Program-made: the position numbers and the translations under genes
Shown: positions 1 to 64,000 of the stretch, piece after piece
Numbering within the stretch: the stretch's first letter is position 1
How the letters are laid out: every line of letters starts with the position of its first letter
DNA from: Spiroplasma sp.
GTDB taxonomy: Bacteria > Bacillota_I > Bacilli_A > Mycoplasmatales > MT37
Length of the DNA stretch: 64,000 bases
NCBI GenBank assembly: GCA_965226525.1
Contig: OZ245361.1
Location: 468,938-532,937, forward strand
Reading direction: 5' to 3'
The notes under the pieces: model-generated
Seen by the model: the letters and a program-made list of their open reading frames with translations, nothing else
Databases searched by the model: none
What the model was told of the DNA's origin: nothing

Positions 1-267
1 GAAAAAAGGGATGATAAACGACCATTATTATCTGATCTTCGTGATTCAGGTAGTATTGAACAAGATGCAGATTTAGTATTGTTTCTCTATCGGGAAGATT
101 ATTATCGTAGGAAAGATGCAAAATCTGAAGAAAAAAAGAAAGCAGAAGACAAATCTAGCCCTAGTATGGCAGAAGTAATTATTGCTAAACATCGTAATGG
201 ACCAACAGGAGTTGTAAAACTAGTTTTTATACCTTCTAAAGTGACATTTTATGATTATGGTGAATAA
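1..267 (+). CDS. dnaB: Replicative DNA helicase DnaB, C-terminal fragment (5' end lies outside the window)
   Basis: Frame 1 reads ...[26 protein letters not shown]...[15 protein letters not shown]..., which is the conserved DnaB C-terminal region. TAA stop at 265-267. Confidence 0.9.
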
Positions 268-270
268 ATA

Positions 271-933
271 ATGAATAAATTTGTGCGTAACTTTATCCTT
301 TTCCCTTTATTTTTGTTGATTTTTTCTTTCAATGTGGGAGCAGTTGGTGCATGTGCATGTGGTTCTGTCAGGGAAGGACAAAAAATTGGTTTAACAGTTA
401 TGAATAAAGATGGTAAAACTTTTGAGATTAATTATGACATCATCCAAAAACTTCTTGTCAATATTAATGGTAAATGGTTTTGAAGCAAGAAAAGCAAAAC
501 AAACCATTTAATTCAGAAAGTTAATGAATGAGGGCAAGAAAATAATGACAAAGATTATCAAGACTTTGTTAAAGATTATTTATCACCTGATAACAATTAT
601 TTTAAACATTTTGTTTTTATTACTGAAGCAACTAAATCTAATGTTTCAGCACTACCAGAGTTTATTGGACCTGATGACACAGGTAAAATTCAGTTGAAAA
701 AGACAACTAATTTACCTGATATATTTGGTTACTTTTTAGTTGTTAAGGATCAGACTCTTTGGGAGTTAAGACTTTCTGTTGAAAATGTTCAAATTGTTGC
801 TGCTAGCAACACTGGAATAGACAAACTGGATTTAGATGAGGCTGTTTTAAAAGTTAAAGATTTAAAGTTTTTAAAAGTTGAAACTCCAGCAGAAAGAATT
901 AAAGATTTGCCAACAGACCTAATAGAAAGATAA
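271..933 (+). CDS. Putative lipoprotein, function unknown
   Basis: Track ORFs 271-483 and 694-933 are in the same frame, separated only by TGA codons. The N-terminus MNKFVRNFILFPLFLLIFSFNVGAVGA|CACGS looks like a signal peptide with a lipobox-like VGAC. Confidence 0.6.
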
Positions 934-978
934 ATAAATTAAAAAGTTAATCTTTTTTTTGTGGATAATAATAAAGGA

Positions 979-1641
979 ATGGTTGAACAATCTTGAAATA
1001 GTTGGTTAAAACAGGAGTTTGCAAAACCTTATTTTCAGAATATGAGACAGTTTCTCAATCAAGAATTTAAAGACAAAACCTGCTTTCCTCCTAAAAACCT
1101 TATTTTTCGTGCTTTTAGTCTCACTCCACCTTCCCAAGTTAAAGTTGTTATTTTGGGTCAGGATCCTTATCATCAACCAAATCAAGCTGATGGTTTGGCT
1201 TTTAGTGTTATGCCTGGTCAAAAATTACCAATGAGTTTGTTTAACATTTTGACAGAATTGCAAAATGATTGTGGTTTTGCAGTCAGTGAAAATGGTGATT
1301 TAACTGCTTGAGCCAAACAAGGTGTGTTGCTTTTAAACACTATTTTAACTGTTCAAAAGGGTAAACCTTTATCACATCAAAGCATAGGTTGAGAACTTTT
1401 CACCAATCATGTTATTAAGTATTTAAATTGTTTAGAACAACCAATTGTCTATGTTCTTTGGGGCAAAAAAGCTCAAATGAAACAACAACTGTTGAACAAT
1501 CCTAACCATCATATTGTTAGTAGTTCTCATCCTTCTCCTTACAGTGTTCACTATGGTTTTTTTGGTTCTCAGGTTTTTAGTAGGGTTAATGCCTTTTTAG
1601 TTGCTAAAAAGTTAACTCCTGTTTCTTGAAGATTGTTTTAG
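979..1641 (+). CDS. ung: Uracil-DNA glycosylase
   Basis: Motifs MVEQSWNSWLKQEFAKPYF and VVILGQDPYHQPNQADGLAFSV (GQDPYH), plus a C-terminal HPSP motif. Two in-frame TGA codons. TAG stop at 1639-1641. GTG at 961 is an alternative start. Confidence 0.9.
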
Positions 1642-1653
1642 TTGGTTTTTCTG

Positions 1654-2616
1654 ATGAAAGAATTAAGTAATATTACCTTTTATCTTTTCTTTTCTAGTTT
1701 GTTTTTGATTTTTATATTAACTTTTGTCTATTTTTTCTTTATTCAAGATAAGAAAAAAACTTTTTCTACTTTTTCTAATACTTTTCAAATAAAAATTATT
1801 CTTAATATTGCTTTGCTTTCAGCATTTATTACTGCTTTCCTTGTTGTTTTTTATCAATTTACTCCTCTTTTAGTGTTTCCTTGATTGCGGGTGGCTTTTG
1901 AAGGTTTGTTTGTAAAAATTGCTGGTTTTGTGTTTGGTCCTATTATAGGAATTGCTTCTGCCTTAATAACAGAATTAGCAGTTTTAATCTTTGTTTCTAG
2001 TTATTTTCATTACAAATATCTCTTGGTTTTAATTAGTGTTGGCGCCTTTTCAGGTTTAGTAAAGGTATTTTTAACAGCAAAGGTTAAACCCAAACAACTG
2101 TTGTTTTTGTTACTTTTTGCTATTTTGTTTTTTTTTGTCTTAACTATGCTTTTTTTTGGTATTAGTTTTTATAATCAAAATAGTGAGTTGTATAATTCTG
2201 CTTTTACTTGGGATGATTTTTTTATTAATTTTCAAAAACAATACTTAACTAGTTTTAGTTTTCAAACTATCTCTTTTTATTCTATTTTGTTGTTGTTTTT
2301 GATAATGCTTGTTGTTTGGGTTTGCACTGTTTATTGCATAAATTGAAAAAGTAAAAATTTTTTAACTAAACTAATTAGTAAAAAAAGTTTATTGAACATT
2401 TTACCAATTGCAGTTTTAGCTATTTTTTCTGAATACTTTGTTTCTGTTTTTATTTCTACCAGTGCTAATCAATCTCTTTTTGGTGAAACAGCTAAGGATG
2501 GTTTTATTTTGTTTGTGGTTGCTATTACAATTGCCCCCTTTAAAATGATCATTAACATCTTTATTATTTATCGAGTTTGAACTCTATTTCATCTTTATTT
2601 AAATAAAAAAAGTTAG
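1654..2616 (+). CDS. Polytopic integral membrane protein, possibly an ECF-type substrate (S) component; function unknown
   Basis: Track ORFs 1642-1884, 1885-2346 and 2392-2580 share one frame and are joined by TGA. The product is very hydrophobic with several predicted TM segments. ATG at 1654 (TTG at 1642 is an alternative). TAG stop at 2614-2616. Confidence 0.6.
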
Positions 2617-2627
2617 TTAGGTATTTT

Positions 2628-2636
2628 TGTTAATAT
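2628..2636 (+). promoter_or_regulatory. Extended -10 promoter element TGTTAATAT upstream of cysS
   Basis: Matches TGnTAnnnT, 13 nt upstream of the cysS ATG, which implies a very short leader. Confidence 0.4.
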
Positions 2637-2649
2637 TTATCTTTTTAAA

Positions 2650-4083
2650 ATGATTAGTTTGTTTTCTTCACTTAGTAAAAGTTGATTTACTTTTTCTAAA
2701 AAACAGCAGGTGGTTAATATTTATCTTTGTGGCCCCACTGTTTATGAACATGTTCATATTGGTAACTTAAGAAGTGTTGTTTTTTTTGCTTTGTTAACTA
2801 AACTGTTAAAACTCGAAGATTTTACAGTTAATTATTACCAAAATATTACTGATATTGATGACAAAATTGTTCAAAAAGCCAAAAAAAGAAATCAATCAGA
2901 GGTAAAAGTGAGTACTTTTTATTTTTTGGAATACCAAAAAATTTTAACTAAACTGCAGTTAGATTTACCCCAATTTGTCAAAGTAACTGATCATATTTCT
3001 CAAATTATTGATTGCATCAAAAGATTGATGGACAATAATTTTGCTTATCAAACTAGTGATGGAGTTTATTTTGATACAGATAAAATTTCTGATTATAAAA
3101 AACTAACTAAAAACTTTTCTTCAAACTTACCACCACACCAAGGGAAGATGAGAAATGGGCAGTATTGTTGTTTATGGTTTGCCCATAAAAATTCATTTTT
3201 GGTCTCTGAAAAACCAACTACTAAAAAAAATTGTCATCATTTTGCTTTATGAAAGTTTAAAAAAACTGGTCAAAGTTGAAATTCACCCTGAGGCGTTGGT
3301 CGACCTGGTTGACATACTGAATGTGTATCTTTAATTGATTTTCTTTTTGGTTTACAACTGGATTTACATGGGGGAGGTTATGATTTAGTTTTTCCTCATC
3401 ATCATAATCAGATGGCACAATTTTTAGCACTAAATCCTCAGGCAGCAATGACCAAGTTTTGATGGCATAATGGTTTGGTTCACATTGCAAGACAAAAAAT
3501 TAGTAAATCTAAGAGTTCTAATTTTGATTCCTGGATTGCTAAAAACTTCTTAAAAACTCATAATGCCAATATTTTAAAACTAATTTTTTACTTTGGTGTT
3601 TATCATTTGGATTTACAATTGAATGCTAGAGCACTTAAACAGGCTTATAATTTTGACCAAAAAATAAAAAATATTTTGCAAAAAATGCAATACAAATTAG
3701 TTTTAATGTCTGGAAAGGTTTTCTCTGATTTTAACTCCTTTGATAGTTTAATTTGAAATCAATTATTTTCTGTTTTAACTAAGAATTTGGCAGTTCATCT
3801 TGTCCTAGATCAAATTAGTCATTTGATTAAAAGAGGAAATATTTTTTTGAAAGCAAACAATGTTGATGCTGCCTTGCCCTTAGTTAAAACAGTTTTTAAG
3901 TTTTTATGCTTAATTAATCTTCATTATTTACCACCATCTATTGATGAAAAAAACAAAGCAAAACTGTTACAGTGACAAGATTTGATTACTAAGAAACAAT
4001 TTCTGCAAGCTGATCAAATTCGTCAGCAACTGCAAAAAGTAGGCATTTTACCTGGCAAAGGTGTTAATAGTGAAACTAGATAA
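2650..4083 (+). CDS. cysS: Cysteine--tRNA ligase
   Basis: [16 protein letters not shown] (HIGH motif), FALWK...[30 protein letters not shown] and KISKS (KMSKS motif). Four track ORFs in one frame are joined by TGA. TAA stop at 4081-4083. Confidence 0.95.
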
Positions 4084-4807
4084 GTTTGTTTTTGGTAAAA
4101 AAGTAATTATTCATTTAATTGAAAATTACCCTCACTTATTGAAAAAAGTGTTTTTGTTGAAAAATTCACCTTTTTTAAAATTAGTTGGTCAAAAAACTCC
4201 TTTTCAAATTTGAACTTCTAACCATTTTACAAAGTTTTTTCCCAATGCTAATCATCAATTTATTGCTGGTTTAATTCAATATTCTTTCTACTATCCATGA
4301 AAAAAATTTCTTTTAGAGTTAAAAAGTAGTAGACAAAAAAATGGTTTGATTTTAGTTTTGGATCATATTCAAGATCCACAAAACTTTGGTGCTGTTTTAA
4401 GAACTGCTGCCGCCACAAAAGTTGCAGCAATCATTGTTCCTAATTTTAATCAAGCACCAATCAATGCTTTGACTATCAAAGCAGCAACTGGAAGTATTTT
4501 TGGTTTGAAAATTATTCAAGTTGCTAATTTAGTTCAAACTGTTACTAAATTAAAAGAACATTATTTTTGGATTTTTAGTTCTGCTTCAACAGGTGAAAAA
4601 CTTTACAATCAAGCAAAATTTAGTGATTTAAATGTTGTTTTAGTTGTTGGCAATGAACATCATGGTGTTAGTAATTTATTACAAAAACATTCTGATTTTT
4701 TGTTGAAAATTCCAATGTATAAGGTTGAGTCATTAAATGTTAGCAATGCAACTGCTGTTTTGCTTTATCAAATTAGAGAAAAACAAAATTTTTGAAAATT
4801 AAACTAA
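4070..4807 (+). CDS. rlmB: SpoU/TrmH-family RNA 2'-O-methyltransferase (RlmB-like)
   Basis: LDHIQDPQNFGAVLRTAAA, VVGNEHHGVS and SLNVSNA motifs with an N-terminal [15 protein letters not shown] domain. The cysS-rlmB synteny matches Firmicutes. The GTG start at 4070 overlaps the cysS stop, so the start is uncertain. Confidence 0.8.
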
Positions 4808-4819
4808 AGTTTCTTCTAA

Positions 4820-6142
4820 CTAGTGACTTCTAACAACATCCAAAATTACTTTTTCTGTTTTTGGACAAACATCTTCAATTTGGATGATTGATTTCAACTT
4901 ATCTTGGATTTCCTGATGTTTTTTTCTGTCTGTAAAGACAGTTAAAATTACCTCTTCTTTTTTAACAATATCTCCCTTTTTTTTGTGAAACATTAAACCT
5001 GCTTCATAGTTTATTTTTTCATTTTCCAGACTGTTTCAATTGGCAAAAACACCAATCTCTTTAGCATTAAAGTTAATGAAACCATCTTTTCAAGCTTTTA
5101 TTTTTAGAACATACTTTGTCTGAATTTTACGTTTTTGGTTAACAAATTCAAAGTCTCCTCCAAAACTTGTTACCCACTCTTTAAACTGATTAAATGCTTT
5201 TCCATTTTTGATAACTTTTTTTATTGCTAATTCACACTCTTGAATGTTGTTAAATTTACCACTCATTAGTAATACTTCCGCTCCTAATTTAGTAACAACT
5301 TCTGCCAGATCTGGTTCTCACCTACCAGATAATGCTTCTAATGCTTCAACTACCTCTAACTTATTACCAACTGTTTTTCCTAAGGGTTGATCCATCCTAG
5401 TTAAGACAGCAACCGTTTTACGATCATACTTTTTAGCAATTTCAATTGCTCAATTCACAAATGTTTTTGCTCTTTTTAAGTCAGTATCAAAGTTCTTGCT
5501 TGTTGTAAAAATAGAACCATTGCCAACTGTAACATCAAGAATAATTCCATCATTTTTAAGTACCATTTTTTTAATCATAATGCTGTTTACAATCATGCCT
5601 AAGACATTGATTGATTGAATTCTACTTCTTAACTTATAAAGTTTTTTTTCAAAGTTGGAGATATCGTTTGTTACAGCACTAACAACTATTTTCTCTCTAT
5701 GTGCTCTTTCCAAAAAGGTTTGGAGGTTGATTTCTAAATCAATTCCTGGAAAAGTAGATAACTTTTCTATTGTTCCGCCAGTAAATCCTAACCTGCCTCC
5801 TGACATTTTAAACACTTTTAGATCTAGTGCTGCTAAAACAGGAATGAGAATCAAACTTACTTTATCCCCTACTCCTCCAGTTGAATGTTTGTCTACTTTA
5901 AATCCAGGAATAGGTTGCAGGTTTATTTTTTTTGCCAAGGCAAAAGTTGTGTCAAAAAAATCAACCATCTCTTCCTTGCTCATCCCTTCTTTAACAAAAG
6001 CTCTTACTAAACTTTCCATATTTCCTTCAGAGATTTGATTGTTGCTGTAACCTTTCACAACAAAACTAACTTCTGCTTTGGTTAGTTTTTCACCACTGAG
6101 TTTTTTCTTTATTATTTTTTTAATTTCATTCATTACCAGCAT
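4820..6142 (-). CDS. pdp: Pyrimidine-nucleoside (thymidine) phosphorylase
   Basis: The N-terminal 230 aa carry DKHSTGGVGDK and SGGRLGFTGGTIEKL. The ORF continues through in-frame TGA codons to a TAG (CTA on + at 4820-4822), giving about 441 aa, typical for the family. Confidence 0.9.
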
Positions 6143-6320
6143 TTTATCACTTAGTTTTGATGACTCTATCAGTATATTTTGGTTGTGAAGTAGTTAGTGA
6201 ATAAAGTGTTTTTGCTGCTATGAGCAAGTGGTTAATTTCAATTGTCTTTTTGTTTTAACTTTTTTTGAAAAACAAAGACTGAATTTGCAAATTTTATTTT
6301 TGTTCAGTTTTTTTCCTTGG

Positions 6321-6349
6321 TTGCTTGTAATAATTACAAGTGATAAAAT
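6321..6349 (+). promoter_or_regulatory. Candidate promoter for secE-nusG-rplKA: -35 TTGCTT, 17-bp spacer, extended -10 TGATAAAAT, with an embedded 17-bp palindrome
   Basis: TTGCTT at 6321-6326. TGATAAAAT at 6341-6349. The spacer contains the perfect palindrome CTTGTAAT-A-ATTACAAG (6324-6340). Confidence 0.5.
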
Positions 6350-6447
6350 AACTAACAGTTTTTCTGCCAGGGTTTATTAAAGAATCTTGTTTGACTAAAA
6401 GTTTTTATTCTTTTGCTTTGCTTATTTTAGTTCTTTCTGGTTTGGTT

Positions 6448-6672
6448 ATGAAGATAGGTAATTTTTTTGCTGCTTTTAAGGAGAAAACAAAAGTTTTGTT
6501 TACTTTTTTTGCTTCTTTTTTTTTTCAACTAATAAGGGTTAGATGATATCCACAAAAACTGATATGAAAAACCTTTTTACTACTTTTATTGATGTTTACT
6601 GTTTTAGGTCTTTTCTTTTTCTTTGTGGAGATGGGAATTATTGAACTTTTTCAATTAATTAAGATCCTTTAG
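6448..6672 (+). CDS. secE: Preprotein translocase subunit SecE
   Basis: A 74-aa ORF, below the track cutoff and containing 2 TGA codons: MKIGNFFAAFKEKTKVLFTFFASFFFQLIRVRWYPQKLIWKTFLLLLLMFTVLGLFFFFVEMGIIELFQLIKIL. It has a single C-terminal TM segment and sits immediately upstream of nusG. Confidence 0.75.
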
Positions 6673-6684
6673 TTTCTGGTTGCT

Positions 6685-7263
6685 TTGAGTTCAAAAAAAG
6701 TAATGACTGTTAAAAAGATTAAAAAAATTGTTTGGTTTGCTCTAAAGAGTAAACGAGGTCGTGAAGACAGTTTAATTGTTCACTTAAAAACCCATTCAAA
6801 GGTTTTAGATGTGTTGATTTTTTGGGATGATAATTCTAATTTATCTAAAAAAGCAAAGATGTTGTGACCAGGAATGATTTTTGTTAAGACTTACCTGGTA
6901 AACAAAAATATTGATAAGGATTTACAACAATTTATCATTAATAGTTCAGATTTTAGTCGCTTCTTTGCCCATGGTCGAAGTTATTGAGTTAATCCTATTC
7001 TAATGTCAGAGCAAAGGATTCAAAGCTTAATTAAACAAGTACAAACTTCATCAGAAGTAGTTGCTAGCAAATTTAGTGCTGATCAGATTGATTTTAAGGT
7101 TAATGATGTTGTTACAATCTTAAAAGGGGTTTTTCGTGGTTGTGAAGGTGAAGTAAAGGAGATAAATTTTAAAACAGGTGTTGTTACTGTAAACACTGAG
7201 TTTTTTGGTAGAATTACTCCTATTCAGGTTGGTTTTTTGGATTGTAAAAAGACTTTTAGTTAA
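6685..7263 (+). CDS. nusG: Transcription termination/antitermination factor NusG
   Basis: VWFALKSKRGRE...PGMIFVK NGN-like N-terminus and a KOW domain (VTILKGVFRGCEGEVKEINFKTGVVTV). Track ORFs 6685 and 7003 are in the same frame via TGA. Start is TTG 6685 or ATG 6703. Confidence 0.85.
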
Positions 7264-7266
7264 AAA

Positions 7267-7701
7267 ATGAAAAAAATAGTCAGAATTGCAAAGTTACAAT
7301 TTGTTGGCAACAGCGCCAAACCTGGTCCTGCTTTGGCTTCTGTTGGTGTTAATATTATGGACTTTTGCAATAAATTTAATCAAGCAACTGTTAATCAAAA
7401 AGGTGTTGTTACTCCAGTAGTGATTACTGTTTTTAATGATAAAAGTTTTGAATTTGTCATTAAAACTACTCCTACTGCAGTCTTGATTAAAGAGAAAGCA
7501 AAAATTACCAAAGGAAGTAAAAGTGGCAAAAAAGAGAAAGCAGGAACCTTGTCTCTCAGTCAGGTTAAAGAAATTGCCCAATATAAAATGGTTGATTTAA
7601 ACACTGATAATTTGCAACAAGCTGTAAAGATTGTTTTGGGAACAATGAAACAAATGGGTGTGCAATTGTTAGAGGAAACAAAAAAAGTTGCTAATAAATA
7701 A
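7267..7701 (+). CDS. rplK: 50S ribosomal protein L11
   Basis: IAKLQFVGNSAKPGPALASVGVNIMDFCNKFN, and position after nusG. Confidence 0.95.
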   Translation: MKKIVRIAKLQFVGNSAKPGPALASVGVNIMDFCNKFNQATVNQKGVVTPVVITVFNDKSFEFVIKTTPTAVLIKEKAKITKGSKSGKKEKAGTLSLSQVKEIAQYKMVDLNTDNLQQAVKIVLGTMKQMGVQLLEETKKVANK

Positions 7702-7712
7702 AGTTGTTTTAG

Positions 7713-8405
7713 ATGAAAAGAGTAAGTAAAATAAGTAAAAAAAGACAAGTTTGAGAAAAGAAAATTGACTTTAAAAAAAAGTATTTGATTGAAGAGAGTC
7801 TAGAGATAATTGCTAAAAACTACTCAGAGAATTTTAATGCTACAGTTGATTTAGTTTTTGCTCTTAATTTGAACTTAAAAAAACCTAATCATCTTCTCAA
7901 AGGTGTTTTTACTCTGCCTTTTCCACAACTAAAGAAGAGAAAAATTTGTGTTTTAACTGAAAAATTCTTAGCAGAAGCAGAAAAGTTAAAGCCTTTTCTG
8001 GTTGGAGGTCAAGAACTTATTGACAAAATTGCCAAGACTGGTTGTATTGATTTTGATCTTTTACTTGCTACTCCTGAAATAATGCCAAAAATTACCAAAA
8101 TTGCTAAAAAACTAAATGCTAAGAGGTTAATGCCTTCAGTTAAAAAACAAACACTAGGTTTAAACATTTCTGAACTTTTGCAAAACTGACAAAATGGACA
8201 AGTAACTTATAGTGTTGATTCTTATGGCAATTTACATTTAGTCATTGGCAAAATAAAAGAACCCTTATCTAATTTAGTTGCTAATTTTCACTTTTGTTAT
8301 CAGAAAGTGATGAAGATAAAACCTAACAACATCAAGGGTCAATATCTCAAAGGAGTTTATTTAAGTACAACAATGGGACCTAGTTTTCAAATTAAAACTC
8401 CTTAA
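7713..8405 (+). CDS. rplA: 50S ribosomal protein L1
   Basis: ATG at 7713 is in frame with track ORF 7785 via TGA. Reads ...KKYLIEESLEIIAKNYSENFNATVDLVFALNL...GVFTLPFP... TAA stop at 8403-8405. Confidence 0.9.
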
Positions 8406-8538
8406 AAATAGACCAATAAGATATGATCTGCTTTTCTTTTTAGAGATAAAATAAGGTTTGATAGTGTTGGAGGTTGGTTTGTAAAGTTTAGTTTTAAGCA
8501 CTTTTTCCTGACTAGTTTAATTTTATTTTTTATTGAAA

Positions 8539-9054
8539 ATGACAAAGTTAAAATCATCAAAATTAATTAAAGAGCAAAAGCAGCAGTTGTTAAAACAACT
8601 TTTGACTAAAGTTAACCTTTTTCTTTTGTTTTCTCATACTCAAGTGAAAGTTAATCAATTTCAAAGTTTTAAAAAGGAGTTGAAGAAAGTTGGTAAAGAT
8701 GACAAACCTATCTTTTTGAAAGTTTATAAAAACACTCTTTTAAAGAAAGCTTTGCAATATTCTCAGTTTGCAAAAATGACTGATACTGTTTCTGGTTGTT
8801 TGTTTACTGTTTTTAGTGAACAAGGATCTCTATCTGTTTTCAAAACACTCTATCAACTTTCCAAAAAGCACAAGTTAGTTTTCCAAAGTGGTTTTTTTGA
8901 AAATAAATTACTGGATTTAACTACCTTTCAAAAGTTAGCACTTTTACCAAGCAAGGAGAGTTTATTGTTACAGTTGCTTGGTTGTTTACAACTAGTTTTC
9001 TTCTCTTTGCTTCAGACTTTAAAGTCAATAGAAACTGTTGTTGTAAAAAATTAA
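8539..9054 (+). CDS. rplJ: 50S ribosomal protein L10
   Basis: Position between rplA and rplL and L10-like length. The sequence is divergent. Start is ATG 8539 or TTG 8533. Confidence 0.8.
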   Translation: MTKLKSSKLIKEQKQQLLKQLLTKVNLFLLFSHTQVKVNQFQSFKKELKKVGKDDKPIFLKVYKNTLLKKALQYSQFAKMTDTVSGCLFTVFSEQGSLSVFKTLYQLSKKHKLVFQSGFFENKLLDLTTFQKLALLPSKESLLLQLLGCLQLVFFSLLQTLKSIETVVVKN

Positions 9055-9344
9055 ACTGATTAAAGTTTAAGTATTTTGATCTAAATTTACTATCAGTAGA
9101 ATTGTTGTTTTGGGACAGTGTGTTTGACCAATAATCAATCATTGTTAGTTTGAATGGCAATCCACAGCAAAGCAATGCTCAGAATAAGGTCTTTGTAAGG
9201 ATGGCAAGTTCATAGTTTTAAAAACTCTAGGTTAGACAGATGAAGTTAGTTTAAAGGTTTTACTTAAACATAAAATTAATTCATAAGCTTTTTTGATTAA
9301 TTTTTTTGTTAGTGTAAAATAGTTAACAGGATTTGTTCTCATTT

Positions 9345-9773
9345 ATGGCAACAGTTGAAAAAAAAACTAAGGAAGCAGCAGTTAAAGGTGAAAAAAAAAC
9401 ACCTACTGGTAAATATGCTAAGTTGATAGAACAGATTGCTGGTTTGAAAGTTGTTGAGTTGAATGATTTTGTTAAAGAGTTACAAAATTATTTTCAGATT
9501 AATCCTGCTGCCTCATTTGTTGGAGCCGCTTCTCAAAATGATGCAAGCACTGAAAAGAAAAAGAAATTGTTTGATTTGATTCTTAATGAGGTAGGACAGA
9601 AAAAAGTTGCTGTAATCAAGTTGTTGTCTAAAATTACTCAGAAAGGTTTGTTAGAAGCAAAAGGAATGTTGAACAACCTTCCTTTAGTTGTTTTATCCAA
9701 TAAACCTGAATCAGATTTAACTAAATTTCAGAAGGAATTTCAGGATGCTGGTGCTGCTGTCACAATCAAGTAG
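9345..9773 (+). CDS. rplL: 50S ribosomal protein L7/L12
   Basis: KYAKLIEQIAGLKVVELNDFVKELQNYFQI at the N-terminus and VAVIKLLSKITQKGLLEAKGMLNNLP...AGAAVTIK at the C-terminus. Confidence 0.95.
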   Translation: MATVEKKTKEAAVKGEKKTPTGKYAKLIEQIAGLKVVELNDFVKELQNYFQINPAASFVGAASQNDASTEKKKKLFDLILNEVGQKKVAVIKLLSKITQKGLLEAKGMLNNLPLVVLSNKPESDLTKFQKEFQDAGAAVTIK

Positions 9774-9833
9774 TGTTGTTAGTTTTTTGCTGTATTTAAA
9801 AGTGTAGTTGTTTAAAACGTCTTATTAGTTGTT

Positions 9834-10133
9834 GTGGCAGATAAGTTACAAAAGAAAAAAAAGTTAAACCTAAATCAAGTGTTAGTTTCTTGTATCACCT
9901 GCAGCACTGGTTTTAAGATTATGACAACTTTGAAAAAGGACTTTAAAATTGATGTTTGTTCTAACTGCCACAGTTTTTACTTAGGAAAACAGAAGTTTGA
10001 ATCCAAGGCAGGAAGAATGAAACGTTTTCGCCAGATGGAAGCAAAAACTCAAAAATTACAAGCAAAAATGAATTTAGTAGATAATAAAAGTTTATCTAAA
10101 ACTGATCAAAAAGTAAAAAAGTCTAAATTTTAG
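9834..10133 (+). CDS. rpmE: 50S ribosomal protein L31 with an extended Lys-rich C-terminus
   Basis: CITCSTGF...DVCSNCHSFYLGKQKFESKAGRMKRF. GTG start. Confidence 0.85.
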   Translation: MADKLQKKKKLNLNQVLVSCITCSTGFKIMTTLKKDFKIDVCSNCHSFYLGKQKFESKAGRMKRFRQMEAKTQKLQAKMNLVDNKSLSKTDQKVKKSKF

Positions 10134-10145
10134 GAAAAAAGTGAA

Positions 10146-10652
10146 ATGTACAATGTTGTTGGTGTTTGTGGACGAATAGTTAATAATTTTTTGGAATTAA
10201 AAGAAACAGTAAATAAGGTTCCTTTTTTGCGTTTTACAATTGTGACAAATACTTTTCGTTCTTCTGGTGCTACATACATAAATTGTATTGCTTGAAGACA
10301 GTCAGCAACCAACATGCATAGGTTTTTACAAAAAGGTAGTTTAGTTATTGTTGAGGGTAGATTACAATCAGATATTAATCAGAACTTAGAAGTTTCAGTT
10401 AATTTTGTTTATTTTTTAGAAAAAACCAATGTTGATTTGAGAGGTCAGTCTAATAATAAACAAACTGTTCCTGAAACTGCAAATGAACAGACAAAATCTT
10501 CAGTTAATAACTTTGTTGCAGATGAAAAAAAACCATCTGTGAGTTCTTTTTTGAACAAGAAAAAAACTCAAAAAGAGCAAGCAGATTTAAAATCAACAAA
10601 AAATGTTTTAGAGGAAGAGAAGGATAAGGGTATAGACTGAGATGTTGAATAA
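10146..10652 (+). CDS. ssb: Single-stranded DNA-binding protein
   Basis: [21 protein letters not shown]...FLRFTIVTN...[31 protein letters not shown] is an OB fold. An in-frame TGA joins it to track ORF 10314. The low-complexity tail ends ...GIDWDVE. TAA stop at 10650-10652. Confidence 0.85.
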
Positions 10653-10920
10653 AAGAAGCAATAAGAAAAAAAATATGTCTTCAAATAGAAAAGGTTTTTT
10701 TCAAAAACGCACTTGTTTTTTTACTAGGGAAAAGATTACCTATATTGACTATAAAAATGTGGATTTATTGAAGAAATTTATTTCTAAATCTGGACAAATC
10801 TTACCTCGAATTGTGACTGGTACTAAATGTAAATACCAAAAACATTTGGCAAAGGCAATTAAAAGAGCTCGTTTTCTAGGTTTTCTTAGTTTTGTTACTC
10901 ATCCTGATAATGTTGAGTAA
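10642..10920 (+). CDS. rpsR: 30S ribosomal protein S18
   Basis: [58 protein letters not shown]. Confidence 0.95.
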
Positions 10921-10937
10921 AGATTTTTTGCTTAATT

Positions 10938-12395
10938 ATGGAAAAACAAGTATGCACTCGTTTTGCCCCCTCACCAACAGGTTTGCTTCATCTTGGCAGT
11001 GTTCGAACTGCGCTTTTTAATTATCTTTTTGCTTCTCATCATCAAGGAAAGTTTTTAGTTCGATTTGAAGATACTGATGCTAAGAGAAATCATCTTGAAT
11101 TAGTAGAAAAACAATTGCAAGACCTGAAATGATTGGGTTTGAAAATTGATGCAACAGTCAATAAAGAAGATGCTAATGGTCCTTATTTACAATCTCAAAG
11201 GTTATCTTATTATCAAAAATATGCTCAAATTTTATTGGCAAAAGGACAGGCATACTATTGTTTTTGTAGCAGTGAGGAACTGAGTTTAGAGAGAAAAAGA
11301 CAAATTAAGGAAGGAAGAAAAGCTCCCCAATACAACAGGAAGTGTTTTTTACTTTCAAAAGAGGTTGTTCAACAGAAAATGTTACAAAAAGTTCCTTTTT
11401 GTGTGCGTTTGCAAGTTGCTTTTTCTAAAATAGAGTTTGATGATCTTGTTTATGGCAAGATTAAATTTGCAGGTAAGAGTGTTGAAGATTTTGTTTTACT
11501 CAGAACTAATGGCTATCCCACCTATAATTTTGCTGTTGTAATTGATGACCATTTGATGGATATAACTCATGTTTGAAGAGGTAGTGACCATTTATCAAAT
11601 ACAGTTAAACAGATTGTTCTTTATCAAAGTTTTCAGTGAAAAATACCTTATTTTGGTCATTTAACTTTACTTCAGATTCAAAATCAAAAAAAGATGTCCA
11701 AAAGAGTTGCCAATCCTGTTCAATATCTTAGTTACTACCAAAAGCAAGGTTATTTACCAGAAGCTGTTTTTAATTACTTATCATTGTTGGGTTGGACACC
11801 AGATAAGTTTCAGGAAATTTTTACTTCTTCTGATTTAATTGCTAAATTTGCTGGCAGAGATTTAAATAAGGCACAAAGTACTTTTAGTTTAGTGAAATTA
11901 AATTGAATTAACCACAAACACATTGTACAGATGTTGCCCGCTGATTTTATCAACTATGCTTTACCATTTTGTCAAAATATTTGGCAAGAAAAGAAAATTG
12001 AACTGCCAAAATTAAAAGAAATGATTTTATTTTTTCAGAAAGAAATTCACTTTTTTGCTCAACTACCAGACTTGATCACAAAAACATTTTTTCCCCAAAT
12101 TGTTTATCAAAAAGAACATCTTTTCATCTTGCAAAAAAACAAACAACTTTTAGAACAATTTTTAACCATAATTTCTTCAATTGCTTGAAAGAAAACAGAA
12201 ATTGAAAGAGTTTTGTTAATTTTAAAAGAAAAAAGTGGTTTGAATGGTAAGTTGTTTTTTTTACCAATTCGTCTAGCAGTTGCTGGTTTAGTAAGCGGTC
12301 CTCAAATGACAGAGTTACTTTTTTTTCTAGGTAAAAAAAGGGTTATAGCGAATGTAGAGATTCAGTTGCAATGGATAGAAAAAATGAACCATTAG
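10938..12395 (+). CDS. gltX: Glutamate--tRNA ligase
   Basis: [20 protein letters not shown] (HIGH motif), [13 protein letters not shown] and KKMSKR (KMSKS motif). Five track ORFs share one frame joined by TGA. TAG stop at 12393-12395. Confidence 0.95.
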
Positions 12396-13552
12396 TTTTT
12401 TATGATGCTATTTATCAAAGGATAGTTATTACTGATCCTTTGGTTAAGTCACTGATTTATACTCCTGAATTTCAACGTCTGAAATACATCAGGCAGTTAG
12501 GAACTCTTTCACTTGTTTTTAATTCTTCATCTAATCACACTCGCTTTGCTCATTGTTTGGGAGTTTACCATTTAATTACCTCTCTTTTTGCCCGAAAACA
12601 GTTTGATAAGTTCTCTTTTCAAAGAAAAAGAGAAGTAGCTATTGCTGGTCTATTGCATGATCTTGGACATGGTCCTTTTTCTCATATTTTTGAAAAGGTA
12701 ATTGACAACTTTCATCATGAGAATTTTTCAGCAAAAATAATTCAAAATCATCAGGGAAGCATTTATGTGCTTTTACAAAAGTATGGAATTAACTTGGATA
12801 GAGTAGTTAATTTAATTTTAAACAAAAGTCAGAATGATTGAGGACAAAATCTTATTTCTGGTCAATTTGATCTGGATCGATTGGATTATTTACTTCGAGA
12901 TTGTTATTTTTTAGGCGTTTCTTCTGGTATTAACCTTAAACGCTTGTTGGATAATTTGTTTGTTGTTAATGAAAAGATTATTTTTCGTGAAAAAGTTCTT
13001 TTAGATTTAGAAAACTACTTATTGTTTCGTTTCTACATGCATAAAACTTTTTTTTGACATCCAGAGAATGTTTTTTTAGAAAATGTTTTTTCAGCTATTT
13101 TTCAAAGGATAAAAGATCTTATAAAGGAGAAAAAACTAACTGTTTTTTCTCAACAACCCTTGTGGATAGTTTTAACTAAAAAACTTCCTACTACTGCTGA
13201 TTTTTTAAAGTTAACAGATTATGAGCTTTTACATTTTTTTGCTGAAGTTCAAAGAAAAAGTGATGATGTTATTTTGAAAAAATTACTTACTATTTTTTTA
13301 CAACCTTCCCAAAGTAAACCCTACCTTTCTGATTTTAGTAAACCAGAATGAAAAAAAATGGAGGCAAATGGTTGACCTAAGAAGTATTTTTATTACCAAA
13401 ATACTTTAAGTCTAAAAATATATGAAAAAGATTGTCAAGAAATTTGAATTTTAACTGACCAAAACAAACAGCAAAGGATGAGTATGGTTTCTATTTTTTT
13501 TGACAGAACTAGGTTGTATAGAAAACAATTTCAGTTTTTAGTAAATTTTTAA
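12371..13552 (+). CDS. HD-domain phosphohydrolase (dNTP triphosphohydrolase-like)
   Basis: NHTRFAHCLGVYHL, LLHDLGHGPFSH and GQFDLDRLDYLLRDCYFLGV. Track ORFs 12371 and 13160 are in the same frame via TGA. It overlaps the gltX end by 25 nt. Confidence 0.85.
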
Positions 13553-13584
13553 ACTAAAATACTATTTGCTTATTTGGTAAGATT

Positions 13585-14520
13585 ATGACAAAAATTCAAA
13601 CTTTAGCAATTATTGGTGGTGGTCCTGCAGGTATTACAGCGGCAATTTATGCCAAGAGAGCAAACCTGCAACCAGTTATTTTTACTGACCAAATTGTTTG
13701 TGGCAAGGTTGCCAAAACACTTTTAATTGAGAATTTTCCTGGTTTTAAATCAACAACTGGACCCAAACTTTGCCAAAAGTTAGCAGAGCAAGTTAAGTAC
13801 TTAAACATCCAAGTTGTAAACCAAAAAGTAGCAAAGTTGACAGTCAATAAACAAGGTGTTTTTGTTGTTCAAACTTTTGAAAAACAATATTTTTTTGAAA
13901 AAGTAATTATTGCCTCTGGTACAAAAGAAAAAAAACTACCAACTGAGGGAGTTTTGAGATTGGAAGGGAAAGGTGTTTCATATTGTTCCAGTTGTGATGG
14001 ATACTTTTTTAAGAATCAAACAATTGCTGTTGTAGGTAGTGGTAATTCAGCTTTGGAGGAAACCAAAGTTTTAGCACAAATTTGTAAAAAAATTTACTTA
14101 CTTGCTTGAAAAGATAAGTTAGAAGCTGACTCTTTATTGATTGAAGAAGTGCAGAAATTAACAAATGTAGAAATAAAATACAACTCTATTTTGTCAGCGG
14201 CAAGAGGTAAGGATAAGTTGGAAGAAATATTAGTTACAAACACAAAGAATCAAGATAATGCAGTCATTGCTGTAAGTGGTTTGTTTGTCTATGTTGGTTC
14301 TTTGCCAAACACCGACTTTGTTGATTCTGAATGAAAAATTCTTGATAGCAAAGGTTATGTGTTGGTCAATAGTGTTTTTGCTACTAAAGTTAAAAATCTT
14401 TATGCAATTGGTGATGTTGCCAGTTCTAACATCCAACAATATACAACAGCAGTTGGTTCAGCTACAATTGCTTTCAAAGATCTTTTAACAAAAGGTTTTT
14501 TGTTCAATACAAACAATTAG
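13585..14520 (+). CDS. trxB: Thioredoxin-disulfide reductase
   Basis: IIGGGPAGITAAIYA (FAD binding), redox motif CSSCDG, VVGSGNSALEE (NADPH binding) and YAIGDV. TAG stop at 14518-14520. Confidence 0.9.
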
Positions 14521-14616
14521 TTTTAGCAGAATCATTATTTTTTAGAACAGAGATAAATCCTGTTTTGGTGTTTTAAAGTTTCAAAACTTTGACAGTTTTC
14601 ATTTAAAACTGCCTAA

Positions 14617-15558
14617 CTATCTTTGTGTTTTTTGAGAAAGCAAAACATTTACCTGATTGATTACATATATTCAAGCCAGATTAATAAGAATTGGAGTTCA
14701 ATAGTTGGCATAAATCATTGGTCGGCGGAATTCAATCCCCTCTAATCCACGTTCAAATTCAAGTTTTCTTGGTATTTTGTAGATTAGTTGTCAATTGCTA
14801 TTAGTATGACCGTTTTTAATAATTTCCAAACTAGGTTGAAATGGACTGACATAAGTTATTGCTCGATAAATTTTTGTTGCTTCACTAATTTTTGTTCAAT
14901 TACGGGGGTTATCTTTTATTTCTACAAAAATCAAAAGATTTTCAATGTTGATAAAAAAACCTGCTAAAAACAATAGAAAAAAAGGCAAAGTAAAAATTAA
15001 GACATTAAGGGTTGAAGAACTAATTGGCAGCGTGGCAAAAAAACAACCTAATGATAAACTTGTTATCATTAAAAGAAGAAAACCAGTTATTAAACCTGCT
15101 ATTTGAGCATTTTCTATTTCCTTCCGAAAACTTGAATAATACATTAAAAGACCAAATTTAATTAAAAGAACAAAAAAACCAAAAAGAAAGAAAAAACTTA
15201 GACTAACAAAAACAATTTTTAAACCAGAAATTTGAAAAACTAAAATTTTACGGAAAAGAGCAGTTCTTCGTAAATCAGCAAATCTGATTGCAAAATAAAT
15301 TAAGGTAACAAAAACAATTCAAAAAACAGCGAAGTCATACCATAATGTTAATGGATTACTAAATCTTGATGCATCAGGCACTTCATCAATGTATCTATAT
15401 TCAGTCAGCAAGATTCAGGTTGCAGACAGCAAGATAGGTAAAAAAATCAATGCAATTATGGCAAGGAAATCATTAATTAATTCAAAAAAGAAAAGTTTGA
15501 AAATTACCCACAATGAATATTTCCTCATATCAACTTGATTATACTGCATTGTTTTCAT
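14617..15558 (-). CDS. Integral membrane protein, function unknown
   Basis: Track ORF 14896-15144(-) extends in frame in both directions through TGA codons. Start is ATG at 15558 or 15528. The stop is TAG (CTA on + at 14617-14619). Several hydrophobic segments. Confidence 0.6.
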
Positions 15559-15830
15559 TTGTTTTTTTGTGCAACCTAAATTTGTAGTCTAAATTAGACA
15601 GTAATGGAGAATGAATGAATTTTCCTCTTTTCCTCTTTCTTAAAAGCAAGATTTTGCTCTCAATTTAATTTTTTTGACCTCAAAAGAAGTTTAAAAACCT
15701 TCTCAGTTGTCAATAACAGTTATTTTTTTATTTGAGTTTATTTCATTGATTGCTTACTTTTGTTTTTAGAGAGCAATTAACTTTGTGATAAATTAATGGT
15801 AATTATTATGTTTTCTCACTAACAAACAGA

Positions 15831-17474
15831 ATGATTTTAACTTTTAGTCTCCAAAAAACTCTACAGTCTGTTTTTCAAAGTTTAAATTTAAAGACAGAAA
15901 GGTTCAGTGTTTGATTTTCTTTGAATGTTAAAGATTCTCACTGTTATTCAAATGCCATAATTTTGATTGCTAAATTGAATGCTGTTTCTGAAAAAACATT
16001 GGCAAACCAGGTTATTACTTTAATTAAGAAAACTGAAACAAACATTGTTAAAGTAGTTTTTGCTAATGGTTTTTTAAATTTCTACTTTCAAACTTCTTTT
16101 TTAAACAGTATTTTAGGGGTAATTTTGACTAAAAGAGAAGAATTTGGTTCTTTTTTAGTTCAGAAAAAAGGTTTAGTTAGTTATGAATGAGTTTCTGCTA
16201 ATCCTACTGGTTATTTGCATATTGGGCATGCCCGAAATATTTTTGTTGGTCAAGCAATTGTTAATATTTTGTCTTTTGTTGGTTATAAAGTGGTTAAAGA
16301 GTTTTACATCAATGATTATGGGAACCAAATGTTTCAATTAGGCAGAACAGTTTTTTATCATTATCATCAACTGTTGAATCATCCACTGCCTCACTTTACA
16401 GGAATGTATCAAAATGCTGAAACTATTTTGATTGCCAAAGAAATTGTTGATAAATTTGCCAAACGCTACCTAGGGAGTGATTTTTGCCAAAACTTAGAGA
16501 TTCAAAGTTTTTTTATTCAATTTGCTAAAAATTTTTTTCTTTTACAAATGCAAAAAGATCTTGCTAATTGAGGTATTAGTTTTGATTGTTGATTTTCAGA
16601 AAAAAGTTTGTATGAAAAGAATGGTTTGAATCTTTTTTTGGAAAGAATGAGAAAAAAAAAGTTAATTTATTCCAGGGATGGTGCTGTTTGGTTTAAGACA
16701 TTACAACCTCCTTGCTTAGATAATTTTGTTTTAGTTAAGGGCAATGGCGAACCTACTTATTTTGTTGGTGATTTAATGTACCATGAGAAAAAATTTGCTC
16801 AAAATTATGAATTAATTATCAATCTTTTAGGTAGTGATCACCACCATCACCATTTGAGGATTAGATCAGGTTTAGTTAGTTTAGGTTTTGATGTTACTCG
16901 ATTTCAAGTTGATCTTTTGCAAATGGTGAAGATGGTTGAGAATGGACAGATTTTAAAAATTTCCAAAAGGCAGGGTAATTCAATATATCTAAGGGATCTA
17001 GTTAAAGAGTTTGATTTGAATTTTTTGAAGTTTATGCTTATGTTTCGACAAAGAACAACTAAAATAGTTTTTGATTTATCTCTCATAAAAACTAAAAACA
17101 GTCAGAATCCATTTTTTTACACTCATTATGCTTATTCTCGGTGCTGTCAAATCTTGAGTAAGGTTGATCACCAATTGTTAACTCCACAAAAAAATTATGT
17201 TTGATTGAATGATGTTCTGGAGGAAGATTTGGTTTTAGCTTTGCATTGTTTTAGTGACGTGGTTCAAAAAGCAGCAAAAACCAGGGAACCACAAATTTTA
17301 GTTGCTTATGCTTTAAAATTAAGTAAAAAATTTCATCTTTTTTATGAAAAAATTCCAGTTTTAAATGCTCCTATTCATTACAAAAAGGAAAGAGTGCATC
17401 TTGTGTTTGCTGTTTTTCAAATTCTACAACAAACATTAAAACTTTTGGGTATTTCATTGCCTAAACAGATGTAA
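15831..17474 (+). CDS. argS: Arginine--tRNA ligase
   Basis: [15 protein letters not shown] (HIGH motif), a GSDHHHHH region and a C-terminal DALR-like anticodon-binding domain. Four track ORFs share one frame. Confidence 0.9.
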
Positions 17475-17488
17475 AAAGAGGTTTTTAG

Positions 17489-19114
17489 ATGAAATTGAGT
17501 AGTTGTAAAATTGTTTTTGTTTTGGGTGGAGTTTTTTCTGGCATTGGCAAAGGCATTGTTGCTAGTTCTATTGGTAAGTTGTTGAAGCATAACTCTCTAA
17601 AAGTTTCTATGCAAAAATATGATCCTTATCTTAATGTTGATTGTGGACTTTTAAGTCCTTTTGAACATGGTGAAGTTTTTGTTACTCATGATGGTTTAGA
17701 AACTGATTTAGACTTAGGAAGTTATGAACGTTTTTTGAATCAAAAGATGTCTTCTCTCTCTTCAGTTACTTCAGGTAAACTTTATCAGGAGTTATTACAA
17801 GAAGAAAGGCAGCATAAATACAGGGGTCGAACAATTAATATTTATGATGTAGCTAACAAGATCAAAAATAAAATTTTTGCTCTTTTAAAAAAAGAAAAAA
17901 GTGATTGTTTAGTTGTTGAACTAGGGGGGACAATTGGTGATAATGATCTAAAACCATTTTTAATTGCTGCTGCTCAATTACAAAAAACTTTGCCAAGAGA
18001 GCAAGTTGCTTTTGTTTTTTTAGTTCATATCTATTATCTTCAACATTTAGAACAGTTTAAAACTAAACCAGCACAAAATGCAGTAGCTAGTTTACGCAAT
18101 AATGGTATTGAACCTGATTTTGTTATCCTACGAAGTTCTAAAAATGTTGTTTTTGGTGCTAAGAAAAAATTTGCTGATGCTTGTTATTTACCTTTAACAA
18201 GGATTTTTACTTTACCAGATGTTGATATTTATTCTATTCCCCAGTTACTTTATCAAAATAACTTTTTCAATCAATTAACTAATCACTTTCAAATTAAAAA
18301 TAATCTTGATCTTTCAGCAGCAGGTTTGGTTCCACAACAAATTAATGAATTGAAAAAAAGTAATAAAAAAGTTACCTTGCTTGTTGTTAGCAAGTATGTT
18401 AATTTTAAGCAAAGTTATTTTTCTCTTTATCATGCTATTTACAATGCTTCAATCAAGACCGGCATTAATTTTGAAATTAAAGAACTTAATTCTGAAAAAA
18501 TTACAGAAGAGAATTTTGATAAGGTTTTTAATCTTACTTTTGATGGTGTTTTAATTCCTGGTGGTTTTGGTAAAAGAGGAATTTTAGGTAAGATTTTAAC
18601 AACTAAATTTGTTTACCAAAATAAAGTGCCTTTTTTGGGTATTTGTTTGGGTTTTCAAACTATTTTGATAGCTTTTGCCAGGGATAAAATTGGTTTAAAA
18701 AATGCTAATTCTGAAGAGTTTGTTACTAATGATAAAGAACAGAAAAATGTAATGATTATTAGGTATTTTGATCCTCAATCTAAGAGGATGATTATTGGTC
18801 AAAGAAAGGTAGAAATAGTCAAAAAAACCTTGCTTAGTAGTATTTTACCTACTAACTTTACCTTTGAACGTTTTCGTAACCGCTTAATTTTTGATAAGAA
18901 ATTTATTCATTTATTTGCTGATAAATCCCTGATTTTTTCTGGTTTTAGTACTGAAAATGGTGAAAAAATTCCAGTTGTTTTTGAACTGACAAACCATCCC
19001 TTCTTTATTGGCGTGCAGTTCCATCCAGAGTTTAATTCTTCTCCTGAGTTTCCCCACCCACTTTTAACTTCTTTTCTTGAATCCTGTTGAAGGTTTAGAA
19101 CGGATAAAAAATAA
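17489..19114 (+). CDS. pyrG: CTP synthase
   Basis: GGVFSGIGKGI, the glutaminase motif PFLGICLGFQ and VQFHPEF. TGA at 19088 is read as Trp. TAA stop at 19112-19114. Confidence 0.95.
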
Positions 19115-19130
19115 AAGTTGTTGTTTTTTT

Positions 19131-19139
19131 TGTTATAAT
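19131..19139 (+). promoter_or_regulatory. Extended -10 promoter element TGTTATAAT upstream of rpoB
   Basis: Consensus TGnTATAAT preceded by a T-tract, 24 nt upstream of the rpoB ATG. Confidence 0.5.
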
Positions 19140-19162
19140 CTCTTGGTTAGTCTTTTCTTTTT

Positions 19163-22100
19163 ATGACTCTGAAACTCAAGTTTCAAAACTTTGGCAACTA
19201 CTCTACCCGGATTGATTATACAAAGCAGAATCTGGTTTCTAGTTTTTTGTCAGATGATCTAAACCACATTGCAATTGATGGTTTCCATAGGTTTAGAAAT
19301 GAAGTTTTACCACTACTTTTCAAAGAAAGCTTCCCCGTTTATTCTAAAAATAAAAATAAAATTTTGTCTTTAAAAAAAGTAATTGTTGGGCAACCATTGC
19401 GTTCTTTTGAAAAAGTTCGTGGTTCCCTAGGTTCATATGAATTTCCAATTGATTTGCTTCTCAATTATCGAATTAAGGAAGATAGAGTAAAACTGTCAAG
19501 TATCAATATTTATAAAAATAATGTTGATGCTTTTGAAAAGTGGTTGAAGCAAAAGTTGAATTTTCAACAACCTAAACTAATATCTGAAAAAAATGATGTT
19601 TATGTTTTTGCTAATAAGACTCAAAACTCCTCAAAGAAGAATAAACTCCAGATTAAGATCTCAGTTTTAAGCGTTAAAGGGCATAATCTCTTTTTTAGTT
19701 TTGAGTTACAAAGTGAGTCAAATGTCTTTTTTGGTTTTTATCCAATGATTTCTGAAAAAGGCACTTTTTTGATTAATGGTAATGAAAAAGTAGTTGTTTC
19801 ACAACTAGGAAGAGCGCCAGGTTGTTACTTTTACAAACTGGCTGAGGGTGCTTTCAGTTCTGAAATTATTCCTAAGAAAGGGGTTTGAATAGATTTTGTT
19901 ACCAGAATGTCTTATAAGAAGGGAAACAGGGATGTTGGAGGGGCAACTTTGCAATTACTTTTGAATAAAAATAAAGGCAGTGGTATTTTGCTCACTGATC
20001 TCTTTACCTTCTCAGGTTTGGATAAAAACTTTGTTTTAGATCTTTTAAATAATGAAAAAGAGATTGTTAATTCCTATGATGTTCATCTGGGTCATGATCT
20101 TTCTAAAATTACTAGTATTGTTTACAGTCAAATTAGTAATAGTAGTGAAAATGTTACTTTCAACTTTAAGTTTAATGCTGTTGTTGATAAATTTTTTCAA
20201 GGTTTGTTTTTATCCAAAGTTGGTCGACATAAGTTGAATCATAGGTTGTTTGTGGGCAATGCTGTTTATAATCGAGTTTTAGCTCAAAATTTGGTTGATT
20301 ATCGTTCTAAAAAGGTAATTTTTCCCAAGGGTACCTGAGTGAGTCAGAAAGTTTGATCAAAAATTAAAACTTTTCTCAAAGAAGGTAACAACCTTCTTAG
20401 TTTAGATTTTGCTAAAAGCAAGGTCCCTGGTTCAGATAAAGTACAAGTTGTAGAGGTTTATTGTGACAATGATAAACAGGATAAAACAGTTAAATTAGTT
20501 GGAGTTAATCCTGCTTGCACTGATTTTACACTCAATGTTGCTGATTTATTAGCGCTGACTTCCTTTTTGTTAAACTTAAGATATGGAATTGGTAAAGTTG
20601 ATGATATTGATAGTTTAGCTAATAGAAATATTAAAAGTATTCCAGATATTTTGGAAAATCGGTTCTTGTCAGGATTGAACAAGGTTAGGGAGGAAGCAAT
20701 GAAACGTCTCAATGATTTAACTTCAGAAAAATACAATCATAAAATTTTGTCTTTAGTCAATTCTAGTTCACTTTCAGAAGTGATCAGAGAATTTTTTAAT
20801 ATTTCTCAACTTTGTCAATTTTTAGATCAAACTAACCCTTTAACAGAATTATCCAGCAAACGAAGAATTACTATTTTAGGTGAAAGCGGACTTAAAAGGG
20901 AGAGTGCTTCTGCTAAGGTGAGGGATATTCATTCTTCTTATTTTGGTAAAATTTGTCCTGTTGAGACTCCTGAAGGTCCTAATATTGGTCTGATTACTAA
21001 TCTTGCTTTTTATGCTAGTTTAAATGAGTATAACTTTATTCAAACTCCATATTGAAAGGTAAAAAAGGGAGTTTTAACAAAAAAAATAGTTTATCTTTCT
21101 GCTTCAGAGGAGGAGGGATTAATTATTGCTCCGGCTACAACTGCTTGTGATGGGGATGGACAGATTGTTTCTGAGTATTTATCAGTTTATTTGGGAGACA
21201 ATTTAGTTACTGTGCACAGGGAAGATGTTGAATATTTAGGATATAGTGGGCAACAAATGTTTTCTGTTTCAGCTGCCTCTATTCCTTTTCTGGAACATGA
21301 TGATGCTAACCGAGCACTGATGGGAGCTAATATGCAAAAACAAGCTGTTCCTCTTATTGATGCTGAATCACCAATTGTTGGGACAGGTAATGAGTCATTG
21401 ATTGCTCGTGATTCTGGTTTTACCCTTGTTAATAGAGTTTCTGGTAGAGTTTTGTATGCTGATAGTTCCTCAGTAAAAGTAAAAACTAAAGATAATGAAG
21501 TTAAAAATTATTATCTGACTAACTTTCTAACTTCTAATCAAAACTGTGCTTTTTTTCAAAACTTATTAGTTAAGTCAGGTGATCTTTTAAAAGCCAATCA
21601 GGTGATTGCTGATGGTCCATCAGTCAAAGATGGTGAGTTGGCAATTGGTAAAAATCTTTTGGTAGCATTCACTCCCTGAAGAGGTTATAACTTTGAAGAT
21701 GCCTTAGTTATTAGTGACCGTTTGGTTAGAGCTGATGTTTTTACTTCTTTGCACATTGAAGAGTATGAAATTAGAAGATTAAGGACTGCTCTTGGTGATG
21801 AAAGGTTCACTAACCAAGTTCCCAACACTAGTCCTGAGAGTTTACGTTTTCTGGATGAAAATGGTATTGCTTTGATTGGTAGTGAAGTTAAACCAGGTGA
21901 TGTTTTGGTAGGTAAAGTGACTGTTCGAAGTAAAGGACAACTAACACCAGAAGATGTCTTGTTAAACCATTTATTTCATGGTCGTGAGCGTAATTTAGAC
22001 AACAACTCTTTAGTTGTCCCCAATGGCGGCGGGGGAATTGTGCAAAAAGTTTGTTATTTTTCTCAAAATGATTATAAAGGCAGTTTACCTGCTGATGTTA

Positions 22101-22879
22101 TTGAAGTGGTAAAAATCTCTGTTGTTCAAAAGATACCAATTAAAGAAGGGGATAAATTATGCAATCGCCATGGTAATAAAGGGATTGTGTCTCGAATTTT
22201 GCCAGCAAGCAGTATGCCATTTTTGGTTGATGGTACACCAGTTGATATTATGGTTAATCCTTTGGGTGTTCCTTCACGAATGAATGTTGGTCAACTTTTG
22301 GAAATGCACTTTGCTTATGCTGCTAATAAATTGGGTTATAAAGTTTCTACTCCTATTTTCAATGGAGCAAATGTTGATGATCTATTAGCAATTATGAAGG
22401 AGAGCAATTTATCTCCTGATGGCAAAGAAACCCTCTATGATGGAGAGACTGGTTTGCCTTTTGATCAAAGAGTAGCAGTTGGTATTATGTATTTTTTAAA
22501 ACTTTCCCATATGGTAGAAACTAAAATTCATGCCCGGAACAATGGACCATATGCTTTAATTACCCAACAGCCGTTAAAGGGAAAAGCACAAAATGGTGGG
22601 CAAAGATTTGGCGAGATGGAAGTATGAGCGCTGGAATCTTATGGAGCAGCTTATAATCTGCAAGAACTTTTAACTATTAAATCTGATGATATTAAAGGTA
22701 GAAACAATATTTTACGAGCTATCATTGATGGTTCTACAAAAGATTTTAAGTTTTCTCATTTTCCTGAATCATTTAATGTTTTGTTAGCAGAGATGCGTGG
22801 TCTTTGTTTGAATGTTGAAGTTTTAACAAATGAATCAGAGTCCACTGAGTTAGAAGGAAACAAGGAGAGTGCAGTTTAA
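19163..22879 (+). CDS. rpoB: DNA-directed RNA polymerase subunit beta
   Basis: Five track ORFs share one frame joined by TGA. Motifs include [37 protein letters not shown] and [14 protein letters not shown] stop at 22877-22879. Confidence 0.97.
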
Positions 22880-22885
22880 TAAGAA

Positions 22886-25800
22886 ATGAAAAAGAAATCA
22901 GATAATTTTAGTTTAAGGATTGGTTTAGCAAGTGATAGCACCATTAGAAGTTGGTCTTATGGAGAAGTAAAAAAACCAGAGACCATTAACTATAAAACTG
23001 AGAAACCAGTTCCAGATGGTTTGTTTTGTGAAAAGATTTTTGGTCCAGTAAAAAACAATGAATGTAGTTGTGGTAAATACAAAAGATTTCAAAACCGGGG
23101 AAAAGTTTGTGAGCGTTGCAATGTTTTGGTGACAGATAGCATTGTTCGTCGCCATCGAATGGGTCATATTGAGTTGGAAGGACCAGTTGTTCATATCTGG
23201 TTTCACCGGGCAATCCCTTCTAAACTAGCTATTTTTTTGGATTTACCAACAACAATTTTGGACAATATTATTTATTATGATTCTTATGCTGTTGTTGATA
23301 ATGGTGGATTTAGTGATCTAAAGTTGGGTGCTAGCATTGCTTTACGTAATAGTGCAATTGAAAATGTGGAAAGTGAAAGTTATGTTTTAACTAAAAAGAT
23401 TTTGGAGCATTTGTTAAAAACTGAAAAAGATCCTGAAATTTATGCTGAGATTCAAAACTTTTTAATTACTTTGGAATCAGAAGATGATTCTTTTTTTGTT
23501 CAAGAGTTTATTCTTTTTGTTAATGAGAAAACTAATATTCAACTGGAAACAGGCGCTCTCGCTGTTGAAAAGTTGCTTAAGGCAGTTAATATTGAAAATG
23601 AGATTAATGTTTTAAAGGAGAAATTATCTAAAACCTTTCTCTCTGCCGCTAATTCTAATGCTGGCACACGTTTATTGAAACGTTTGGAAGTTTTGAATAG
23701 TTTTCTCAACAGCAAGCAAAAGCCAGAGTGGATGGTGACTAGAACAATTCCTGTTCTGCCTCCAGAGTTACGCCCAATTGTTTCATTAGATGGTGGTAAG
23801 TTTGCTGCTGCCGGGATTAATAATCTGTATGCTGAATTGTTAATTAGAAAAGGACGTTTACAAAAAAGCAATGAGAAAGGAGCTCCTATTTTCATGATTA
23901 ATGAGTTACAAAGACAAATTCAAGAAGCAGTGGATTTGATTTTTGACAACTCTTTAGTATCAGAAAGAAGAAAAAAAGTTACTCAATCTAACCTTAAATC
24001 AATTGCTACTAATTTAAAGGGAAAAACTGGTCGTTTCCGTCAAAATTTGTTAGGAAAAAGGGTTGATTATTCAGCTGGTTCAGTAATTGCTGGTGGTCCA
24101 AAATTGCGTTTAGATGAATGTGGTTTACCTCGGGACATTGCCTTTGTACTTTTCCGGCACTTCATTATTTCCCAACTAATTCAGAAAGATTTAGCTCCCA
24201 ACAAGAAAATAGCAGAAAAAATTATTGATGAACAACAGCCAATTATTTGGGATTTATTGGAAGAAATTATGAAAAATTATCCAGTTATTTTAAATCGTGC
24301 TCCAACTTTGCACAGATTAGGAATTCAAGCTTTTTATCCCAAGTTGATTCGAGGACAAGCAATTTTACTACATCCTTTAGTAACTACTGCTTATAATGCT
24401 GATTTTGATGGTGATCGAATGCCTATTCATTTGCCATTAACCGAGGTTGCTAAGCAGGAAGCAAGAGATCTACTTTTAAGCACTAAAAACATCTTAAATC
24501 CTCGAAATGGTAACTTAATCGTAATGCCTACTCAAGACATTGTTTTAGGACTTTATTATTTAACTTTTGAAAGTAAAGGCAACAAAGGAGAGGGCATTAT
24601 TTTTTCAGATCTGAACTCAGTTTTGCTAGCTTATTGGAGCAACAAAATCCAATTGCATACTCTTATCTTCTGTCCTGTTAGTGTCTTAGAAAAAAACACT
24701 CTCAAGCAACATTCTGATAATTTGGTGATTACTACTGTTGGTAAATTGATTTTTAATCAGGTTTTTGGTCCTGAGTTTAATTATATTTCAGACATAAGTT
24801 GGACAGACGAGGTTGTTTCTTTCCCAGTCAGTGCTGATTTAAAGAAAGTTTTGGCTGATTATCAATTGAAAAAACCTATTAATAAAATTGTTCTTTCAGA
24901 GATTATTAATCATTTTTTGCAACAGTTTGGTTTTGAAAGAACTGTTCAACTGTTAGATGATTTAAAGGATTTAGGTTTTCAGTATTCTACTTGTTCTGGG
25001 ACTACTGTCTCTTTGTTTGATCTTTGATCCCATCACATTGAGAAAAAAGAGTTGTTTTTAGAAACAGAGCAAAAAGTAGATAAAATTCGTTATTTTTTGC
25101 AAATAGGAGCCTTAACCTTAGAAGAAAAACAAGGACAAAAAATTAAAGAATGAACTGTTGTAAAAGAAAAGATTGAAAGTAAATTAAAAAATTATTTTGA
25201 TGATGTTAGTTTGGATAAACCTATTCGATTAATGATTGATTCAGGAGCCAGGGGAAGTATTGCTAACTTTACTCAATTGGTAGGGATAAGAGGTTTGATG
25301 ACTAACACTAAAGGAAGAGTGATTGACACTCCTATTAAGTCTTCATTGACTGAAGGTTTGTCTGTACTTGAATATTATATTTCCACTTATGGCGCTCGTA
25401 AAGGAATGGTAGATACTGCTTTAAAGACTGCTGACTCTGGTTATTTGACCAGAAGACTTGTTGATGCAACACATGATTTTTACACTGTTGTTGATGATTG
25501 CCAGACCAAAAGATTTTTAACTGTTCAAGCAATTTTGGGTAAGATGGATTCAGTAGTTGTTCCTTTGTTGAAAAGGATCTATGGTAGATTTAGTGCTGAG
25601 AATGTTTTCAGTCCCCAAAAAGAATTATTGATCACTGCTAATCAATTAATTACCAAAGAGGTTGCTCACAAAATTGTCAAAACTGGTGTTAAGAAAGTAA
25701 AGATTAGATCTGTTTTGACATGTGAAGCACCACGGGGAGTGTGTTGTTTTTGTTTTGGACTAGATTTGGCAAAGAATAGATTGATTGAAAAGGGACAAGC

Positions 25801-26623
25801 AGTTGGTGTATTGGCATCACAATCAATTGGTGAACCAGCTACTCAATTGACAATGAGAACTTTTCATACTGGTGGAGTTGCTGATGTTTCAGATATTACT
25901 CAGGGATTGCCAAGGATTATTGAACTTTTTGATGTTGTTACTCCTCGACAAAGAGAAGCAATTTTAGTTCCTTTTGCTGGCACAATAACTGCTGTGGATG
26001 AAGTTGATAACTTGGATTATGAAGTTGAAATTACTTCTCAGGATAAGTTAAAAAGAGTTTTGTTTAAAGTTAAACATGGAACTAACTTTTTTGCTAAAAA
26101 ACATCAAGTTGTTGCTCCAGGAGACATCTTGACAGAAGGAACAGTTAATTTAGTCAAAATGTTAGCAACTACTAAAGACTTTAAAAAGGTTGCTAATTAC
26201 ATCATTGAACAAGTTCAGAAAGTTTATTGTTTACAAGGGATTGAAATTGCTGATAAGTATATTGAAATAATTGCAACTAAAATGCTTTCTCGTTCTAAAG
26301 TTGTTGAACCAGGTGATTCTCAATTAATGTTTGGACAAGAATTAGAGACTTATGTTTTGATTGAAGAAAATATGAAATTAGCTGCTAATCAACAAAAAAA
26401 GATTCAATTTGTTCCAGTTATTTGTGGGATCAAAAGTGTTGCTACTAAAACTAATTCTTTTCTTTCAGCAGCTAGTTTTCAGGAAACAACAAAAGTTTTG
26501 ATTAATGCTGCTATTGAAAACCGAGTTGATTCACTTTATGGTTTGAAGGAAAATGTAATTGTTGGTAACATTATTCCTGTTGGTACTGGTTATGGTAAAA
26601 AAGATGAAGGAAGTCAATCCTAA
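22886..26623 (+). CDS. rpoC: DNA-directed RNA polymerase subunit beta'
   Basis: Zn-finger region CSCGKYKRF..CERC, catalytic NADFDGDRM, and RGLMTNTKG. Track ORFs 22886 and 25211 are in the same frame. Confidence 0.97.
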
Positions 26624-27080
26624 ATTATTTCCTCTTAAGGTAGTAGTTGGTAGTGATCATGCTGGTTTTGTTTTGAAGGAAGAAGTTAAATCTTGGTTGT
26701 TGCAATTGGGTTTTTCAGTTAAAGACGTTGGTTGTTTCAACATTTCTAAGGTTGATTTTGTTCCCTATGCAAATAAAGCAGTTCAATTAATTGTTGAAAA
26801 GCAAGTTGATTTTGGTGTTTTATTTTGTTTTTCTGGTGTGGGTATGAACATTGCTGCTAATAGGTTTAAAGGTGTTCGTTCAGTTCGAGTTACACCTAAC
26901 GAAGAAAAAATTCTTTCTTTAGCAAGGAAACATAATGATGTTAATTTACTTTCCCTTGGCAGTGGTTTCACTACTTTAGCAGCAGCAAAAAAACTGCTTA
27001 CTGTTTTTTTGCAAACTACTTTTACTCATTTAACTCGTTATCAAAGAAGAAATCAACTTCTTGATCAAAACAGTAACTAA
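26604..27080 (+). CDS. rpiB: Ribose-5-phosphate isomerase B
   Basis: KVVVGSDHAGFVLKEEVKSWL... and FCFSGVGMNIAANRFKGVR are RpiB/LacAB motifs. ATG at 26604 overlaps the rpoC stop. Confidence 0.85.
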   Translation: MKEVNPKLFPLKVVVGSDHAGFVLKEEVKSWLLQLGFSVKDVGCFNISKVDFVPYANKAVQLIVEKQVDFGVLFCFSGVGMNIAANRFKGVRSVRVTPNEEKILSLARKHNDVNLLSLGSGFTTLAAAKKLLTVFLQTTFTHLTRYQRRNQLLDQNSN

Positions 27081-27099
27081 TTCTATTTATTTTTTTTTC

Positions 27100-27108
27100 T
27101 GTTATAAT
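27100..27108 (+). promoter_or_regulatory. Extended -10 promoter element TGTTATAAT for the Cys-rich small ORF
   Basis: Consensus TGnTATAAT after a T-tract. It shares the TGTTATAATCT core with the rpoB promoter at 19131. Confidence 0.55.
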
Positions 27109-27138
27109 CTGAACTGTTTTGTAGGAGGTTTGGTGTAA

Positions 27139-27234
27139 ATGAGTTGTTCAAGTAAGTGTAATTGTTGTGGTTGTTCAAGCAAGAAGGATTGCAAATGTAG
27201 TTCTGATTGTAAAGATTGTAACTGTAAGAAATAG
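27139..27234 (+). CDS. Small cysteine-rich peptide (31 aa, 10 Cys), metallothionein-like
   Basis: MSCSSKCNCCGCSSKKDCKCSSDCKDCNCKK. AGGAGG at 27123-27128 lies 10 nt before the ATG. It has its own -10 element and an intrinsic terminator. It is absent from the ORF track because it is under 60 aa. Confidence 0.6.
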   Translation: MSCSSKCNCCGCSSKKDCKCSSDCKDCNCKK

Positions 27235-27276
27235 TTATATTCTGAGTCTTTTAACATTTAGTTAGAAGAAAGTTTT

Positions 27277-27312
27277 AAAAAAACCAGGATGTTTTTTTCA
27301 TCCTGGTTTTTT
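27277..27312. terminator. Bidirectional intrinsic terminator between the small Cys-rich ORF (+) and uvrC (-)
   Basis: AAAAAAACCAGGATG-TTTTTTT-CATCCTGGTTTTTT is a perfect GC-containing stem flanked by an A-run and a T-run. The uvrC stop lies at 27318-27320. Confidence 0.8.
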
Positions 27313-27317
27313 GTTTT

Positions 27318-28916
27318 CTATTCTTCTTTCTGTCTTGCTTTTTTCCTTCTTAAGTAATGAAGGTTTTTAATTACGTATTCATGACCTTGAGTTTGAATTG
27401 AGTTTAGAAAAAGTCAGGTTTTGCTTGTTTTTTTGATTTGGATTCTTTGCCCTTGACTGTCTAGAATGTATTCAGTTTGGTGTTTTTTGTTTTTCACTAG
27501 GCAGATTATGTGACAATCTTTTTTCAAAAGTTCCATTCCTGCTTTTACTCCTTGAAGTTGCAAAAAACTACCATCCAAAATGATTAATTTAGGTAGTGGG
27601 TTTTTTTGATAATGAAGAGTAATAGCTTTTTTGAAATACTCTTTTTCATTGTGTAATACCCCTTTTATTTGATAAATTTTGTTTTTTCTAGTTAAAAAAA
27701 AACCATTTAAGTAGTGGGTAAAGCCAGCAACTACTAATTTTTCATCAAAGTAAGATAGATCTAAAAATTCAATTTGTTTAATATTTTCTTCTTTTATTTT
27801 TAACTTTATTGCTAAATCTTTAAGAATTTGTATTTTGTCAGTTTGTTTTGCAACAACCGCCTTATTTTTCAATAAAATTAAGGCATTTTTTTTGACAAGA
27901 TCTAAGATTTCTTTTTTTTTGCCTGTTTGAGGAGAAATTAATTTAACTGAACAATTTTTGCTTCAGTTTTTTAAATTCACTTCTCTAGGAGCGATTATTT
28001 CTTCTGGTAGCGGGTGGTAAGTATAGATTTCTTGCAAGAAGTTTTCTATTGTTTCTTGCCTGTTGTTGTTAAAAAGACTGAATAAACCTTCTTTTTTGAG
28101 TTGTAGTTTGCCATGTTGATAGAAAAAAATTACAATTACAATTTCTTCTTCTTCCTCAACAAAGTTAATAAAATCAAGATTTTTATTATTATTGAACTCT
28201 ACTTTTTGTTTTTGGACAAATTCATCAATTTTTTCTGTTAATTTCTTTCATTTTTCTGCTTCTTCAAAATGCAAAATTTTCACTGCTTGGACAATTTTTT
28301 GTTGACATTGTTTTTTAATTTTACTTACTTTACCCTGAAAAAAAAGTTTTATTTTTCTGATTTGTTTTTGATAATAACTAGGATCTACTTTTTGGAAACA
28401 AGCACCAGAACATTGTTGTAAGTGGTAGTAAAAACATGGTTTTTTTGCTACAAATTTGCTACATCTTCTTAAAGGAAAAAGCATTTTGAGTAAATTAATC
28501 ATTTCTCTGGCATTGTAGTAATTTGGAAAAGGCCCATAGTAGATTCCTGGTTTTTTGATTCTCTTTCAAGTTAGGAAATATTGTGGGTCTTTATCCTTGA
28601 CCGAGATGAGGATGTATGGATATGTTTGACTATCAGTCAGGATAATGTTAAATCTAGGGTGGTATTTCTTGATTAAATTGTGTTCTAAAATGAAAGCCTC
28701 TTTTTCATTATCAGTTATGAAAGTCTCTCATTCTCTGATTGTATTAATCATTAAGGAGGTTTTGCTGTTTTTATTTTGACTTTGAAAATGTTGTCAAATT
28801 CTTTTTTGAATGTTTTTGGCTTTGCCAACATAGATGACATTTCTGCTTGCATCCTTAAATAAATAACAACCTGTTTTTTTAGTTGTGTTTTGTAAAACAC
28901 CTGCAAAGGCCTTCAT
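27318..28916 (-). CDS. uvrC: Excinuclease ABC subunit C; appears to lack the C-terminal (HhH)2 domain
   Basis: GIY-YIG region ([20 protein letters not shown]), a Cys-rich/UVR region (track ORF 28248-28502) and an endonuclease domain (IEFLDLSY..., [15 protein letters not shown]). The product is 532 aa and ends just after ...[20 protein letters not shown]. Confidence 0.85.
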
Positions 28917-29026
28917 TAAAAAGTCTTATTTTTGTATAAAAAAGACATAAAAACCATCAATAATCTACCTTGTTGAACTGATATATGCTATTATAACTGG
29001 AAGGTTCTTATGTTCTTTGTTTTTTG

Positions 29027-29329
29027 ATGAAAAAGATTAAAATTGTTGTTTGTGGTTATGAACACAAGTCTGTAGATGATGCAGTCTCAAGGATAATTGA
29101 GGTTGCACGTTTATCTGGTTCTAAGGTAAGAGGTCCAATTCCTCTTCCTACTAGGAGAGAGGTGTTTACTGTTTTGCGTGGTGTTTTTCGACACAAGGAT
29201 TCTCGTGAACAGTTTGCTAGAAGTCAGCACAAACGTTTACTTGTGGTTTGACTTAACTCAAAGACTACTGATTCATTAAAAAACATTCAGTTGTCAACAA
29301 GTGTAAGTCTTTCTATTAAAACTGTTTAA
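29027..29329 (+). CDS. rpsJ: 30S ribosomal protein S10
   Basis: KIKIVVCGYEHKSVDDAV...VRGPIPLPTRREVFTVLRGVFRHKDSREQF. Confidence 0.95.
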
Positions 29330-29343
29330 GTTTATTGAAAATA

Positions 29344-30114
29344 ATGAAAGGTTTAATTGGTAGAAAAAAAAATGTTTGTCAACTTTTTACAGTTGATGGT
29401 AGTGTTTTGCCTGTAACAATTGTTGAGGTTTTACCTAACTTTGTTAGTCAGGTTAAAACAGAAAAACAAGATGGTTATTCAGCTTTACAGTTAGCAACAG
29501 GTTTTAGAAAAAAGAAAAATTTATCTAAACCTCTCATTCATCATCTTGCTAAGACTGGTTTAAAAGAGAAAAGAGTGATTGCTGAATTTGCTAATATGAA
29601 TAGTTATAAATTGGGTGAGCAGGTTTTAGTTTCCTTGTTTCAGAGTGGAGATTTTGTTAATGTTCAAGCAGTTTCTAAAGGGAAAGGTATGTCTGGTGTC
29701 ATTAAACGTCATAATTTCTCACGTGGTCCAATGACTCATGGTTCTAAACATCATCGTGCTCCTGGTTCTGTGGGACTTTCTCGTCCTGATAAAGTTTGAA
29801 AAGGGCAGCCTTTACCAGGAAGAAAAGGTGGTCAAAAAACAACAGTTAAAAACCTTTTAGTTGTTAAGGTAGATGAACAAAAAAACCTTTTAGTTGTTAA
29901 AGGAACTTTTGCTGGACCTTTAAATTCTTTTTGTAAAATTTACCTAAGTTCTACTAAGTCTAAGACTTCTAGTGTTAGTTTGTTTTCTTTTTTAACAGAT
30001 CAGAAGAATAAAATCAGTTCTGGAGCAGAAAAAATTTCAGTTGGAACAAAGGTTAATAAGGATTTAGGGCAAGAGAAAGAGATTAGTTCTTCATTAAAGG
30101 TAAGCAATGGTTAG
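29344..30114 (+). CDS. rplC: 50S ribosomal protein L3 with a C-terminal extension
   Basis: MKGLIGRKK...GKGMSGVIKRHNFSRGPMTHGSKHHRAPGSVG. TGA at 29797 is read as Trp. TAG stop at 30112-30114. Confidence 0.95.
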
Positions 30115-30805
30115 TTCTACAACAGTTTCAAAAAAGGTTCAGGTAGTTGATAAACCTGTTGAACAAAAGGTTTTTTTTTCTGATTTTGTTTATGATTTTG
30201 CTACAAAGAAGTTGAGAAAAATTGTTTTAGATCCTAAAATTTGAAAGAAAGAGGTAAAAAAACACCTAGTTCAACAGGTTGTTGTTTCTCAACAAGCTTC
30301 TTGACGTTTATTGAATAGAAAGAGGGTTAAGGATCGTTCTGATGTCTCAGGTGGAGGTAAGAAGCCTTGAAAACAAAAAGGTACTGGTAGAGCTCGTCAT
30401 GGTTCCATTCGTTCTCCTCTCTGAAGAGGTGGTGGTGTTACATTTGGACCAACAGGAAAAGAAAACTATGCTAAAAAAAGCAACAGAAAAGTTTTTAGGC
30501 AAGCCCTTACTATGATCTTAGGTAGTTTTTATCAAAGTCAGAATTTGTTGTTATGAAAAGATCAAGATTTTGCAGAAATTAAAACAAAGCAGGTTTTTGA
30601 CCTTTTGGTAAAGTTTAACCTTCTAGAAAAAAAAGTACTTTTTATTGTTGAACAGGGTTTTCCTAATTTACTTTTGAGTGCTAAAAATTTAAAGAATGTA
30701 AAGATTATTTTTGTTCAAAATTTAAATCCTTATGATTTAGTTAATAGTGATAAGTTGTTGTTACAGAGTAGTGTTGTTCCTTTTATTGAAAAATGGTTGG
30801 GATAA
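30107..30805 (+). CDS. rplD: 50S ribosomal protein L4
   Basis: [35 protein letters not shown], with several TGA Trp codons. It overlaps rplC by 8 nt. Confidence 0.95.
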
Positions 30806-30817
30806 AAAATTAAGGTT

Positions 30818-31228
30818 ATGAATTTTTTAGGAGTTTTAAAAAAACCACTGGTTACAGAGAAAAGTTATAAGTTATCTGAGCGACAAAAGTATGTCTTTGT
30901 TGTTTTTCCAGAGGTTAAAAAAACTGATGTTAAGCAAGTTTTTGAAATGATTTTTAATGTTAAGGTACAGAAAGTAAACATTCTTAAGATTAAACCTAAA
31001 CCTAGAAGAATTGGTCGTTTTTCTGGTTATAAAAAAGGTTTTAAAAAAGCAGTTATAACTCTTTTGCCAGGTCAAAAGTTAGATGTTTTTAGTGGTTCTG
31101 ATGACAAGAAAGAGAAGAGTGTTCGTCAAGATAAAAGTTTCTTTGATAGAATTAAAGAGCAGTTTTTAGGTTTGAAAGATCTTAATAATCAACAGTCAAA
31201 TCTAAAGAAAAAAAGTGAAGAAGATTAA
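30818..31228 (+). CDS. rplW: 50S ribosomal protein L23 with a C-terminal extension
   Basis: [13 protein letters not shown]...[19 protein letters not shown]...KKAVITL. Confidence 0.9.
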
Positions 31229-32063
31229 AAAATTAAAACCTGTTAATAACTCTAGTCGAAACACTTTTTTGCCCAACTACAGAGTTGTTTTGACTAATGA
31301 TAAACCAGAAAAAAGTTTGCTGGATAAATTGATAAAAAGATCTGGTCGGAATAATACTGGCAAGATCACAGTTCGTCATCGAGGTGGTGGTTCTTCTCAT
31401 CATTATCGACTTATTGACTTTAAGAGGAGTAAGTTTGGCATTTCTGCCAAAATAAAGACAATTGAATATGATCCAAATCGTAGTTGTTTTATTTCTTTAG
31501 TTGTTTATAGAGATGGAACTAAAAAATATATTTTGTATCCTAAGGGTTTGAAGGTTGGTGATTCTATTATCAGTGGTAAAAATGTTAAAGTACAAACAGG
31601 AAATGCCCTACCTTTATTCCAGATTCCTGGAGGAGTTTTGGTTCATAATGTTGAATTAAGACCTGGTCAAGGCGGAAAACTAATCCGTTCTGCTGGTGCT
31701 TCAGCACAAGTTTTAGGTTTAGATGATAGTCAAAAGTATGTTATTTTGAAGTTAGTTTCTGGTGAAACTCGAAAAATTTTAAAAAATTGTTTTGCTACAG
31801 TTGGAGCGGTTGGTAATGAAGAACACTCTCTAACTAAATATGGTAAAGCTGGTCGTAAACGCTGGTTAGGTGTTCGTCCAACAGTCAGAGGTGCTGCAAT
31901 GAATGCTGTTGACCATCCTCATGGAGGTGGTGAAGGACATGCGCCAATTGGTCGTAGTTCACCCTACACTAAATGGGGTAAACGAGCAATGGGTGTTGTA
32001 ACCCGGAAGAAGAAGCAGTTTTCTTCTCAATTAATTTTGAGAGGAAGAAAAAAAAGAAAATAA
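31215..32063 (+). CDS. rplB: 50S ribosomal protein L2
   Basis: [16 protein letters not shown] and [28 protein letters not shown] start. Confidence 0.95.
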
Positions 32064-32083
32064 AATTGATAGAATAAGGGATT

Positions 32084-32359
32084 ATGGCAAGGTCTCTTAA
32101 GAAAGGTGCATATGCTCATCCCTCATTGTTTGAGAAGTTGGCAAGAATGAAAAAAACAGGCAAGAAGCAGGTTATAAAAACATGAGCTCGTCGTTCAACA
32201 ATTTTTCCTGACTTTGTTGGTTACACTTTTGCTGTTCACAATGGTAAAAAACATCTTCCTGTTTTTGTTACTGAAGAGATGGTTGGTCACAAGTTGGGTG
32301 AGTTTTCCCCCACTCGTCGTTTCGGTGGACACACTCACAACAGAAAAAAAGATAAATAG
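32084..32359 (+). CDS. rpsS: 30S ribosomal protein S19
   Basis: [10 protein letters not shown]...[50 protein letters not shown]. The internal TGA keeps it out of the ORF track. Confidence 0.95.
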
Positions 32360-32367
32360 GATTAGAG

Positions 32368-32730
32368 ATGGTTCAAGCTTTTTTAAAAAATTTACCAATT
32401 ACACCACGCAAAGTTCGTCTAGTAACTGATCTGATTGCTAAAAAACCTCTTGCAAAAGTTTTAACTATTTTAGAAAACAATTATAAAAGAGCTTCACTTC
32501 CTCTTTTTAAGTTATTAAATTCAGCAATTGCTAATGCTACCAACAACTCTAAGTTGAATGCTAATAACTTAGAAATTCAGGTTATTGAAGTTAATGAAGG
32601 GAAGAAATTAAAAAGGTTTAGACCCCGGGCAAAAGGAGCAACATATAAAATTTGAAAACGTTATTCTCATGTCAGAATTGTTCTTGGTGAGTTTAAAAAA
32701 ACAAATTCAGCAATTGATAAAAAAGAGTAG
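32368..32730 (+). CDS. rplV: 50S ribosomal protein L22
   Basis: [26 protein letters not shown]...[24 protein letters not shown]. Confidence 0.95.
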
Positions 32731-32732
32731 TT

Positions 32733-33416
32733 ATGGGTCAGAAAGTTAGTCCGCTAGGTTTACGTTTAGGTATTAATCAAAATTGGAGGTCTCGTTGGTC
32801 AGCGCCAAAGGGAAAGTTGAGTCTTTGAATCAAAGAAGATTTACTTATTCGCCAAACTTTAAAAAAAGTTTTAAGCAATGCCTTTATTGCTAAGGTAGAA
32901 ATTGAGAGACAAGATGAAATTATCTACATCTTTTTGTGATCATCACATCTAGGTGCTGTTTTGGGACAAGGCAATAAAAATGTTGAAAGAATTGTTTTCA
33001 TTTTAAAGAAAGTTCTAAAAAAACGTTTTTGTAAAATTAGAATTAAAGTTAATGAGGTAAAAAATCCTCACTTGAATGCTCAATTGATAGCAAATGATAT
33101 TGCTTATAAAATTGTTAACCGAGAAAATTATCGAGTTGTGCAAAAACAAGCAATTAAAGGTGCTATTCGCTCAGGTGCTAGAGGTATTAAAGTAGCAATT
33201 GCTGGTCGTTTAAATGGTGCTGATATTGCTCGCCGAGAGTATTTAAGTGAAGGAAAAATTCCTCTTTCTACTCTCAGTGCTAACATTGATTATGGAGCAG
33301 CGCAGTCACTAACTGGATATGGTCAAGTTGGAGTTAAAGTTTGAATTTGCCATGATAATTTATCAGCAAAATCTGGAGTTAGAGAAAAAATGTTTGTAGA
33401 AAAGGAGAAATTTTAG
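32733..33416 (+). CDS. rpsC: 30S ribosomal protein S3
   Basis: [22 protein letters not shown]... and a KH domain. It joins track ORF 32961 in frame. Confidence 0.95.
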
Positions 33417-33418
33417 TA

Positions 33419-33835
33419 ATGCTTTTACCTAAAAAAACAATTTGAAGAAAGCCTCACCGAGTTAAATATGATGGTCTTGCTAAAGGAGCTAAAACTGTTA
33501 GTTTTGGTGAGTATGGATTACAAGCACTGCAAGGAAATTGAATAACTAACAACCAGATTGAAGCGGCAAGAGTTGCAATTAATCGTTTTATTAAGAAGGA
33601 AGGAAAGATGTGAATTCGTATTTTCCCCCATTTTGCTAAGACTGCAAAACCAATTCAGGTAAGGATGGGTTCAGGAAAAGGCAATGTTGAAAAGTGGGTA
33701 GCAGTTGCTAAAAGGGGAACAGTTCTTTTTGAGGTTGGTGGTGTTGGTGTTCAGTTGGCAAAAAAAGCTATTTATGCTGCAGGCAACAAGTTACCAATTA
33801 AATGAAAGTTTGTCAGTAAAGAAAAGGAGGTTTAG
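33419..33835 (+). CDS. rplP: 50S ribosomal protein L16
   Basis: [19 protein letters not shown]...[23 protein letters not shown]. Four TGA Trp codons keep it out of the track. Confidence 0.95.
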
Positions 33836-33840
33836 GTTAC

Positions 33841-34050
33841 ATGAGTACTATGAAAGAGTTTTTAAAACTGGAACCAAAAAAACTTCAGGAGAAGTTACAG
33901 GAGTTGAAAGGCAGACTTTTTGTTTTAAGATTTCAGATTGCCAATGGTAAAACCAATAAATACAGTGATGTGAGAAAATTAAAAGTCCAAATTGCTCAGG
34001 TTCTTACCATTTTTAATCAGTACCAAGTGAAGAAAAAGGTTGCTTCCTAG
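33841..34050 (+). CDS. rpmC: 50S ribosomal protein L29
   Basis: EFLKLEPKKLQEKLQELKGRLFVLRFQIANGKTNKYSDVRKLKVQIAQV. Confidence 0.9.
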   Translation: MSTMKEFLKLEPKKLQEKLQELKGRLFVLRFQIANGKTNKYSDVRKLKVQIAQVLTIFNQYQVKKKVAS

Positions 34051-34087
34051 TTTGTTAATTTTGGAGTTTACAACTAATTAAAAGTTA

Positions 34088-36949
34088 ATGAAGAAAAGTG
34101 TTGTTAAAAACAAGATAATTAAGACCAACCAAAGCATGACCAGACTCATGAATAGGAAGAAAAGTGCTGTTAAAAACAAGACAATTAAGACTATTTCTTG
34201 AACAAAGAGGTTAAAAGATCGATTTCTTTTTTTCCTAACCCCTAAAATTTCTGATAGGTTATCTGCTTTTTTGGAATATTGAAGTAGTTTAAAACCTTTA
34301 CTTTCTAAGATAAAAATATTGAATTTAGACCTTGATAAAGAAGATTTTTGAAAAAAAACAGGTTTAAATTGAAAAAGAAATGTTAATGTTGAAGGTGATT
34401 TGACACAACAGACTTTACTTGAGATTAAAAATAATCAAAAAATGATTATCAAAATTGCTGATAATTTGGATCAGAGTTTGTTACAAAAACTCTTGTCTTC
34501 TAAGGTAGATCAACACTTGCAAATGATTCAACCTTTACTTGCAGATGTTCAAATTTTTACACCATTGAACAACCTGTCAATTTGGCAAAACACAGGTTTA
34601 GTCTGGTCTGAAGATTTTGATAAAAAAGGAAAGATTAAGGAACACAAAATGGGCATTCTTTTAGAAGAAAATAATGCCAAATTTTTTTTAGCTATTTTTG
34701 AGATCCAACCTACTTTCTTGCTTGGTTTTCTTTTCCAACAGATTTTTCACCATTGAGAAGTAGTGAGAAGTGATTTTTGCAGGATTAAAAAAATTTTTTT
34801 TCCTTCTGATGATGATTTGATTTTTTGATCCCATTTTGAATTAAAAAAATCTTTTTTTGACAGTAATTGTTGTTTAAAGAAGGAAGATTATCTTCTACCA
34901 CTTTTGCAAAAAAGAAAGGTTGATTTGTTAAAAATTAAAGCAGTTAATGAAGTTAAGGTTCAACAGTTTGTTCTGAAAACAGTATTGAAATCTTGAATTA
35001 AAAACTCTTCACTGTTACAAAAAATCAAAAGTTTGAATCTCAGTCTTAGTTCAGAAATGAAGTGGAACAACTCTGGTCTGAATTTAGTTTATGATTTTAC
35101 TGAAGCAGGAAAATTCAGCAAGGAAGGTGAAAAAAAAATTGGTAAATATAAGACTGGTCAGTTATTAAAAATTCACTATGATTTTACTCCACATTTTTTT
35201 ATTGGTTTTTTAAAAAAACAGATTTTAAATCATTGAAAAATTCTGCAAAATTATCTCCAGAAGTTAATAAAGATTGATAGTTCTTTTTTTCAAGACAGTG
35301 GTTGAATCAGTTTGGAAATAGACATAAAAAGAGATCTTGATTCTAATTGGTTTTTTAGACCTTTGACAGATGAAAAAATTTATTCTTGAAAAACAAACAG
35401 TTTGTATCATTTTTTTAACTTGAATGCTAGTTTTTTAAGTAAAAAAATTATTGATGGAATTGAAATTCATTGAGATAAAATTTCTGTACCTTTACAAAAG
35501 GTTTTGATTTTTGATAAACAAAAGTTTATTGATTTACCAGTTTGAAAACAAACTGGTCTCAAGATTGAAACTGATTTGCAAGAAAATTGCAAATTGTTTT
35601 TTTCTGTTTTAAGGGATGTTGCTAATTTTTCTCTAGAGCAAATCTTGGCAATTAAAAAAATTAATGTTGTTTTTTTAAAGAAATTTTTTTTAGATGTTTT
35701 TCGTCAACACTGAAAGAATTTAGTTCCTGTTTTTAAAGTTGCTAAAAGTAGGAATTGTAATCTTTCTAATCAAGATTTTTGGTTTTTAACTAACCTGAGT
35801 TGAGAAACTGATCTGCAAGCTGATGGTTGATTAACTGCAAATACTATGGAAACTATTTTAAATAAGACAATTAAACAAATAACTGCAATTAAAAATCTAG
35901 ATGCTGTTAGTGTCAGAGAATTTTTGAATGTTTTTTCAGAAAGAAAAACAGAGTTAAGTGTTGCTAAAACAGGTAAAAAATTAGTGGTATCTAGTTTTTG
36001 ATCAAAGGTGAAAAGTTTTTTTGGTTTTCGAGAAAAAAAGCAACGTTCTATTCAAAATCGTTTAGAAAATAGTGTAAGTTTGAACAGTTTAGATCTGCAT
36101 AAAACCATTAAGAATCTTAATGATTATAAAAAAAGGATTACTACTTTGAAAAATCTACGAAAAGATTATTCTAATTCAATTATTAGTGATCAAGACATTG
36201 TTGCTACAGGGGTAGTAGGTATTCAACCTAAACGTTTTATTGCAGAACTTGAAGGTGTGACAAAATATTTTTTAACTGGCAACAGTCTCAGTCAAGTTAT
36301 TCAAAAAACTTATCTGAAGATTAAAACTGGTGATTTTGTTGTTGTTTTAGGTCCATCAGGAGCTGGTAAAAGCACCCTTTTGAATTTGATTTCAGGAATT
36401 GATAGTCCTGATGGTGGTGATTTATTTGTGGATGGCATCAATTTAACTTTGCTTGATGAAGCTGGTTTGACTGACTTTCGTCGTAAATACATTGGTTTTG
36501 TTTTTCAACAGTATAACTTATTGCAAAATTTAACAGCAGGAGAAAACGTTGATGTAGTGGCTACTCTTTTGCCTGAGGAAAAGGAACCATTGAATATGAA
36601 AGAAATTTTTCAACTCTTAGGTATAGAAACCCTTTTGGATAAATATCCATTTCAACTTTCTGGTGGTCAACAACAAAGGTTTTCTATTGCCAGAGCACTG
36701 GCAAAAAATCCTGATATTCTCTTTTGTGATGAACCTACTGGAGCATTAGACCAAGAAATGTCCAAAAAAGTAATGCAGATTCTTTTTAAAATCAACCAAA
36801 AGTATGGAACAACAATTATTCTGGTCACTCATAATCAAATTTTTTCTCAAATTGCTAAGACAGTTTTTCATTTTATTAATGGTAAAGTGGTTAAGATTTT
36901 AGAGAACAAAAAACAGTTAGAACCTAAAGACATTAGTTTTCAATACTAG
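34088..36949 (+). CDS. 953-codon ORF: about 640 aa of novel Trp-rich tandem-module N-terminal region in frame with a MacB/LolD-type ABC transporter ATP-binding domain
   Basis: I checked codon by codon and found no TAA or TAG in frame from ATG 34088 to TAG 36947-36949. Track ORFs 34400, 35033 and 36008 all lie in this frame, separated only by TGA. C-terminal motifs: GPSGAGKSTLLN (Walker A), LSGGQQQR (signature) and ILFCDEPTGALD (Walker B). The ATPase could also initiate internally at GTG 36008. Confidence 0.75.
34090..34191 (+). repeat. Direct repeat of 36 nt (2 mismatches), copies at 34090-34125 and 34156-34191, offset 66 nt in frame
   Basis: GAAGAAAAGTGTTGTTAAAAACAAGATAATTAAGAC versus GAAGAAAAGTGCTGTTAAAAACAAGACAATTAAGAC. 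The copies encode KKSVVKNKIIKT and KKSAVKNKTIKT at the N-terminus of the large ORF. Confidence 0.9.
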
Positions 36950-36963
36950 TTTATTTTAATTTG

Positions 36964-38442
36964 ATGACATCTGAACAATTAGTGCGTTTTAAAAAGTTGG
37001 AAAAATTAATTTCTAATCAACAAAATCCCTTTTTTAATTATTTTTTGCCTCGCAATCAGATTGGCAACTTATTGAAGTTTAATCATTTGACTAGAGAAGA
37101 AATTTTTCAAAAAAAAGCAAAAATAAACTGCCAAATTGCTGGTCGTCTTTTGCAAATTCGTAATTTTGGTAATTTAATTTTTGCTAAAATTGTTGATGCT
37201 ACTGGAGAAATTCAAATTTTAGTAGATAAGAAAAGAAGCGGAGACAATCTTTTAAGGCAGTTTATGGATTATGATCGGGGTGATATTATTGCCCTGAAGA
37301 AGGCAGAATTGATGAAAAGTAACTCTAATGAATTAACAATTTTGGTTTTTTCTGTAGTTTTACTGGTTAAAAGTTTACAAACCTTTCCAGAAAAATATCA
37401 CGGTTTAGTTGATACTGAAATTTGTTATCGTCAACGTTATTTAGATTTGTTGTTAAACAAAAATGTTCGCAATGTTTTCCAAAAAAGGTCACAAATTGTT
37501 CAAGAAATTAGAAATTTTCTTAACTGCAAAAAGTTTCTGGAGGTAGAAACACCAGTTCTTCACCCTGTTTTAGGAGGGGCTGCTGCCACTCCATTTCAGA
37601 CTTTTCACAATGCTTTAAAAACACCTTTTTATCTACGTATAGCGCCTGAGTTATACCTTAAGCAATTAATTGTGGGTGGTTTGGAAAAAGTTTATGAAAT
37701 AGGTCGGTTGTTTCGTAATGAAGGCATTTCTTCCAAACACAATCCTGAATTTAGTGCTATTGAAATTTATCAAGCTTATGGCAATATGAAAACAATGATG
37801 GAATTGGCAGAACAACTTTTGTCTCATCTTAGTCAAAAGTTGTTTCAAAAATATGATTTTTTGTACCAGAACCAAAGAATTAGTTTTCAACCTCCTTTTA
37901 AAAAAGTAAAAATGTTGGATTTAGTTTTTTCTGTTACTGGATTTGATTTTAGAAAGATTACCACTTTAGAGGTTGCTATTCAGGTTGCTAAAAAACTAAA
38001 AATAGTTGTTTTACCTTATCAAAAAACAATTGGTCATATTTTAAATTTAGTTTTTGAAAAACATTGTCAAGAACAGTTGATCCAACCAACTTTTGTTTAT
38101 CAATATCCCATCGAAGTTTCTCCCTTTGCTAAACAGTTGAGTTCTGATTCTCAATACACAGAAAGGTTTGAACTTTTTATCGCTGGTCAAGAAGTGGCTA
38201 ATGCTTTTTCTGAGTTAAATGATCCACAAGAACAAAAAAGAAGGTTGGAAGCACAATTGAAAGAAAGAAAATTAGGAAATGTTGAAACAAATGAAATTGA
38301 TCAAGATTATCTTTTGGCTTTGCACTATGGTTTGCCACCAACAGGTGGGATTGGTTTAGGCATTGATCGATTGGTAATGCTTTTGACTAATCAAAGCAAC
38401 ATTCGAGATGTTATTCTTTTTCCTACCCTTAAAAGAAAGTAG
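36964..38442 (+). CDS. lysS: Lysine--tRNA ligase (class II)
   Basis: YRQRYLDLL, FLEVETPVL, FRNEGISSKHNPEFSAIEIYQAY and GGIGLGIDRLVMLLT. Start is ATG 36964 (TTG 36961 is an alternative). Confidence 0.95.
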   Translation: MTSEQLVRFKKLEKLISNQQNPFFNYFLPRNQIGNLLKFNHLTREEIFQKKAKINCQIAGRLLQIRNFGNLIFAKIVDATGEIQILVDKKRSGDNLLRQFMDYDRGDIIALKKAELMKSNSNELTILVFSVVLLVKSLQTFPEKYHGLVDTEICYRQRYLDLLLNKNVRNVFQKRSQIVQEIRNFLNCKKFLEVETPVLHPVLGGAAATPFQTFHNALKTPFYLRIAPELYLKQLIVGGLEKVYEIGRLFRNEGISSKHNPEFSAIEIYQAYGNMKTMMELAEQLLSHLSQKLFQKYDFLYQNQRISFQPPFKKVKMLDLVFSVTGFDFRKITTLEVAIQVAKKLKIVVLPYQKTIGHILNLVFEKHCQEQLIQPTFVYQYPIEVSPFAKQLSSDSQYTERFELFIAGQEVANAFSELNDPQEQKRRLEAQLKERKLGNVETNEIDQDYLLALHYGLPPTGGIGLGIDRLVMLLTNQSNIRDVILFPTLKRK

Positions 38443-38478
38443 AAGATGTTTTTAATCTCCTTTAATGAGGGTTCTTTA

Positions 38479-38487
38479 TGTTAAAAT
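38479..38487 (+). promoter_or_regulatory. Extended -10 element TGTTAAAAT upstream of rpsQ; an internal promoter restarting the spc cluster after the insertion
   Basis: TGnTAAAAT lies 12 nt before the rpsQ ATG. No SD sequence is evident in between. Confidence 0.45.
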
Positions 38488-38499
38488 TTATCTGTTTGT

Positions 38500-38883
38500 A
38501 TGAATTCTAAGGTTTTGTTAGTTCAGGAACAATCAACAAGGTTTATTCCTCCCAAAAAGAAGAAATTTACTTTGGTTGGTAAAGTAGTTCAAAATGTTTT
38601 GGATAAAACAGCCACAGTTGAAGTTGTTAGAAAATTTCGACACTCTGTTTATCAAAAAACTGTTTTTAGAACAAAGAAATATTTAGTTCATGATCCTGAT
38701 AACAAAATGAATTTAGGTGATCAGGTCTTAATTGCTAATACCAAAAAAATTTCTCTGAGAAAAAGTTTTTTTTTGGTGAAGATTTTGAAAAAAAGTACTT
38801 TTATTTCAGATGGCAAGGAGAAACCAGCAAAGGATACTGGCAGCACTTTTTCAGATGATTCTGGTATGAAAAAAACACTTTAA
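38500..38883 (+). CDS. rpsQ: 30S ribosomal protein S17 with N- and C-terminal extensions
   Basis: [56 protein letters not shown]. Confidence 0.9.
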
Positions 38884-39248
38884 TGATTCAGAAAGAGACA
38901 AGGTTAAAAGTTGTTGATAACACTGGGGCTAAGGAAGTTTTGGTGATTTGTAATTTAACTTCAGCAAGCAGTTTTGCTTCTGTTGGTGATGTAGTAGTGG
39001 CAACAGTTAAAATTGCTCTGCCTTCAGGTTTGGTAAAAAAAGGAGAGGTTGTTCAAGCAGTTGTTGTCCGAACAAAATTTCCTATTCAAAGAAAAGATGG
39101 TCAAACTGTTCAGTTTAATGAAAATGCAGCAGTAATTATTAATAAAAACAAAACTCCCAGAGGAACTAGGATTTTTGGTCCTGTTGCTAATGAATTAAGA
39201 TGGAAAGGTTTTGGTAAAATAATTTCTTTGGTTGAGGAAGTTGTTTAG
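38883..39248 (+). CDS. rplN: 50S ribosomal protein L14
   Basis: [22 protein letters not shown]...[26 protein letters not shown]. Confidence 0.95.
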
Positions 39249-39259
39249 AGAATTTTGTG

Positions 39260-39568
39260 ATGCGAATTAAAAAAGGAGATTTTGTTCGAGTAATTGCTGG
39301 TAAACACAAAGCAACTGAAGGTCAAGTTGTTAAGATTGATCATCAAAGTTGTTCTGTCTTTTTAGAAGAAATTAAAGTTAAAAAACATCAAAAACCTACT
39401 CAAGAAAAAGGTAAAGGTCAAATTGTAGAAATCCATTGACCAGTTCATGTTTCTAATGTTATGGCTTTAGATCCAAGAAAAAAAGTGTTGACTCGTATAG
39501 GTTATAAGTTTAAGGATAATAGAAAACTGCGTTTTGCTAAAAAAACTGGTGAGGAGTACCCTAATTAA
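39260..39568 (+). CDS. rplX: 50S ribosomal protein L24
   Basis: [26 protein letters not shown] (KOW domain). TGA at 39437 is read as Trp. TAA stop at 39566-39568. Confidence 0.9.
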
Positions 39569-39575
39569 AGAAATA

Positions 39576-40124
39576 ATGGAACACAATCTTTTTTTACATT
39601 TTAGAGATAATTTGTTGTTTCAACTGCAAAAAGAGGGTAATTATTCTTCAGTTATGGCTGTTCCTCGTTTAGTAAAATTAGTGGTGAGTATGTGTGTTAA
39701 GCAAGCAGTGCAAGACCACAAGGCTTTGGATGATGCTTTTAATGAACTAACTTTAATTACTGGGCAAAAACCAACCATTACAAAAGCTAGAAAATCAATT
39801 GCCGGTTTTAAAATTCGTCAAGGGATGCCAATTGGTTGCAAAGTTACTTTACGTGGTCAAAGAATGTATGATTTTATTTTTCGTCTAATTCACATTATTT
39901 TTCCCCGGATTAGTGATTTTCAAGGTTTAAGTATCAATGCTTTTGATGGTGAAGGTAATTACAGCATTGGTATTAAAGAAGAAGTTATTTTTCCAGAAAT
40001 TGATTATGATAAATTAAAATTTAACAAGGGGTTTGGCATTACTTTGGTTACTAGTTGTAAAAAAAAGGAGGAAACTTTATTTTTGCTAAGAAAATTAGGT
40101 TTTCCTCTAAAAAAGAAGGTTTAA
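39576..40124 (+). CDS. rplE: 50S ribosomal protein L5
   Basis: [14 protein letters not shown]...[34 protein letters not shown]...FPEIDYDK. Confidence 0.95.
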
Positions 40125-40128
40125 AAAA

Positions 40129-40314
40129 ATGGCACGCAAAGCATTAGTTTCAAAGCAAAAAAAATACAAAAAGTTTTCTACTCGTAATTATACTCGTTGT
40201 AACTCTTGTGGTTGGCAACGTTCTGTTTTACGTAAATTTATGCTTTGCAGAATTTGTTTTCGCCACTTTGCTCACCAAGGTTTGATTCCTGGGGTTAAGA
40301 AGGCATCTTGATAA
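40129..40314 (+). CDS. rpsN: 30S ribosomal protein S14, Zn-ribbon (type Z)
   Basis: [12 protein letters not shown]...CNSCG...[22 protein letters not shown], with the terminal Trp encoded by TGA. Confidence 0.95.
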
Positions 40315-40319
40315 AGGAA

Positions 40320-40708
40320 ATGATTAGTGATCAAGTTGGTGATTTGTTAACAAGAATTCGAAATGCAACTAGGGCAGGCAAGGTTAAATGCTCAGTTCCT
40401 GCCTCTAAGTTGAAAAGGGAGGTTTTGCGAATTCTTCTACAAGAGGGTTATATTTTGGTTATCAAACTGTTGCTCAAAAGCATTCTGTGTTCACAATTGA
40501 TCTTAAGTATAAAGGTAAAATCTCAGTGATCCAGGAAATTAAGAGGGTGTCTAAACCAGGATTACGTATTTATGTGAAAAAGAAGAAGATACCACTTGTT
40601 TTGAGAGGTATTGGCATTGCTATTTTGTCTACTTCATCTGGAGTAATGACTGGTAGGGAGGCAAAAAATAAAAATGTAGGAGGAGAAATTCTTTCATATG
40701 TTTGATAG
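40320..40708 (+). CDS. rpsH: 30S ribosomal protein S8, interrupted by an apparent 1-nt frameshift near 40455-40459
   Basis: The N-terminal half [46 protein letters not shown] is in frame 0. The C-terminal half [40 protein letters not shown]...GGEILSYVW is in frame 2 (the -1 frame). Confidence 0.85.
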
Positions 40709-40725
40709 TTTATTTGGTTGTTTTT

Positions 40726-41286
40726 ATGTCTAGAATTGGTAAAAGATTATTAAAAGTTCCCAAGGATGTTTCCTTGTATTTTTCTCCTGATTTTGTTAAT
40801 GTTCAGGTTACTGGTCCGCTGGGTTCTATCAAAAAAAGGTTGTCAGGTTTAGTTGCTATTAATGTTCAAGATGGCGTTGTCCAAACTGATTGTATAAAAA
40901 AAAATGATAAAAGTAGTCAACAAATGTGAGGAACAACAAATGCTTTGTTAAAGAATTGAATGATTGGTGTTACAAAAGGTTTTCAAAAGAAGATATTGAT
41001 TAAAGGTTTGGGTTATAAGGTTAAACTGTTATCTGAAAAGATTTTACAATTGTATTTAGGTTTTTCTCATCCAATTAATTATCAAATACCAGAGGGCATT
41101 AGTGTTGAGGTTTTGCAAAATGTTGATTTGATAATTAAAGGAGTAGATAAGGATTTAGTAGGATTAGTTGCTAGTCAAATTCATAAAATGAAGAAGAAAG
41201 ATCCTTACAAAGGTAAGGGAGTTTTTTATGAAGGTGAAAAAATAACTTTAAAAGTTGGTAAAACAGCAACAAAAAAACAAAGTTAA
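40726..41286 (+). CDS. rplF: 50S ribosomal protein L6
   Basis: MSRIGKRLLKVPKDVS... Track ORFs 40702 and 40960 are in the same frame via TGA. Confidence 0.95.
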
Positions 41287-41296
41287 GGTTAAATAG

Positions 41297-41644
41297 ATGA
41301 GAGATTTTAAAAAGAGAAGAAACATCAGACATTTTCGGATTAGAAAAAAGGTTTTTGGTACAGAAACTAAACCTCGTTTATCAGTTTTTGTTTCTAACAA
41401 ACATTTTTATGCTCAGATTATTAATGATGAAACTTCTCATACATTAGTTGCTTATTCAACTTTAAATTTATCTAATTTTCAAGGTAACAATCAAAAGATT
41501 GTTGTTCAAATTGGCAAAATGATTGCTTTATTAGCAATTAAAAAAAGGATTAAAAAGGTAGTTTTTGACCGGGGAGGTTTTCTTTTTCATGGTAAAGTTA
41601 AAGCATTTGCTAATGCTGCTAGAAAAAATGGGTTAGAATTTTAG
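41297..41644 (+). CDS. rplR: 50S ribosomal protein L18
   Basis: RLSVFVSNKHFYAQIINDE...VVFDRGGFLFHGKVKAFANAARKNGLEF. Confidence 0.95.
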   Translation: MRDFKKRRNIRHFRIRKKVFGTETKPRLSVFVSNKHFYAQIINDETSHTLVAYSTLNLSNFQGNNQKIVVQIGKMIALLAIKKRIKKVVFDRGGFLFHGKVKAFANAARKNGLEF

Positions 41645-41646
41645 GG

Positions 41647-42384
41647 ATGGAAAAAATAGAAAAGAAAAAAGTCTTGATTAATAATCAGTTTAGTTCTCAA
41701 AATGTTTCTAAAGCAGAGAGTAATTTAACAAAACCTAGTTCTGATGCTTCTGAAAAAGCAAGTAAAGACGCTTTAAGAAAGGTAAATGAAGGCAAAGTTG
41801 ATAATCTAGATTTCAATGCTGAAATTAAAAAAGAACAAGAAAGTAAGTATAAAGAACAAGAGAAAAGAAAGATTTTATGAAGAAAAAGCAGCTGAAAGAA
41901 AAGAACAATATCAAAAAACAATTATCATTTGATTGAAGTTAAAAGGGTTATTAAGGTGACTAAAGGAGGAAGAAGGTTTCGTTTTTTTGCTGTAGCTTTA
42001 GTTGGTGATGGTAAGAATCAGGTTGGTTTTGGCACAGGTAAAGCCAATGAAGTTGTCACTGCTAAGCAGAAGGCATTTTTTCAAGCAGAAAAGAATATGA
42101 TTTCAGTAGTTTCTGTCAATGGTACTATTCCTCACAAAGTAGTTGGTAAGTTTTGTGGTTCCAAAATTATTCTAAAACCAGCCACTCAGGGAGCAGGCAT
42201 CTTACTTGGTAGTGCTGCCCGGATGGTTGTTAAGCTTTCAGGAATTACTGATATTTCTGGTAAATCTTTGGGTTCTAACAATAAAATGAATTTAATTCGA
42301 GCCACTCTAAACGCTTTAGAACAGTTACGAACAAGAGAAGAAGTGTTAAGATTAAGGGATTTAAGTAAAAGTTTAGAGGTTTAA
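41647..42384 (+). CDS. rpsE: 30S ribosomal protein S5 with an N-terminal Lys/Glu/Ser-rich extension of about 93 aa
   Basis: The core is LIEVKRVIKVTKGGRRFRFFAVALVGDGKNQVGFGTGKANEV. Track ORFs 41647 and 41929 are in the same frame via TGA. Confidence 0.9.
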
Positions 42385-42387
42385 GTT

Positions 42388-42855
42388 ATGACAAAAGCAA
42401 AAGTAGAAATTAGTTTAAAATTACATAATCTTGAAGTTTTAAAACCTAGTAAAAAGATCAAACGTTTAGGCAGGGGAACAGGTTCTGGCCATGGAAAAAC
42501 TGCTTCCTTTGGTAATAAAGGGCAGAAATCTCGTTCAGGTCACAAATTTGGTGCTAATTTTGAAGGTGGTCAAATGCCTTTTCACCGCCGAATTCCCAAA
42601 AAAAGAGGTTTTGCTAGATTTAAGAAATTAGTTTATCAGACTGTTAATTTATACCAAATTGATCAGAAAAAACTAAAAATTGTTGATCATAAAACTCTTT
42701 ATCATCAAGGATTGATTGCTAGTTTGAAACTTCCAGTTAAAATTTTAGCATTTGGTGCATTAACATCACCTGTGGATTTTAAGGTTAATGCCTTTTCTAA
42801 GAAAGCAGTACAAAAAATTACATCTAATCAGGGCAAGATTATTCCTATTGCTTAA
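42388..42855 (+). CDS. rplO: 50S ribosomal protein L15
   Basis: RLGRGTGSGHGKTASFGNKGQKSRSG...EGGQMPFHRRIPKKRGF. Confidence 0.95.
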   Translation: MTKAKVEISLKLHNLEVLKPSKKIKRLGRGTGSGHGKTASFGNKGQKSRSGHKFGANFEGGQMPFHRRIPKKRGFARFKKLVYQTVNLYQIDQKKLKIVDHKTLYHQGLIASLKLPVKILAFGALTSPVDFKVNAFSKKAVQKITSNQGKIIPIA

Positions 42856-42859
42856 ACAA

Positions 42860-44212
42860 ATGTGAAAAAAAGTTTTTAATTTTTTTCAAACTAATAGCAA
42901 GATTTTTCAGAGGGTTTTGTTTACTCTTTTTATTTTGATTCTTTTTCGTGTTGGTGCTTTAATCACTATGCCAGGTGTTCAGTGATCAGGAACTGATACA
43001 GGTGATTTTAGTCAGTTTTTAACATTATTGTCACTTCTAGGTGGTGGAGTTATTAGTCGTCTTTCTCTTTTTGCTCTCGGTATTTCACCTTTTATTACTG
43101 CTTCCATTATTGTGCAGTTACTTTCTAGTGGTTTAATTCCACCAATTAGCAAATGAGCAAAACAAGGACATTATGGACAAGTAAGATTGAATTATTTAAC
43201 TAAGTTTTTAACTGTTCCAATTGGTTATTTACAATCTTTTGCAATCATTAAGTCGCTTGAGAATGGTAATTTGATTGTTGTAAATTGGTCAATTGCGGGT
43301 TATCACAATGCTTTGTTTTATTATTTCCTTTGCCCTCTTGTTTTAATTGCTGGAACAATGATTACTCTTTTGCTTGCTGATTTAATTTCCTTTAAAGGAA
43401 TTGGTCAGGGTATTTCTGTAATTATTTTTACTGGTATTTTAGTTTCAGTAGTTTATCAATTTGAAAGTGCAGGAAAATTTTTGTTTACAGATATTGACAA
43501 CATTAATCAGATTTTTTTTAATTTTAATCGGTTTTTTATTTATCTGCTTGCTATTTTTTTTCTTTTGTATTTAATCATCTTTTTAAACAACTCCCAACGT
43601 CATATTCCTATTCAACAGATTAGGTCTGGTTTGCATTTAAGTGATGAAAAACGTCCTTATTTACCCATTAAATTGAATCCATCAGGAGTGATTCCTGTTA
43701 TTTTTGCTTCAACATTGTTCTCTCTTTTTAGTTCTATTTCTGAAATTGTTAAAAATAGTGATCCTGAAAACAGTTATGTAATTTTTGTTCAAGATTATTT
43801 AGGTTTGACTTCCTGAAGTGGTATGGCTATTTTTGCTTTTTTGGTTTTTGTTTTTGCTCTGCTGTATGCCCATATTATTATTAATAGTGAAAATTTAGCT
43901 GAAAATTTCAGAAAAGGCGGAGTTTATATTCCAGGAGTTGATCCTGGTGATGAAACAAAGAATTATATTACCTATATAGTTAATCGTTTAACATTTTTTG
44001 GTGCCTTTTATTTAACCTTTTTAAGTGTTTTTTCTTTACTTTTAACTAAGTTATTATTTCCAGACCAATTGAGTTCTTTTGCTGTTAGTGGAACTAGTTT
44101 GCTTATCTTAGTTTTAGTTGGTGAAAGCATTATTTATCAGATTTTTGATCTTAAAACTCAGGTTAAGTATTTGCATCTTTGAAAAAGAAAAAAAGATTTT
44201 TTTTTATGATAA
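42860..44212 (+). CDS. secY: Preprotein translocase subunit SecY
   Basis: MWKKVFNFF...[16 protein letters not shown]...[19 protein letters not shown]. Track ORFs 43187 and 43823 are in the same frame. TAA stop at 44210-44212. Confidence 0.95.
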
Positions 44213-44216
44213 AAAA

Positions 44217-44879
44217 ATGAAAGTTGTGGTTTTAATTGGTCTTCCTGGTTCTGGCAAGAGTTTTTATTCTGAATGGTTAAAAAACACACAATCTTTTTTT
44301 CACCTTTCCTCTGGAGACATTTGTCGTCTTAATCCAGATTTTGTTGATCCTGTTTCTCAAAAAACTGTTGCTGAAATAATTGCAAGTGGCGAACTGGTTT
44401 CTCCTGGATTAATTGGTAGTTTAATTGATCAAAAACTTCAAGAGTTACCAAAAGAAACGAAAGTGGTTCTAGATGGTTTTCCTCGTAATTTAGCACAAAA
44501 TCAACAATGAATAAAAATGGTAACTAAAAATAAGTGGGAGGTGCTTTTTTTTGTTTTAAAGTGCTCAATTAGTCTAGCTAAGAAAAGAATTGCTGACCGA
44601 CTTATTTGTCCTTATTGCCAGAGAGTTTATAATTTGCAACTTCAACCTCCCTTGCACAATGGTCGATGTGATAGTGATGATCATTCTTTGATTGTTCGTT
44701 CTGATAGTATTAAATTTGAACAACGTCTGGCAACTTTTGTTAATCAAACCCAACCAATGATTGAAGTTGTTGCTCAGAGTAAAAAATTTGTATGTTGTTT
44801 TTTTGATGTTTCTAAAAATAAAAGTTTTGCAGTTAAAAAAGCCATGCTTGATACTTTCCAAAAATATGCGTTTAATTAA
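44217..44879 (+). CDS. adk: Adenylate kinase
   Basis: GLPGSGKS P-loop and a LID region with CPYCQRVYN...GRCDSDD. Track ORFs 44118 and 44517 are in the same frame. Confidence 0.9.
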
Positions 44880-45633
44880 AACTAAACAAGAAATTACCAA
44901 CATTAGTTTTGCTGGTAAAGTTGTTGCTCAAATCTTAGCAACCCTTAGTAAAATGTTGGTTCCTGGTTGCAATGGCTTAATTTTGTCTAAAAAAGCTAAA
45001 GCAATTATGTTAGAAAATAATTGTCAACCTAGTTTTTTTGGATACTATGGTTTTCCTGATGTTATTTGTGTTTCAGTTAATGAACAATTGGTTCATGGCA
45101 TTCCTAATGATTTATCTTTTCAAACAGGAGATTTGGTTTCAATTGATGTTGGTTGTCAATATCAAGGATATCATGCAGATGCTGCTTTAACTCAAGTTGT
45201 TGGTAAAACCTTAAACTGTAATGATTCTCTTTTGCTCACTAGAACTGAGGCAGTTTTACAGAAAGTGGTTGAAAAGTTGAAACCAGGTATGAAGGTAGGT
45301 GATATTGGTTATATGGTTGAGCAAGTGGCTTTTTCTTATGGTTATTCTGTTCCTTTGAATTATGCAGGTCATGGCATTGGTGCTCAATTACATGAAGAAC
45401 CAATGATTTTTAATTTTGGGCAAAAGAATACAGGTTTATCTTTAAAACCAGGAATGGTTGTTTGTATAGAGCCAATGTTTCTTTTAGGCAGAAATGAAAC
45501 TAAAACTTTGGATGATGGTTGAACAGTTGTTGCCATTGATGGAAAAAGAAATTGTCACTTTGAACACACTATCTTGATTACTAAAAAAGGTTGTCAAGTT
45601 TTAACTGACTATAAGATTTATTTAGATCAATAA
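44866..45633 (+). CDS. map: Methionine aminopeptidase type I
   Basis: VSVNEQLVHGIPN, DVGCQYQGYHADAA, AGHGIG, VVCIEPM and CHFEHTILIT are the metal-ligand motifs. Confidence 0.9.
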
Positions 45634-45697
45634 GGTTAAGGGAGGAGGTTTTTTCCTGTTTAAGAACTGCTGTATAATAAGGCAAGTTTTCTTTGTT

Positions 45698-45925
45698 GTG
45701 GCAATTAGTAAAAAAAGTGATACTGTCTACTCTGTTGAGGGAAGAGTTTTAAAAAATTTAAGTAATGGTTTCTATCAGGTTTTGCTAGAGAATAAAAAGA
45801 TTATTGTTGCCTGTGTTAGTGGTAGGATTCGAAAATATTCAGTTCGGATTTTAGTTAATGACTTGGTTGATGTTGATATGTCAATTTATGATTTAAATAA
45901 AGGCAGAATTGTTGCTCGTAGGTAA
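45698..45925 (+). CDS. infA: Translation initiation factor IF-1
   Basis: VEGRVLKNLSNGFYQVLLENKKIIVACVSGRIRKYSVRILVNDLVDVDMSIYDLNKGRIVAR. GTG start. A TATAAT sits at 45673-45678. Confidence 0.9.
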   Translation: MAISKKSDTVYSVEGRVLKNLSNGFYQVLLENKKIIVACVSGRIRKYSVRILVNDLVDVDMSIYDLNKGRIVARR

Positions 45926-45928
45926 GGA

Positions 45929-46042
45929 ATGAAGGTCAGAACTTCTGTCAAAAAGATTTGTAACAGTTGTAAAATTGCCACCAGGAAAGGTAGAGTAGTT
46001 GTCATTTGCAAGTTGGCAAAACACAAACAAAGACAGGGTTAA
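45929..46042 (+). CDS. rpmJ: 50S ribosomal protein L36
   Basis: [37 protein letters not shown] (37 aa, untracked). Confidence 0.9.
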
Positions 46043-46049
46043 TGGTAAA

Positions 46050-46430
46050 GTGGTTCGTTTGGTTGGTGTAGAAATTCCCAAAAACAAGAGAGTTGTTGTT
46101 GCTCTAACTTTTATTTATGGTATTGGCAAGAGTTTGGCAACCAAAATTTGTCAACAGGTTGAGATTGATTCTGACACTCCAGTTTACAAACTATCTGATA
46201 GTGAAGTTGTTAATTTACAAAATGTTATTAGTCAATTTTCTACTGAAGGAGCAGTTCGCCGGAGTGTTAACTTTAACATCAAAAGGTTGAAAGAAATTAA
46301 TTGCTATCGGGGAATTAGACATCATTTAAATTTGCCTGTTCGTGGTCAGATCACTCAAAAGAATGCTCGTACTAGAAAAGGACCAAAGAAAACTGTTGCC
46401 AACAAGAAGAAAGTTGATGCTAAAACATAA
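46050..46430 (+). CDS. rpsM: 30S ribosomal protein S13
   Basis: A GTG start gives (M)VRLVGVEIPKNKRVVVALTFIYGIGKSLA... Confidence 0.9.
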   Translation: MVRLVGVEIPKNKRVVVALTFIYGIGKSLATKICQQVEIDSDTPVYKLSDSEVVNLQNVISQFSTEGAVRRSVNFNIKRLKEINCYRGIRHHLNLPVRGQITQKNARTRKGPKKTVANKKKVDAKT

Positions 46431-46491
46431 AGTGGTGTTTGATTAATTAGGTTGTTTATATGTTTTGAAAGATTGAGAGGATTAGTTGCAA

Positions 46492-46893
46492 ATGAAAGAG
46501 AATAAAAAATTGAAAGTAAAAAAAACCAAACTCAAAAAAAGAATTAAGGTTGAATCAGCAATCATGCACATAAAAGTTAGTTTTAACAACACTATTGTTT
46601 CCTTAACATCTTTGAATGGGGATGTTTTTGTTCAAAGTTCATCTGGAAAGATTGGTTATAAAGGAACAAAAAAATCAACTCCCTATGCTGCTCAGTTAGC
46701 AACTGAAGCAGTTTTAAAATCTGCCAAGGATTATGGTGTGAGAGAAATAATGATAAAAGTTAATGGTATTGGTGCTGGTCGCAATTCTGTTTTGAGAGCA
46801 GTAGAAAATTCTGATTTAAGGGTTTTAAGTATTGCTGATGTAACACCGCTGCCTCATAATGGTTGTCGTCCACCTAAAAAACCCAGAGTTTAG
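46492..46893 (+). CDS. rpsK: 30S ribosomal protein S11
   Basis: IMHIKVSFNNTIVSLTSLNGDV...GTKKSTPYAAQLA...VTPLPHNGCRPPKKPRV. Confidence 0.95.
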   Translation: MKENKKLKVKKTKLKKRIKVESAIMHIKVSFNNTIVSLTSLNGDVFVQSSSGKIGYKGTKKSTPYAAQLATEAVLKSAKDYGVREIMIKVNGIGAGRNSVLRAVENSDLRVLSIADVTPLPHNGCRPPKKPRV

Positions 46894-46951
46894 TTTTTTA
46901 TCTTTTTCTGAGCATAAAAAAATGTAAAATATAAGGAGAGTTTTTTTAGTT

Positions 46952-47917
46952 ATGAAAGATTTTTTTGAATTGGATTTGCAAGTGAGGGAATATGAAAAAA
47001 ACCAACCTCATTTTTTGGAGTTTGAAACTAAACCTTTAGTGCAGGGTTTTGGTACAACTTTGGGTAATTCTTTGAGAAGAGTTTTGTTGACCTCAATTTT
47101 AGGGGCGGCAATTTATGCTTTTCGTGTTGAGGGGGTTGAACAGGAATTTTCTAATTTACCAGGTTGTTCAGAGAATGTAGTTAAGATAGGTTTAAACATT
47201 CAAAAAGTTATTGTTAAGGTTGATCACAAGGTCTTTCCCAATGAAAGGGAAAAGATCACTTTAGAGTTGAATGTTAAAGGCATTAAAAAAGTTTTGGCAG
47301 GAGATATTAAATTGCCAGAAGGAGTTCAAATTGTTAATCCTGATCAAGAGATTGTTAATATTGTTGAAAAGAATAAAACTTTGGTGATGGAATTGTTTGT
47401 TGTCCAGGGTCGTGGTTTTTCTAACTTTCAAGATAACAAGATTTTGACTGAAGGAGAGATAGGTCTTTTTACAGTTAGTTCTAATTTTTCCCATGTGCAA
47501 AGAGTTTCTTTTCAAGTTGAAGAGATTAAAGTGGGGCAGTTAGATGTTTCAGAAAGGTTAGTTTTAGGTGTTCAAACTAATGGTGCAATTGATCCAGTTA
47601 ATGCTTTAGTCAATGCAGCACAAATTTTGATTGCTCATTTAAATTTTTTTGTGCAACTTGATAAGAAGAGTTTGACAGATTTTCATTTTAAATCTTCTAA
47701 GGAGAGAGAAAGTACATCCCCAAGAATTGAGATTAAAAGTTTAGATTTTTCTGAAAGAGTGATCAATTCTCTGGCCTCTAGTGGTATTAAATTTCTTGAT
47801 GAGTTAAGTAAAAAGAAAAGGTCAGAATTATCCAGAATTGCTAATTTTGGTCAGAAGTCTTTAAAAGAGGTTGTTGATAAGTTAAAAAAAGATTACAAAA
47901 TTGCACTTGAGGAATAG
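46952..47917 (+). CDS. rpoA: DNA-directed RNA polymerase subunit alpha
   Basis: GFGTTLGNSLRRVLLTSILGAA in the N-terminal domain and a C-terminal HhH-like region (LDFSERVINSLASSGIKFLDEL). Position after rpsK. Confidence 0.95.
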   Translation: MKDFFELDLQVREYEKNQPHFLEFETKPLVQGFGTTLGNSLRRVLLTSILGAAIYAFRVEGVEQEFSNLPGCSENVVKIGLNIQKVIVKVDHKVFPNEREKITLELNVKGIKKVLAGDIKLPEGVQIVNPDQEIVNIVEKNKTLVMELFVVQGRGFSNFQDNKILTEGEIGLFTVSSNFSHVQRVSFQVEEIKVGQLDVSERLVLGVQTNGAIDPVNALVNAAQILIAHLNFFVQLDKKSLTDFHFKSSKERESTSPRIEIKSLDFSERVINSLASSGIKFLDELSKKKRSELSRIANFGQKSLKEVVDKLKKDYKIALEE

Positions 47918-47926
47918 TGAATTTGG

Positions 47927-48292
47927 ATGCGTACTTTCCCTACTGCACATAAACGAAGTAAACTTCGAAATATTGTTCGTAACTTAGTCAGTGACTTGAT
48001 TGTTCATGAGCATGTTAAGGTGGTTAAGAGTAAAAAGTTAGCAGTACAAAAGTTGTTTACAAGAGTTGTTAATTTAGCAAGGAGTGGTTCTTTACAGGAT
48101 TATCGACAGATTTTTAAAATTATTTTTAAACAAATTAAAGATGACAAAGGTAGATTTCTTTTAGTTAAGTTGAAAGAGTTAGTTAAAAAATATGAAAATG
48201 AAAGTCATAGCTCAAGTGGTTATCTTCATGTTTATAATTTAGGTCCCCGTCGTGGTGATAGTGCTACTGTTTATTATTTGTCTTTGTTCTAA
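47927..48292 (+). CDS. rplQ: 50S ribosomal protein L17
   Basis: Position after rpoA. RSKLRNIVRNLVSDLIVHEHVKV. The sequence is divergent. Confidence 0.85.
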   Translation: MRTFPTAHKRSKLRNIVRNLVSDLIVHEHVKVVKSKKLAVQKLFTRVVNLARSGSLQDYRQIFKIIFKQIKDDKGRFLLVKLKELVKKYENESHSSSGYLHVYNLGPRRGDSATVYYLSLF

Positions 48293-48295
48293 TTT

Positions 48296-49165
48296 ATGGA
48301 AACCAAAGAGTTGATGAACACTAAAATTGAAAAACAAAGTGTGGTTAGTTTTAAAAATGTTAGTTTTGCTTACAAAAAAGAACATGGTAAAGTTTTAAAA
48401 AACATTAGTTTTGATTTACCAGTTGGTTGTTCTCTGACTATTTTTGGTACTAATGGTTCAGGAAAATCTACTTTGGGTAAGTTAATTGCTGGTTTAATCT
48501 CTCGCTTTAGTGGCAAGATTACAATTTTAGGACAGACTTTAACAGTTGAAAATTGTGAAAACATTATTAGGAATGTGGGAATTGTTTTTCAGAATGCAGA
48601 AAGTCAGTTTATTGGTGAGGATGTTGAAAATGATCTTGCCTTTGGCTTAGAAAACTTAAATACTCCTCCAAATCAAATGCTGATCCAAATTACTAATATT
48701 GCTAGAAAATTGTCAATTAGTAATATTTTGCATTATGAACCAGTTAATTTATCAGGAGGGCAAAAACAAAGGGTTGCTATTGCCTCTACTTTAGTTACAG
48801 AACCCAAAATTATTATTTTTGATGAATCAACTAGTATGTTGGGTTCTCAAGATGAAAAACAGATTTTACAGATTATTGATCAATTGAGGAAGGATAAAAA
48901 AATAACTGTTATTGAAATTACTCATAATATGGAACGAATTTTAACATCAGATCTGGTTTTGTTTCTAGAAGAGGGAAAGATAGTTTTTTTTGGTAAAAGT
49001 CAGGATTTGCTTGCAAGATATGAGGAACTATCTTCTTATTTTAGTGGTTTTGATCTACCCTTTATTTATCAACTTTCTCAAGCACTAAAAAAAAATAAAA
49101 TTGTTGATCAAGTTTTTCTTAATCAAAAACAGTTAGCAACTCACCTATGAAAGTTAAAGAAATAA
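48296..49165 (+). CDS. ecfA1: ECF transporter ATPase subunit EcfA1
   Basis: GTNGSGKST, LSGGQKQR and IIIFDEST. TGA at 49148 is read as Trp. TAA stop at 49163-49165. Confidence 0.85.
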
Positions 49166-50043
49166 AAGTAGAAAATTTAACTCATGTTTTTGAAAACAGT
49201 TATTTTCCTTCAGTGGTTGTTCTTCAGGATGTTAATTTAACTTTTTCTAGTGGTAAGATTATTGCTATTGTTGGTCCTGTTTCTTCAGGTAAAACAGTGC
49301 TTTTGAAACATCTCAATGGTCTTTTAACACCTAGCAGTGGTCGAGTAGTTATTGGCGATTCTGTTATTGAAGCTGGCAAAGACAGAATTGATCGTATTTG
49401 GGATATTAGAAAAAATGTTGGTTTTGTTTTTCAATTTGCTGAACATCAACTTTTTGAAAAAACAGTGGAAAAAGATATTATTTTTGGACCTCTGAATTTT
49501 GGTATCACCAAAACTGTTGCTAAAATAAATGCAATTAAGTATTTAGAATTGCTAGGTTTGGATGCAACCTATTTATCACGTTCGCCTTTTGAGTTATCAG
49601 GTGGTGAGAGAAGAAAAGTTGCTATTGCTGGTGTTCTTGCCTATGATCCAGAATTTATTCTTTTTGATCAGTTGGCAGCAGGAATGGATCTAAAATCCAA
49701 AAATGAGTTTCTGGATTTTTTGTTAAATTTAAAAACTAAAATGAAAAAAAGTGTTATCTTTACTTCTAACAACAGTGATGATGTTTTAAAAATTGCTGAT
49801 CAGGTTGTTGTTTTGAACAAGGGTAAGGTGGTCAAAGTAACAACTCCCAAGGAGTTGTTTTGAGATTTTGATTTTTGTCAGAATTCTGGTATTCTACTGC
49901 CAAAGACAATTTGTTTTCTTAGATCCTTGCAAGAAGTTGGTTTTCAACTGTCACCAGCACAGCTGCCTTTTAGTAGTGAAAAAGATTTAATTAAAGGTTT
50001 AGTTGTTTTTTTAAAAGAACAACTGAGTTTAAAAGGAAGTTAA
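49147..50043 (+). CDS. ecfA2: ECF transporter ATPase subunit EcfA2
   Basis: GPVSSGKT, LSGGERRK and FILFDQLAAGMD. It continues through TGA 49861 to TAA 50041-50043. Confidence 0.85.
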
Positions 50044-50044
50044 T

Positions 50045-50914
50045 ATGGTAAGAATTACTTTTGGTAAATATGTTCCTGGTGAATCCTTCATTTATTTTTT
50101 GGATGGACGTTTGAAATTTGTTGCCTTTGTTTTATTGATGAGTAGCATTTTTTTACAAAATAATTTTCTACCTTATTTTATTTTGTTGGTTTTCTTTTTT
50201 CTTATTTTTTTCCTGGCAAGGTTACCTCTAATTGTTCTTTGGAATGTTGTCTGACCAGTACTTTTTATGTTTTTTTTTCTTTTTGTGTTTAATTTTATCC
50301 AACTAGGTGGTAGTGAACATTCAAATTCTGATGTGATTTGGAGTTGACATTTTTTTCAGTTAAGGTATTCAGGTTTGGTTTATGTTTTTTATTATTCATT
50401 GCGAGTTTTTTTGGTAATTTTTTTGACTATTTTACTAGTTACAACTACAAAACCTAAAACACTAACTTTGTCAATTGAATACCTTTTGAAACCTCTGAAA
50501 AAGTTCTATTTTCCTGTTCATATTTTTTCTGTAATTATTTCTTTAACTTTACGTTTAGTACCTACTTTTATTGAAGAAGCTAGAAATATTTTAGAGGCTC
50601 AAGCTTCCCGAGGATTAGACTTTAAAAATAGTGGTTTTAGAAAAAAAATTCAGGTTTTAATTTCTCTTTTAATCCCCTTGATAGTTTCTATTTTTAAGCG
50701 CGCAGATGATATGGCAACTGCTATGGAGTCCCGTGGTTATGTCCCTGGAAAACCTCGCTCTCATTATCAGCAGTTTACTTTACTTTACTTTGATTGAATT
50801 TGGTTTGGCGTGGTTTTAGTTGTGTTTTTTTTTATTGTTTTTTATCTTAATTTAACTCCTGAACAAAATTTATTTTCTCATTTTCCATTGAATGAATATT
50901 TTCATATTCATTAG
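50045..50914 (+). CDS. ecfT: ECF transporter transmembrane subunit EcfT
   Basis: Hydrophobic, with ...EEARNILEAQASRGLDF... and ADDMATAMESRGY, the EcfT coupling-helix motifs. Track ORFs 50045 and 50375 are in the same frame. Confidence 0.85.
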
Positions 50915-50956
50915 TTTCCAGAACCTGTTAAAGATATAATCAAAGGAATTGTAACT

Positions 50957-51394
50957 ATGTTGAAAGAACAAAAGACATCAATGATAAGAAAGGAAGATCT
51001 TAATGCTGAGTGGTTTCTTATTGATGCCAGTTCTCAGACTCTGGGTCGCCTTGCTACTCAAATTAGTGTTCTTTTACAGGGCAAAAATAAAGTGTCTTAC
51101 ACCCCTCACTTGAACTGTGGTGATAATGTAGTAGTTGTTAATGTTGAAAAGATTGTTTTAACTGGTAATAAATGAAAGCAAAAAAAATATTATTCTCATT
51201 CAAATTATCCAGGTGGTCTAAAGCAAAGAACTGCTCTGGATTTATTTACTAAAAATCCTGTTTTATTGGTGAAAAAAGCTGTGGAAAGAATGCTACCTAA
51301 AAATAAGTTGCAATCTCAACGTATGAGTCATTTATTTCTTTATGTTGGTGTTAATCATCCTCATCAGGGACAAAATCCTGTTTTGTTAAGATAG
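50957..51394 (+). CDS. rplM: 50S ribosomal protein L13
   Basis: EWFLIDASSQTLGRLATQISVLLQGKNKVSYTPHLNCGDNVVVVNVEKI. A TATAAT sits at 50935-50940. Confidence 0.95.
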
Positions 51395-51398
51395 AGAA

Positions 51399-51818
51399 AT
51401 GAAGAAAGTTTACCAGGCAACAGGAAAAAGAAAAACAGCAGTTTCCCAAGTTGTTTTACAAAAAGAAAAAAAACCCACTAAGAAAAAGATTACTATTTTT
51501 TCTGCCAGTTTTGACTCAGGAACAACACTAGCAAATTTTTTTCCTGCTGCTACTTTCAAAACAAAAGTGCTTAAACCATTTGTTTTGACAGGCACACTGG
51601 GAATGTTTAGTGCTAAAATCAAGGTAAAAGGTGGTGGTTTTAGTAGTCAAGCTGATGCTGCTTCTTATGCAATTGCCAAAGGTTTAGTCAAGATTTCTCC
51701 TGATCACATACCAAAGTTAAAAGATGCTAAACTACTTACTCGTGATTCTCGAGTAAAAGAAAGGAAGAAGTATGGTTTAAAAAAAGCACGAAAAGCTCCC
51801 CAATTTTCTAAAAGGTAG
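51399..51818 (+). CDS. rpsI: 30S ribosomal protein S9
   Basis: GTGKRKTAVSQV...GGGFSSQADAASYAIAKGL...LTRDSRVKERKKYGLKKARKAPQFSKR. Confidence 0.95.
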   Translation: MKKVYQATGKRKTAVSQVVLQKEKKPTKKKITIFSASFDSGTTLANFFPAATFKTKVLKPFVLTGTLGMFSAKIKVKGGGFSSQADAASYAIAKGLVKISPDHIPKLKDAKLLTRDSRVKERKKYGLKKARKAPQFSKR

Positions 51819-51906
51819 TGTCTGTCTTCTTTAGTTGTTGTTTTTGGTTTTTACCAATTTTCCTTTGTTTTTTCCATATAAAATCTTGGAGTTGGTGTTT
51901 TTTTGC

Positions 51907-51983
51907 GGGACTATAGCTCAGATGGTTAGAGCACACGGTTTATAACCGTGAGGTCTTGGGTTCAATTCCCAATGGTCCCACCA
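51907..51983 (+). tRNA. tRNA-Ile, anticodon UAU (reads AUA); CCA is encoded
   Basis: Manual cloverleaf. Acceptor GGGACTA/TGGTCCC. D-stem GCTC/GAGC. Anticodon stem CACGG/CCGTG with loop TT-TAT-AA. T-arm TTGGG-TTCAATT-CCCAA. Discriminator A followed by CCA. Confidence 0.85.
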
Positions 51984-52003
51984 TCTAAAAATTGATTAGT
52001 TTT

Positions 52004-52579
52004 ATGTCTATATTGAGAGAAAAAGAAGTTTTTTTAAGGAACAGAGTTTGAAAGATCAGAGCAATTGTTAATGCAGCATGTTTGATTAGTTTTTGACCAG
52101 TTTTAGCAGTTTGTACTCTGCCTTTTCGTTTTTTATTTATAGAAGCACAAATCCCTTTTTTCTTTTTTTTGATTTGATTTATTGGTTTAACTCACAAATC
52201 ATTACCTGCCTTTTTAATTGCATTTTTGGGTCATTTTTTTTTTGATTTAATTTTTTTTTTAAATCCTTTTTTCTTTTTTCTCTGAATTGCTTCTGGTTTG
52301 ATTTCAGCATTAATTGCTTTTTTTAAAAATTATTGAAAAGTTTTATTTTTTTTAGCATTACTTTTACCTTTTTTCTATTTTTTGTCTTTTTTTATAATTA
52401 GTCTGATTATTTTTTCTAGATCAAATTTTTGAAATTATTTTCTTAGTTTTCCACAAACAACATTTGTCATAGTTTTTATCAATCCCTTCTTTAGTTTTTT
52501 AGTTTATTTTACTTTTTTTTACAATCCAAGTTTAAGATGATTAGTTTTATCGTTCAGGGAGAAAAATAATGAAAGATAA
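52004..52579 (+). CDS. Integral membrane protein (191 aa), function unknown
   Basis: A continuous code-4 ORF with 7 TGA codons, checked codon by codon. Very hydrophobic and Phe-rich. It contains two T10 tracts (52234-52243 and 52251-52260). Confidence 0.5.
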
Positions 52580-55112
52580 AGGGATAGTTTTAGCACCAGT
52601 ATCAAGTAGAATTTTTGCTCGTTTATTTGATCTTTTTCTTTTTCTGGCAGTTTTAGTTATTTCCTTTTGAACACTAGAAAATAACTTAAATGATCATCCT
52701 GTTTTAGTGAATTTAGTAGTTAATTTAATTGCCTTTATTTTTTTTCTTATTTATTTTGTTTTTATTCCTTATTTTTTTGCTAATCAAACTTTAGGAAAAA
52801 AACTTTGGTCAATAAAAATATTTTTTTCTCTAAAACCAAAGGGTTGAATACTTTTTGTTAAGTTGTTTTTTCGTGAGTTTTATATTATGTTTGCTCCTAT
52901 TTTTTTGACCTGGTTGTTTTATGGTCTTTATGTTTTGTTGATTAAATTTTTTTTAGGAAGATCCATTCTTCAGATTGATTTTTTAACCCGGACTAGTGTT
53001 GTTTTTCTCCTCTGATGAATTTTTCTCTTTTTATTTGTTAAAATTGAACCTAAACACCAACTGTTTTATGATCGTTGACTAGGTGTTTTAGTTGTTAAAA
53101 GTACTGGTAGAGAATTAATAATGGTTAAAAAGAAGTTGATTGTTCAGAAAAAAAAACAGATTGATTTAAGTTTTGGTGTTAATGAATTTGAGAAGATGGA
53201 TTTTTTTTTGAATTCAGAACAAAAGAAAGCAGTTTTTACTGCTAAAGATTTTAATTTAAGGATTATTGCTGGACCAGGAACAGGTAAAACCACAGTTTTA
53301 ATTAATCGTATTATCTTTTTTTTGAAAAAACACCATTATTTATCTCACCAGATTTTGGTCTTAACTTTTAGTAGAAAAGCATGCCAGCACATTAAAAAAA
53401 GAATAGAGAAAAGTGTAGTTGCTAATTCTCTTACTAGCTGATCAGTTTTTACTTATCATGGTTTTTGTTATTGGTTTCTCACAGTAATTAAAAGACAAAG
53501 AATTACAGTTTTAGATCAATCTGATCAAAAACAAGTTATTAAGCATTTACTTGCGCAGGATCAAAAACAAACACAAAAAAAAATTGATAAAACCTTAATA
53601 AAGGAGGTTTTGGAAACAATAAATGTTTTACAACAAGAAATGGTGAATGATTTTTCTACTTTTGAACAAAAAGAGTTTGAGTCAGATTTTTTTAGTGGTC
53701 TAGATTTAACTAAAAAAAAGCAACTTTGAAAACTATATGAAAACTATCTTCTTTACAAAAAAAAGGAGCAGTTGTTTGATTTCAGTGATCTTTTGACAAA
53801 AACATATCAGGTGTTACAAGAAGATAAAAAACTTTTAAGACAATTACAACAAAGATTTCTGCATTTAGCAGTTGATGAGTTTCAAGATGTTAATTTTTTA
53901 CAGTATGCATTGATTAATTTGATAAGTGGTTCAGGCAAACTAATTAAAACTACAGTTGTAGGTGATCCAGACCAAACTATTTATGGTTGAAGAGGTTCTA
54001 ACATTGATTTTATTTTGAATTTTCACAATGATTTTTCCAATCTGCAAACAGTTAAGTTGATTACTAATTATCGTTCTCAAAAAAACATTGTTAGTTTAGC
54101 AAACCATTTAATTACTAAAAATAAAAAAAGAATCACTAAAAAAATTACTGCTGTTGAAAAAGTTATGGATAAAATTGTTTTATTTTCAGGTGCCTCTAAT
54201 TTTCAAAGCGCTCATTTTATTGTAAAGGAGATTGAAAGAAAGGTATCTTCAGGGGTTAGGCACAAAAATATTGCTGTTTTATACAGAGCAAACTATTTAT
54301 CAGGTATTTTGGAAACCCTCCTTTTGCCTAAAAACATTCCTTATCACATCTTCAAAGGGCAGGAATTTTTTAAAAGAAAAGAGATTAAGGATCTTTTGCT
54401 GTTACTAATTGTTTTGGTTGAACCAAAAGATGTTTATTTACAAATAGTTTTAACCTGAATAAAGGGAATTGGAGAAAAAATTATTTTTAAAATTCAAAAA
54501 GAGGCAGCATCTGTTAATAAAACTATTTTTCAATACCTATTAGCAAATCAACCTTCTTTTTTAGTTAAAAGTTGAAAGGAGATTGAATATTTTTTGAATG
54601 TCATTCAAGGTTTGCAACAAAAACTTTCTGAAATACAATCCCTGAAAGTTTTGCTTCAAGAGTTGTTCACCAAAATTTATCAACCAATTCTTTCAAATAA
54701 TCTGGATTATGAACAAAGACTTAAAAATGTTGATGTCTTAATTCAACAAGTTGTTGATGGTTTTGAGAAAACTAATCTTGATCTTTCAATTCAAGATAAG
54801 ATCAGCAAGTTTTTATCACACAGTCAGTTGTTTGCTGCCAGTGAAATTAGTTTTGAAGCAGAATCTGTTCAATTAATGACAATTCATAATGCTAAGGGTT
54901 TGGAGTTTGATTATGTTTTTATTTTTGATGTTTCAGGCAATAACTTTCCTAATCAAGACCGATTGAACATTGATTTAGAAGAAGAGCGCCGTCTTTTTTT
55001 TGTAGCTATTACAAGGGCTAAAAAAGGTGTTTTTATCACTACTAACTCTTACAATCCTTCTGTTTTTATTGAAGAAATTGCTAATTGTTCAGCAGTAAAA
55101 CAATGAAGATAA
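52569..55112 (+). CDS. RDD-family membrane domain (about 184 aa) in frame with a UvrD/PcrA-type superfamily-1 DNA helicase
   Basis: There is no TAA or TAG from ATG 52569 to TAA 55110-55112. RDD hallmarks are SSRIFARLFDLFLF... and ...LFYDRWLGVLVVK. Helicase motifs are GPGTGKTT, VDEFQDVN, VVGDPDQTIYGWRGS, TNYRSQ, TIHNAKGLEFD and VAITRAK. The helicase alone could start at ATG 53121. Confidence 0.8.
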
Positions 55113-55113
55113 A

Positions 55114-55767
55114 GTGTGGCAGAAAGATTTAGAAGAAAAGTTTTTTAAGTGCTTTCACTGCCAAAGAAAAGGCTTACTCAGGAAGTATTTTTTTCAAAAA
55201 CAAAAAATTATTGGAGAACAAAAATTTTTCTTTTTCACTTGTTTTAGATGTAAAGAAGTGAATTATTTTTGAAGTTTTGCTGATCAATATTTTTTTACTC
55301 AAAAAATTCATCTTGTTTTACATCAACCAGAAATTGCTGGCAATGTAGGTTCTATTATTCGATTGGCTGTTGCTCTTAATTTGCCATTGCATTTAATTGA
55401 ACCATTTGGTTTTCTTTTTTCTGAAAGTTGATTAAAAAGAAGCAGTGTTAATCATTTTCATTTGGCTAAAATTAAATTGTATTCTGATTGGAATAGTTTT
55501 TCACAACACAACTATAAAGGCGTTTTCATTTTAACTTCTGCTAAGGGTAAAAAAAACTTGAGCACTTTTAACTTTTTAAATTTGAAAAAACCAATTTATT
55601 TAGTTTTTGGATGTGAATCAAAGGGTCTGCCGCTTTCTTTAAAGCAAAAGTACTCTGAACACTTACTTTACATTAAACAACATCACTTAGTTAGGAGTAT
55701 TAATTTGGCAAATGCTGTATCTATTTTTGCTTTTTTTGCTGTTCATCAATACCACAATTTAGATTAA
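55114..55767 (+). CDS. trmL: tRNA (cytidine/uridine-34 2'-O)-methyltransferase TrmL-like (SpoU family) with an N-terminal CxxC...CxxC zinc-ribbon extension
   Basis: The core is IHLVLHQPEIAGNVGSIIRLAVALNLPLHLIEPFGF...YLVFGCESKGLP...SINLANAVSI. The frame opens at 55099 and the only upstream start is GTG 55114, which adds VWQKDLEEKFFKCFHCQRKG...FTCFRCKEVNYFW. Confidence 0.75.
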
Positions 55768-55780
55768 AAAACTGCTTTTG

Positions 55781-55789
55781 TGTTAGAAT
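55781..55789 (+). promoter_or_regulatory. Extended -10 element TGTTAGAAT upstream of tRNA-Gly
   Basis: TGnTAGAAT lies 22 nt upstream of the mature tRNA 5' end. Confidence 0.4.
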
Positions 55790-55811
55790 TTATTCTGTGT
55801 TTCCTTGTTGG

Positions 55812-55886
55812 GCAGATGTAGTTTATTTGGTAGAATATCAGACTTCCAATCTGATGGGGAGGGTTCGGGTCCCTTCATCTGCTCCA
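55812..55886 (+). tRNA. tRNA-Gly, anticodon UCC; CCA is encoded
   Basis: Manual cloverleaf. Acceptor GCAGATG/CATCTGC. Anticodon stem TCAGA/TCTGA with loop CT-TCC-AA. T-arm GAGGG-TTCGGGT-CCCTT. Discriminator T followed by CCA. Confidence 0.85.
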
Positions 55887-55900
55887 TTTTAGTAGTTTTA

Positions 55901-56371
55901 ATGTATTCTTTTTCTTCTTATAAGGTTTTTTGAGCAGTTAGATACCTGATAATTTTAGGTTTTGTAACAGGCATGGTTTTAATATCCTTGCTTTTTCCTC
56001 CTTTCTTTGAAGGAATTTCTAATTTGGTTTTATGGGGTTGAGTTTTGTTTGCTCTTTCTCTTTCTTTTTTTGTTTTTTACTACTTAAATTTGTTTTTTTT
56101 TTGAAAATTTTATGGTTTTGATTTTACTTCCTTCAAAAAAACACTGTTTTTTATTTCTGTCTGTGTTGTTCTTTTTCTTGCTGCTCAGTTTTTCTGCTTG
56201 TTAAGAATTATTAATTTCTTTGATCTAAAACTTTTGGTAGTTGTTTCTATTTTTTGGTCATTAGGAACAGTTTTATCATTTGTTGGTATTTCTCTTTCAA
56301 CTAAGTTTTTATTTGGTTGACAAAAAGAAATGCTTGTTCAACAAAGAAACAAAGAAAAAAAATTAGTGTAA
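55901..56371 (+). CDS. Small integral membrane protein (156 aa), function unknown
   Basis: A continuous code-4 ORF with 4 TGA codons, checked codon by codon. About four hydrophobic segments. It ends 4 nt before trpS. Confidence 0.5.
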
Positions 56372-56375
56372 CAAA

Positions 56376-57371
56376 ATGAAAAATTTATGCACTTCTATTA
56401 CCATTTCAGGTGGTTTAACAATTGCTCACTACTTGTTTATTATTTTGCCACTTTCTTCTTATGTTGATAAGTACAATTTGCTTTTTTCCATCAGTGACTT
56501 ACATGCTATTACAACTAAATATAATTCTAAAGTGTTGCAAGAGTTGCGCCAAGAAACTGCTAGTTACCTTTTTGCTTCTGGAGTAAAACCAGGAGATTTG
56601 TTTGTTCAATCTCAAGTTCGTGGTCATACTGAGTTATGCTTTATTTTTAGCTGTTATATTAGTTGTCAACGTTTGAAAGGAATGCAACAATTCAGAATGA
56701 AGAGTTCTCAAAATAGTTTGACAGAACCATCAACAGTGGGTTTGTTAACCTATCCTTTGTTAATGGCTAGTGACATTTTGCTCTATGATGGTGATGTCTG
56801 GGTGGGCAATGATCAAAAACAACACATAGAATTGGTTTGTCATTTAGCAAATAAATTCAATAATCAAGCAGGTTATAAGGTTTTTCATCCTCCTAAACTG
56901 ATTAAAAGTGATTTTTTTAATTATCGAATTAGAGATTTACAACAACCTGAAAAAAAGATGTCTAAATCTGGAAAGAAAACATCAGGAATAATTTTTCTTT
57001 CTGATAATGAACAAGAGATTAGAAGAAAAATTCAAATTGCTAAAACGGATTCTGAAAACCAAATTTATTTTGATTTTGATAAAAAACCTGGTATCTCTAA
57101 TTTAATTTTGATTTATGCATTGATTAAAAAGATTAGTATTACTGATGCTGAAAAGTATTTACAAGAAAAATGTTCTCACTATGTAGATTTAAAAACAGAA
57201 TTAAGTAATGTAATTGTTGAGTTGTTAAAGTCTTTACAGTTAAAGGCAAAAAAATATCCAGAGAGTTATGTTAAGAAACTTTTACAACAAGGACAAAAAA
57301 AAGCTCAATTGATTGCTAATAAAAAACTTAATCAAATTCAATCTTTTTTTGGTTTTGATTTTGGTTTGTAG
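56376..57371 (+). CDS. trpS: Tryptophan--tRNA ligase
   Basis: ISGGLTIAHY (the TrpRS TIGN-type HIGH variant), SISDLHAIT, GNDQKQHIEL and KMSKS. Confidence 0.9.
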   Translation: MKNLCTSITISGGLTIAHYLFIILPLSSYVDKYNLLFSISDLHAITTKYNSKVLQELRQETASYLFASGVKPGDLFVQSQVRGHTELCFIFSCYISCQRLKGMQQFRMKSSQNSLTEPSTVGLLTYPLLMASDILLYDGDVWVGNDQKQHIELVCHLANKFNNQAGYKVFHPPKLIKSDFFNYRIRDLQQPEKKMSKSGKKTSGIIFLSDNEQEIRRKIQIAKTDSENQIYFDFDKKPGISNLILIYALIKKISITDAEKYLQEKCSHYVDLKTELSNVIVELLKSLQLKAKKYPESYVKKLLQQGQKKAQLIANKKLNQIQSFFGFDFGL

Positions 57372-57380
57372 AGTTTGATA

Positions 57381-59315
57381 TTAATTTTCAAATGCTGAAT
57401 TAATGAATGCTTTTCAGTAGTACTTTTTATAGTTTTTTTGTTTTCAAAATGTTATTAAACTTTCTGTTTCTGCCTTTGTTGTTCAAATGTAATTAATTTT
57501 TTTGGTCTCACTGGGAGAAGTTAAGTATAAAACATTTGCTTCTGTTTCATTTATTTTTGAAGTATTTAGTTTTTCTTGATTGTTTGCAAACATAATTTCA
57601 TTACAAATGTAGTTTTGAATTGGATTGTTTGCAAAAGATTTTTGGTTAGTTGTTATCAAAAACACTCCTGCTAAACCACCTAATTGCATAATTTTAATTG
57701 TTTTTTCTGTGATTTGACTTTGATAAATTAGGATGAGATGGACCAAATTATCAATTATTAAAACAATAAAAGGCATTTTTTTTGCTTGTGGTTTTTCTTG
57801 ATTAAATTTTGTAATATCAGAAACATTAGCATGAGCAAACATAGTAAGTCTTTTTTTAATTTCAGCAATTATTTGCTCCAACATTGTTACTACTAATTTG
57901 TTGTTTTCTACAATTGGCGCTAGTAAATGAGGAATACTTTCAAAAATGTCTAATTTGGTTTTTTTGTGGTTGATGATTAAGAGTTTAAGAGTTGTTGGTG
58001 TGTGTTTATAAATCAAACTACTAATGATGGTTTTTAAACATTGATCTTTTTTTTCATTTTGGTTTTCATCAATGAATATGTGAAATATTTTATTTAATTC
58101 TACTTTAGCAATCTCTTTTAGAGAGTTTTGCCCAATTGCTAACATCAATTTATTTTTGTCATCAGGTATTTTTTTAACAACTTCGCTTCATTGATTTATT
58201 GGATTAATAAAATCATTAGTTGGTGTTTTTTCTTCAGGTGTATTTTGTTTATCTTTTTGTAGGTTGCTAAATAAGTCTGGACTGGGTAATTTTTCTATCA
58301 TTTCATCTTTATTATTTTCTGACTTTCTTTTATCTTCATCTGATAACTCTATTTCAGTTTTAACTATTCAGTCTAAGAATTTTTCATCTGTAGTAGCACT
58401 TTGCCAGTTTGGGTTGCTGTTTACTTTTTGTTTTTGTTCCAGATCTACTTCTATTTTTTGGACTGAATTTGTTTCTGTTTGTTTCAGGGGGGATTCTTGG
58501 TGTTTTTGCTTAATTTGATTAACATTAACTTCTTTTTTTTCTCTGTCTTGAATTTGAATTTTTCTTGCTGTTTGCAACTCAATTGTGAAATCTTGATTTT
58601 CAACTTCATTAAAGATACTGACATTCATTTGGTTTTGCCTGTTTTCATTCAGATTTTGTCACCTAATTTTATTTCTTTTTTGCTGAGAGAGAAAGTAAAA
58701 TCAAACTGAGTTATGCCTTATGTAACTAGTTAGCAAAAATCAACTAAAAAAGTTAAACAACAAAGCAACAAATACTGAAAGAAAACAGGAAATACTAGCA
58801 ACACTTATTCCTAAAATACCACCACTGTCAAAAACTTGGGAAAAAGAGTAGTGATACCTAAAAAAGTCTTGAGCATCAACAATCACATACTCATAAATAC
58901 TGCTATCTAACCATTTCTGAGCATATTTAGGCACTAAACTTGTTGTTAGATAAGCAAAATAATTGGTAAATTCACCATTTTCAACATTTCAAATAATTAC
59001 TCCAACTAATCCTAAAAATCAATAAAAATTAAAAATGATCCAAAATGATTTAATTAAGGTTGTTTTTTTAATTTTTTCAGTGTTAAACTTTATTCCTCTT
59101 GCCTTCCTGATTAAAAGTAAAATGACTAGAATATAGATTACATACTTTGTTCAACCAAAAAGAAAACGAAAAATATCATCAATACCTTGACCAACAATAC
59201 TGAATCTACCCAAACCTAAAAGCAGGAGAATAAAGCAACAAATCCAGAGCAGAACTTTTAAAGTAATTAACCTAGTTTCTTTTGGTATAGCAAGTTTGTT
59301 TATTTTTTCTTTCAT
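57381..59315 (-). CDS. FtsK/SpoIIIE-family protein with an N-terminal membrane domain and a motor domain whose Walker A and B motifs are degenerate
   Basis: Three track ORFs on the minus strand share one frame, and it extends through TGA to TAA (TTA on + at 57381-57383). It is collinear with the SpoIIIE motor (IPHLLAPIV, MPFIVLIIDNLVHLI, AGVFLITTNQKS), but the P-loop position reads IDENQNEKKDQ. Confidence 0.75.
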
Positions 59316-59335
59316 TTTTAGAGTAGTTGAACTTT

Positions 59336-60274
59336 TTATTTTAACTTTTTGTCTTTTTGAACCTGGTGATAGGCAATAATGCCAATCATTGCTGCATTAT
59401 CAGTGCAGTATTCCTTTTTTGGGTATAAAACTGGTATTTCTAGTTTTTTTAACTCTTTTCTCAGTTCATTGTTAGCAGCAACACCACCACCAACAATGAT
59501 GTTTTGAACTTTGTATTGTTTAGTTGCTGTTGCTATTTTTTTTCAAATGTTTTGAAAAATAGTTTTTTGAACAGAGTGAGCAAAATCATTAATTTGAATG
59601 TTTTCTAATCCAGTTTTTTCAATTAGATGGATAGCATGTGTTTTCAAACCTGAAAAAGAAAAATTTAGATTTTTTTTGTCTTGATAAATGTTTAATTTGT
59701 ACTTTCACTTCCCTCTTTTGGCTAGTTTTTCTATTTCTGCTCCAGCTGGATAGGGTAATTTTAACTTTCTTCCAATTTTGTCCAAAGCTTCACCAGCAGC
59801 ATCATCAACTGTTTCTCCAATTTTTTTAAAAATTAACTCTTCAGGAATGTAGTAAAGTTGTGTGTGACCACCACTAATGACTAAACCTAGAGCAGGAAAT
59901 TGAATTTTTTTGCTAAAACTGACAGCATAAATATGAGCATACAAGTGATTAATTTTTAAATTTGGAATGTTACAAATGGTTGTAATACTTTGGGCTAGAG
60001 CCTCCCCCATTTTCAAACAACCAACTAATCCTGGTTTAGCAGCATAAGCAATGAAATCAATTTCTTTTCAAACAATTGCACTTCTTTTTAACATTGTTTG
60101 CAAAATGATAGGCAGTCTATTTGAATGGAGTTTGCTAGCTAATTGTGGAACAACACCACCAAATTTTTGGTGAGTGTCTATTTGACTTCATGTTAAACAA
60201 TCCATTACTTTTTTATTTTGTAAAAAAGCTATACTTGTTTCATCACAACTGCTTTCAATTGCTATAATTTTCAT
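59336..60274 (-). CDS. tsaD: tRNA N6-adenosine threonylcarbamoyltransferase TsaD (Kae1/Gcp family)
   Basis: MKIIAIESSCDETS..., HLYAHIY, VISGGHTQL, DDAAGEALDKIGR and VGGGVAANNELR. It continues through TGA to TAA (59336-59338 on +). Confidence 0.9.
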
Positions 60275-60312
60275 TACTGTTTAGAATTATAACTTTTTAT
60301 TTTTTGTTTGTA

Positions 60313-60321
60313 TGTTAAAAT
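60313..60321 (+). promoter_or_regulatory. Extended -10 element TGTTAAAAT upstream of rpsU
   Basis: TGnTAAAAT lies 30 nt before the rpsU ATG. Confidence 0.45.
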
Positions 60322-60351
60322 TCTCTACACTGGTTTTTTTGCTTTTTTATT

Positions 60352-60510
60352 ATGGTAATAGTTAAGTTGAGAGAAGGTGAAGGTGTTGGTGCTTTGATCA
60401 AGAGGTTCAAACGTATTTCACAGTTTAAAAAGAATAAATTCAAAGAGAGAGAGTACTTTATCAAACCTTCTAAAAGAAGAAGTTTAGGTAACTCTAGAAG
60501 AGGTTATTAG
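60352..60510 (+). CDS. rpsU: 30S ribosomal protein S21
   Basis: MVIVKLREGEGVGALIKRFKRISQFKKNKFKEREYFIKPSKRRSLGNSRRGY (52 aa, untracked). Confidence 0.85.
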   Translation: MVIVKLREGEGVGALIKRFKRISQFKKNKFKEREYFIKPSKRRSLGNSRRGY

Positions 60511-60521
60511 GGGAAAAACTG

Positions 60522-60569
60522 CTGTTTTTAGTAGCGACCTCTTTCAAACAGTGTTTTTTGCTTTTTTTT
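60522..60569 (+). terminator. Weak candidate intrinsic terminator after rpsU
   Basis: CTGTTT (60522-60527) pairs with AAACAG (60546-60551) across an 18-nt loop, followed by TGTTTTTTGCTTTTTTTT. The stem is short and the loop is large. Confidence 0.3.
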
Positions 60570-60620
60570 CAATGGCAGGGTTTATCATAGTTTTTACCCT
60601 GAGATAAGTTTGTTAACTGT

Positions 60621-61040
60621 TTATTTGCTGAATTTTAGTTTTTTTCAAACATCTTCTAAGTTGCTTGCTTCCTCTTTTGTGTTTTGTTTGTATGATAGAC
60701 CATATTTTTTTTCATACTTTGGAATAATATGAAGATGGTAATGATTAACAACTTGTCCAGCAATAGCATTGAAGTTGTTGACAATGTTAAAACCCTTGGG
60801 TTGTAGTTTGTTGATTAACAGTTGAGTTGTGAGTTGTGCTTTTTTGTGAATGGCAAACAAATCACTATCACTTAGTTGCAAAATGTTTTGGCAACATTTC
60901 TTAGGAACTACTAAACAGTGTCCTTTTGTAACTGGTTTAACATCTAAGAAAACAATTACATTTTCATCTTCAAAAAGTGTTCAGGATTGAATCTTTTTTT
61001 GAACAATTTTACAAAAAACACAATTTTTACTATTTCTCAT
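60621..61040 (-). CDS. HIT-family nucleotide hydrolase
   Basis: CVFCKIVQKK...VFLDVKPVTKGHCLVVPK and the histidine triad NHYHLHIIP. It extends through TGA to TAA (TTA on + at 60621-60623). Confidence 0.85.
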
Positions 61041-61131
61041 TGACAAGGTTAAGAATCACTTTTTAACTATCTATAATATTATATTGGGAACTTGTCTGTA
61101 ATGGGGCAGGGATTTTGTTTTGTTTTTTTGT

Positions 61132-63990
61132 ATGAATAAATCAGGAATAATTTGAAAACTATCTAAGTATATTTTTGGTGTCTTGCTTTTTAAGAATTTT
61201 TACAAGTATGCTCTTATTTTACTTTCTGTTTTGTTCTCTACTTCAATTTTGTTACCAATTTTACAAGCAGAGTGAATGTCTTTTACAAAGAATGAAGAGA
61301 TTGTGCAAAAGAGCAACAACTTTGATTTTTATTTTCAATTGCCAAATAGAAAAAGATTTTTGAAGTTAAAACAGGAGTCAGGTGACAAACTAGTTGGTTT
61401 TGAATCTGTCCATGATGTTGTTGATAAAATTGTTCAGAAGAAAAAGCAGAGTTATGAATTTAGTTCCCTTTTGGTTTATAAAGCTAATTTAATTGATTTT
61501 GAGGATAAGAAGTTTTTTTCTATTGAAACTTCTGCTTTTGCTGAAAAGGCAGATCCAGAAAGCATCAACAAAGTTGTTTTAACAGCAGGCAGAGAGCCTG
61601 CTAAAGGATCCAATTCAGAAGTAGTCATAAATTCTAAATTTGCTAAAAAAAACAAAATTCTTTTAGGTCAAGAGATTGAAGTTGTTGATTTGACTTTTGT
61701 TGTTGTTGGTTTTGCTGATGCAGCAAATAATTTGTCATTGAATTTTCAAACTACAATGAAGGTTGAACAAAGTCTTGGTATTGATAAGAAAGAGGATGAT
61801 CTTTATTATCATTATGGAATCTTTTATGTTAATGAAGAGTCATTTTTGAACATTTATAAATTGAAGAAGTTTAATAATTTTGAAAACATCTTATACTTGA
61901 AATTTCCTCCAGAGGTAAATTTGCAAGCAAAAAAAAATGATTTTTTAATTGCCATTCAAAAAGAAATAAATTATGATCCTAAGGTAGTTTTTTTTCAATC
62001 TGATTTATCTTCAGGTTTGAAAAAGTTTCTTATTACTTTTGAGATTTATATTTTGATAGTGGTTTACTTTTTGATCTTTAGTTTTTTACTTTTTTGATTG
62101 TGTTTTTTAAATCTTTCTGCTTACAAAAAGGAAAAAAAATTTAGATTACTTGTTAATACTTTTGGTTTCTCTCATTTTTTAATTGCTCTATCCTTTTTTT
62201 TGATTAATTTTTTTGCTTTGTTTTTGATCTCAATTGGTGGTTTTTTCTTTACCGCCCCACTAAGTGACTATTTTTTTTCTTACAATGACCAACTTTCTTT
62301 CTTATCATTTGAAGTTGTTGTTTTTTACTGGGAATTTTTTTTGATCCAAATTGTTCTTTTTCCTCTTCTTTGAGCTTTATTTTCTAGTTTCTTTCTTTTT
62401 TACAAGATGAAGGATAAAAATTTACTTTACTCTTGACAGGGTGATAAAAGACTTTTTAATTATGAAAATACAGACACTTTTTTTTACAGAATTGGTTGAA
62501 AGAAACTACCTTTTTGATTTTTTTCTTCTCCCAAAATAAAGGTGTTTTTGTTGTTTGTTTTCCAAGATTTTGGCAAAAAAATACTTTTGCTTGGTTCTAA
62601 TATTTTGTTTTTTGTTTTCTTTTTTTTGCTGGTTTTTACCAAAGTTTCTAGCAGTAATTTTATTGATAATCAGTGAAGTTTTTTGAACAAGGATGTAAAA
62701 AGTTTTACTAAACTGTCTGATCACATCTCAATAGATCAAAATAATCTCTTAAAAAGTGAAGTAGATTTTGTCTCTGAGCAGAATTTAAATGAGCAAAATT
62801 TACAAAAAATTTCTAGTCTAGATCAGTTGAATTTAAAAAAAACTGGTTGTATTTTTTCAGCACAAAGGAGAGATGATTTACTGGCATGTGGTTTGCAAAA
62901 ACAATTTATTGATCAAAGCATTGAATCTACTAAACTTAGAAAATATATGCAACAATTTGGTATTGAAAAGATTTATTTCAATAATGTTCCTTATCAAAAA
63001 GAGAAAGAGATACTGGTTTTAGTTGGAAAAGTAAATAATCAAAATTTAAGCAGTGAGATTTATTTTATGCCTGCCAAGTGACCAGATTATTTTCAAATAA
63101 CAGATTTAGAATCAAAAGTTAATGATTTTCAGTTTCAAGCTAATGGTAAATTAGGTACTGATTCTGCTGGTTTTCAATATGTTTTAGTGCCAGAGCATTG
63201 GAAGAAAAAAGGTTATAAACTGAATGATTTGATCACTTTTAACAACATTAGTTTTGATTGGTTGCTTTTATCTCAGCAGGTAAAATTCAGAATTGCCGGC
63301 TTTATTTCAAATGACAAATTAATTCGTAATACTTTATTCACTGATTATGATTATCTTTTGCAAGAAAAGATAGTTTCTTCAACAACACCAGAACAAAAAA
63401 AACCCTACAATTTTATTTTTTCAGCTACAGAAAAAAAACATTTAAAAAAATACTTGGTTTTGAATTTAAATAAGGTTGATATTGAAAAGTTGTCAGTTTT
63501 TCAACAGGACCAGAATTTTGATCTTAATTTTTTTTCTTTTACAAATTTAGAATCTCTTACTCTTTCTGAGTTTTACAATTTATCTAATTTCCATCTGGAA
63601 ATTTATCAAATTTATTTCCTTTTTTTGATTGCTTTTAGTGCATTGTTTCTTTTCTTTCTGCTGCTAATATTTCTTAATACTGCCTTTAGCAGTCACAATA
63701 AAATTGCTACTAACTTGGTTGTTTTTGGTTATCATTTCAAGGAATCTCTCTGAGGTTTTTCTCTAGTTACAATTGCTTGTCTTTTGTTGGGTTTTTTAAT
63801 TGCTTTTCTTTTAGCTTTTGCTCTGTTTATTTTTTTGAGCAATTTTTTTGCAACAGTCAACATCTATCTGTTTGCTGTTAACATCTGAGATTACTTTTTT
63901 TATGGTTTAGGAGCAGTTTTATTTGTCTTTCTAGTTACCCTTTTTTATAATTTTAGTTATCCAAAAAAGAGTAAAATAAAGGCAAGGTAA
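61132..63990 (+). CDS. Large ABC-transporter permease of the FtsX/MacB type (952 aa, duplicated architecture)
   Basis: Four track ORFs share one frame joined by TGA, and the 62373-62683 gap was checked codon by codon. It has an N-terminal TM segment, a MacB-like extracytoplasmic domain (VVLTAGREPAKGSNSEVVINSKFAKKNKILLGQEIEVVDLTFVVVGFAD), a TM cluster, a second large loop and a C-terminal TM cluster. TAA stop at 63988-63990. Confidence 0.8.
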
Positions 63991-64000
63991 AAAGTTAGGT

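What the first reader, a model, noticed from the sequence alone, without database searches (positions are those of the whole stretch)
27100..27312. Stand-alone gene for a 31-aa peptide with 10 cysteines (metallothionein-like) in a Mollicute
The supplied track omits this 96-nt ORF (27139-27234), which encodes MSCSSKCNCCGCSSKKDCKCSSDCKDCNCKK. Ten of the 31 residues are Cys, arranged as CxC, CC, CxxC and CxxxC, and the rest are Ser, Lys, Asp, Asn and Gly.

The ORF has a complete expression cassette in an otherwise tightly packed region:
- a consensus extended -10, TGTTATAAT (27100-27108), sharing the TGTTATAATCT core with the rpoB promoter at 19131;
- a full AGGAGG Shine-Dalgarno sequence 10 nt before the ATG;
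- a perfect hairpin plus T-run terminator (27277-27312) shared with convergent uvrC.

Size, composition and Cys spacing resemble a single metallothionein beta-domain, which in mammals is about 30 aa with 9 Cys and ends in CKK. I know of no metallothionein-type protein described in Mollicutes. Alternative roles are a RiPP precursor, a redox or metal-chaperone peptide, or a Cys-sink.
Basis: partly seen in the sequence, partly recalled or inferred. Interest (0 to 1): 0.8.

Follow-up and report, generated by a model that had tools for sequence, protein, structure and literature searches.

The report
Conserved unannotated cysteine-rich micro-protein gene
A real, conserved but never-annotated gene for a 31-residue peptide with nine conserved cysteines sits between rpiB and uvrC in a clade of tiny-genome Mollicute-like bacteria; it most likely binds metal ions through its thiols like a miniature metallothionein, but this is inferred from composition only.

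Summary

It is a genuine gene. Four further genomes keep a 29-31-codon ORF in the same rpiB-uvrC spacer, each with its own extended -10, Shine-Dalgarno and terminator. These genomes are one clade (RpoC 68-77% identical; one is a 98%-identical strain). Eight Cys columns are invariant and a ninth shifts by one position. TGT/TGC swaps occur at five of the eight, indels are whole codons, and pN is 0.18-0.38 against near-saturated pS.

No gene caller recorded any of these peptides. Pfam, NCBIfam, PDB and 1.8 billion representative proteins gave no hit.

Similarity to the mammalian metallothionein beta-domain is no better than composition (z = 1.0). The peptide is therefore metallothionein-like by definition, not by homology. 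No maturase, no co-directional downstream gene and no signal peptide are present, which argues against RiPP, leader-peptide or secreted roles.

An unexpected lead came from the metagenome scan: peptides with the same Cys skeleton lie inside nifS-DUF1858-ferredoxin-nifU operons of other low-GC uncultured prokaryotes. That raises an Fe-S or sulfur-trafficking alternative.

Function remains inferred.

The parts
27100..27108 (+). Extended -10 promoter element TGTTATAAT. No -35 element is present, because only 19 nt separate it from the rpiB stop codon.
   Evidence: Read. TGnTAnAAt is kept at the same relative place in L002 (TGCTATAAA), L003 (TGTTATAAA) and L004 (TGCTAAAAT). The same 11-mer precedes rpoB. 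The transcription start site is inferred, not shown.
27123..27128 (+). Shine-Dalgarno sequence AGGAGG, 10 nt before the ATG.
   Evidence: AGGAGG or GGGAGG lies 9-10 nt before the ATG in all four orthologous loci.
27139..27234 (+). Coding sequence for the 31-aa peptide MSCSSKCNCCGCSSKKDCKCSSDCKDCNCKK. Conserved Cys residues are C7, C9, C10, C12, C18, C20, C24, C27 and C29. C3 is not conserved.
27278..27317 (.). Bidirectional intrinsic terminator: a 14-bp perfect stem and 7-nt loop, with an A-run 5' and a T-run 3'. It is shared with the convergent uvrC.
   Evidence: Equivalent hairpins with different sequences occur in L002, L003 and L004.
26592..27080 (+). Upstream neighbour rpiB (ribose-5-phosphate isomerase B). 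It overlaps the end of rpoC. No terminator lies between it and the peptide gene, so read-through from the rpoBC-rpiB operon is possible.
   Evidence: PF02502.
27318..28916 (-). Convergent neighbour uvrC (532 aa when read with genetic code 4).
   Evidence: GIY-YIG and UvrC domains.

Best explanation
The locus encodes a cytoplasmic 3.3-kDa peptide. It is transcribed from its own extended -10 promoter, probably also by read-through from rpoBC-rpiB, and it is efficiently translated.

Its nine conserved cysteine thiolates, set among Lys, Ser and Asp, wrap a small metal-thiolate cluster. The likely stoichiometry is about three Zn(II)-type ions or four to six Cu(I). The peptide would then act as a minimal metallothionein-like buffer or sink for soft metal ions in a very small genome.

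Shown: the gene, its signals, its conservation and purifying selection on the Cys skeleton.

Inferred: expression, metal binding, which metal, and the physiological role.
For: Coding status:
- Five genomes of one clade keep the ORF at the same site. Only the ORF, the SD and the -10 element are alignable in the spacer.
- Eight Cys columns are invariant and a ninth shifts by one position. TGT/TGC swaps occur at 5 of the 8.
- Indels are whole codons. pN is 0.18-0.38 against pS 0.45 to saturation.
- Invariant sites by codon position are 13, 15 and 8 of 31.

Composition:
- The peptide is 32% Cys, against 1.1% in the long ORFs of the window.
- The window peptide has no aromatic or hydrophobic residues, no signal peptide and no TM segment. 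Lys residues flank the Cys residues.
- These features fit the operational definition of a metallothionein (established knowledge).

Exclusion of other roles:
- The neighbours in all loci are rpoC, rpiB, uvrC and rpsJ. No modifying enzyme, transporter or co-directional downstream gene is present.
Against: - There is no homology to any known metallothionein family. Resemblance to the MT2A beta-domain equals that of shuffled sequences.
- No metal-responsive regulator, operator-like palindrome or metal transporter lies nearby. The gene looks constitutive, unlike smtA or mymT.
- The gene is absent from the syntenic site in the more distant relatives L134 and L136, so it is not indispensable there.
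- Peptides with the same skeleton sit in nifS-nifU operons elsewhere. That points to Fe-S or sulfur chemistry rather than Zn or Cu buffering.
- No expression or metal-binding data exist.
Confidence: 0.45

Rival explanations
1. The peptide is an accessory of Fe-S cluster or sulfur trafficking. It would transiently carry an Fe-S cluster, iron or persulfide sulfur between a cysteine desulfurase, a scaffold and client proteins. In the Mollicute clade the gene has simply become unlinked from the nifS/nifU-type genes.
For: - A DNA-pattern scan of metagenomes returned five roughly 30-aa ORFs (four distinct sequences, e.g. MTNKKCKCCGCNPCKCSPTCECCRCKKKKK). All share K-C-x-C-C-G-C ... C-x-C-x3-C-x2-C-x-C-K.
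- Each lies directly after the stop codon of a nifS-type cysteine desulfurase and before a DUF1858 gene. In L127 these are followed by a 4Fe-4S ferredoxin and NifU_N, and in L130 by a PP-loop ATPase.
- Their alignment to the window peptide exceeds shuffles (z = 4.3-5.6).
- Two-gene NifS/NifU-like 'MIS' systems are recognised minimal Fe-S machineries (PMC12192291, abstract).
Against: - The look-alikes were selected by the very pattern they share, so the z-scores are circular. Beyond the pattern only about 4 extra identities are seen, close to chance.
- Homology versus convergence is unresolved.
- In the Mollicute loci no Fe-S gene is adjacent, and none is evident in the 64-kb window.
- The Cys spacing does not match ferredoxin-type CxxCxxCxxxCP motifs.
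Confidence: 0.2
2. The peptide is a thiol redox buffer or cysteine reservoir. An abundant Cys-rich peptide would cycle between dithiol and disulfide states through the thioredoxin system. Alternatively it would store scarce cysteine in an organism without glutathione-type low-molecular-weight thiols.
For: - Cys content is very high and the peptide is cytoplasmic.
- Strong constitutive-looking signals fit an abundant product.
- A thioredoxin-reductase-like gene lies in the window at 13585-14520 (row 3).
Against: - A simple reservoir or buffer would not need nine Cys kept at fixed spacings over this divergence.
- No specific linkage to redox genes is seen.
- No precedent for a dedicated Cys-storage peptide in bacteria is known to me.
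Confidence: 0.12
3. The peptide is the precursor of a modified product (a RiPP such as a lanthipeptide, ranthipeptide or SCIFF-like peptide), or it is a Cys-codon-rich regulatory leader ORF whose translation controls transcription or termination.
For: - Ser plus Cys richness is typical of thioether-forming RiPP cores.
- Very short ORFs placed before terminators can act as attenuators.
Against: - No maturase, protease or exporter is present in any of five loci.
- There is no leader/core division, because conservation begins at residue 6.
- No NCBIfam precursor model, SCIFF included, matches.
- Genomes of 0.45-0.68 Mb leave little room for such pathways.
- For the leader-peptide idea, the only downstream gene is convergent and the hairpin lies 43 nt after the stop. 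No alternative pairing with the ORF was found.
Confidence: 0.05
4. It is not a functional protein. The conserved ORF would be a by-product of a conserved RNA or DNA element in the rpiB-uvrC spacer.
For: - No gene caller reports it.
- There is no homologue in protein databases.
Against: - Third-position and synonymous TGT/TGC changes occur while the amino acids are kept.
- Indels are whole codons.
- The ATG and SD are conserved while the flanking spacer is unalignable.
- Rfam gives no hit.
Confidence: 0.05

Closest known systems
Vertebrate metallothionein beta-domain (e.g. human MT2A residues 1-31; Pfam PF00131)
   Same: About 30 residues with 9 metal-binding Cys. CxC motifs dominate, the sequence is rich in Lys and Ser, it has no aromatics and it ends in CKK. 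The nine conserved Cys would fit an M(II)3Cys9 cluster.
   Different: There is no detectable homology. No Pfam or PDB hit was found, and the alignment score equals that of shuffled sequences (z = 1.0). The Mollicute peptide is a free-standing single domain and has a CC-x-C block that the beta-domain lacks.
Fungal copper thioneins (Neurospora crassa Cu-MT, 25 aa with 7 Cys; from my own knowledge)
   Same: A single-domain metallothionein of 25-30 residues made almost only of Cys, Ser, Gly, Asn and Lys. It shows that a peptide this small can hold a Cu(I)-thiolate cluster.
   Different: It is eukaryotic and copper-induced, and the number and spacing of Cys differ. It was not compared by computation here, beyond the PDB sequence search giving no hit.
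Bacterial metallothioneins SmtA/BmtA (PF02069) and mycobacterial MymT
   Same: Small cytoplasmic Cys-rich metal-sequestering proteins of bacteria. These are the only two bacterial metallothioneins whose biological function had been studied by 2020 (PMC7387436).
   Different: They are about 53-56 aa. SmtA has a zinc-finger-like fold with His ligands and aromatic residues. Both are metal-induced through dedicated regulators. The window peptide matches no Pfam model, has no His or aromatic residue, and has no regulator or operator nearby.
SCIFF and other Cys-rich RiPP precursors of Bacillota (NCBIfam TIGR03973 class)
   Same: Short, unannotated-prone, Cys-rich ORFs in low-GC Gram-positive lineages.
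   Different: Those precursors are about 45 aa with an N-terminal leader, and they are always next to a radical-SAM maturase. Here there is no model hit, no leader and no maturase.
nifS-linked roughly 30-aa Cys-rich ORFs found here in metagenomes (L126, L127/L130, L129, L131)
   Same: Same length. Same K-C-x-C-C-(G)-C ... C-x-C-x3-C-x2-C-x-C-K skeleton. Strong SD, Lys-rich ends, and uncalled by all pipelines.
   Different: They lie inside a cysteine desulfurase-DUF1858-ferredoxin-NifU operon, use the standard genetic code, carry 10-12 Cys and contain Pro. They are themselves undescribed, and their homology to the Mollicute peptide is unproven because the search pattern imposed the skeleton.

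Membership tests
Metallothionein (operational definition) | Low molecular mass (<10 kDa) and roughly 30% Cys | tested here: met
   31 aa with 10 Cys (32%). Orthologues are 29-30 aa with 9-10 Cys.
Metallothionein (operational definition) | Cys in CxC, CC and CxxC motifs; few or no aromatic or His residues | tested here: met
   The window peptide has none. Orthologues have a single Tyr or His at position 4, and one has a C-terminal His.
Metallothionein (operational definition) | High metal content with metal-thiolate cluster spectroscopy | not testable with these tools
   This needs the purified or synthetic peptide.
Vertebrate-type metallothionein (PF00131) by homology | Significant sequence or profile match, with the Cys register of the beta-domain | tested here: not met
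   Pfam gave 0 hits at E<=10. PDB phmmer gave 0 hits. The shuffle test gave z = 1.0.
Bacterial SmtA/BmtA metallothionein (PF02069) | Profile match; about 55 aa; Cys plus His ligands in a zinc-finger-like fold | tested here: not met
   No Pfam or NCBIfam hit. The window peptide has no His. Foldseek on the AF2 model gave 0 hits.
SCIFF / ranthipeptide / lanthipeptide precursor | Adjacent maturase (radical SAM or Lan enzymes) and a leader-core architecture | tested here: not met
   The neighbours are rpoC, rpiB, uvrC and rpsJ in five loci. There is no NCBIfam hit. Conservation starts at residue 6.
Leader-peptide attenuator | A co-directional downstream gene whose expression depends on translation of the short ORF, with alternative RNA pairings | tested here: not met
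   The only downstream gene is the convergent uvrC. A single terminator hairpin lies 43 nt after the stop, with no competing pairing.
Protein-coding gene under purifying selection | Open frame, start and SD kept in orthologues; codon periodicity; pN < pS | tested here: met
   Numbers are small (about 30 codons, 5 sequences).

The most novel reading that the evidence does not exclude
The Mollicute peptide and the nifS-linked peptides are one ancient, entirely unannotated family of roughly 30-residue nine-Cys micro-proteins. They would be shared by ultra-small-genome bacteria and possibly archaea. They would act as the smallest known prokaryotic metal or Fe-S cluster carriers, a missing accessory of minimal NifS/NifU-type Fe-S biogenesis.
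Probability: 0.2. Interest if true: 0.8.

Novelty: new variant of a known kind. Interest (0 to 1): 0.62.

Why it matters
Bacterial metallothioneins are few, with SmtA/BmtA and MymT the studied ones. I found none reported for Mollicutes, whose metal homeostasis is poorly understood.

A 31-residue, nine-Cys peptide kept under selection in genomes of only 0.45-0.68 Mb would imply a function worth its cost. It would be among the smallest prokaryotic metal-thiolate proteins.

The case also shows a blind spot. None of ten such peptides is present in a collection of 15 billion predicted proteins. A whole class of Cys-rich micro-proteins, some embedded in Fe-S biogenesis operons, is therefore invisible to current annotation.

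The peptide is short enough to be made by synthesis, so the central claim can be tested directly.

Tried and rejected
Searches that gave nothing:
- Pfam and NCBIfam scans of the window peptide and of eight related peptides gave no hit.
- The PDB sequence search gave no hit at E<=10.
- phmmer against 1.84 billion representative proteins gave no hit at E<=0.001. This search has little power for a 31-aa query.
- The search for homologous proteins refuses queries under 40 aa. A concatenation of the four peptides found 19 candidates sharing words, and none scored.
- The viral-contig scan with the improved pattern gave 0 matches.
- Searching the literature for the sample accession numbers gave nothing. 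The host or habitat of the clade remains unknown.

A wasted scan:
- My first DNA pattern lacked the flanking Lys codons.
- As a result I have no species names and no genome-wide presence/absence data.

Structure:
- The single-sequence AlphaFold2 model has pLDDT 76.5 and pTM 0.31. Foldseek against the PDB gave 0 hits. This is uninformative for a fold that depends on metal.

Rejected leads:
- The L135 ORF after rpoC (MAILFNNKCSNDTNNSCCNNCKNNNCCSCNCCNCCC) is rejected as a demonstrable homologue. It scores z = -0.4 and has no SD.
- No operator-like palindrome is conserved at the promoter.
- The P0075 and P0076 contigs were too short to reach the locus.

An error of mine:
- Row 4 used a sequence that I had partly mistyped. 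It must be disregarded. replace it.

Full report
**1.

The sequence at 27100-27312 is exactly as described.
- An ATG at 27139 opens a 31-codon frame that ends with TAG at 27232-27234.
- The product is MSCSSKCNCCGCSSKKDCKCSSDCKDCNCKK, with 10 Cys.
- TGTTATAAT lies at 27100-27108 and AGGAGG at 27123-27128, 10 nt before the ATG.
- A perfect 14-bp stem (27278-27291 / 27299-27312) is flanked by an A-run and a T-run. Its fold z-score is -6.5.

Read with genetic code 4, uvrC occupies 27318-28916 on the minus strand. The hairpin therefore terminates both convergent genes.

The 11-mer TGTTATAATCT occurs only twice in the 64 kb. The other copy is 32 nt before the rpoB start.

Chance does not explain the ORF. 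With a TGY frequency of 0.029, about 0.001 thirty-codon windows with 10 or more Cys are expected in the whole window. No other stop-free window exceeds 7 Cys. Long ORFs of the window contain 1.1% Cys.

**2. The organism**

- The window has 30.4% GC and needs code 4. One of the two UGA codons in rpoC aligns with a Trp conserved in Bacillus and Erysipelotrichaceae.
- The same genome and its relatives appear in ENA and Logan assemblies as contigs of 0.36-0.68 Mb, several flagged circular.
- The nearest named RpoC sequences are only 45-47% identical. They belong to Thomasclavelia, Erysipelatoclostridium and Bacillus. The best PDB match is a Bacillus-type beta' subunit.
- 'Mollicute' in the broad sense is thus reasonable. 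The lineage is uncultured and deep-branching, and I could not name it.

**3. It is a real, conserved gene**

RpiB homologues led to syntenic loci with the order rpoB-rpoC-rpiB-spacer-uvrC(-)-rpsJ. Each spacer holds a small Cys-rich ORF:
- L002: MSSHKKCSCCGCRSSCSCPADCTKCDCKK
- L003: MKTYGKCSCCSSCEKSCTCCSSCKGCTCK
- L004: MSSYNKCNCCSCSKVNCSCPTDCTKCDCKH
- L125, a 98.2%-identical strain, differs from the window peptide only by S5N.

Conservation of the peptide:
- The alignment has invariant M1, K6, C7, C9, C10, C18, C20, C24, C27, C29 and K30. A ninth Cys sits at position 12 or 13.
- The skeleton is M-x4-K-C-x-C-C-x(1,2)-C-x(3-5)-C-x-C-x3-C-x2-C-x-C-K.

Codon-level evidence:
- TGT and TGC alternate at five of the eight invariant Cys columns.
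- All indels are whole codons.
- pN is 0.18-0.38, while pS is 0.45 to saturated.
- Invariant sites number 13, 15 and 8 of 31 at codon positions 1, 2 and 3.

Conservation of the signals:
- Outside the ORF the spacers are essentially unalignable.
- Every locus nevertheless keeps a TGnTAnAAt extended -10, an (A/G)GGAGG 9-10 nt before the ATG, and a terminator hairpin of unrelated sequence.
- Rfam finds nothing in this region; its only matches in the window are two tRNAs.

Phylogenetic spread:
- On an RpoC tree the five positive genomes form one clade with 68-77% identity.
- The more distant relatives L134 and L136 lack the ORF at this site.
- The L133 contig ends too early to tell.
- L135 has a different Cys/Asn-rich ORF after rpoC, which is not similar beyond composition.

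**4. It is invisible to annotation and has no known relatives**

- No gene was called at the site in any locus.
- None of ten peptides tested is present in the 15-billion-protein collection.
- Pfam, NCBIfam, PDB sequences, 1.84 billion representative proteins and a word-indexed search with concatenated peptides all returned nothing.
- The single-sequence AlphaFold model (pLDDT 76.5, pTM 0.31) has no Foldseek match.

**5. What it most likely does**

The peptide is hydrophilic and basic. It has no signal or membrane segment, so it should stay in the reducing cytoplasm.

Nine cysteines held at fixed spacings, embedded in Lys, Ser and Asp, make the hallmark of a metal-thiolate cluster peptide. The peptide meets every sequence-level criterion of the operational metallothionein definition.

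I therefore favour a minimal metallothionein-like metal buffer or sink (confidence 0.45). Nine thiolates would suit about three divalent ions or four to six Cu(I). This step is inference.

Evidence that tempers this view:
- Similarity to the human MT2A beta-domain is purely compositional (z = 1.0).
- No metal regulator, operator or transporter lies nearby. Expression looks constitutive, and it may be coupled to rpoBC-rpiB read-through, because no terminator precedes the promoter.

**6. An unexpected rival**

A pattern scan of JGI metagenomes returned seven loci. Five hold roughly 30-aa ORFs with strong SD sequences in contigs of 32-36% GC that use the standard code. Examples are MTNKKCKCCGCNPCKCSPTCECCRCKKKKK and MKKNKKCKCCGCNPCICEPDCKCCKCKPCKC.
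- In all five the ORF directly follows a nifS-type cysteine desulfurase.
- In the two loci long enough to read through, L127 and L131, it precedes a DUF1858 gene.
- L127 continues with a 4Fe-4S ferredoxin and a NifU_N scaffold. L130 continues with a PP-loop ATPase.

Such two-component NifS/NifU systems are recognised minimal Fe-S machineries (PMC12192291). This context suggests an Fe-S or sulfur-trafficking role (confidence 0.2).

The caveat is circularity. The skeleton was imposed by my pattern, and beyond it only about four further identities are seen. Homology with the Mollicute family is therefore open.

**7. Other readings**

- A redox buffer or cysteine store does not explain the fixed spacing (confidence 0.12).
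- A RiPP precursor or leader peptide is disfavoured. There is no maturase, no leader/core split and no co-directional downstream gene, and the genomes are tiny (0.05).
- A non-coding artefact is contradicted by the codon evidence (0.05).

**8. Novelty and verdict**

I found no report of a Mollicute metallothionein. Bacterial metallothioneins with a studied function were limited to SmtA and MymT in 2020 (PMC7387436).

The peptide is best filed as a new sequence family within the polyphyletic, compositionally defined metallothionein kind. That makes it a new variant of a known kind, with function unproven.

Main weaknesses of this study:
- Only five sequences from one clade support the family.
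- There are no expression data.
- Row 4 used a mistyped sequence and should be ignored. Searches are the valid check.

Noticed in passing
L126 655-750(-), L127 5794-5886(+), L129 370-468(+), L130 2687-2779(+), L131 1217-1312(-): Uncalled ORFs of about 30 aa and 10-12 Cys (KCxCCGCNPCxC...) sit immediately after a nifS-type cysteine desulfurase. In the two loci long enough to read through (L127, L131) they precede a DUF1858 gene. L127 continues with a 4Fe-4S ferredoxin and NifU_N, and L130 continues with a PP-loop ATPase, NrdR and a class II RNR. The contigs are low-GC, use the standard code and are of undetermined taxonomy.
   Followed up: partly
L135 7316-7426(+): A 23%-GC relative (RpoC 55% identical) lacks rpiB and uvrC at this site. 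It has a different 36-aa Cys/Asn-rich ORF (11 Cys) plus a terminator directly after rpoC. The ORF has no SD and is not similar to the window peptide beyond composition (z = -0.4).
   Followed up: partly
L106 6211-6291(+); L008 7245-7412(+); L012 7802-7981(+); L089 1146-1292(+): These are by-catch of the failed genome scan. L106 carries a 26-aa ORF, MSEKECPCCEGGECNCPEGCENCDCC, with a perfect SD in a 63%-GC genome. Streptomyces and Actinokineospora contigs share a Cys/Glu/Asp-rich ORF (..EGPW..CDCxCxCCEAC..CECCECCSCCDC). Both may be further unannotated Cys-rich micro-proteins.
   Followed up: no
window 26592-26623: The rpiB start overlaps the last 32 nt of rpoC. The same overlap is kept in the relatives L002, L003, L134 and L136. 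A pentose-phosphate enzyme gene thus appears translationally coupled to the RNA polymerase operon.
   Followed up: no
window 34088-38442: Two non-ribosomal genes are inserted between rpmC (L29, about 33840-34049) and rpsQ (S17, 38500-38883) inside the S10-spc ribosomal gene cluster. One encodes a 953-aa protein with only a C-terminal ABC ATPase domain recognisable. The other encodes a class II (Lys/Asp/Asn-type) aminoacyl-tRNA synthetase.
   Followed up: partly
window 19131-19141 and 27100-27110: The identical 11-mer TGTTATAATCT occurs only twice in the window (0.08 expected). One copy precedes rpoB and the other precedes the peptide gene. This suggests a shared strong promoter type that lacks a -35 element.
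   Followed up: partly

What the first reader, a model, noticed from the sequence alone, without database searches (positions are those of the whole stretch)
34051..38499. S10-spc ribosomal-protein operon split by a 4.4-kb insertion between rpmC and rpsQ
rpsJ-rplCDWB-rpsS-rplV-rpsC-rplP-rpmC is normally followed directly by rpsQ-rplNXE..., one of the most conserved gene strings in bacteria. Here rpmC ends at 34050 and rpsQ starts at 38500.

The gap holds a 953-codon ORF (novel repeats plus an ABC ATPase) and lysS, all on the same strand. I see no terminator after rpmC.

An extended -10 element, TGTTAAAAT (38479-38487), lies 12 nt before the rpsQ ATG. This suggests the spc half acquired or retains its own promoter. 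The transporter ATPase and LysRS would be co-transcribed with ribosomal proteins.
Basis: partly seen in the sequence, partly recalled or inferred. Interest (0 to 1): 0.6.

Follow-up and report, generated by a model that had tools for sequence, protein, structure and literature searches.

The report
Old two-gene insertion splitting ribosomal-protein cluster
In a family of tiny-genome marine Mollicutes, a transporter ATPase gene and the only lysyl-tRNA synthetase gene were inserted long ago between ribosomal-protein genes rpmC and rpsQ, and a conserved promoter-like box now sits before rpsQ; it is a rare but ordinary kind of gene-order change.

Summary
rpmC ends at 34050 and rpsQ starts at 38500. 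Between them, on the same strand, lie a 953-codon gene (seven orphan ~79-aa modules plus a MacB/LolD-type ABC ATPase domain) and lysS, the genome's only lysyl-tRNA synthetase gene.

It is not a recent insertion. The same rpmC-ABC-lysS-rpsQ order occurs in three of the four other genomes of the family, across two further genera. The fourth keeps rpmC-ABC-lysS but has since moved rpsQ and the spc genes elsewhere. A LysS tree makes the family one clade, so the event is ancestral.

Across the order, lysS is usually linked to this ATPase and its FtsX-type permease. Only the ATPase-lysS end moved; the permeases lie more than 340 kb away. In 119 other genomes of the class, none has a gene between L29 and S17.

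No terminator or family-wide promoter box lies after rpmC, so read-through from the S10 promoter is likely. The box TGTTAAAAT (TGATAAAAT in one genome) lies before rpsQ in all five genomes within otherwise unalignable spacers. This supports an rpsQ promoter.

Verdict: real, rare, lineage-wide, and a known kind of event. Interest is modest.

The parts
29024..33835 (+). Upstream half of the ribosomal-protein cluster, rpsJ to rplP (S10, L3, L4, L23, L2, S19, L22, S3, L16).
   Evidence: ORF list. Pfam hits for S10, S3 and L16. The other genes are named from their order and length only.
33841..34050 (+). rpmC (L29), the last ribosomal-protein gene before the interruption.
   Evidence: Ribosomal_L29 E=1.4e-12; TIGR00012 above its cut-off.
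34051..34087 (+). 37-nt spacer between rpmC and the ABC gene. No terminator. It contains TGTTAATTT, which is shared only with the genus-mate.
   Evidence: and 80 (folding z = 0.06).
34088..36949 (+). 953-aa gene: basic N-terminus, seven tandem ~79-aa helical modules (about 34271-35938), a basic linker, and a MacB/LolD/FtsE-type ABC ATPase domain (about residues 715-950, nt 36230-36949).
   Evidence: Modules. AlphaFold2 model of one module: pLDDT 89.4, with no PDB fold match. It is the only ATPase of this type in the genome.
36964..38442 (+). lysS, class II lysyl-tRNA synthetase, single copy in the genome.
   Evidence: TIGR00499 583 bits against a cut-off of 427.6. (no second copy). (clusters with the family in the tree).
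38443..38499 (+). 57-nt spacer between lysS and rpsQ, with no stable hairpin.
   Evidence: and 80 (z = -0.38).
38479..38487 (+). TGTTAAAAT, a candidate extended -10 promoter box 12 nt before the rpsQ ATG. It implies a near-leaderless mRNA.
   Evidence: The same box lies before rpsQ in all four relatives of the family. Genome-wide there are 135 TGNTAWAAT sites; 36% fall in the 17% of the genome that is intergenic.
38500..38883 (+). rpsQ (S17), with a C-terminal tail of about 35 aa.
38883..42855 (+). Downstream ribosomal-protein genes rplN to rplO (L14, L24, L5, S14, S8 in two frames, L6, L18, S5, L15), followed by secY.
   Evidence: Pfam hits for L14, L24, L5, S14, S8 and L6. The remaining genes are named from their order.

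Best explanation
Evolutionary part.
In the common ancestor of this family of extremely reduced Mollicutes, a two-gene block moved into the last spacer of the S10 unit, between rpmC and rpsQ. The family is probably Oceanoplasmataceae, symbionts of marine invertebrates. The block was the ATPase-lysS end of an order-wide, same-strand cluster: FtsX-type permease(s), a MacB/LolD-type ABC ATPase, and lysS. The permease genes stayed behind. In this genome they are three tandem genes of about 1950 codons, more than 340 kb away. The block has been inherited vertically since. One descendant lineage later moved rpsQ and the spc genes elsewhere, following the 'invasion then separation' pattern described for this gene cluster.

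Expression part (inferred, not shown).
The ATPase and lysS have no conserved promoter and no upstream terminator of their own, and they are tightly packed together. They are therefore most likely transcribed by read-through from the S10 promoter. A conserved extended -10 box directly before rpsQ starts a second transcript. This transcript tops up expression of rpsQ and the following ribosomal-protein genes. In this genus its leader would be only a few nucleotides long.
For: Same arrangement in relatives.
- L29-ABC-lysS-S17 in the same order and strand occurs in G001 (same genus), and in G003 and G004 (another genus).
- G002 has L29-ABC-lysS on one contig. Its S17-L14-L24-L5 genes follow ligA-gatCAB-DHH on the other contig.

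Ancestral state.
- In the LysS maximum-likelihood tree the family is monophyletic (100/99).
- The branching is (g3,(g2,g1)) at 83/81, so the shared order spans the family root.

Origin of the block.
- In other families, the best match to this ATPase sits beside FtsX permease genes and lysS.
- The cluster orders seen are permease-ABC-lysS (G017, G027, G035, G015, G025, G037), ABC-permease-lysS (G013, G032, G006, G007, G020, G014), and lysS-permease-ABC (G016, G026, G034).
- In this genome FtsX domains occur only at 135-156 kb, and no other MacB-type ATPase exists.

Not mobile or foreign.
- No flanking repeats.
- GC of 26-32% is typical for the genome.
- lysS is single copy.

Expression.
- rpmC-ABC spacers are about 20-120 nt, with no terminator and no box shared across genera.
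- ABC and lysS are 4-14 nt apart or overlap by 7 nt in all five genomes.
- TGTTAAAAT or TGATAAAAT lies before rpsQ in all five, at 11-65 nt from the start codon, in spacers that otherwise do not align.

Rarity.
- None of 119 resolved genomes of the class has a gene between L29 and S17.

Pattern.
- Brandis 2021 (PMC8046335) describes invasion followed by separation for this cluster.
Against: - No transcript data exist here, so read-through and the rpsQ promoter rest on sequence alone.
- The two genomes of this genus share TGTTAATTT before the ABC gene. It could be a weak promoter, or only shared ancestry.
- G001 and G003 have an A/U-only hairpin followed by a U run between lysS and the box. This may terminate transcription there. 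This genome has none.
- TGNTAWAAT is only about twofold enriched in intergenic DNA, so one occurrence alone is weak evidence.
- The node placing g2 with g1 has moderate support (83/81) and comes from one protein.
- The family name rests on one fact: the two contigs of G002 sum to 424,539 bp, the published size of Ca. Spiroplasma holothuricola.
Confidence: 0.72

Rival explanations
1. The cluster is interrupted physically but not transcriptionally. Transcription from the S10 promoter stops after rpmC by a mechanism with no hairpin signature. ABC-lysS is then a separate, low-level unit driven by a weak box such as TGTTAATTT, and rpsQ and the genes after it form a third unit.
For: - TGTTAATTT lies 25-40 nt before the ABC start in both genomes of this genus.
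- A transporter ATPase and a synthetase should need far fewer copies than ribosomal proteins (inference).
- The conserved box before rpsQ shows that the downstream genes do not rely on read-through.
Against: - No terminator-like structure lies after rpmC.
- In G002, G003 and G004 the rpmC-ABC spacer is only about 20-35 nt, with no -10-like box. That leaves little room for both a terminator and a promoter.
Confidence: 0.18
2. The placement is functional. The ATPase with its orphan N-terminal modules, and LysRS, are kept inside the ribosomal-protein cluster because they act with the translation machinery. On this view the order-wide ATPase-lysS linkage reflects a shared task rather than inertia.
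For: - The ATPase-lysS linkage persists across many families of the order even where the permeases have moved (G010, G009 and this family).
- The arrangement has survived the divergence of three genera with about 50% LysS identity.
- The N-terminal extension is present in all five genomes, at 430-700 aa.
Against: - The ATPase domain is an ordinary single MacB/LolD-type domain, not the double-domain ABC-F type that acts on ribosomes.
- Matching FtsX permeases exist in the genome and have no other ATPase partner.
- The N-terminal extensions are not alignable between genera.
- Tight gene packing in reduced genomes can preserve neighbours without any shared function (inference).
Confidence: 0.07
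3. The block is a recent horizontal acquisition, a mobile-element insertion or a misassembly specific to this genome.
For: None beyond the unusual position.
Against: - Four independent assemblies of relatives carry the same order.
- LysS groups with the family.
- lysS is the only copy in the genome.
- There are no flanking repeats or mobility genes.
- Base composition is typical.
- The genome is a single contig.
Confidence: 0.02

Closest known systems
[quoted passage not shown]
   Same: A few unrelated genes enter the conserved cluster. In a descendant (G002) the two halves then drift fully apart. The inserted genes come from the same genome, not from a distant donor.
   Different: Most of the events quoted there fall between operons. 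Here the entry point is inside the S10 unit, between rpmC and rpsQ. The cargo is an essential aminoacyl-tRNA synthetase plus an orphaned transporter ATPase. That study's text does not mention Mycoplasma or Mollicutes by name. I did not check its supplementary event tables.
Canonical S10-spc-alpha ribosomal-protein cluster of Bacilli and Mollicutes
   Same: All flanking genes are in the standard order on one strand with short spacers.
   Different: The rpmC-rpsQ contact is broken by 4.4 kb. That contact is kept in 119 of 120 sampled genomes of the class. No rpmD ORF of at least 50 aa was listed between rpsE and rplO.
MacB/LolCDE/FtsEX-type ABC systems (separate ATPase plus FtsX-domain permease)
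   Same: Walker A, Q-loop, signature, Walker B and H-loop motifs are all present. The best profile matches are DevA, MacB, LolD and FtsE ATPases. Partner-type permeases are present in the genome.
   Different: The ATPase gene is unlinked from its permeases. It also carries a 700-aa N-terminal extension of seven orphan helical modules, with no sequence or fold relatives found outside its genus-mate.
Internal promoters within the long ribosomal-protein clusters of Gram-positive bacteria (B. subtilis S10-spc-alpha; from my own knowledge of Li et al. 1997, not read here)
   Same: One long cluster, with read-through plus additional internal promoter(s).
   Different: Here the internal promoter candidate sits exactly at the downstream edge of an inserted block. 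It would give a nearly leaderless rpsQ mRNA in this genus.

Membership tests
Contiguous S10-spc ribosomal-protein cluster | Standard gene order rpsJ...rplP-rpmC-rpsQ-rplN... on one strand | tested here: met
   the gene order is standard on both sides of the gap.
Contiguous S10-spc ribosomal-protein cluster | rpmC directly followed by rpsQ | tested here: not met
   A 4,449-nt gap holds two genes. The two genes are adjacent in 119 of 120 other genomes of the class.
Bacterial class II lysyl-tRNA synthetase (LysS, TIGR00499) | Full-length match above the curated cut-off, with an OB anticodon-binding domain and a class II core | tested here: met
   583 bits against a cut-off of 427.6. tRNA_anti-codon and tRNA-synt_2 domains are present. 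It is the only copy in the genome.
MacB/LolD/FtsE-type ABC ATPase | Single nucleotide-binding domain with intact Walker A (GPSGAGKST), signature (LSGGQQQR), Walker B (LFCDEPT) and H-loop | tested here: met
   Sequence. ABC_tran E=9e-31. Top NCBIfam hits are DevA, MacB, LolD and FtsE, all below their equivalog cut-offs, so no specific subfamily is assigned.
MacB/LolD/FtsE-type ABC ATPase | Encoded next to its FtsX-domain permease | tested here: not met
   FtsX domains occur only at genome positions 135-156 kb; the ATPase is at 503 kb. They are adjacent in most other families.
Mobile element or horizontally acquired island | Flanking direct or inverted repeats, mobility genes, odd composition, or patchy distribution among relatives | tested here: not met
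   No boundary repeats. Only two housekeeping-type genes are present. GC is typical. The block is present in all five family genomes, and LysS is monophyletic for the family.
Extended -10 (TGnTATAAT-type) promoter | TG, one base, then a TAtAAT-like hexamer upstream of a gene, conserved among relatives | tested here: met
   TGTTAAAAT at 38479-38487. The same or a near-identical box lies before rpsQ in G001-G004.
Extended -10 (TGnTATAAT-type) promoter | A transcript 5' end 5-9 nt downstream of the box | not testable with these tools
Invasion-separation rearrangement (Brandis 2021) | A small insertion shared by a clade, with full separation of the flanks in a nested lineage | tested here: met
   The insertion is shared by g1 and g3. 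In G002 (g2) the rpsQ-spc genes are on another contig behind ligA-gatCAB-DHH.

The most novel reading that the evidence does not exclude
The ATPase with its seven orphan helical modules, and LysRS, may be held inside the ribosomal-protein cluster because they work with the translation apparatus. They could, for example, couple membrane transport or lysine supply to ribosome output. In that case the order-wide ATPase-lysS linkage would mark an unrecognised functional pair in Mollicutes.
Probability: 0.07. Interest if true: 0.7.

Novelty: new member of a known kind. Interest (0 to 1): 0.3.

Why it matters
- It gives a clean, rare gene-order marker for a recently recognised family of highly reduced marine symbionts. 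None of 119 resolved genomes of the class shares it.
- It is a worked example of how even the most conserved bacterial gene string gets broken. A neighbour-pair of genes enters, a promoter-like box is kept at the downstream edge, and later the halves separate.
- It shows that lysS and a MacB-type transporter ATPase are linked across Mollicutes, which has no explanation yet.
- It does not change what is known about ribosomal-protein gene regulation.

Tried and rejected
- Naming the organism: a scan of genome contigs with LysS found nothing, because the window's own genome is withheld. A scan with the genus-mate's ORF returned only 'MAG: Mollicutes bacterium'.
- Known RNA elements: an Rfam scan of 27000-47000 at E<=0.1 found nothing. 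There is therefore no known ribosomal-protein leader, T-box or riboswitch in or around the block.
- Mobile element: no boundary repeats were found; rejected.
- N-terminal modules:
  - Pfam gave only a sub-threshold villin-headpiece hit.
  - The 5.8-billion-protein search found only the protein itself.
  - A PDB profile search gave one coiled-coil artefact.
  - A fold search of a confident model (pLDDT 89) gave no match better than E=2.
  - A two-module alignment slipped by one module and was discarded.
- Other breaks at the same junction turned out to be different things:
  - G036, G138 and G153 have long L29 tails, with no inserted gene. I read the sequence only for G036. For G138 and G153 this is inferred from the open-frame length and the size of the gap.
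  - G038 has an S3-like gene there.
  - G039 has a scattered cluster.
  - G065 has the two genes on different contigs; this is unresolved.
- Loci from other genomes were mostly not available in the Python box. Synteny was therefore read from search tables and ORF lists.
Full report
**1. What is there**

Read with the Mycoplasma code (TGA=W), the window carries the usual ribosomal-protein string on the + strand, from rpsJ (29024) to rplO (42855) and then secY. The identities of S10, S3, L16, L14, L24, L5, S14, S8 and L6 were confirmed.

- rpmC is 33841-34050 (L29).
- rpsQ is 38500-38883 (S17).
- Between them are two genes on the same strand.
  - A 953-codon ORF at 34088-36949, with 16 in-frame TGA codons.
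  - lysS at 36964-38442.
- The spacers are 37, 14 and 57 nt.

lysS is a full-length class II lysyl-tRNA synthetase (TIGR00499, 583 bits against a cut-off of 427.6). It is the only such gene in the 609,297-bp single-contig genome.

The C-terminal 240 residues of the large ORF form a single ABC ATPase domain with all catalytic motifs. It lies closest to the DevA, MacB, LolD and FtsE group, below every equivalog cut-off.

**2. How unusual the position is**

I located L29 and S17 in 120 other genomes of the class that are at least 90% complete.

- In 119 the two genes are neighbours.
- Where the gap is larger (G036, G138, G153) it is accounted for by a long C-terminal tail on L29. I read the sequence only for G036; for the other two this is inferred from the open-frame length and the gap size.
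- In one fragmented assembly (G065) the two genes lie on different contigs, which I could not resolve.

In the closer sample of 36 genomes from 14 other families of the order, 34 keep the contact.

- G038 has an S3-like gene between the two.
- G039 has a scattered cluster with a solitary S17.

So a gene inserted at this junction is rare.

One correction to the title: in E. coli rpsQ closes the S10 operon. The break is therefore inside the S10 unit, one gene before the S10/spc border (established knowledge).

**3. It is old and family-wide**

All four other genomes of the family carry L29, a long ABC ORF and lysS in the same order and on the same strand.

| Genome | Genus | ABC ORF length | S17 follows lysS? 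|
|---|---|---|---|
| G000 (this window) | g1 | 953 aa | yes |
| G001 | g1 | 900 aa, 37% identical over its length | yes |
| G003 | g3 | 775 aa | yes |
| G004 | g3 | 759 aa | yes |
| G002 | g2 | 723 aa | no |

- In G002, lysS is followed by a convergent gene.
- In G002, S17-L14-L24-L5 lie on the other contig, behind ligA-gatC-gatA-gatB and a DHH-family gene.

A maximum-likelihood LysS tree of the five genomes plus eight other families makes the family monophyletic (100/99). It branches as (g3,(g2,g1)) with 83/81 support.

The shared order therefore spans the root of the family, and the G002 state is a later separation. This matches the 'invasion then separation' course that Brandis (2021, PMC8046335) inferred for this cluster; in that study 67% of 115 events trace back to gene insertions.

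It agrees with this result but is not independent evidence.

**4. Where the block came from**

In the other families of the order, the best match to this ATPase lies beside genes with FtsX permease domains, and very often beside lysS, all on one strand.

- Permease-ABC-lysS: G017, G027, G035, G015, G025, G037.
- ABC-permease(s)-lysS: G013, G032, G006, G007, G020, G014.
- lysS-permease-ABC: G016, G026, G034.
- ABC-lysS without a nearby permease also occurs in G010 and G009.

In this family only the ATPase and lysS sit in the ribosomal cluster. The FtsX domains of G000 lie at 135-156 kb, in three tandem genes of 1949-1965 codons that are 94-97% identical. No ATPase gene lies next to them.

The simplest reading is that the ATPase-lysS end of an ancestral cluster moved as a unit and the permease genes stayed behind.

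Nothing suggests a mobile element or a foreign origin:

- no boundary repeats;
- typical base composition;
- no mobility genes.

**5. Expression signals**

*After rpmC.* There is no terminator-like site and no stable fold (z = 0.06). In G002, G003 and G004 the spacer is only about 20-35 nt and has no -10-like box. The two genomes of this genus share TGTTAATTT there, which may be a weak promoter or merely shared ancestry.

*ABC to lysS.* The two genes are 4-14 nt apart or overlap by 7 nt in all five genomes. This fits a single transcript.

*Before rpsQ.* All five genomes have an extended -10 box in spacers that otherwise do not align.

| Genome | Box | Distance to the rpsQ start |
|---|---|---|
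| G000 | TGTTAAAAT | 12 nt |
| G001 | TGTTAAAAT | 11 nt before ATGATG (see note below) |
| G002 | TGATAAAAT | 19 nt |
| G003 | TGTTAAAAT | about 55 nt, followed by AAGGAG |
| G004 | TGTTAAAAT, two tandem copies | about 65 nt |

- Note on G001: the ORF-finder's earlier ATG lies inside the box. The N-terminus MNSK matches G000, which supports the later start.
- A rough composition estimate, by hand and not from a tool, puts the chance of one such box in an 85-nt spacer at about 1%.
- Genome-wide, 135 TGNTAWAAT sites exist, and 36% fall in the 17% of the genome that is intergenic. A single site is weak evidence. The conservation across three genera is the real argument, including in G002 where rpsQ has a different upstream neighbour.
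- G001 and G003 also have an A/U-only hairpin with a U run between lysS and the box. G000 has none.
- Rfam finds no known regulatory RNA anywhere in 27000-47000.

I therefore consider read-through from the S10 promoter into ABC-lysS likely. A second start before rpsQ is also likely; in this genus it would give a leader of only a few nucleotides. Both are inferences.

**6. The large ORF**

- Residues 62-617 are seven tandem modules of about 79 aa.
- Their recurring pattern is HW...L..IK......FW..T.L.W..D...G.L......I.AIKK....FL..F.
- The genus-mate has seven matching modules.
- The N-terminal extensions of G002, G003 and G004 (430-520 aa) are not recognisably similar.
- A search of 5.8 billion proteins found only the protein itself.
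- A model of one module, built from the 14 copies, is confident: pLDDT 89.4, five short helices.
- The model has no PDB neighbour better than E=2, and a profile search of PDB sequences gave nothing meaningful.
- The function of this part is unknown.
- Because the ORF is the only MacB-type ATPase in the genome, and the three giant FtsX permeases have no other partner, the protein most likely powers them (inference).

**7. Who this is**

- The genus-mate is an unnamed 'MAG: Mollicutes bacterium'.
- The two contigs of G002 sum to 143,947 + 280,592 = 424,539 bp.
- That is exactly the published size, in two contigs, of Ca. Spiroplasma holothuricola, which Vohsen et al. (2024, PMC11535214) place in the family Oceanoplasmataceae.
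- So the family is probably that one.
- That paper's main text does not contain 'ribosomal protein', 'lysS' or 'synteny'.
- A search for papers holding rpmC, rpsQ and lysS returned 13 papers. Judged from their titles and abstracts only, none appears to describe this arrangement.

**8. Verdict**

The arrangement is a rare, ancestral, vertically inherited two-gene insertion inside the S10 unit, and it is a good marker for the family. It is a new example of a known kind of event, and interest is modest.

Noticed in passing
window 40308-40708: rpsH (S8) is split between two frames. ORF 40308-40646 matches S8 profile positions 1-62, and ORF 40487-40708 matches positions 54-126. This could be a frameshift, a sequencing error or programmed slippage in an essential gene.
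   Followed up: partly
genome C1:135371-156162 (outside the window): Three tandem genes of 1949-1965 codons are 94-97% identical, and each carries two FtsX permease domains. Together they take about 3.5% of a 609-kb genome. No ATPase gene lies beside them. They are the likely partners of the ATPase in the ribosomal cluster.
   Followed up: partly
window 34090-34125 and 34156-34191: A 36-nt in-frame direct repeat, 94% identical and 66 nt apart, duplicates the basic N-terminus of the 953-aa ORF.
   Followed up: partly
L026 1977-3230 (G038:C1, minus strand): In another Mollicute family, a 417-aa gene sits between rpmC (244 aa, with a long Pro/Ala/Lys tail) and rpsQ. It has an S3-like N-terminus and an unrelated C-terminal domain of about 130 aa. 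This is either a displaced or a second rpsC.
   Followed up: no
L027 1252-2511 (G036:C1): L29 is 419 aa long, with about 14 copies of a PKPAPAPKKEVVA repeat. G138 (550-aa frame) and G153 (311-aa frame) have similar long L29 frames.
   Followed up: no
L028 6970-7170 and L029 5288-5548 (G039:C1): In a very reduced family (f8), the cluster ends after rpmC, which is followed by non-ribosomal genes. rpsQ stands alone 343 kb away and is followed by a small membrane ORF instead of rplN.
   Followed up: no
window 38500-38883 and 41647-42384: S17 (127 aa) and S5 (245 aa) carry long charged extensions. No rpmD ORF of at least 50 aa was listed between rpsE and rplO, which are 3 nt apart.
   Followed up: no
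relatives G005-G040: lysS is linked on the same strand to a MacB-type ABC transporter (ATPase plus FtsX permeases) in most families of the order, in three different internal orders. I know of no functional reason for this linkage.
   Followed up: partly

Follow-up and report, generated by a model that had tools for sequence, protein, structure and literature searches.

Within the window (the whole 64,000-nt stretch of DNA analyzed here), one gene encodes a 953-aa protein in which a large Trp-rich repeat region is fused to a MacB-type ABC ATPase. This fusion is real and coding. Its repeat unit most likely represents a new orphan family that is Trp-anchored, all-helical, and 80 residues in length. 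Judged by the species tree, the array has a single origin that postdates the split from the Oceanoplasma lineage. Its seven units were kept in the same register over genus-level divergence among Oceanoplasmataceae-like marine mollicutes.

A single reading frame spans the repeats and the ATPase

Under translation table 4, the gene on the forward strand (34088..36949) forms a single 953-codon ORF, from ATG 34088, with an in-frame TAA a few nucleotides 5′ of it (34079-34081), to a stop codon at 36947-36949. The initial annotation had described a frame with many TGA codons and neither TAA nor TAG, and this was borne out: we counted 16 in-frame TGA codons, all inside aa 1-638, and zero TAA/TAG across 34088-36949. 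Given the local composition, the probability of encountering no TAA/TAG over 953 codons is ~10^-28.8, and the longest stop-free run among 2000 shuffles was 164 codons. The region 34088-36007 had a codon-usage log-likelihood of 0.34 in frame, compared to 0.23-0.49 for bona fide genes and ≤0.11 for its other five frames. Since TGA and TGG interchange between orthologues at 6 of 17 conserved Trp columns (i.e., columns with Trp in ≥3 of four long-form orthologues), TGA is read as Trp here; Trp accounts for 2.9% of residues in the repeat region vs 1.2% in other window proteins. All motifs quoted previously were recovered (FWKKTGLNW, IWQNTGLVW, KWNNSGLNL, VWKQTGLKI, FLFQQIFHHW, FLKKQILNHW, FLDVFRQHW, and FIAELEGVTKYF), and the proposed in-frame fusion to the ATPase stands, being in one frame and colinear with almost no gaps across four complete orthologues, with a fifth partly visible.

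Table 1 Features of the fusion gene and its neighborhood (positions in the window; aa numbering of the 953-aa protein).
Feature	Position	Strand	Basis
Whole CDS, 953-aa fusion protein	34088..36949	+	Table 4; near-identical 953-aa P0001 on ENA contig L001
Lys-rich basic N-terminal tail, aa 1-37, net charge +12	34088..34198	+	Predicted disordered, pLDDT ~30
Half unit, aa 38-77, C-terminal long-helix part of the repeat (…EYWSSLKPLLSKIKILN)	34199..34318	+	Weak unit-HMM match
R1, aa 78-157, FWKKTGLNW	34319..34558	+	Unit HMM 73 bits; leave-one-out 40 bits
R2, aa 158-237, IWQNTGLVW … FLFQQIFHHW	34559..34798	+	Unit HMM 72 bits; leave-one-out 45 bits
R3, aa 238-316, most degenerate, FWSHFELKK … LKSW	34799..35035	+	Unit HMM 47 bits; leave-one-out 20 bits vs best decoy 13
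R4, aa 317-396, KWNNSGLNL … FLKKQILNHW	35036..35275	+	Unit HMM 67 bits; leave-one-out 33 bits
R5, aa 397-476	35276..35515	+	Unit HMM 70 bits; leave-one-out 38 bits
R6, aa 477-556, VWKQTGLKI … FLDVFRQHW	35516..35755	+	Unit HMM 77 bits; AlphaFold2 pLDDT ~90
R7, aa 557-640, QDFWFLTNLSWETDLQADG	35756..36007	+	Unit HMM 62 bits; AlphaFold2 model
Basic junction, aa 641-718, …LKNLRKDYSNSIISDQDIV…P	36008..36241	+	Common to short-form and Spiroplasma-clade orthologues
MacB/LolD/FtsE-type ABC ATPase domain, aa 719-953	36242..36946	+	Pfam, NCBIfam; all ABC motifs intact
rpmC (ribosomal protein L29), conserved upstream neighbor	33841..34050 (approximate)	+	Own translation; Pfam L29
lysS (class II lysyl-tRNA synthetase), conserved downstream neighbor	36961..38442	+	tRNA-synt_2 2e-88; synteny
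rpsQ, next after lysS	38500-38883		
Candidate partner, giant permease with doubled FtsX/MacB topology	61120..63990, ORF overruns window end	+	Weak similarity, hydropathy

The N-terminal region is a regular array of 80-residue units

The earlier count of at least three modules proved too low. BLOSUM autocorrelation of the N-terminal region peaked at lags of 79/80, 159/160, 239, and 318 (z = 4.6-6.1), and the region resolves into a regular array with an 80-aa period, comprising seven full tandem units of ~80 aa (aa 78-640) and an N-terminal half unit. Every unit position was recognized, with 16-55 bits, by an HMM trained solely on the other six positions, compared to 10-14 bits for the best of the 2000 shuffled decoys used per test. 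The half unit has a predicted helix at aa 57-77, and its weak match aligns aa 27-77 with positions 34-78 of the unit HMM. Conservation between orthologues is highest in R6 and R7, and above all in R7, which has 19 invariant columns among four of them and carries an insertion ahead of its last Trp helix. At the 5′ end of the CDS we detected a tandem duplication of 69 nt (34088-34156 vs 34157-34225). Basic N-terminal tails also occur in all orthologues, and the N-terminal region as a whole is strongly basic in each (pI 9.5-9.8). No transmembrane segment was found in the repeats (maximum 19-residue hydropathy 1.56); membrane insertion was rejected, as the sole hydrophobic stretch, aa 199-217, includes Glu, Gln, and Pro and is less hydrophobic in the orthologue P0002.

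For two units, AlphaFold2 predicted an all-helical fold (pLDDT 83.7, pTM 0.69) from a shallow alignment of 8 rows taken from the protein's own repeats, each unit having a small beta-bridge hairpin (D-x-x-x-G-x-L) and one helix of ~28 residues. A model of the whole array built from two alignment rows only reproduced this architecture for R1-R4 but was poor beyond R4 (pLDDT <50), and its Foldseek matches were dismissed as meaningless. Foldseek identified no neighbor in the PDB (best E = 2.5, TM ≤0.22). Similar to classical alpha-helical repeats (TPR, HEAT/ARM, ankyrin, Sel1, spectrin, and annexin), the array consists of tandem helical units with a conserved hydrophobic/aromatic core and a copy number that is constant between orthologues; it differs from them in its 80-aa unit, beta-bridge hairpin, and ~28-residue helix, and in having no Pfam or PDB match.

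Searches of Pfam, NCBIfam, PHROGs, PADLOC, and PDB gave nothing significant for aa 1-715, in sequence or in fold, and an exhaustive HMMER search against 1.84 billion protein-cluster representatives yielded no further relative of the repeat. No Pfam repeat family matched, even with the threshold relaxed to E = 1. The proposal that the N-terminal 640 aa lie outside any described family was thus upheld in the sequence-profile and PDB searches. A defense or phage origin was rejected, with PADLOC and PHROGs both empty. A 28-unit profile run against the protein collection gave no matches and missed P0001 itself, and was thus uninformative. A degenerate R7 DNA motif had 0 matches in GTDB genomes, with an overly strict pattern that demanded D-L where Thalassoplasma has D-I, while a motif based on the ATPase retrieved Thalassoplasma together with four unrelated Solirubrobacterales ABC genes. 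A relaxed R7 motif had a single match in JGI metagenomes, dismissed as chance (contig of 61% GC). Translation with table 11 splits the gene, and public protein sets then list an ATPase of 289-316 aa; because of this split, the repeat family is hidden in these sets.

The ATPase is catalytically intact by motif and shared with other Mollicutes

The assignment of the C-terminal domain to the MacB type was confirmed by Pfam and NCBIfam. Pfam PF00005 (ABC_tran) matched aa 741-884 with 107.7 bits (gathering cutoff 25, E 9e-31), and the top seven NCBIfam models, among them DevA, a bacteriocin exporter, MacB, DarD, LolD, and FtsE, matched aa 719-943 with 168-178 bits (E ~1e-50). Since these scores are far below the curated equivalog cutoffs (174 vs 966 for MacB, 170 vs 308 for LolD, and 168 vs 265 for FtsE), the ATPase falls outside every named equivalog. 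It carries GPSGAGKST (Walker A), FVFQQYNLL (Q-loop), LSGGQQQR (signature), ILFCDEPT (Walker B and catalytic Glu), and LVTHN (H-loop), with equivalents in three orthologues. The nucleotide-binding domain (NBD) motif specific to the Oceanoplasmataceae-clade orthologue group, PF[QE]LSGG[QE]QQRF.IARA, occurs once in the window, once in each of the contigs L001-L008, and also in L009 (Thalassoplasma). The domain resembles the NBDs of type VII ABC systems (MacB, LolD, FtsE, and DevA) in its best NCBIfam matches and in its full set of ABC motifs; to our knowledge, none of these has a large N-terminal repeat domain.

Relatives of the ATPase cover 82-97% of a query starting at aa 639. Among these are Mollicutes ATPases associated with giant FtsX permeases, e.g., those of Spiroplasma syrphidicola (309 aa, CP005078), Mycoplasma capricolum (345 aa), and Ca. 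Oceanoplasma callogorgiae (301 aa), whose orthologous NBD is 47-56% identical over the query; P0003, at 63% identity, is a truncated long form. They share with the window protein the basic junction motif that precedes the NBD, a Lys-rich N-terminal tip, and the linkage of ATPase and lysS. However, they have only a low-complexity Lys/Ala/Glu tail of 60-320 aa and none contains the repeat, whereas the window protein has ~600 aa of folded repeats between tail and junction, and the candidate permease is no longer adjacent. The Lys-rich linker noted ahead of the ATPase is therefore present as a basic junction but is not novel, as it is shared by the 300-540-aa orthologues of Spiroplasma, Mesoplasma, and the mycoides group.

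The array is conserved across diverged lineages

Next, we compared the gene across lineages. At least five diverged lineages carry the long-form fusion in conserved, colinear form, i.e., the window, a Tara scaffold, two Logan assemblies, and Ca. Thalassoplasma callogorgiae, in which it is partly visible. The window and L001 differ at 9 sites (5 synonymous and 4 non-synonymous), too few for dN/dS, and other pairs are saturated. P0002 (921 aa) is 45% identical overall, with 5 gaps across 926 columns, and keeps 16 of 21 Trp residues; with table 4, L003 translates to 936 aa and L004 to 922 aa. The four complete long forms share 26-39% identity over the repeats vs 55-77% over the ATPase, and LysS itself is only 57-65% identical between lineages.

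The order rpmC-ATPase-lysS-rpsQ is the same at every Oceanoplasma-clade locus examined, and short forms occupy this slot in Ca. Oceanoplasma callogorgiae (301 aa) and in one coral-metagenome lineage (351 aa). In a species tree based on five proteins, long forms fell into two clades with good support, and the short-form Oceanoplasma branched outside both. The ATPase can thus do its core job without the array, as Oceanoplasma and the coral-metagenome lineage have only short forms.

Proposed role and alternative explanations

ATPases of the MacB/LolD/FtsE type work with an FtsX-family permease, usually encoded alongside, and MacB-type (type VII) ABC systems typically work by a mechanotransmission cycle. 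In Spiroplasma syrphidicola, one block contains the ATPase orthologue, a 1114-aa FtsX permease, dus, and lysS. We searched for the partner in the window, i.e., within 64 kb of a ~400-kb genome, and the candidate, ORF 61120, is not adjacent to the ATPase gene but 24 kb away. It has a weak MacB_PCD match (E = 0.0014), weak similarity to the Spiroplasma FtsX permease (24% identity, E = 0.01), and a hydropathy profile in which the series of one TM, a ~260-aa loop, and 3 TM appears twice.

On balance, we lean towards one ~110-kDa cytoplasmic protein, in which the array would be a scaffold or regulatory arm on the energizing subunit of a giant FtsX-type permease. From N to C terminus, such a protein would consist of a disordered Lys-rich tail, seven and a half repeats, a junction probably inherited from other Mollicutes orthologues, and an NBD that appears catalytically intact from its motifs; the array would thus sit between tail and junction, where Spiroplasma-clade orthologues have only a low-complexity tail. 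Two copies would energize the giant double-FtsX permease, probably ORF 61120, by mechanotransmission, and the array may form a rigid, basic arm in the cytoplasm for docking or regulation, with a partner protein, the cytoplasmic face of the permease, and acidic membrane as candidate targets.

The ATPase might instead have taken on a new role as a soluble ABC protein outside transport, whose basic array binds RNA, ribosomes, or the translation machinery, an option we consider improbable. The position of the gene between rpmC and lysS-rpsQ at every locus, in the S10/spc ribosomal-protein operon, would fit such a role, as would the lack of an adjacent permease and the basic N-terminal region of all orthologues (with a tail of +12 here). 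However, because array-less short forms are found in the same slot, and because Spiroplasma already links the ATPase to lysS with an FtsX permease between them, the operon position predates the array and is uninformative on it; moreover, the NBD is ~50% identical to transporter NBDs with adjacent FtsX permeases, and the Pfam search matched no RNA-binding family. We see little chance that the locus yields two products, with an internal start near GTG 36008 giving a stand-alone 35-kDa ATPase and the repeats forming a separate or additional protein. This GTG exists, and for L003 and L004 table-11 gene callers do propose short models of this kind, but these models arise artefactually when TGA is taken for a stop, no stop separates the two parts in any of five lineages, and no promoter or terminator signal was found above background. 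Neither the GTG nor an internal ATG is conserved in the four orthologues, in which Leu or Phe codons align there, so that the separate start considered earlier is unmarked by conservation.

The preferred single-protein reading must also be set against a repeat region with no function, i.e., an insertion that expanded neutrally or is decaying and is in frame by luck. Short forms do exist, and the repeats evolve ~2× faster than the ATPase domain, yet we regard this scenario as very improbable: ~1.9 kb has stayed open and colinear, with constant copy number, between lineages whose LysS is 57-65% identical and in genomes of 390-450 kb, 16 of 21 Trp are conserved, codon usage is gene-like, and the AlphaFold2 fold is confident. 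The chance that the units resemble the villin headpiece or are otherwise directed at the host (e.g., actin-binding and host-exposed) is close to negligible. The idea stems from a Pfam VHP (PF02209) match at aa 470-497 (…DLPVWKQTGLK…; E = 0.0035, 17.7 bits), which falls short of the 27-bit Pfam cutoff and is present in only one of four orthologues. Villin HP67 scored 5.3 bits against the 28-junction family HMM while shuffled decoys reached 11.6, so that the similarity is effectively refuted as a one-unit chance match, and a protein fused to a cytoplasmic NBD, with no signal peptide or transmembrane segment, does not suit host exposure.

Significance

Oceanoplasmataceae-like mollicutes have genomes of 390-450 kb with ~360 genes (PMC11535214). 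In genomes this small, nearly each retained kilobase is expected to matter, and here ~1.9 kb is spent on a domain for which 1.84 billion protein-cluster representatives yielded no relatives and the PDB no fold neighbor. Speculatively, and with less confidence than we place in the scaffold role, the 80-residue Trp-anchored unit may be a new protein fold and the array a dedicated cytoplasmic adaptor that links a mechanotransmission transporter of the MacB type with a second system of the cell, e.g., translation or the ribosome, a cytoskeletal element, or a cargo specific to the symbiosis. If true, a near-minimal cell would have put ~0.5% of its genome into a new level of control over an ABC transporter, and the adaptor would occur among the smallest free-standing bacterial genomes known. 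The locus offers a clean and tractable case of domain invention via internal duplication in a shrinking genome, with a natural comparison at hand in the long-form Thalassoplasma and short-form Oceanoplasma, which share one coral host.

A repeat array fused in frame to an ABC ATPase

Our analysis shows a new repeat domain joined, in one conserved fusion protein, to a MacB-type NBD that is catalytically intact; the window that encodes it has a GC content of 30% and uses TGA as Trp. Table-4 translation from ATG 34088 to the stop at 36947–36949 gives 953 codons with 16 in-frame TGA, every one within aa 1–638, and no TAA or TAG; since an in-frame TAA lies immediately 5′ of ATG 34088, this is the first possible start. 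At the local composition, 953 codons without a stop have a probability of ~10^-29, and the longest stop-free run in 2000 shuffles was 164 codons, which bears out the claim of the initial annotation that this frame is not due to chance. The codon-usage score of 34088–36007 was 0.34 in frame, versus 0.23–0.49 for the ribosomal and housekeeping genes of the window and ≤0.11 in the remaining five frames. TGA and TGG were mixed in 6 of the 17 alignment columns with Trp in at least three of four orthologues, demonstrating directly that the gene reads TGA as Trp. Two tandem copies of a 69-nt sequence, MKKSVVKNKIIKT… followed by KKSAVKNKTIKT…, occupy the 5′ end of the gene, and the start of the orthologue P0002 corresponds to the second.

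There is nothing out of the ordinary about the ATPase, which belongs to a known kind. It matches Pfam ABC_tran (9e-31), its closest NCBIfam matches are DevA, MacB, LolD, and FtsE (~1e-50, all well under equivalog cutoffs), and its Walker A, Q-loop, signature, Walker B (including the catalytic Glu), and H-loop motifs are intact, in agreement with the MacB-type fusion originally proposed. The N-terminal 715 aa, of which the initial annotation had assigned about the first 640 to no family it recognized, indeed had no match in Pfam, NCBIfam, PHROGs, PADLOC, or PDB sequences. With these 715 aa as query, an exhaustive phmmer search over 1.84 billion cluster representatives returned two proteins only: P0001, from the same species and 99% identical (364-kb ENA contig), and P0002 (921 aa, 306-kb Tara scaffold). 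So far, marine-invertebrate-associated mollicutes are the only organisms in which this orphan repeat family has been seen; one of the source runs, SRR19658988, belongs to work on Trichodesmium colonies (PMC9950141).

Coordinates of the fusion gene, its parts, and other features (nt of the window unless stated)
Feature	Position	Strand	Length
Fusion gene	34088–36949	+	953 aa
Tandem duplication	34088–34225		69-nt copies
Weak half unit	aa 27–77
Repeats R1–R7	aa 78–640		~80 aa each
R6	aa 477–556
R7	aa 557–640
Junction	aa 641–718
ABC ATPase	aa 719–945
Interrupted S10/spc operon	33841–38883; also L001–L009
Long-form gene, 936 aa, called as 289 aa	L003:8060–10870
Long-form gene, 922 aa, called as 316 aa	L004:2281–5049
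tRNA-Ile (UAU)	51907–51983	+
RDD–helicase ORF	52569–55112	+	847 aa
FtsK-like protein	57381–59315	−	644 aa
Giant membrane protein	61120–63990, past window end	+

Rather than the "at least three modules" first described, the N-terminal region is strictly periodic and contains seven ~80-aa units that can be aligned nearly without gaps, preceded by a weak half unit. BLOSUM autocorrelation peaked at lags of 79/80, 159/160, 239, and 318 (z = 4.6 to 6.1), and the period in P0002 was identical. The unit consensus reads …F-W-x-x-T-x-L-x-W-x-x-D-Φ-x-x-x-G-x-L…Φ-x-x-I-x-x-L-N-x-x-x-L…H-W-x-x-Φ-x-P-Φ-Φ-x-K-Φ. In leave-one-position-out tests, each left-out unit position scored 16–55 bits with an HMM built from the other six, versus 10–14 bits for the highest-scoring shuffled decoy (2000 in each test); the unit HMM found no copy in any other ORF of the window. 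The four W-x-x-[TS]-G-L motifs noted earlier are real and mark the starts of R1, R2, R4, and R6, while the F-L-x-x-Q-x-x-H-W elements are the long-helix ends of R2, R4, and R6. The region is basic (pI 9.5–9.8 in all orthologues, with a charge of +12 over the first 37 residues), and no transmembrane segment was found in it.

An AlphaFold2 model of R6–R7, using as its alignment eight rows of the protein's own repeats, each a two-unit segment of P0001 or P0002, reached a mean pLDDT of 83.7 and a pTM of 0.69. Each predicted unit consists of two or three short helices bearing the first Trp, a small beta-bridge hairpin at D-x-x-x-G-x-L, one to two more short helices, and a ~23–28-residue helix ending at the H-W motif. 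Modelling all of the N-terminal region from two rows alone gave a poor overall result (pLDDT 54), in which R1–R4 nevertheless repeat the same architecture (pLDDT 65–86) and aa 1–47 are predicted to be disordered.

Distribution and origin of the long form

P0002 aligned to the window protein over its full length (5 gaps in 926 columns), with identity rising from 22–45% per repeat through 48% in the junction to 72% in the ATPase, and with 16 of 21 Trp conserved. When the junction and ATPase served as query, the nearest relatives were seemingly just 289–351 aa long. P0003 and P0004, two of these relatives, owe their short length to table-11 translation, and table-4 translation of their contigs gave full arrays containing 18 and 22 TGA codons, respectively. 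The public table-11 calls leave only "ATPases" and ~2-kb seemingly non-coding gaps at these loci; such splitting of a TGA-rich gene means that the family is under-counted in protein databases. A clade-specific DNA motif retrieved Ca. Thalassoplasma callogorgiae (JARVCM01) among GTDB genomes, whose protein is likewise of the long form and shows no fewer than four units up to the locus edge. Long forms are colinear, with seven units in a common register, and invariant columns per unit are most numerous in R7 (19), R6 (15), and R1 (11).

All loci share the gene order rpsJ…rplP-rpmC-[ATPase]-lysS-rpsQ-rplN…, and across the whole clade the ATPase and lysS break the S10/spc ribosomal-protein operon between rpmC and rpsQ. 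The same rpmC/lysS slot holds short forms of 301 aa in Ca. Oceanoplasma callogorgiae (CP125803; 446,099 bp, PMC11535214) and 351 aa in a coral-metagenome lineage (L005), where the array is reduced to W-x-FFF, the terminal element of R7. In a species tree of five proteins (1043 columns, midpoint rooting), the long forms fell into two clades, {window, L002, L003} (99.5%) and {L004, Thalassoplasma} (99%), with Oceanoplasma outermost and L005 placed with a low support of 41%. The simplest reading is a single gain of the array after divergence from Oceanoplasma, which would make L005 a sister lineage or a case of secondary loss. Spiroplasma, Mesoplasma, and mycoides-group orthologues (300–540 aa) share the junction motif but carry low-complexity Lys/Ala/Glu tails alone 5′ of it, without unit HMM matches. 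In Spiroplasma syrphidicola, a 309-aa orthologous ATPase, a 1114-aa FtsX permease, dus, and lysS form a block, indicating that the ATPase–lysS linkage is ancestral and that a giant FtsX permease is the likely natural partner of the ATPase. As this block lies elsewhere in S. syrphidicola, an ATPase–lysS fragment seems to have moved into the operon without the permease and dus, which stayed behind.

Other features of the window

Contig L001, from a near-identical strain, mismatches the window at about 24–33 kb and 40.1–41.1 kb, with register lost 5′ of ~33088 and again in the second zone, and its rpsC is called as two pieces; L001 itself is the probable source, through indels or errors of long-read assembly. 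Elsewhere, one ORF joins an N-terminal RDD-family membrane domain (aa 9–171, 32.6 bits vs. a 24.1-bit cutoff) and a complete UvrD/PcrA helicase. The result, an SF1 helicase with a membrane anchor, is architecturally unusual. The tRNA-Ile suggests that AUA decoding bypasses the lysidine (tilS) route normally used, a situation shared with a few other Mollicutes. Another gene encodes a much-reduced FtsK-like protein with N-terminal TM segments, whose FtsK/SpoIIIE match is limited to aa 382–543 (74 bits).

Putative partner and function of the array

In type VII ABC systems (MacB, LolCDE, FtsEX), an ATP-dependent NBD dimer drives conformational change of FtsX-type transmembrane and extracytoplasmic domains. 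A candidate partner lies 24 kb from the ATPase gene: a giant membrane protein with a doubled MacB/FtsX topology (TM, ~260-aa loop, 3 TM, twice) and very weak similarity to the MacB_PCD and FtsX families and the Spiroplasma permease. Two copies of the fusion protein would serve this double-FtsX permease. The basic array occupies the stretch flanked by the Lys-rich tail and the junction, for which Spiroplasma-clade orthologues have a disordered tail alone; it would reach into the cytoplasm and there act as an arm for docking or regulation. That conservation peaks in R6 and R7, beside the junction, hints that these units may touch the NBD or the permease.

That the fusion is real and its domain new we consider very likely; the overall picture is only slightly favored, and a scaffold or regulatory role of the array, taken by itself, stays tentative, at somewhat below even chances. 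A soluble, translation-linked ABC protein is unlikely, the operon position being older than the array, as both the short forms and Spiroplasma show. An internal start yielding two products is less likely again, its start codon not being conserved, and neutral junk is highly improbable given the constant copy number, the conserved Trp residues, and the tiny genomes. A villin-headpiece-like host effector, the least credible reading of all, was rejected.

Taken together, the array is an orphan domain that is clean, conserved, and confidently predicted in structure, and it occurs in near-minimal genomes; the long and short forms within one host offer a natural comparison.
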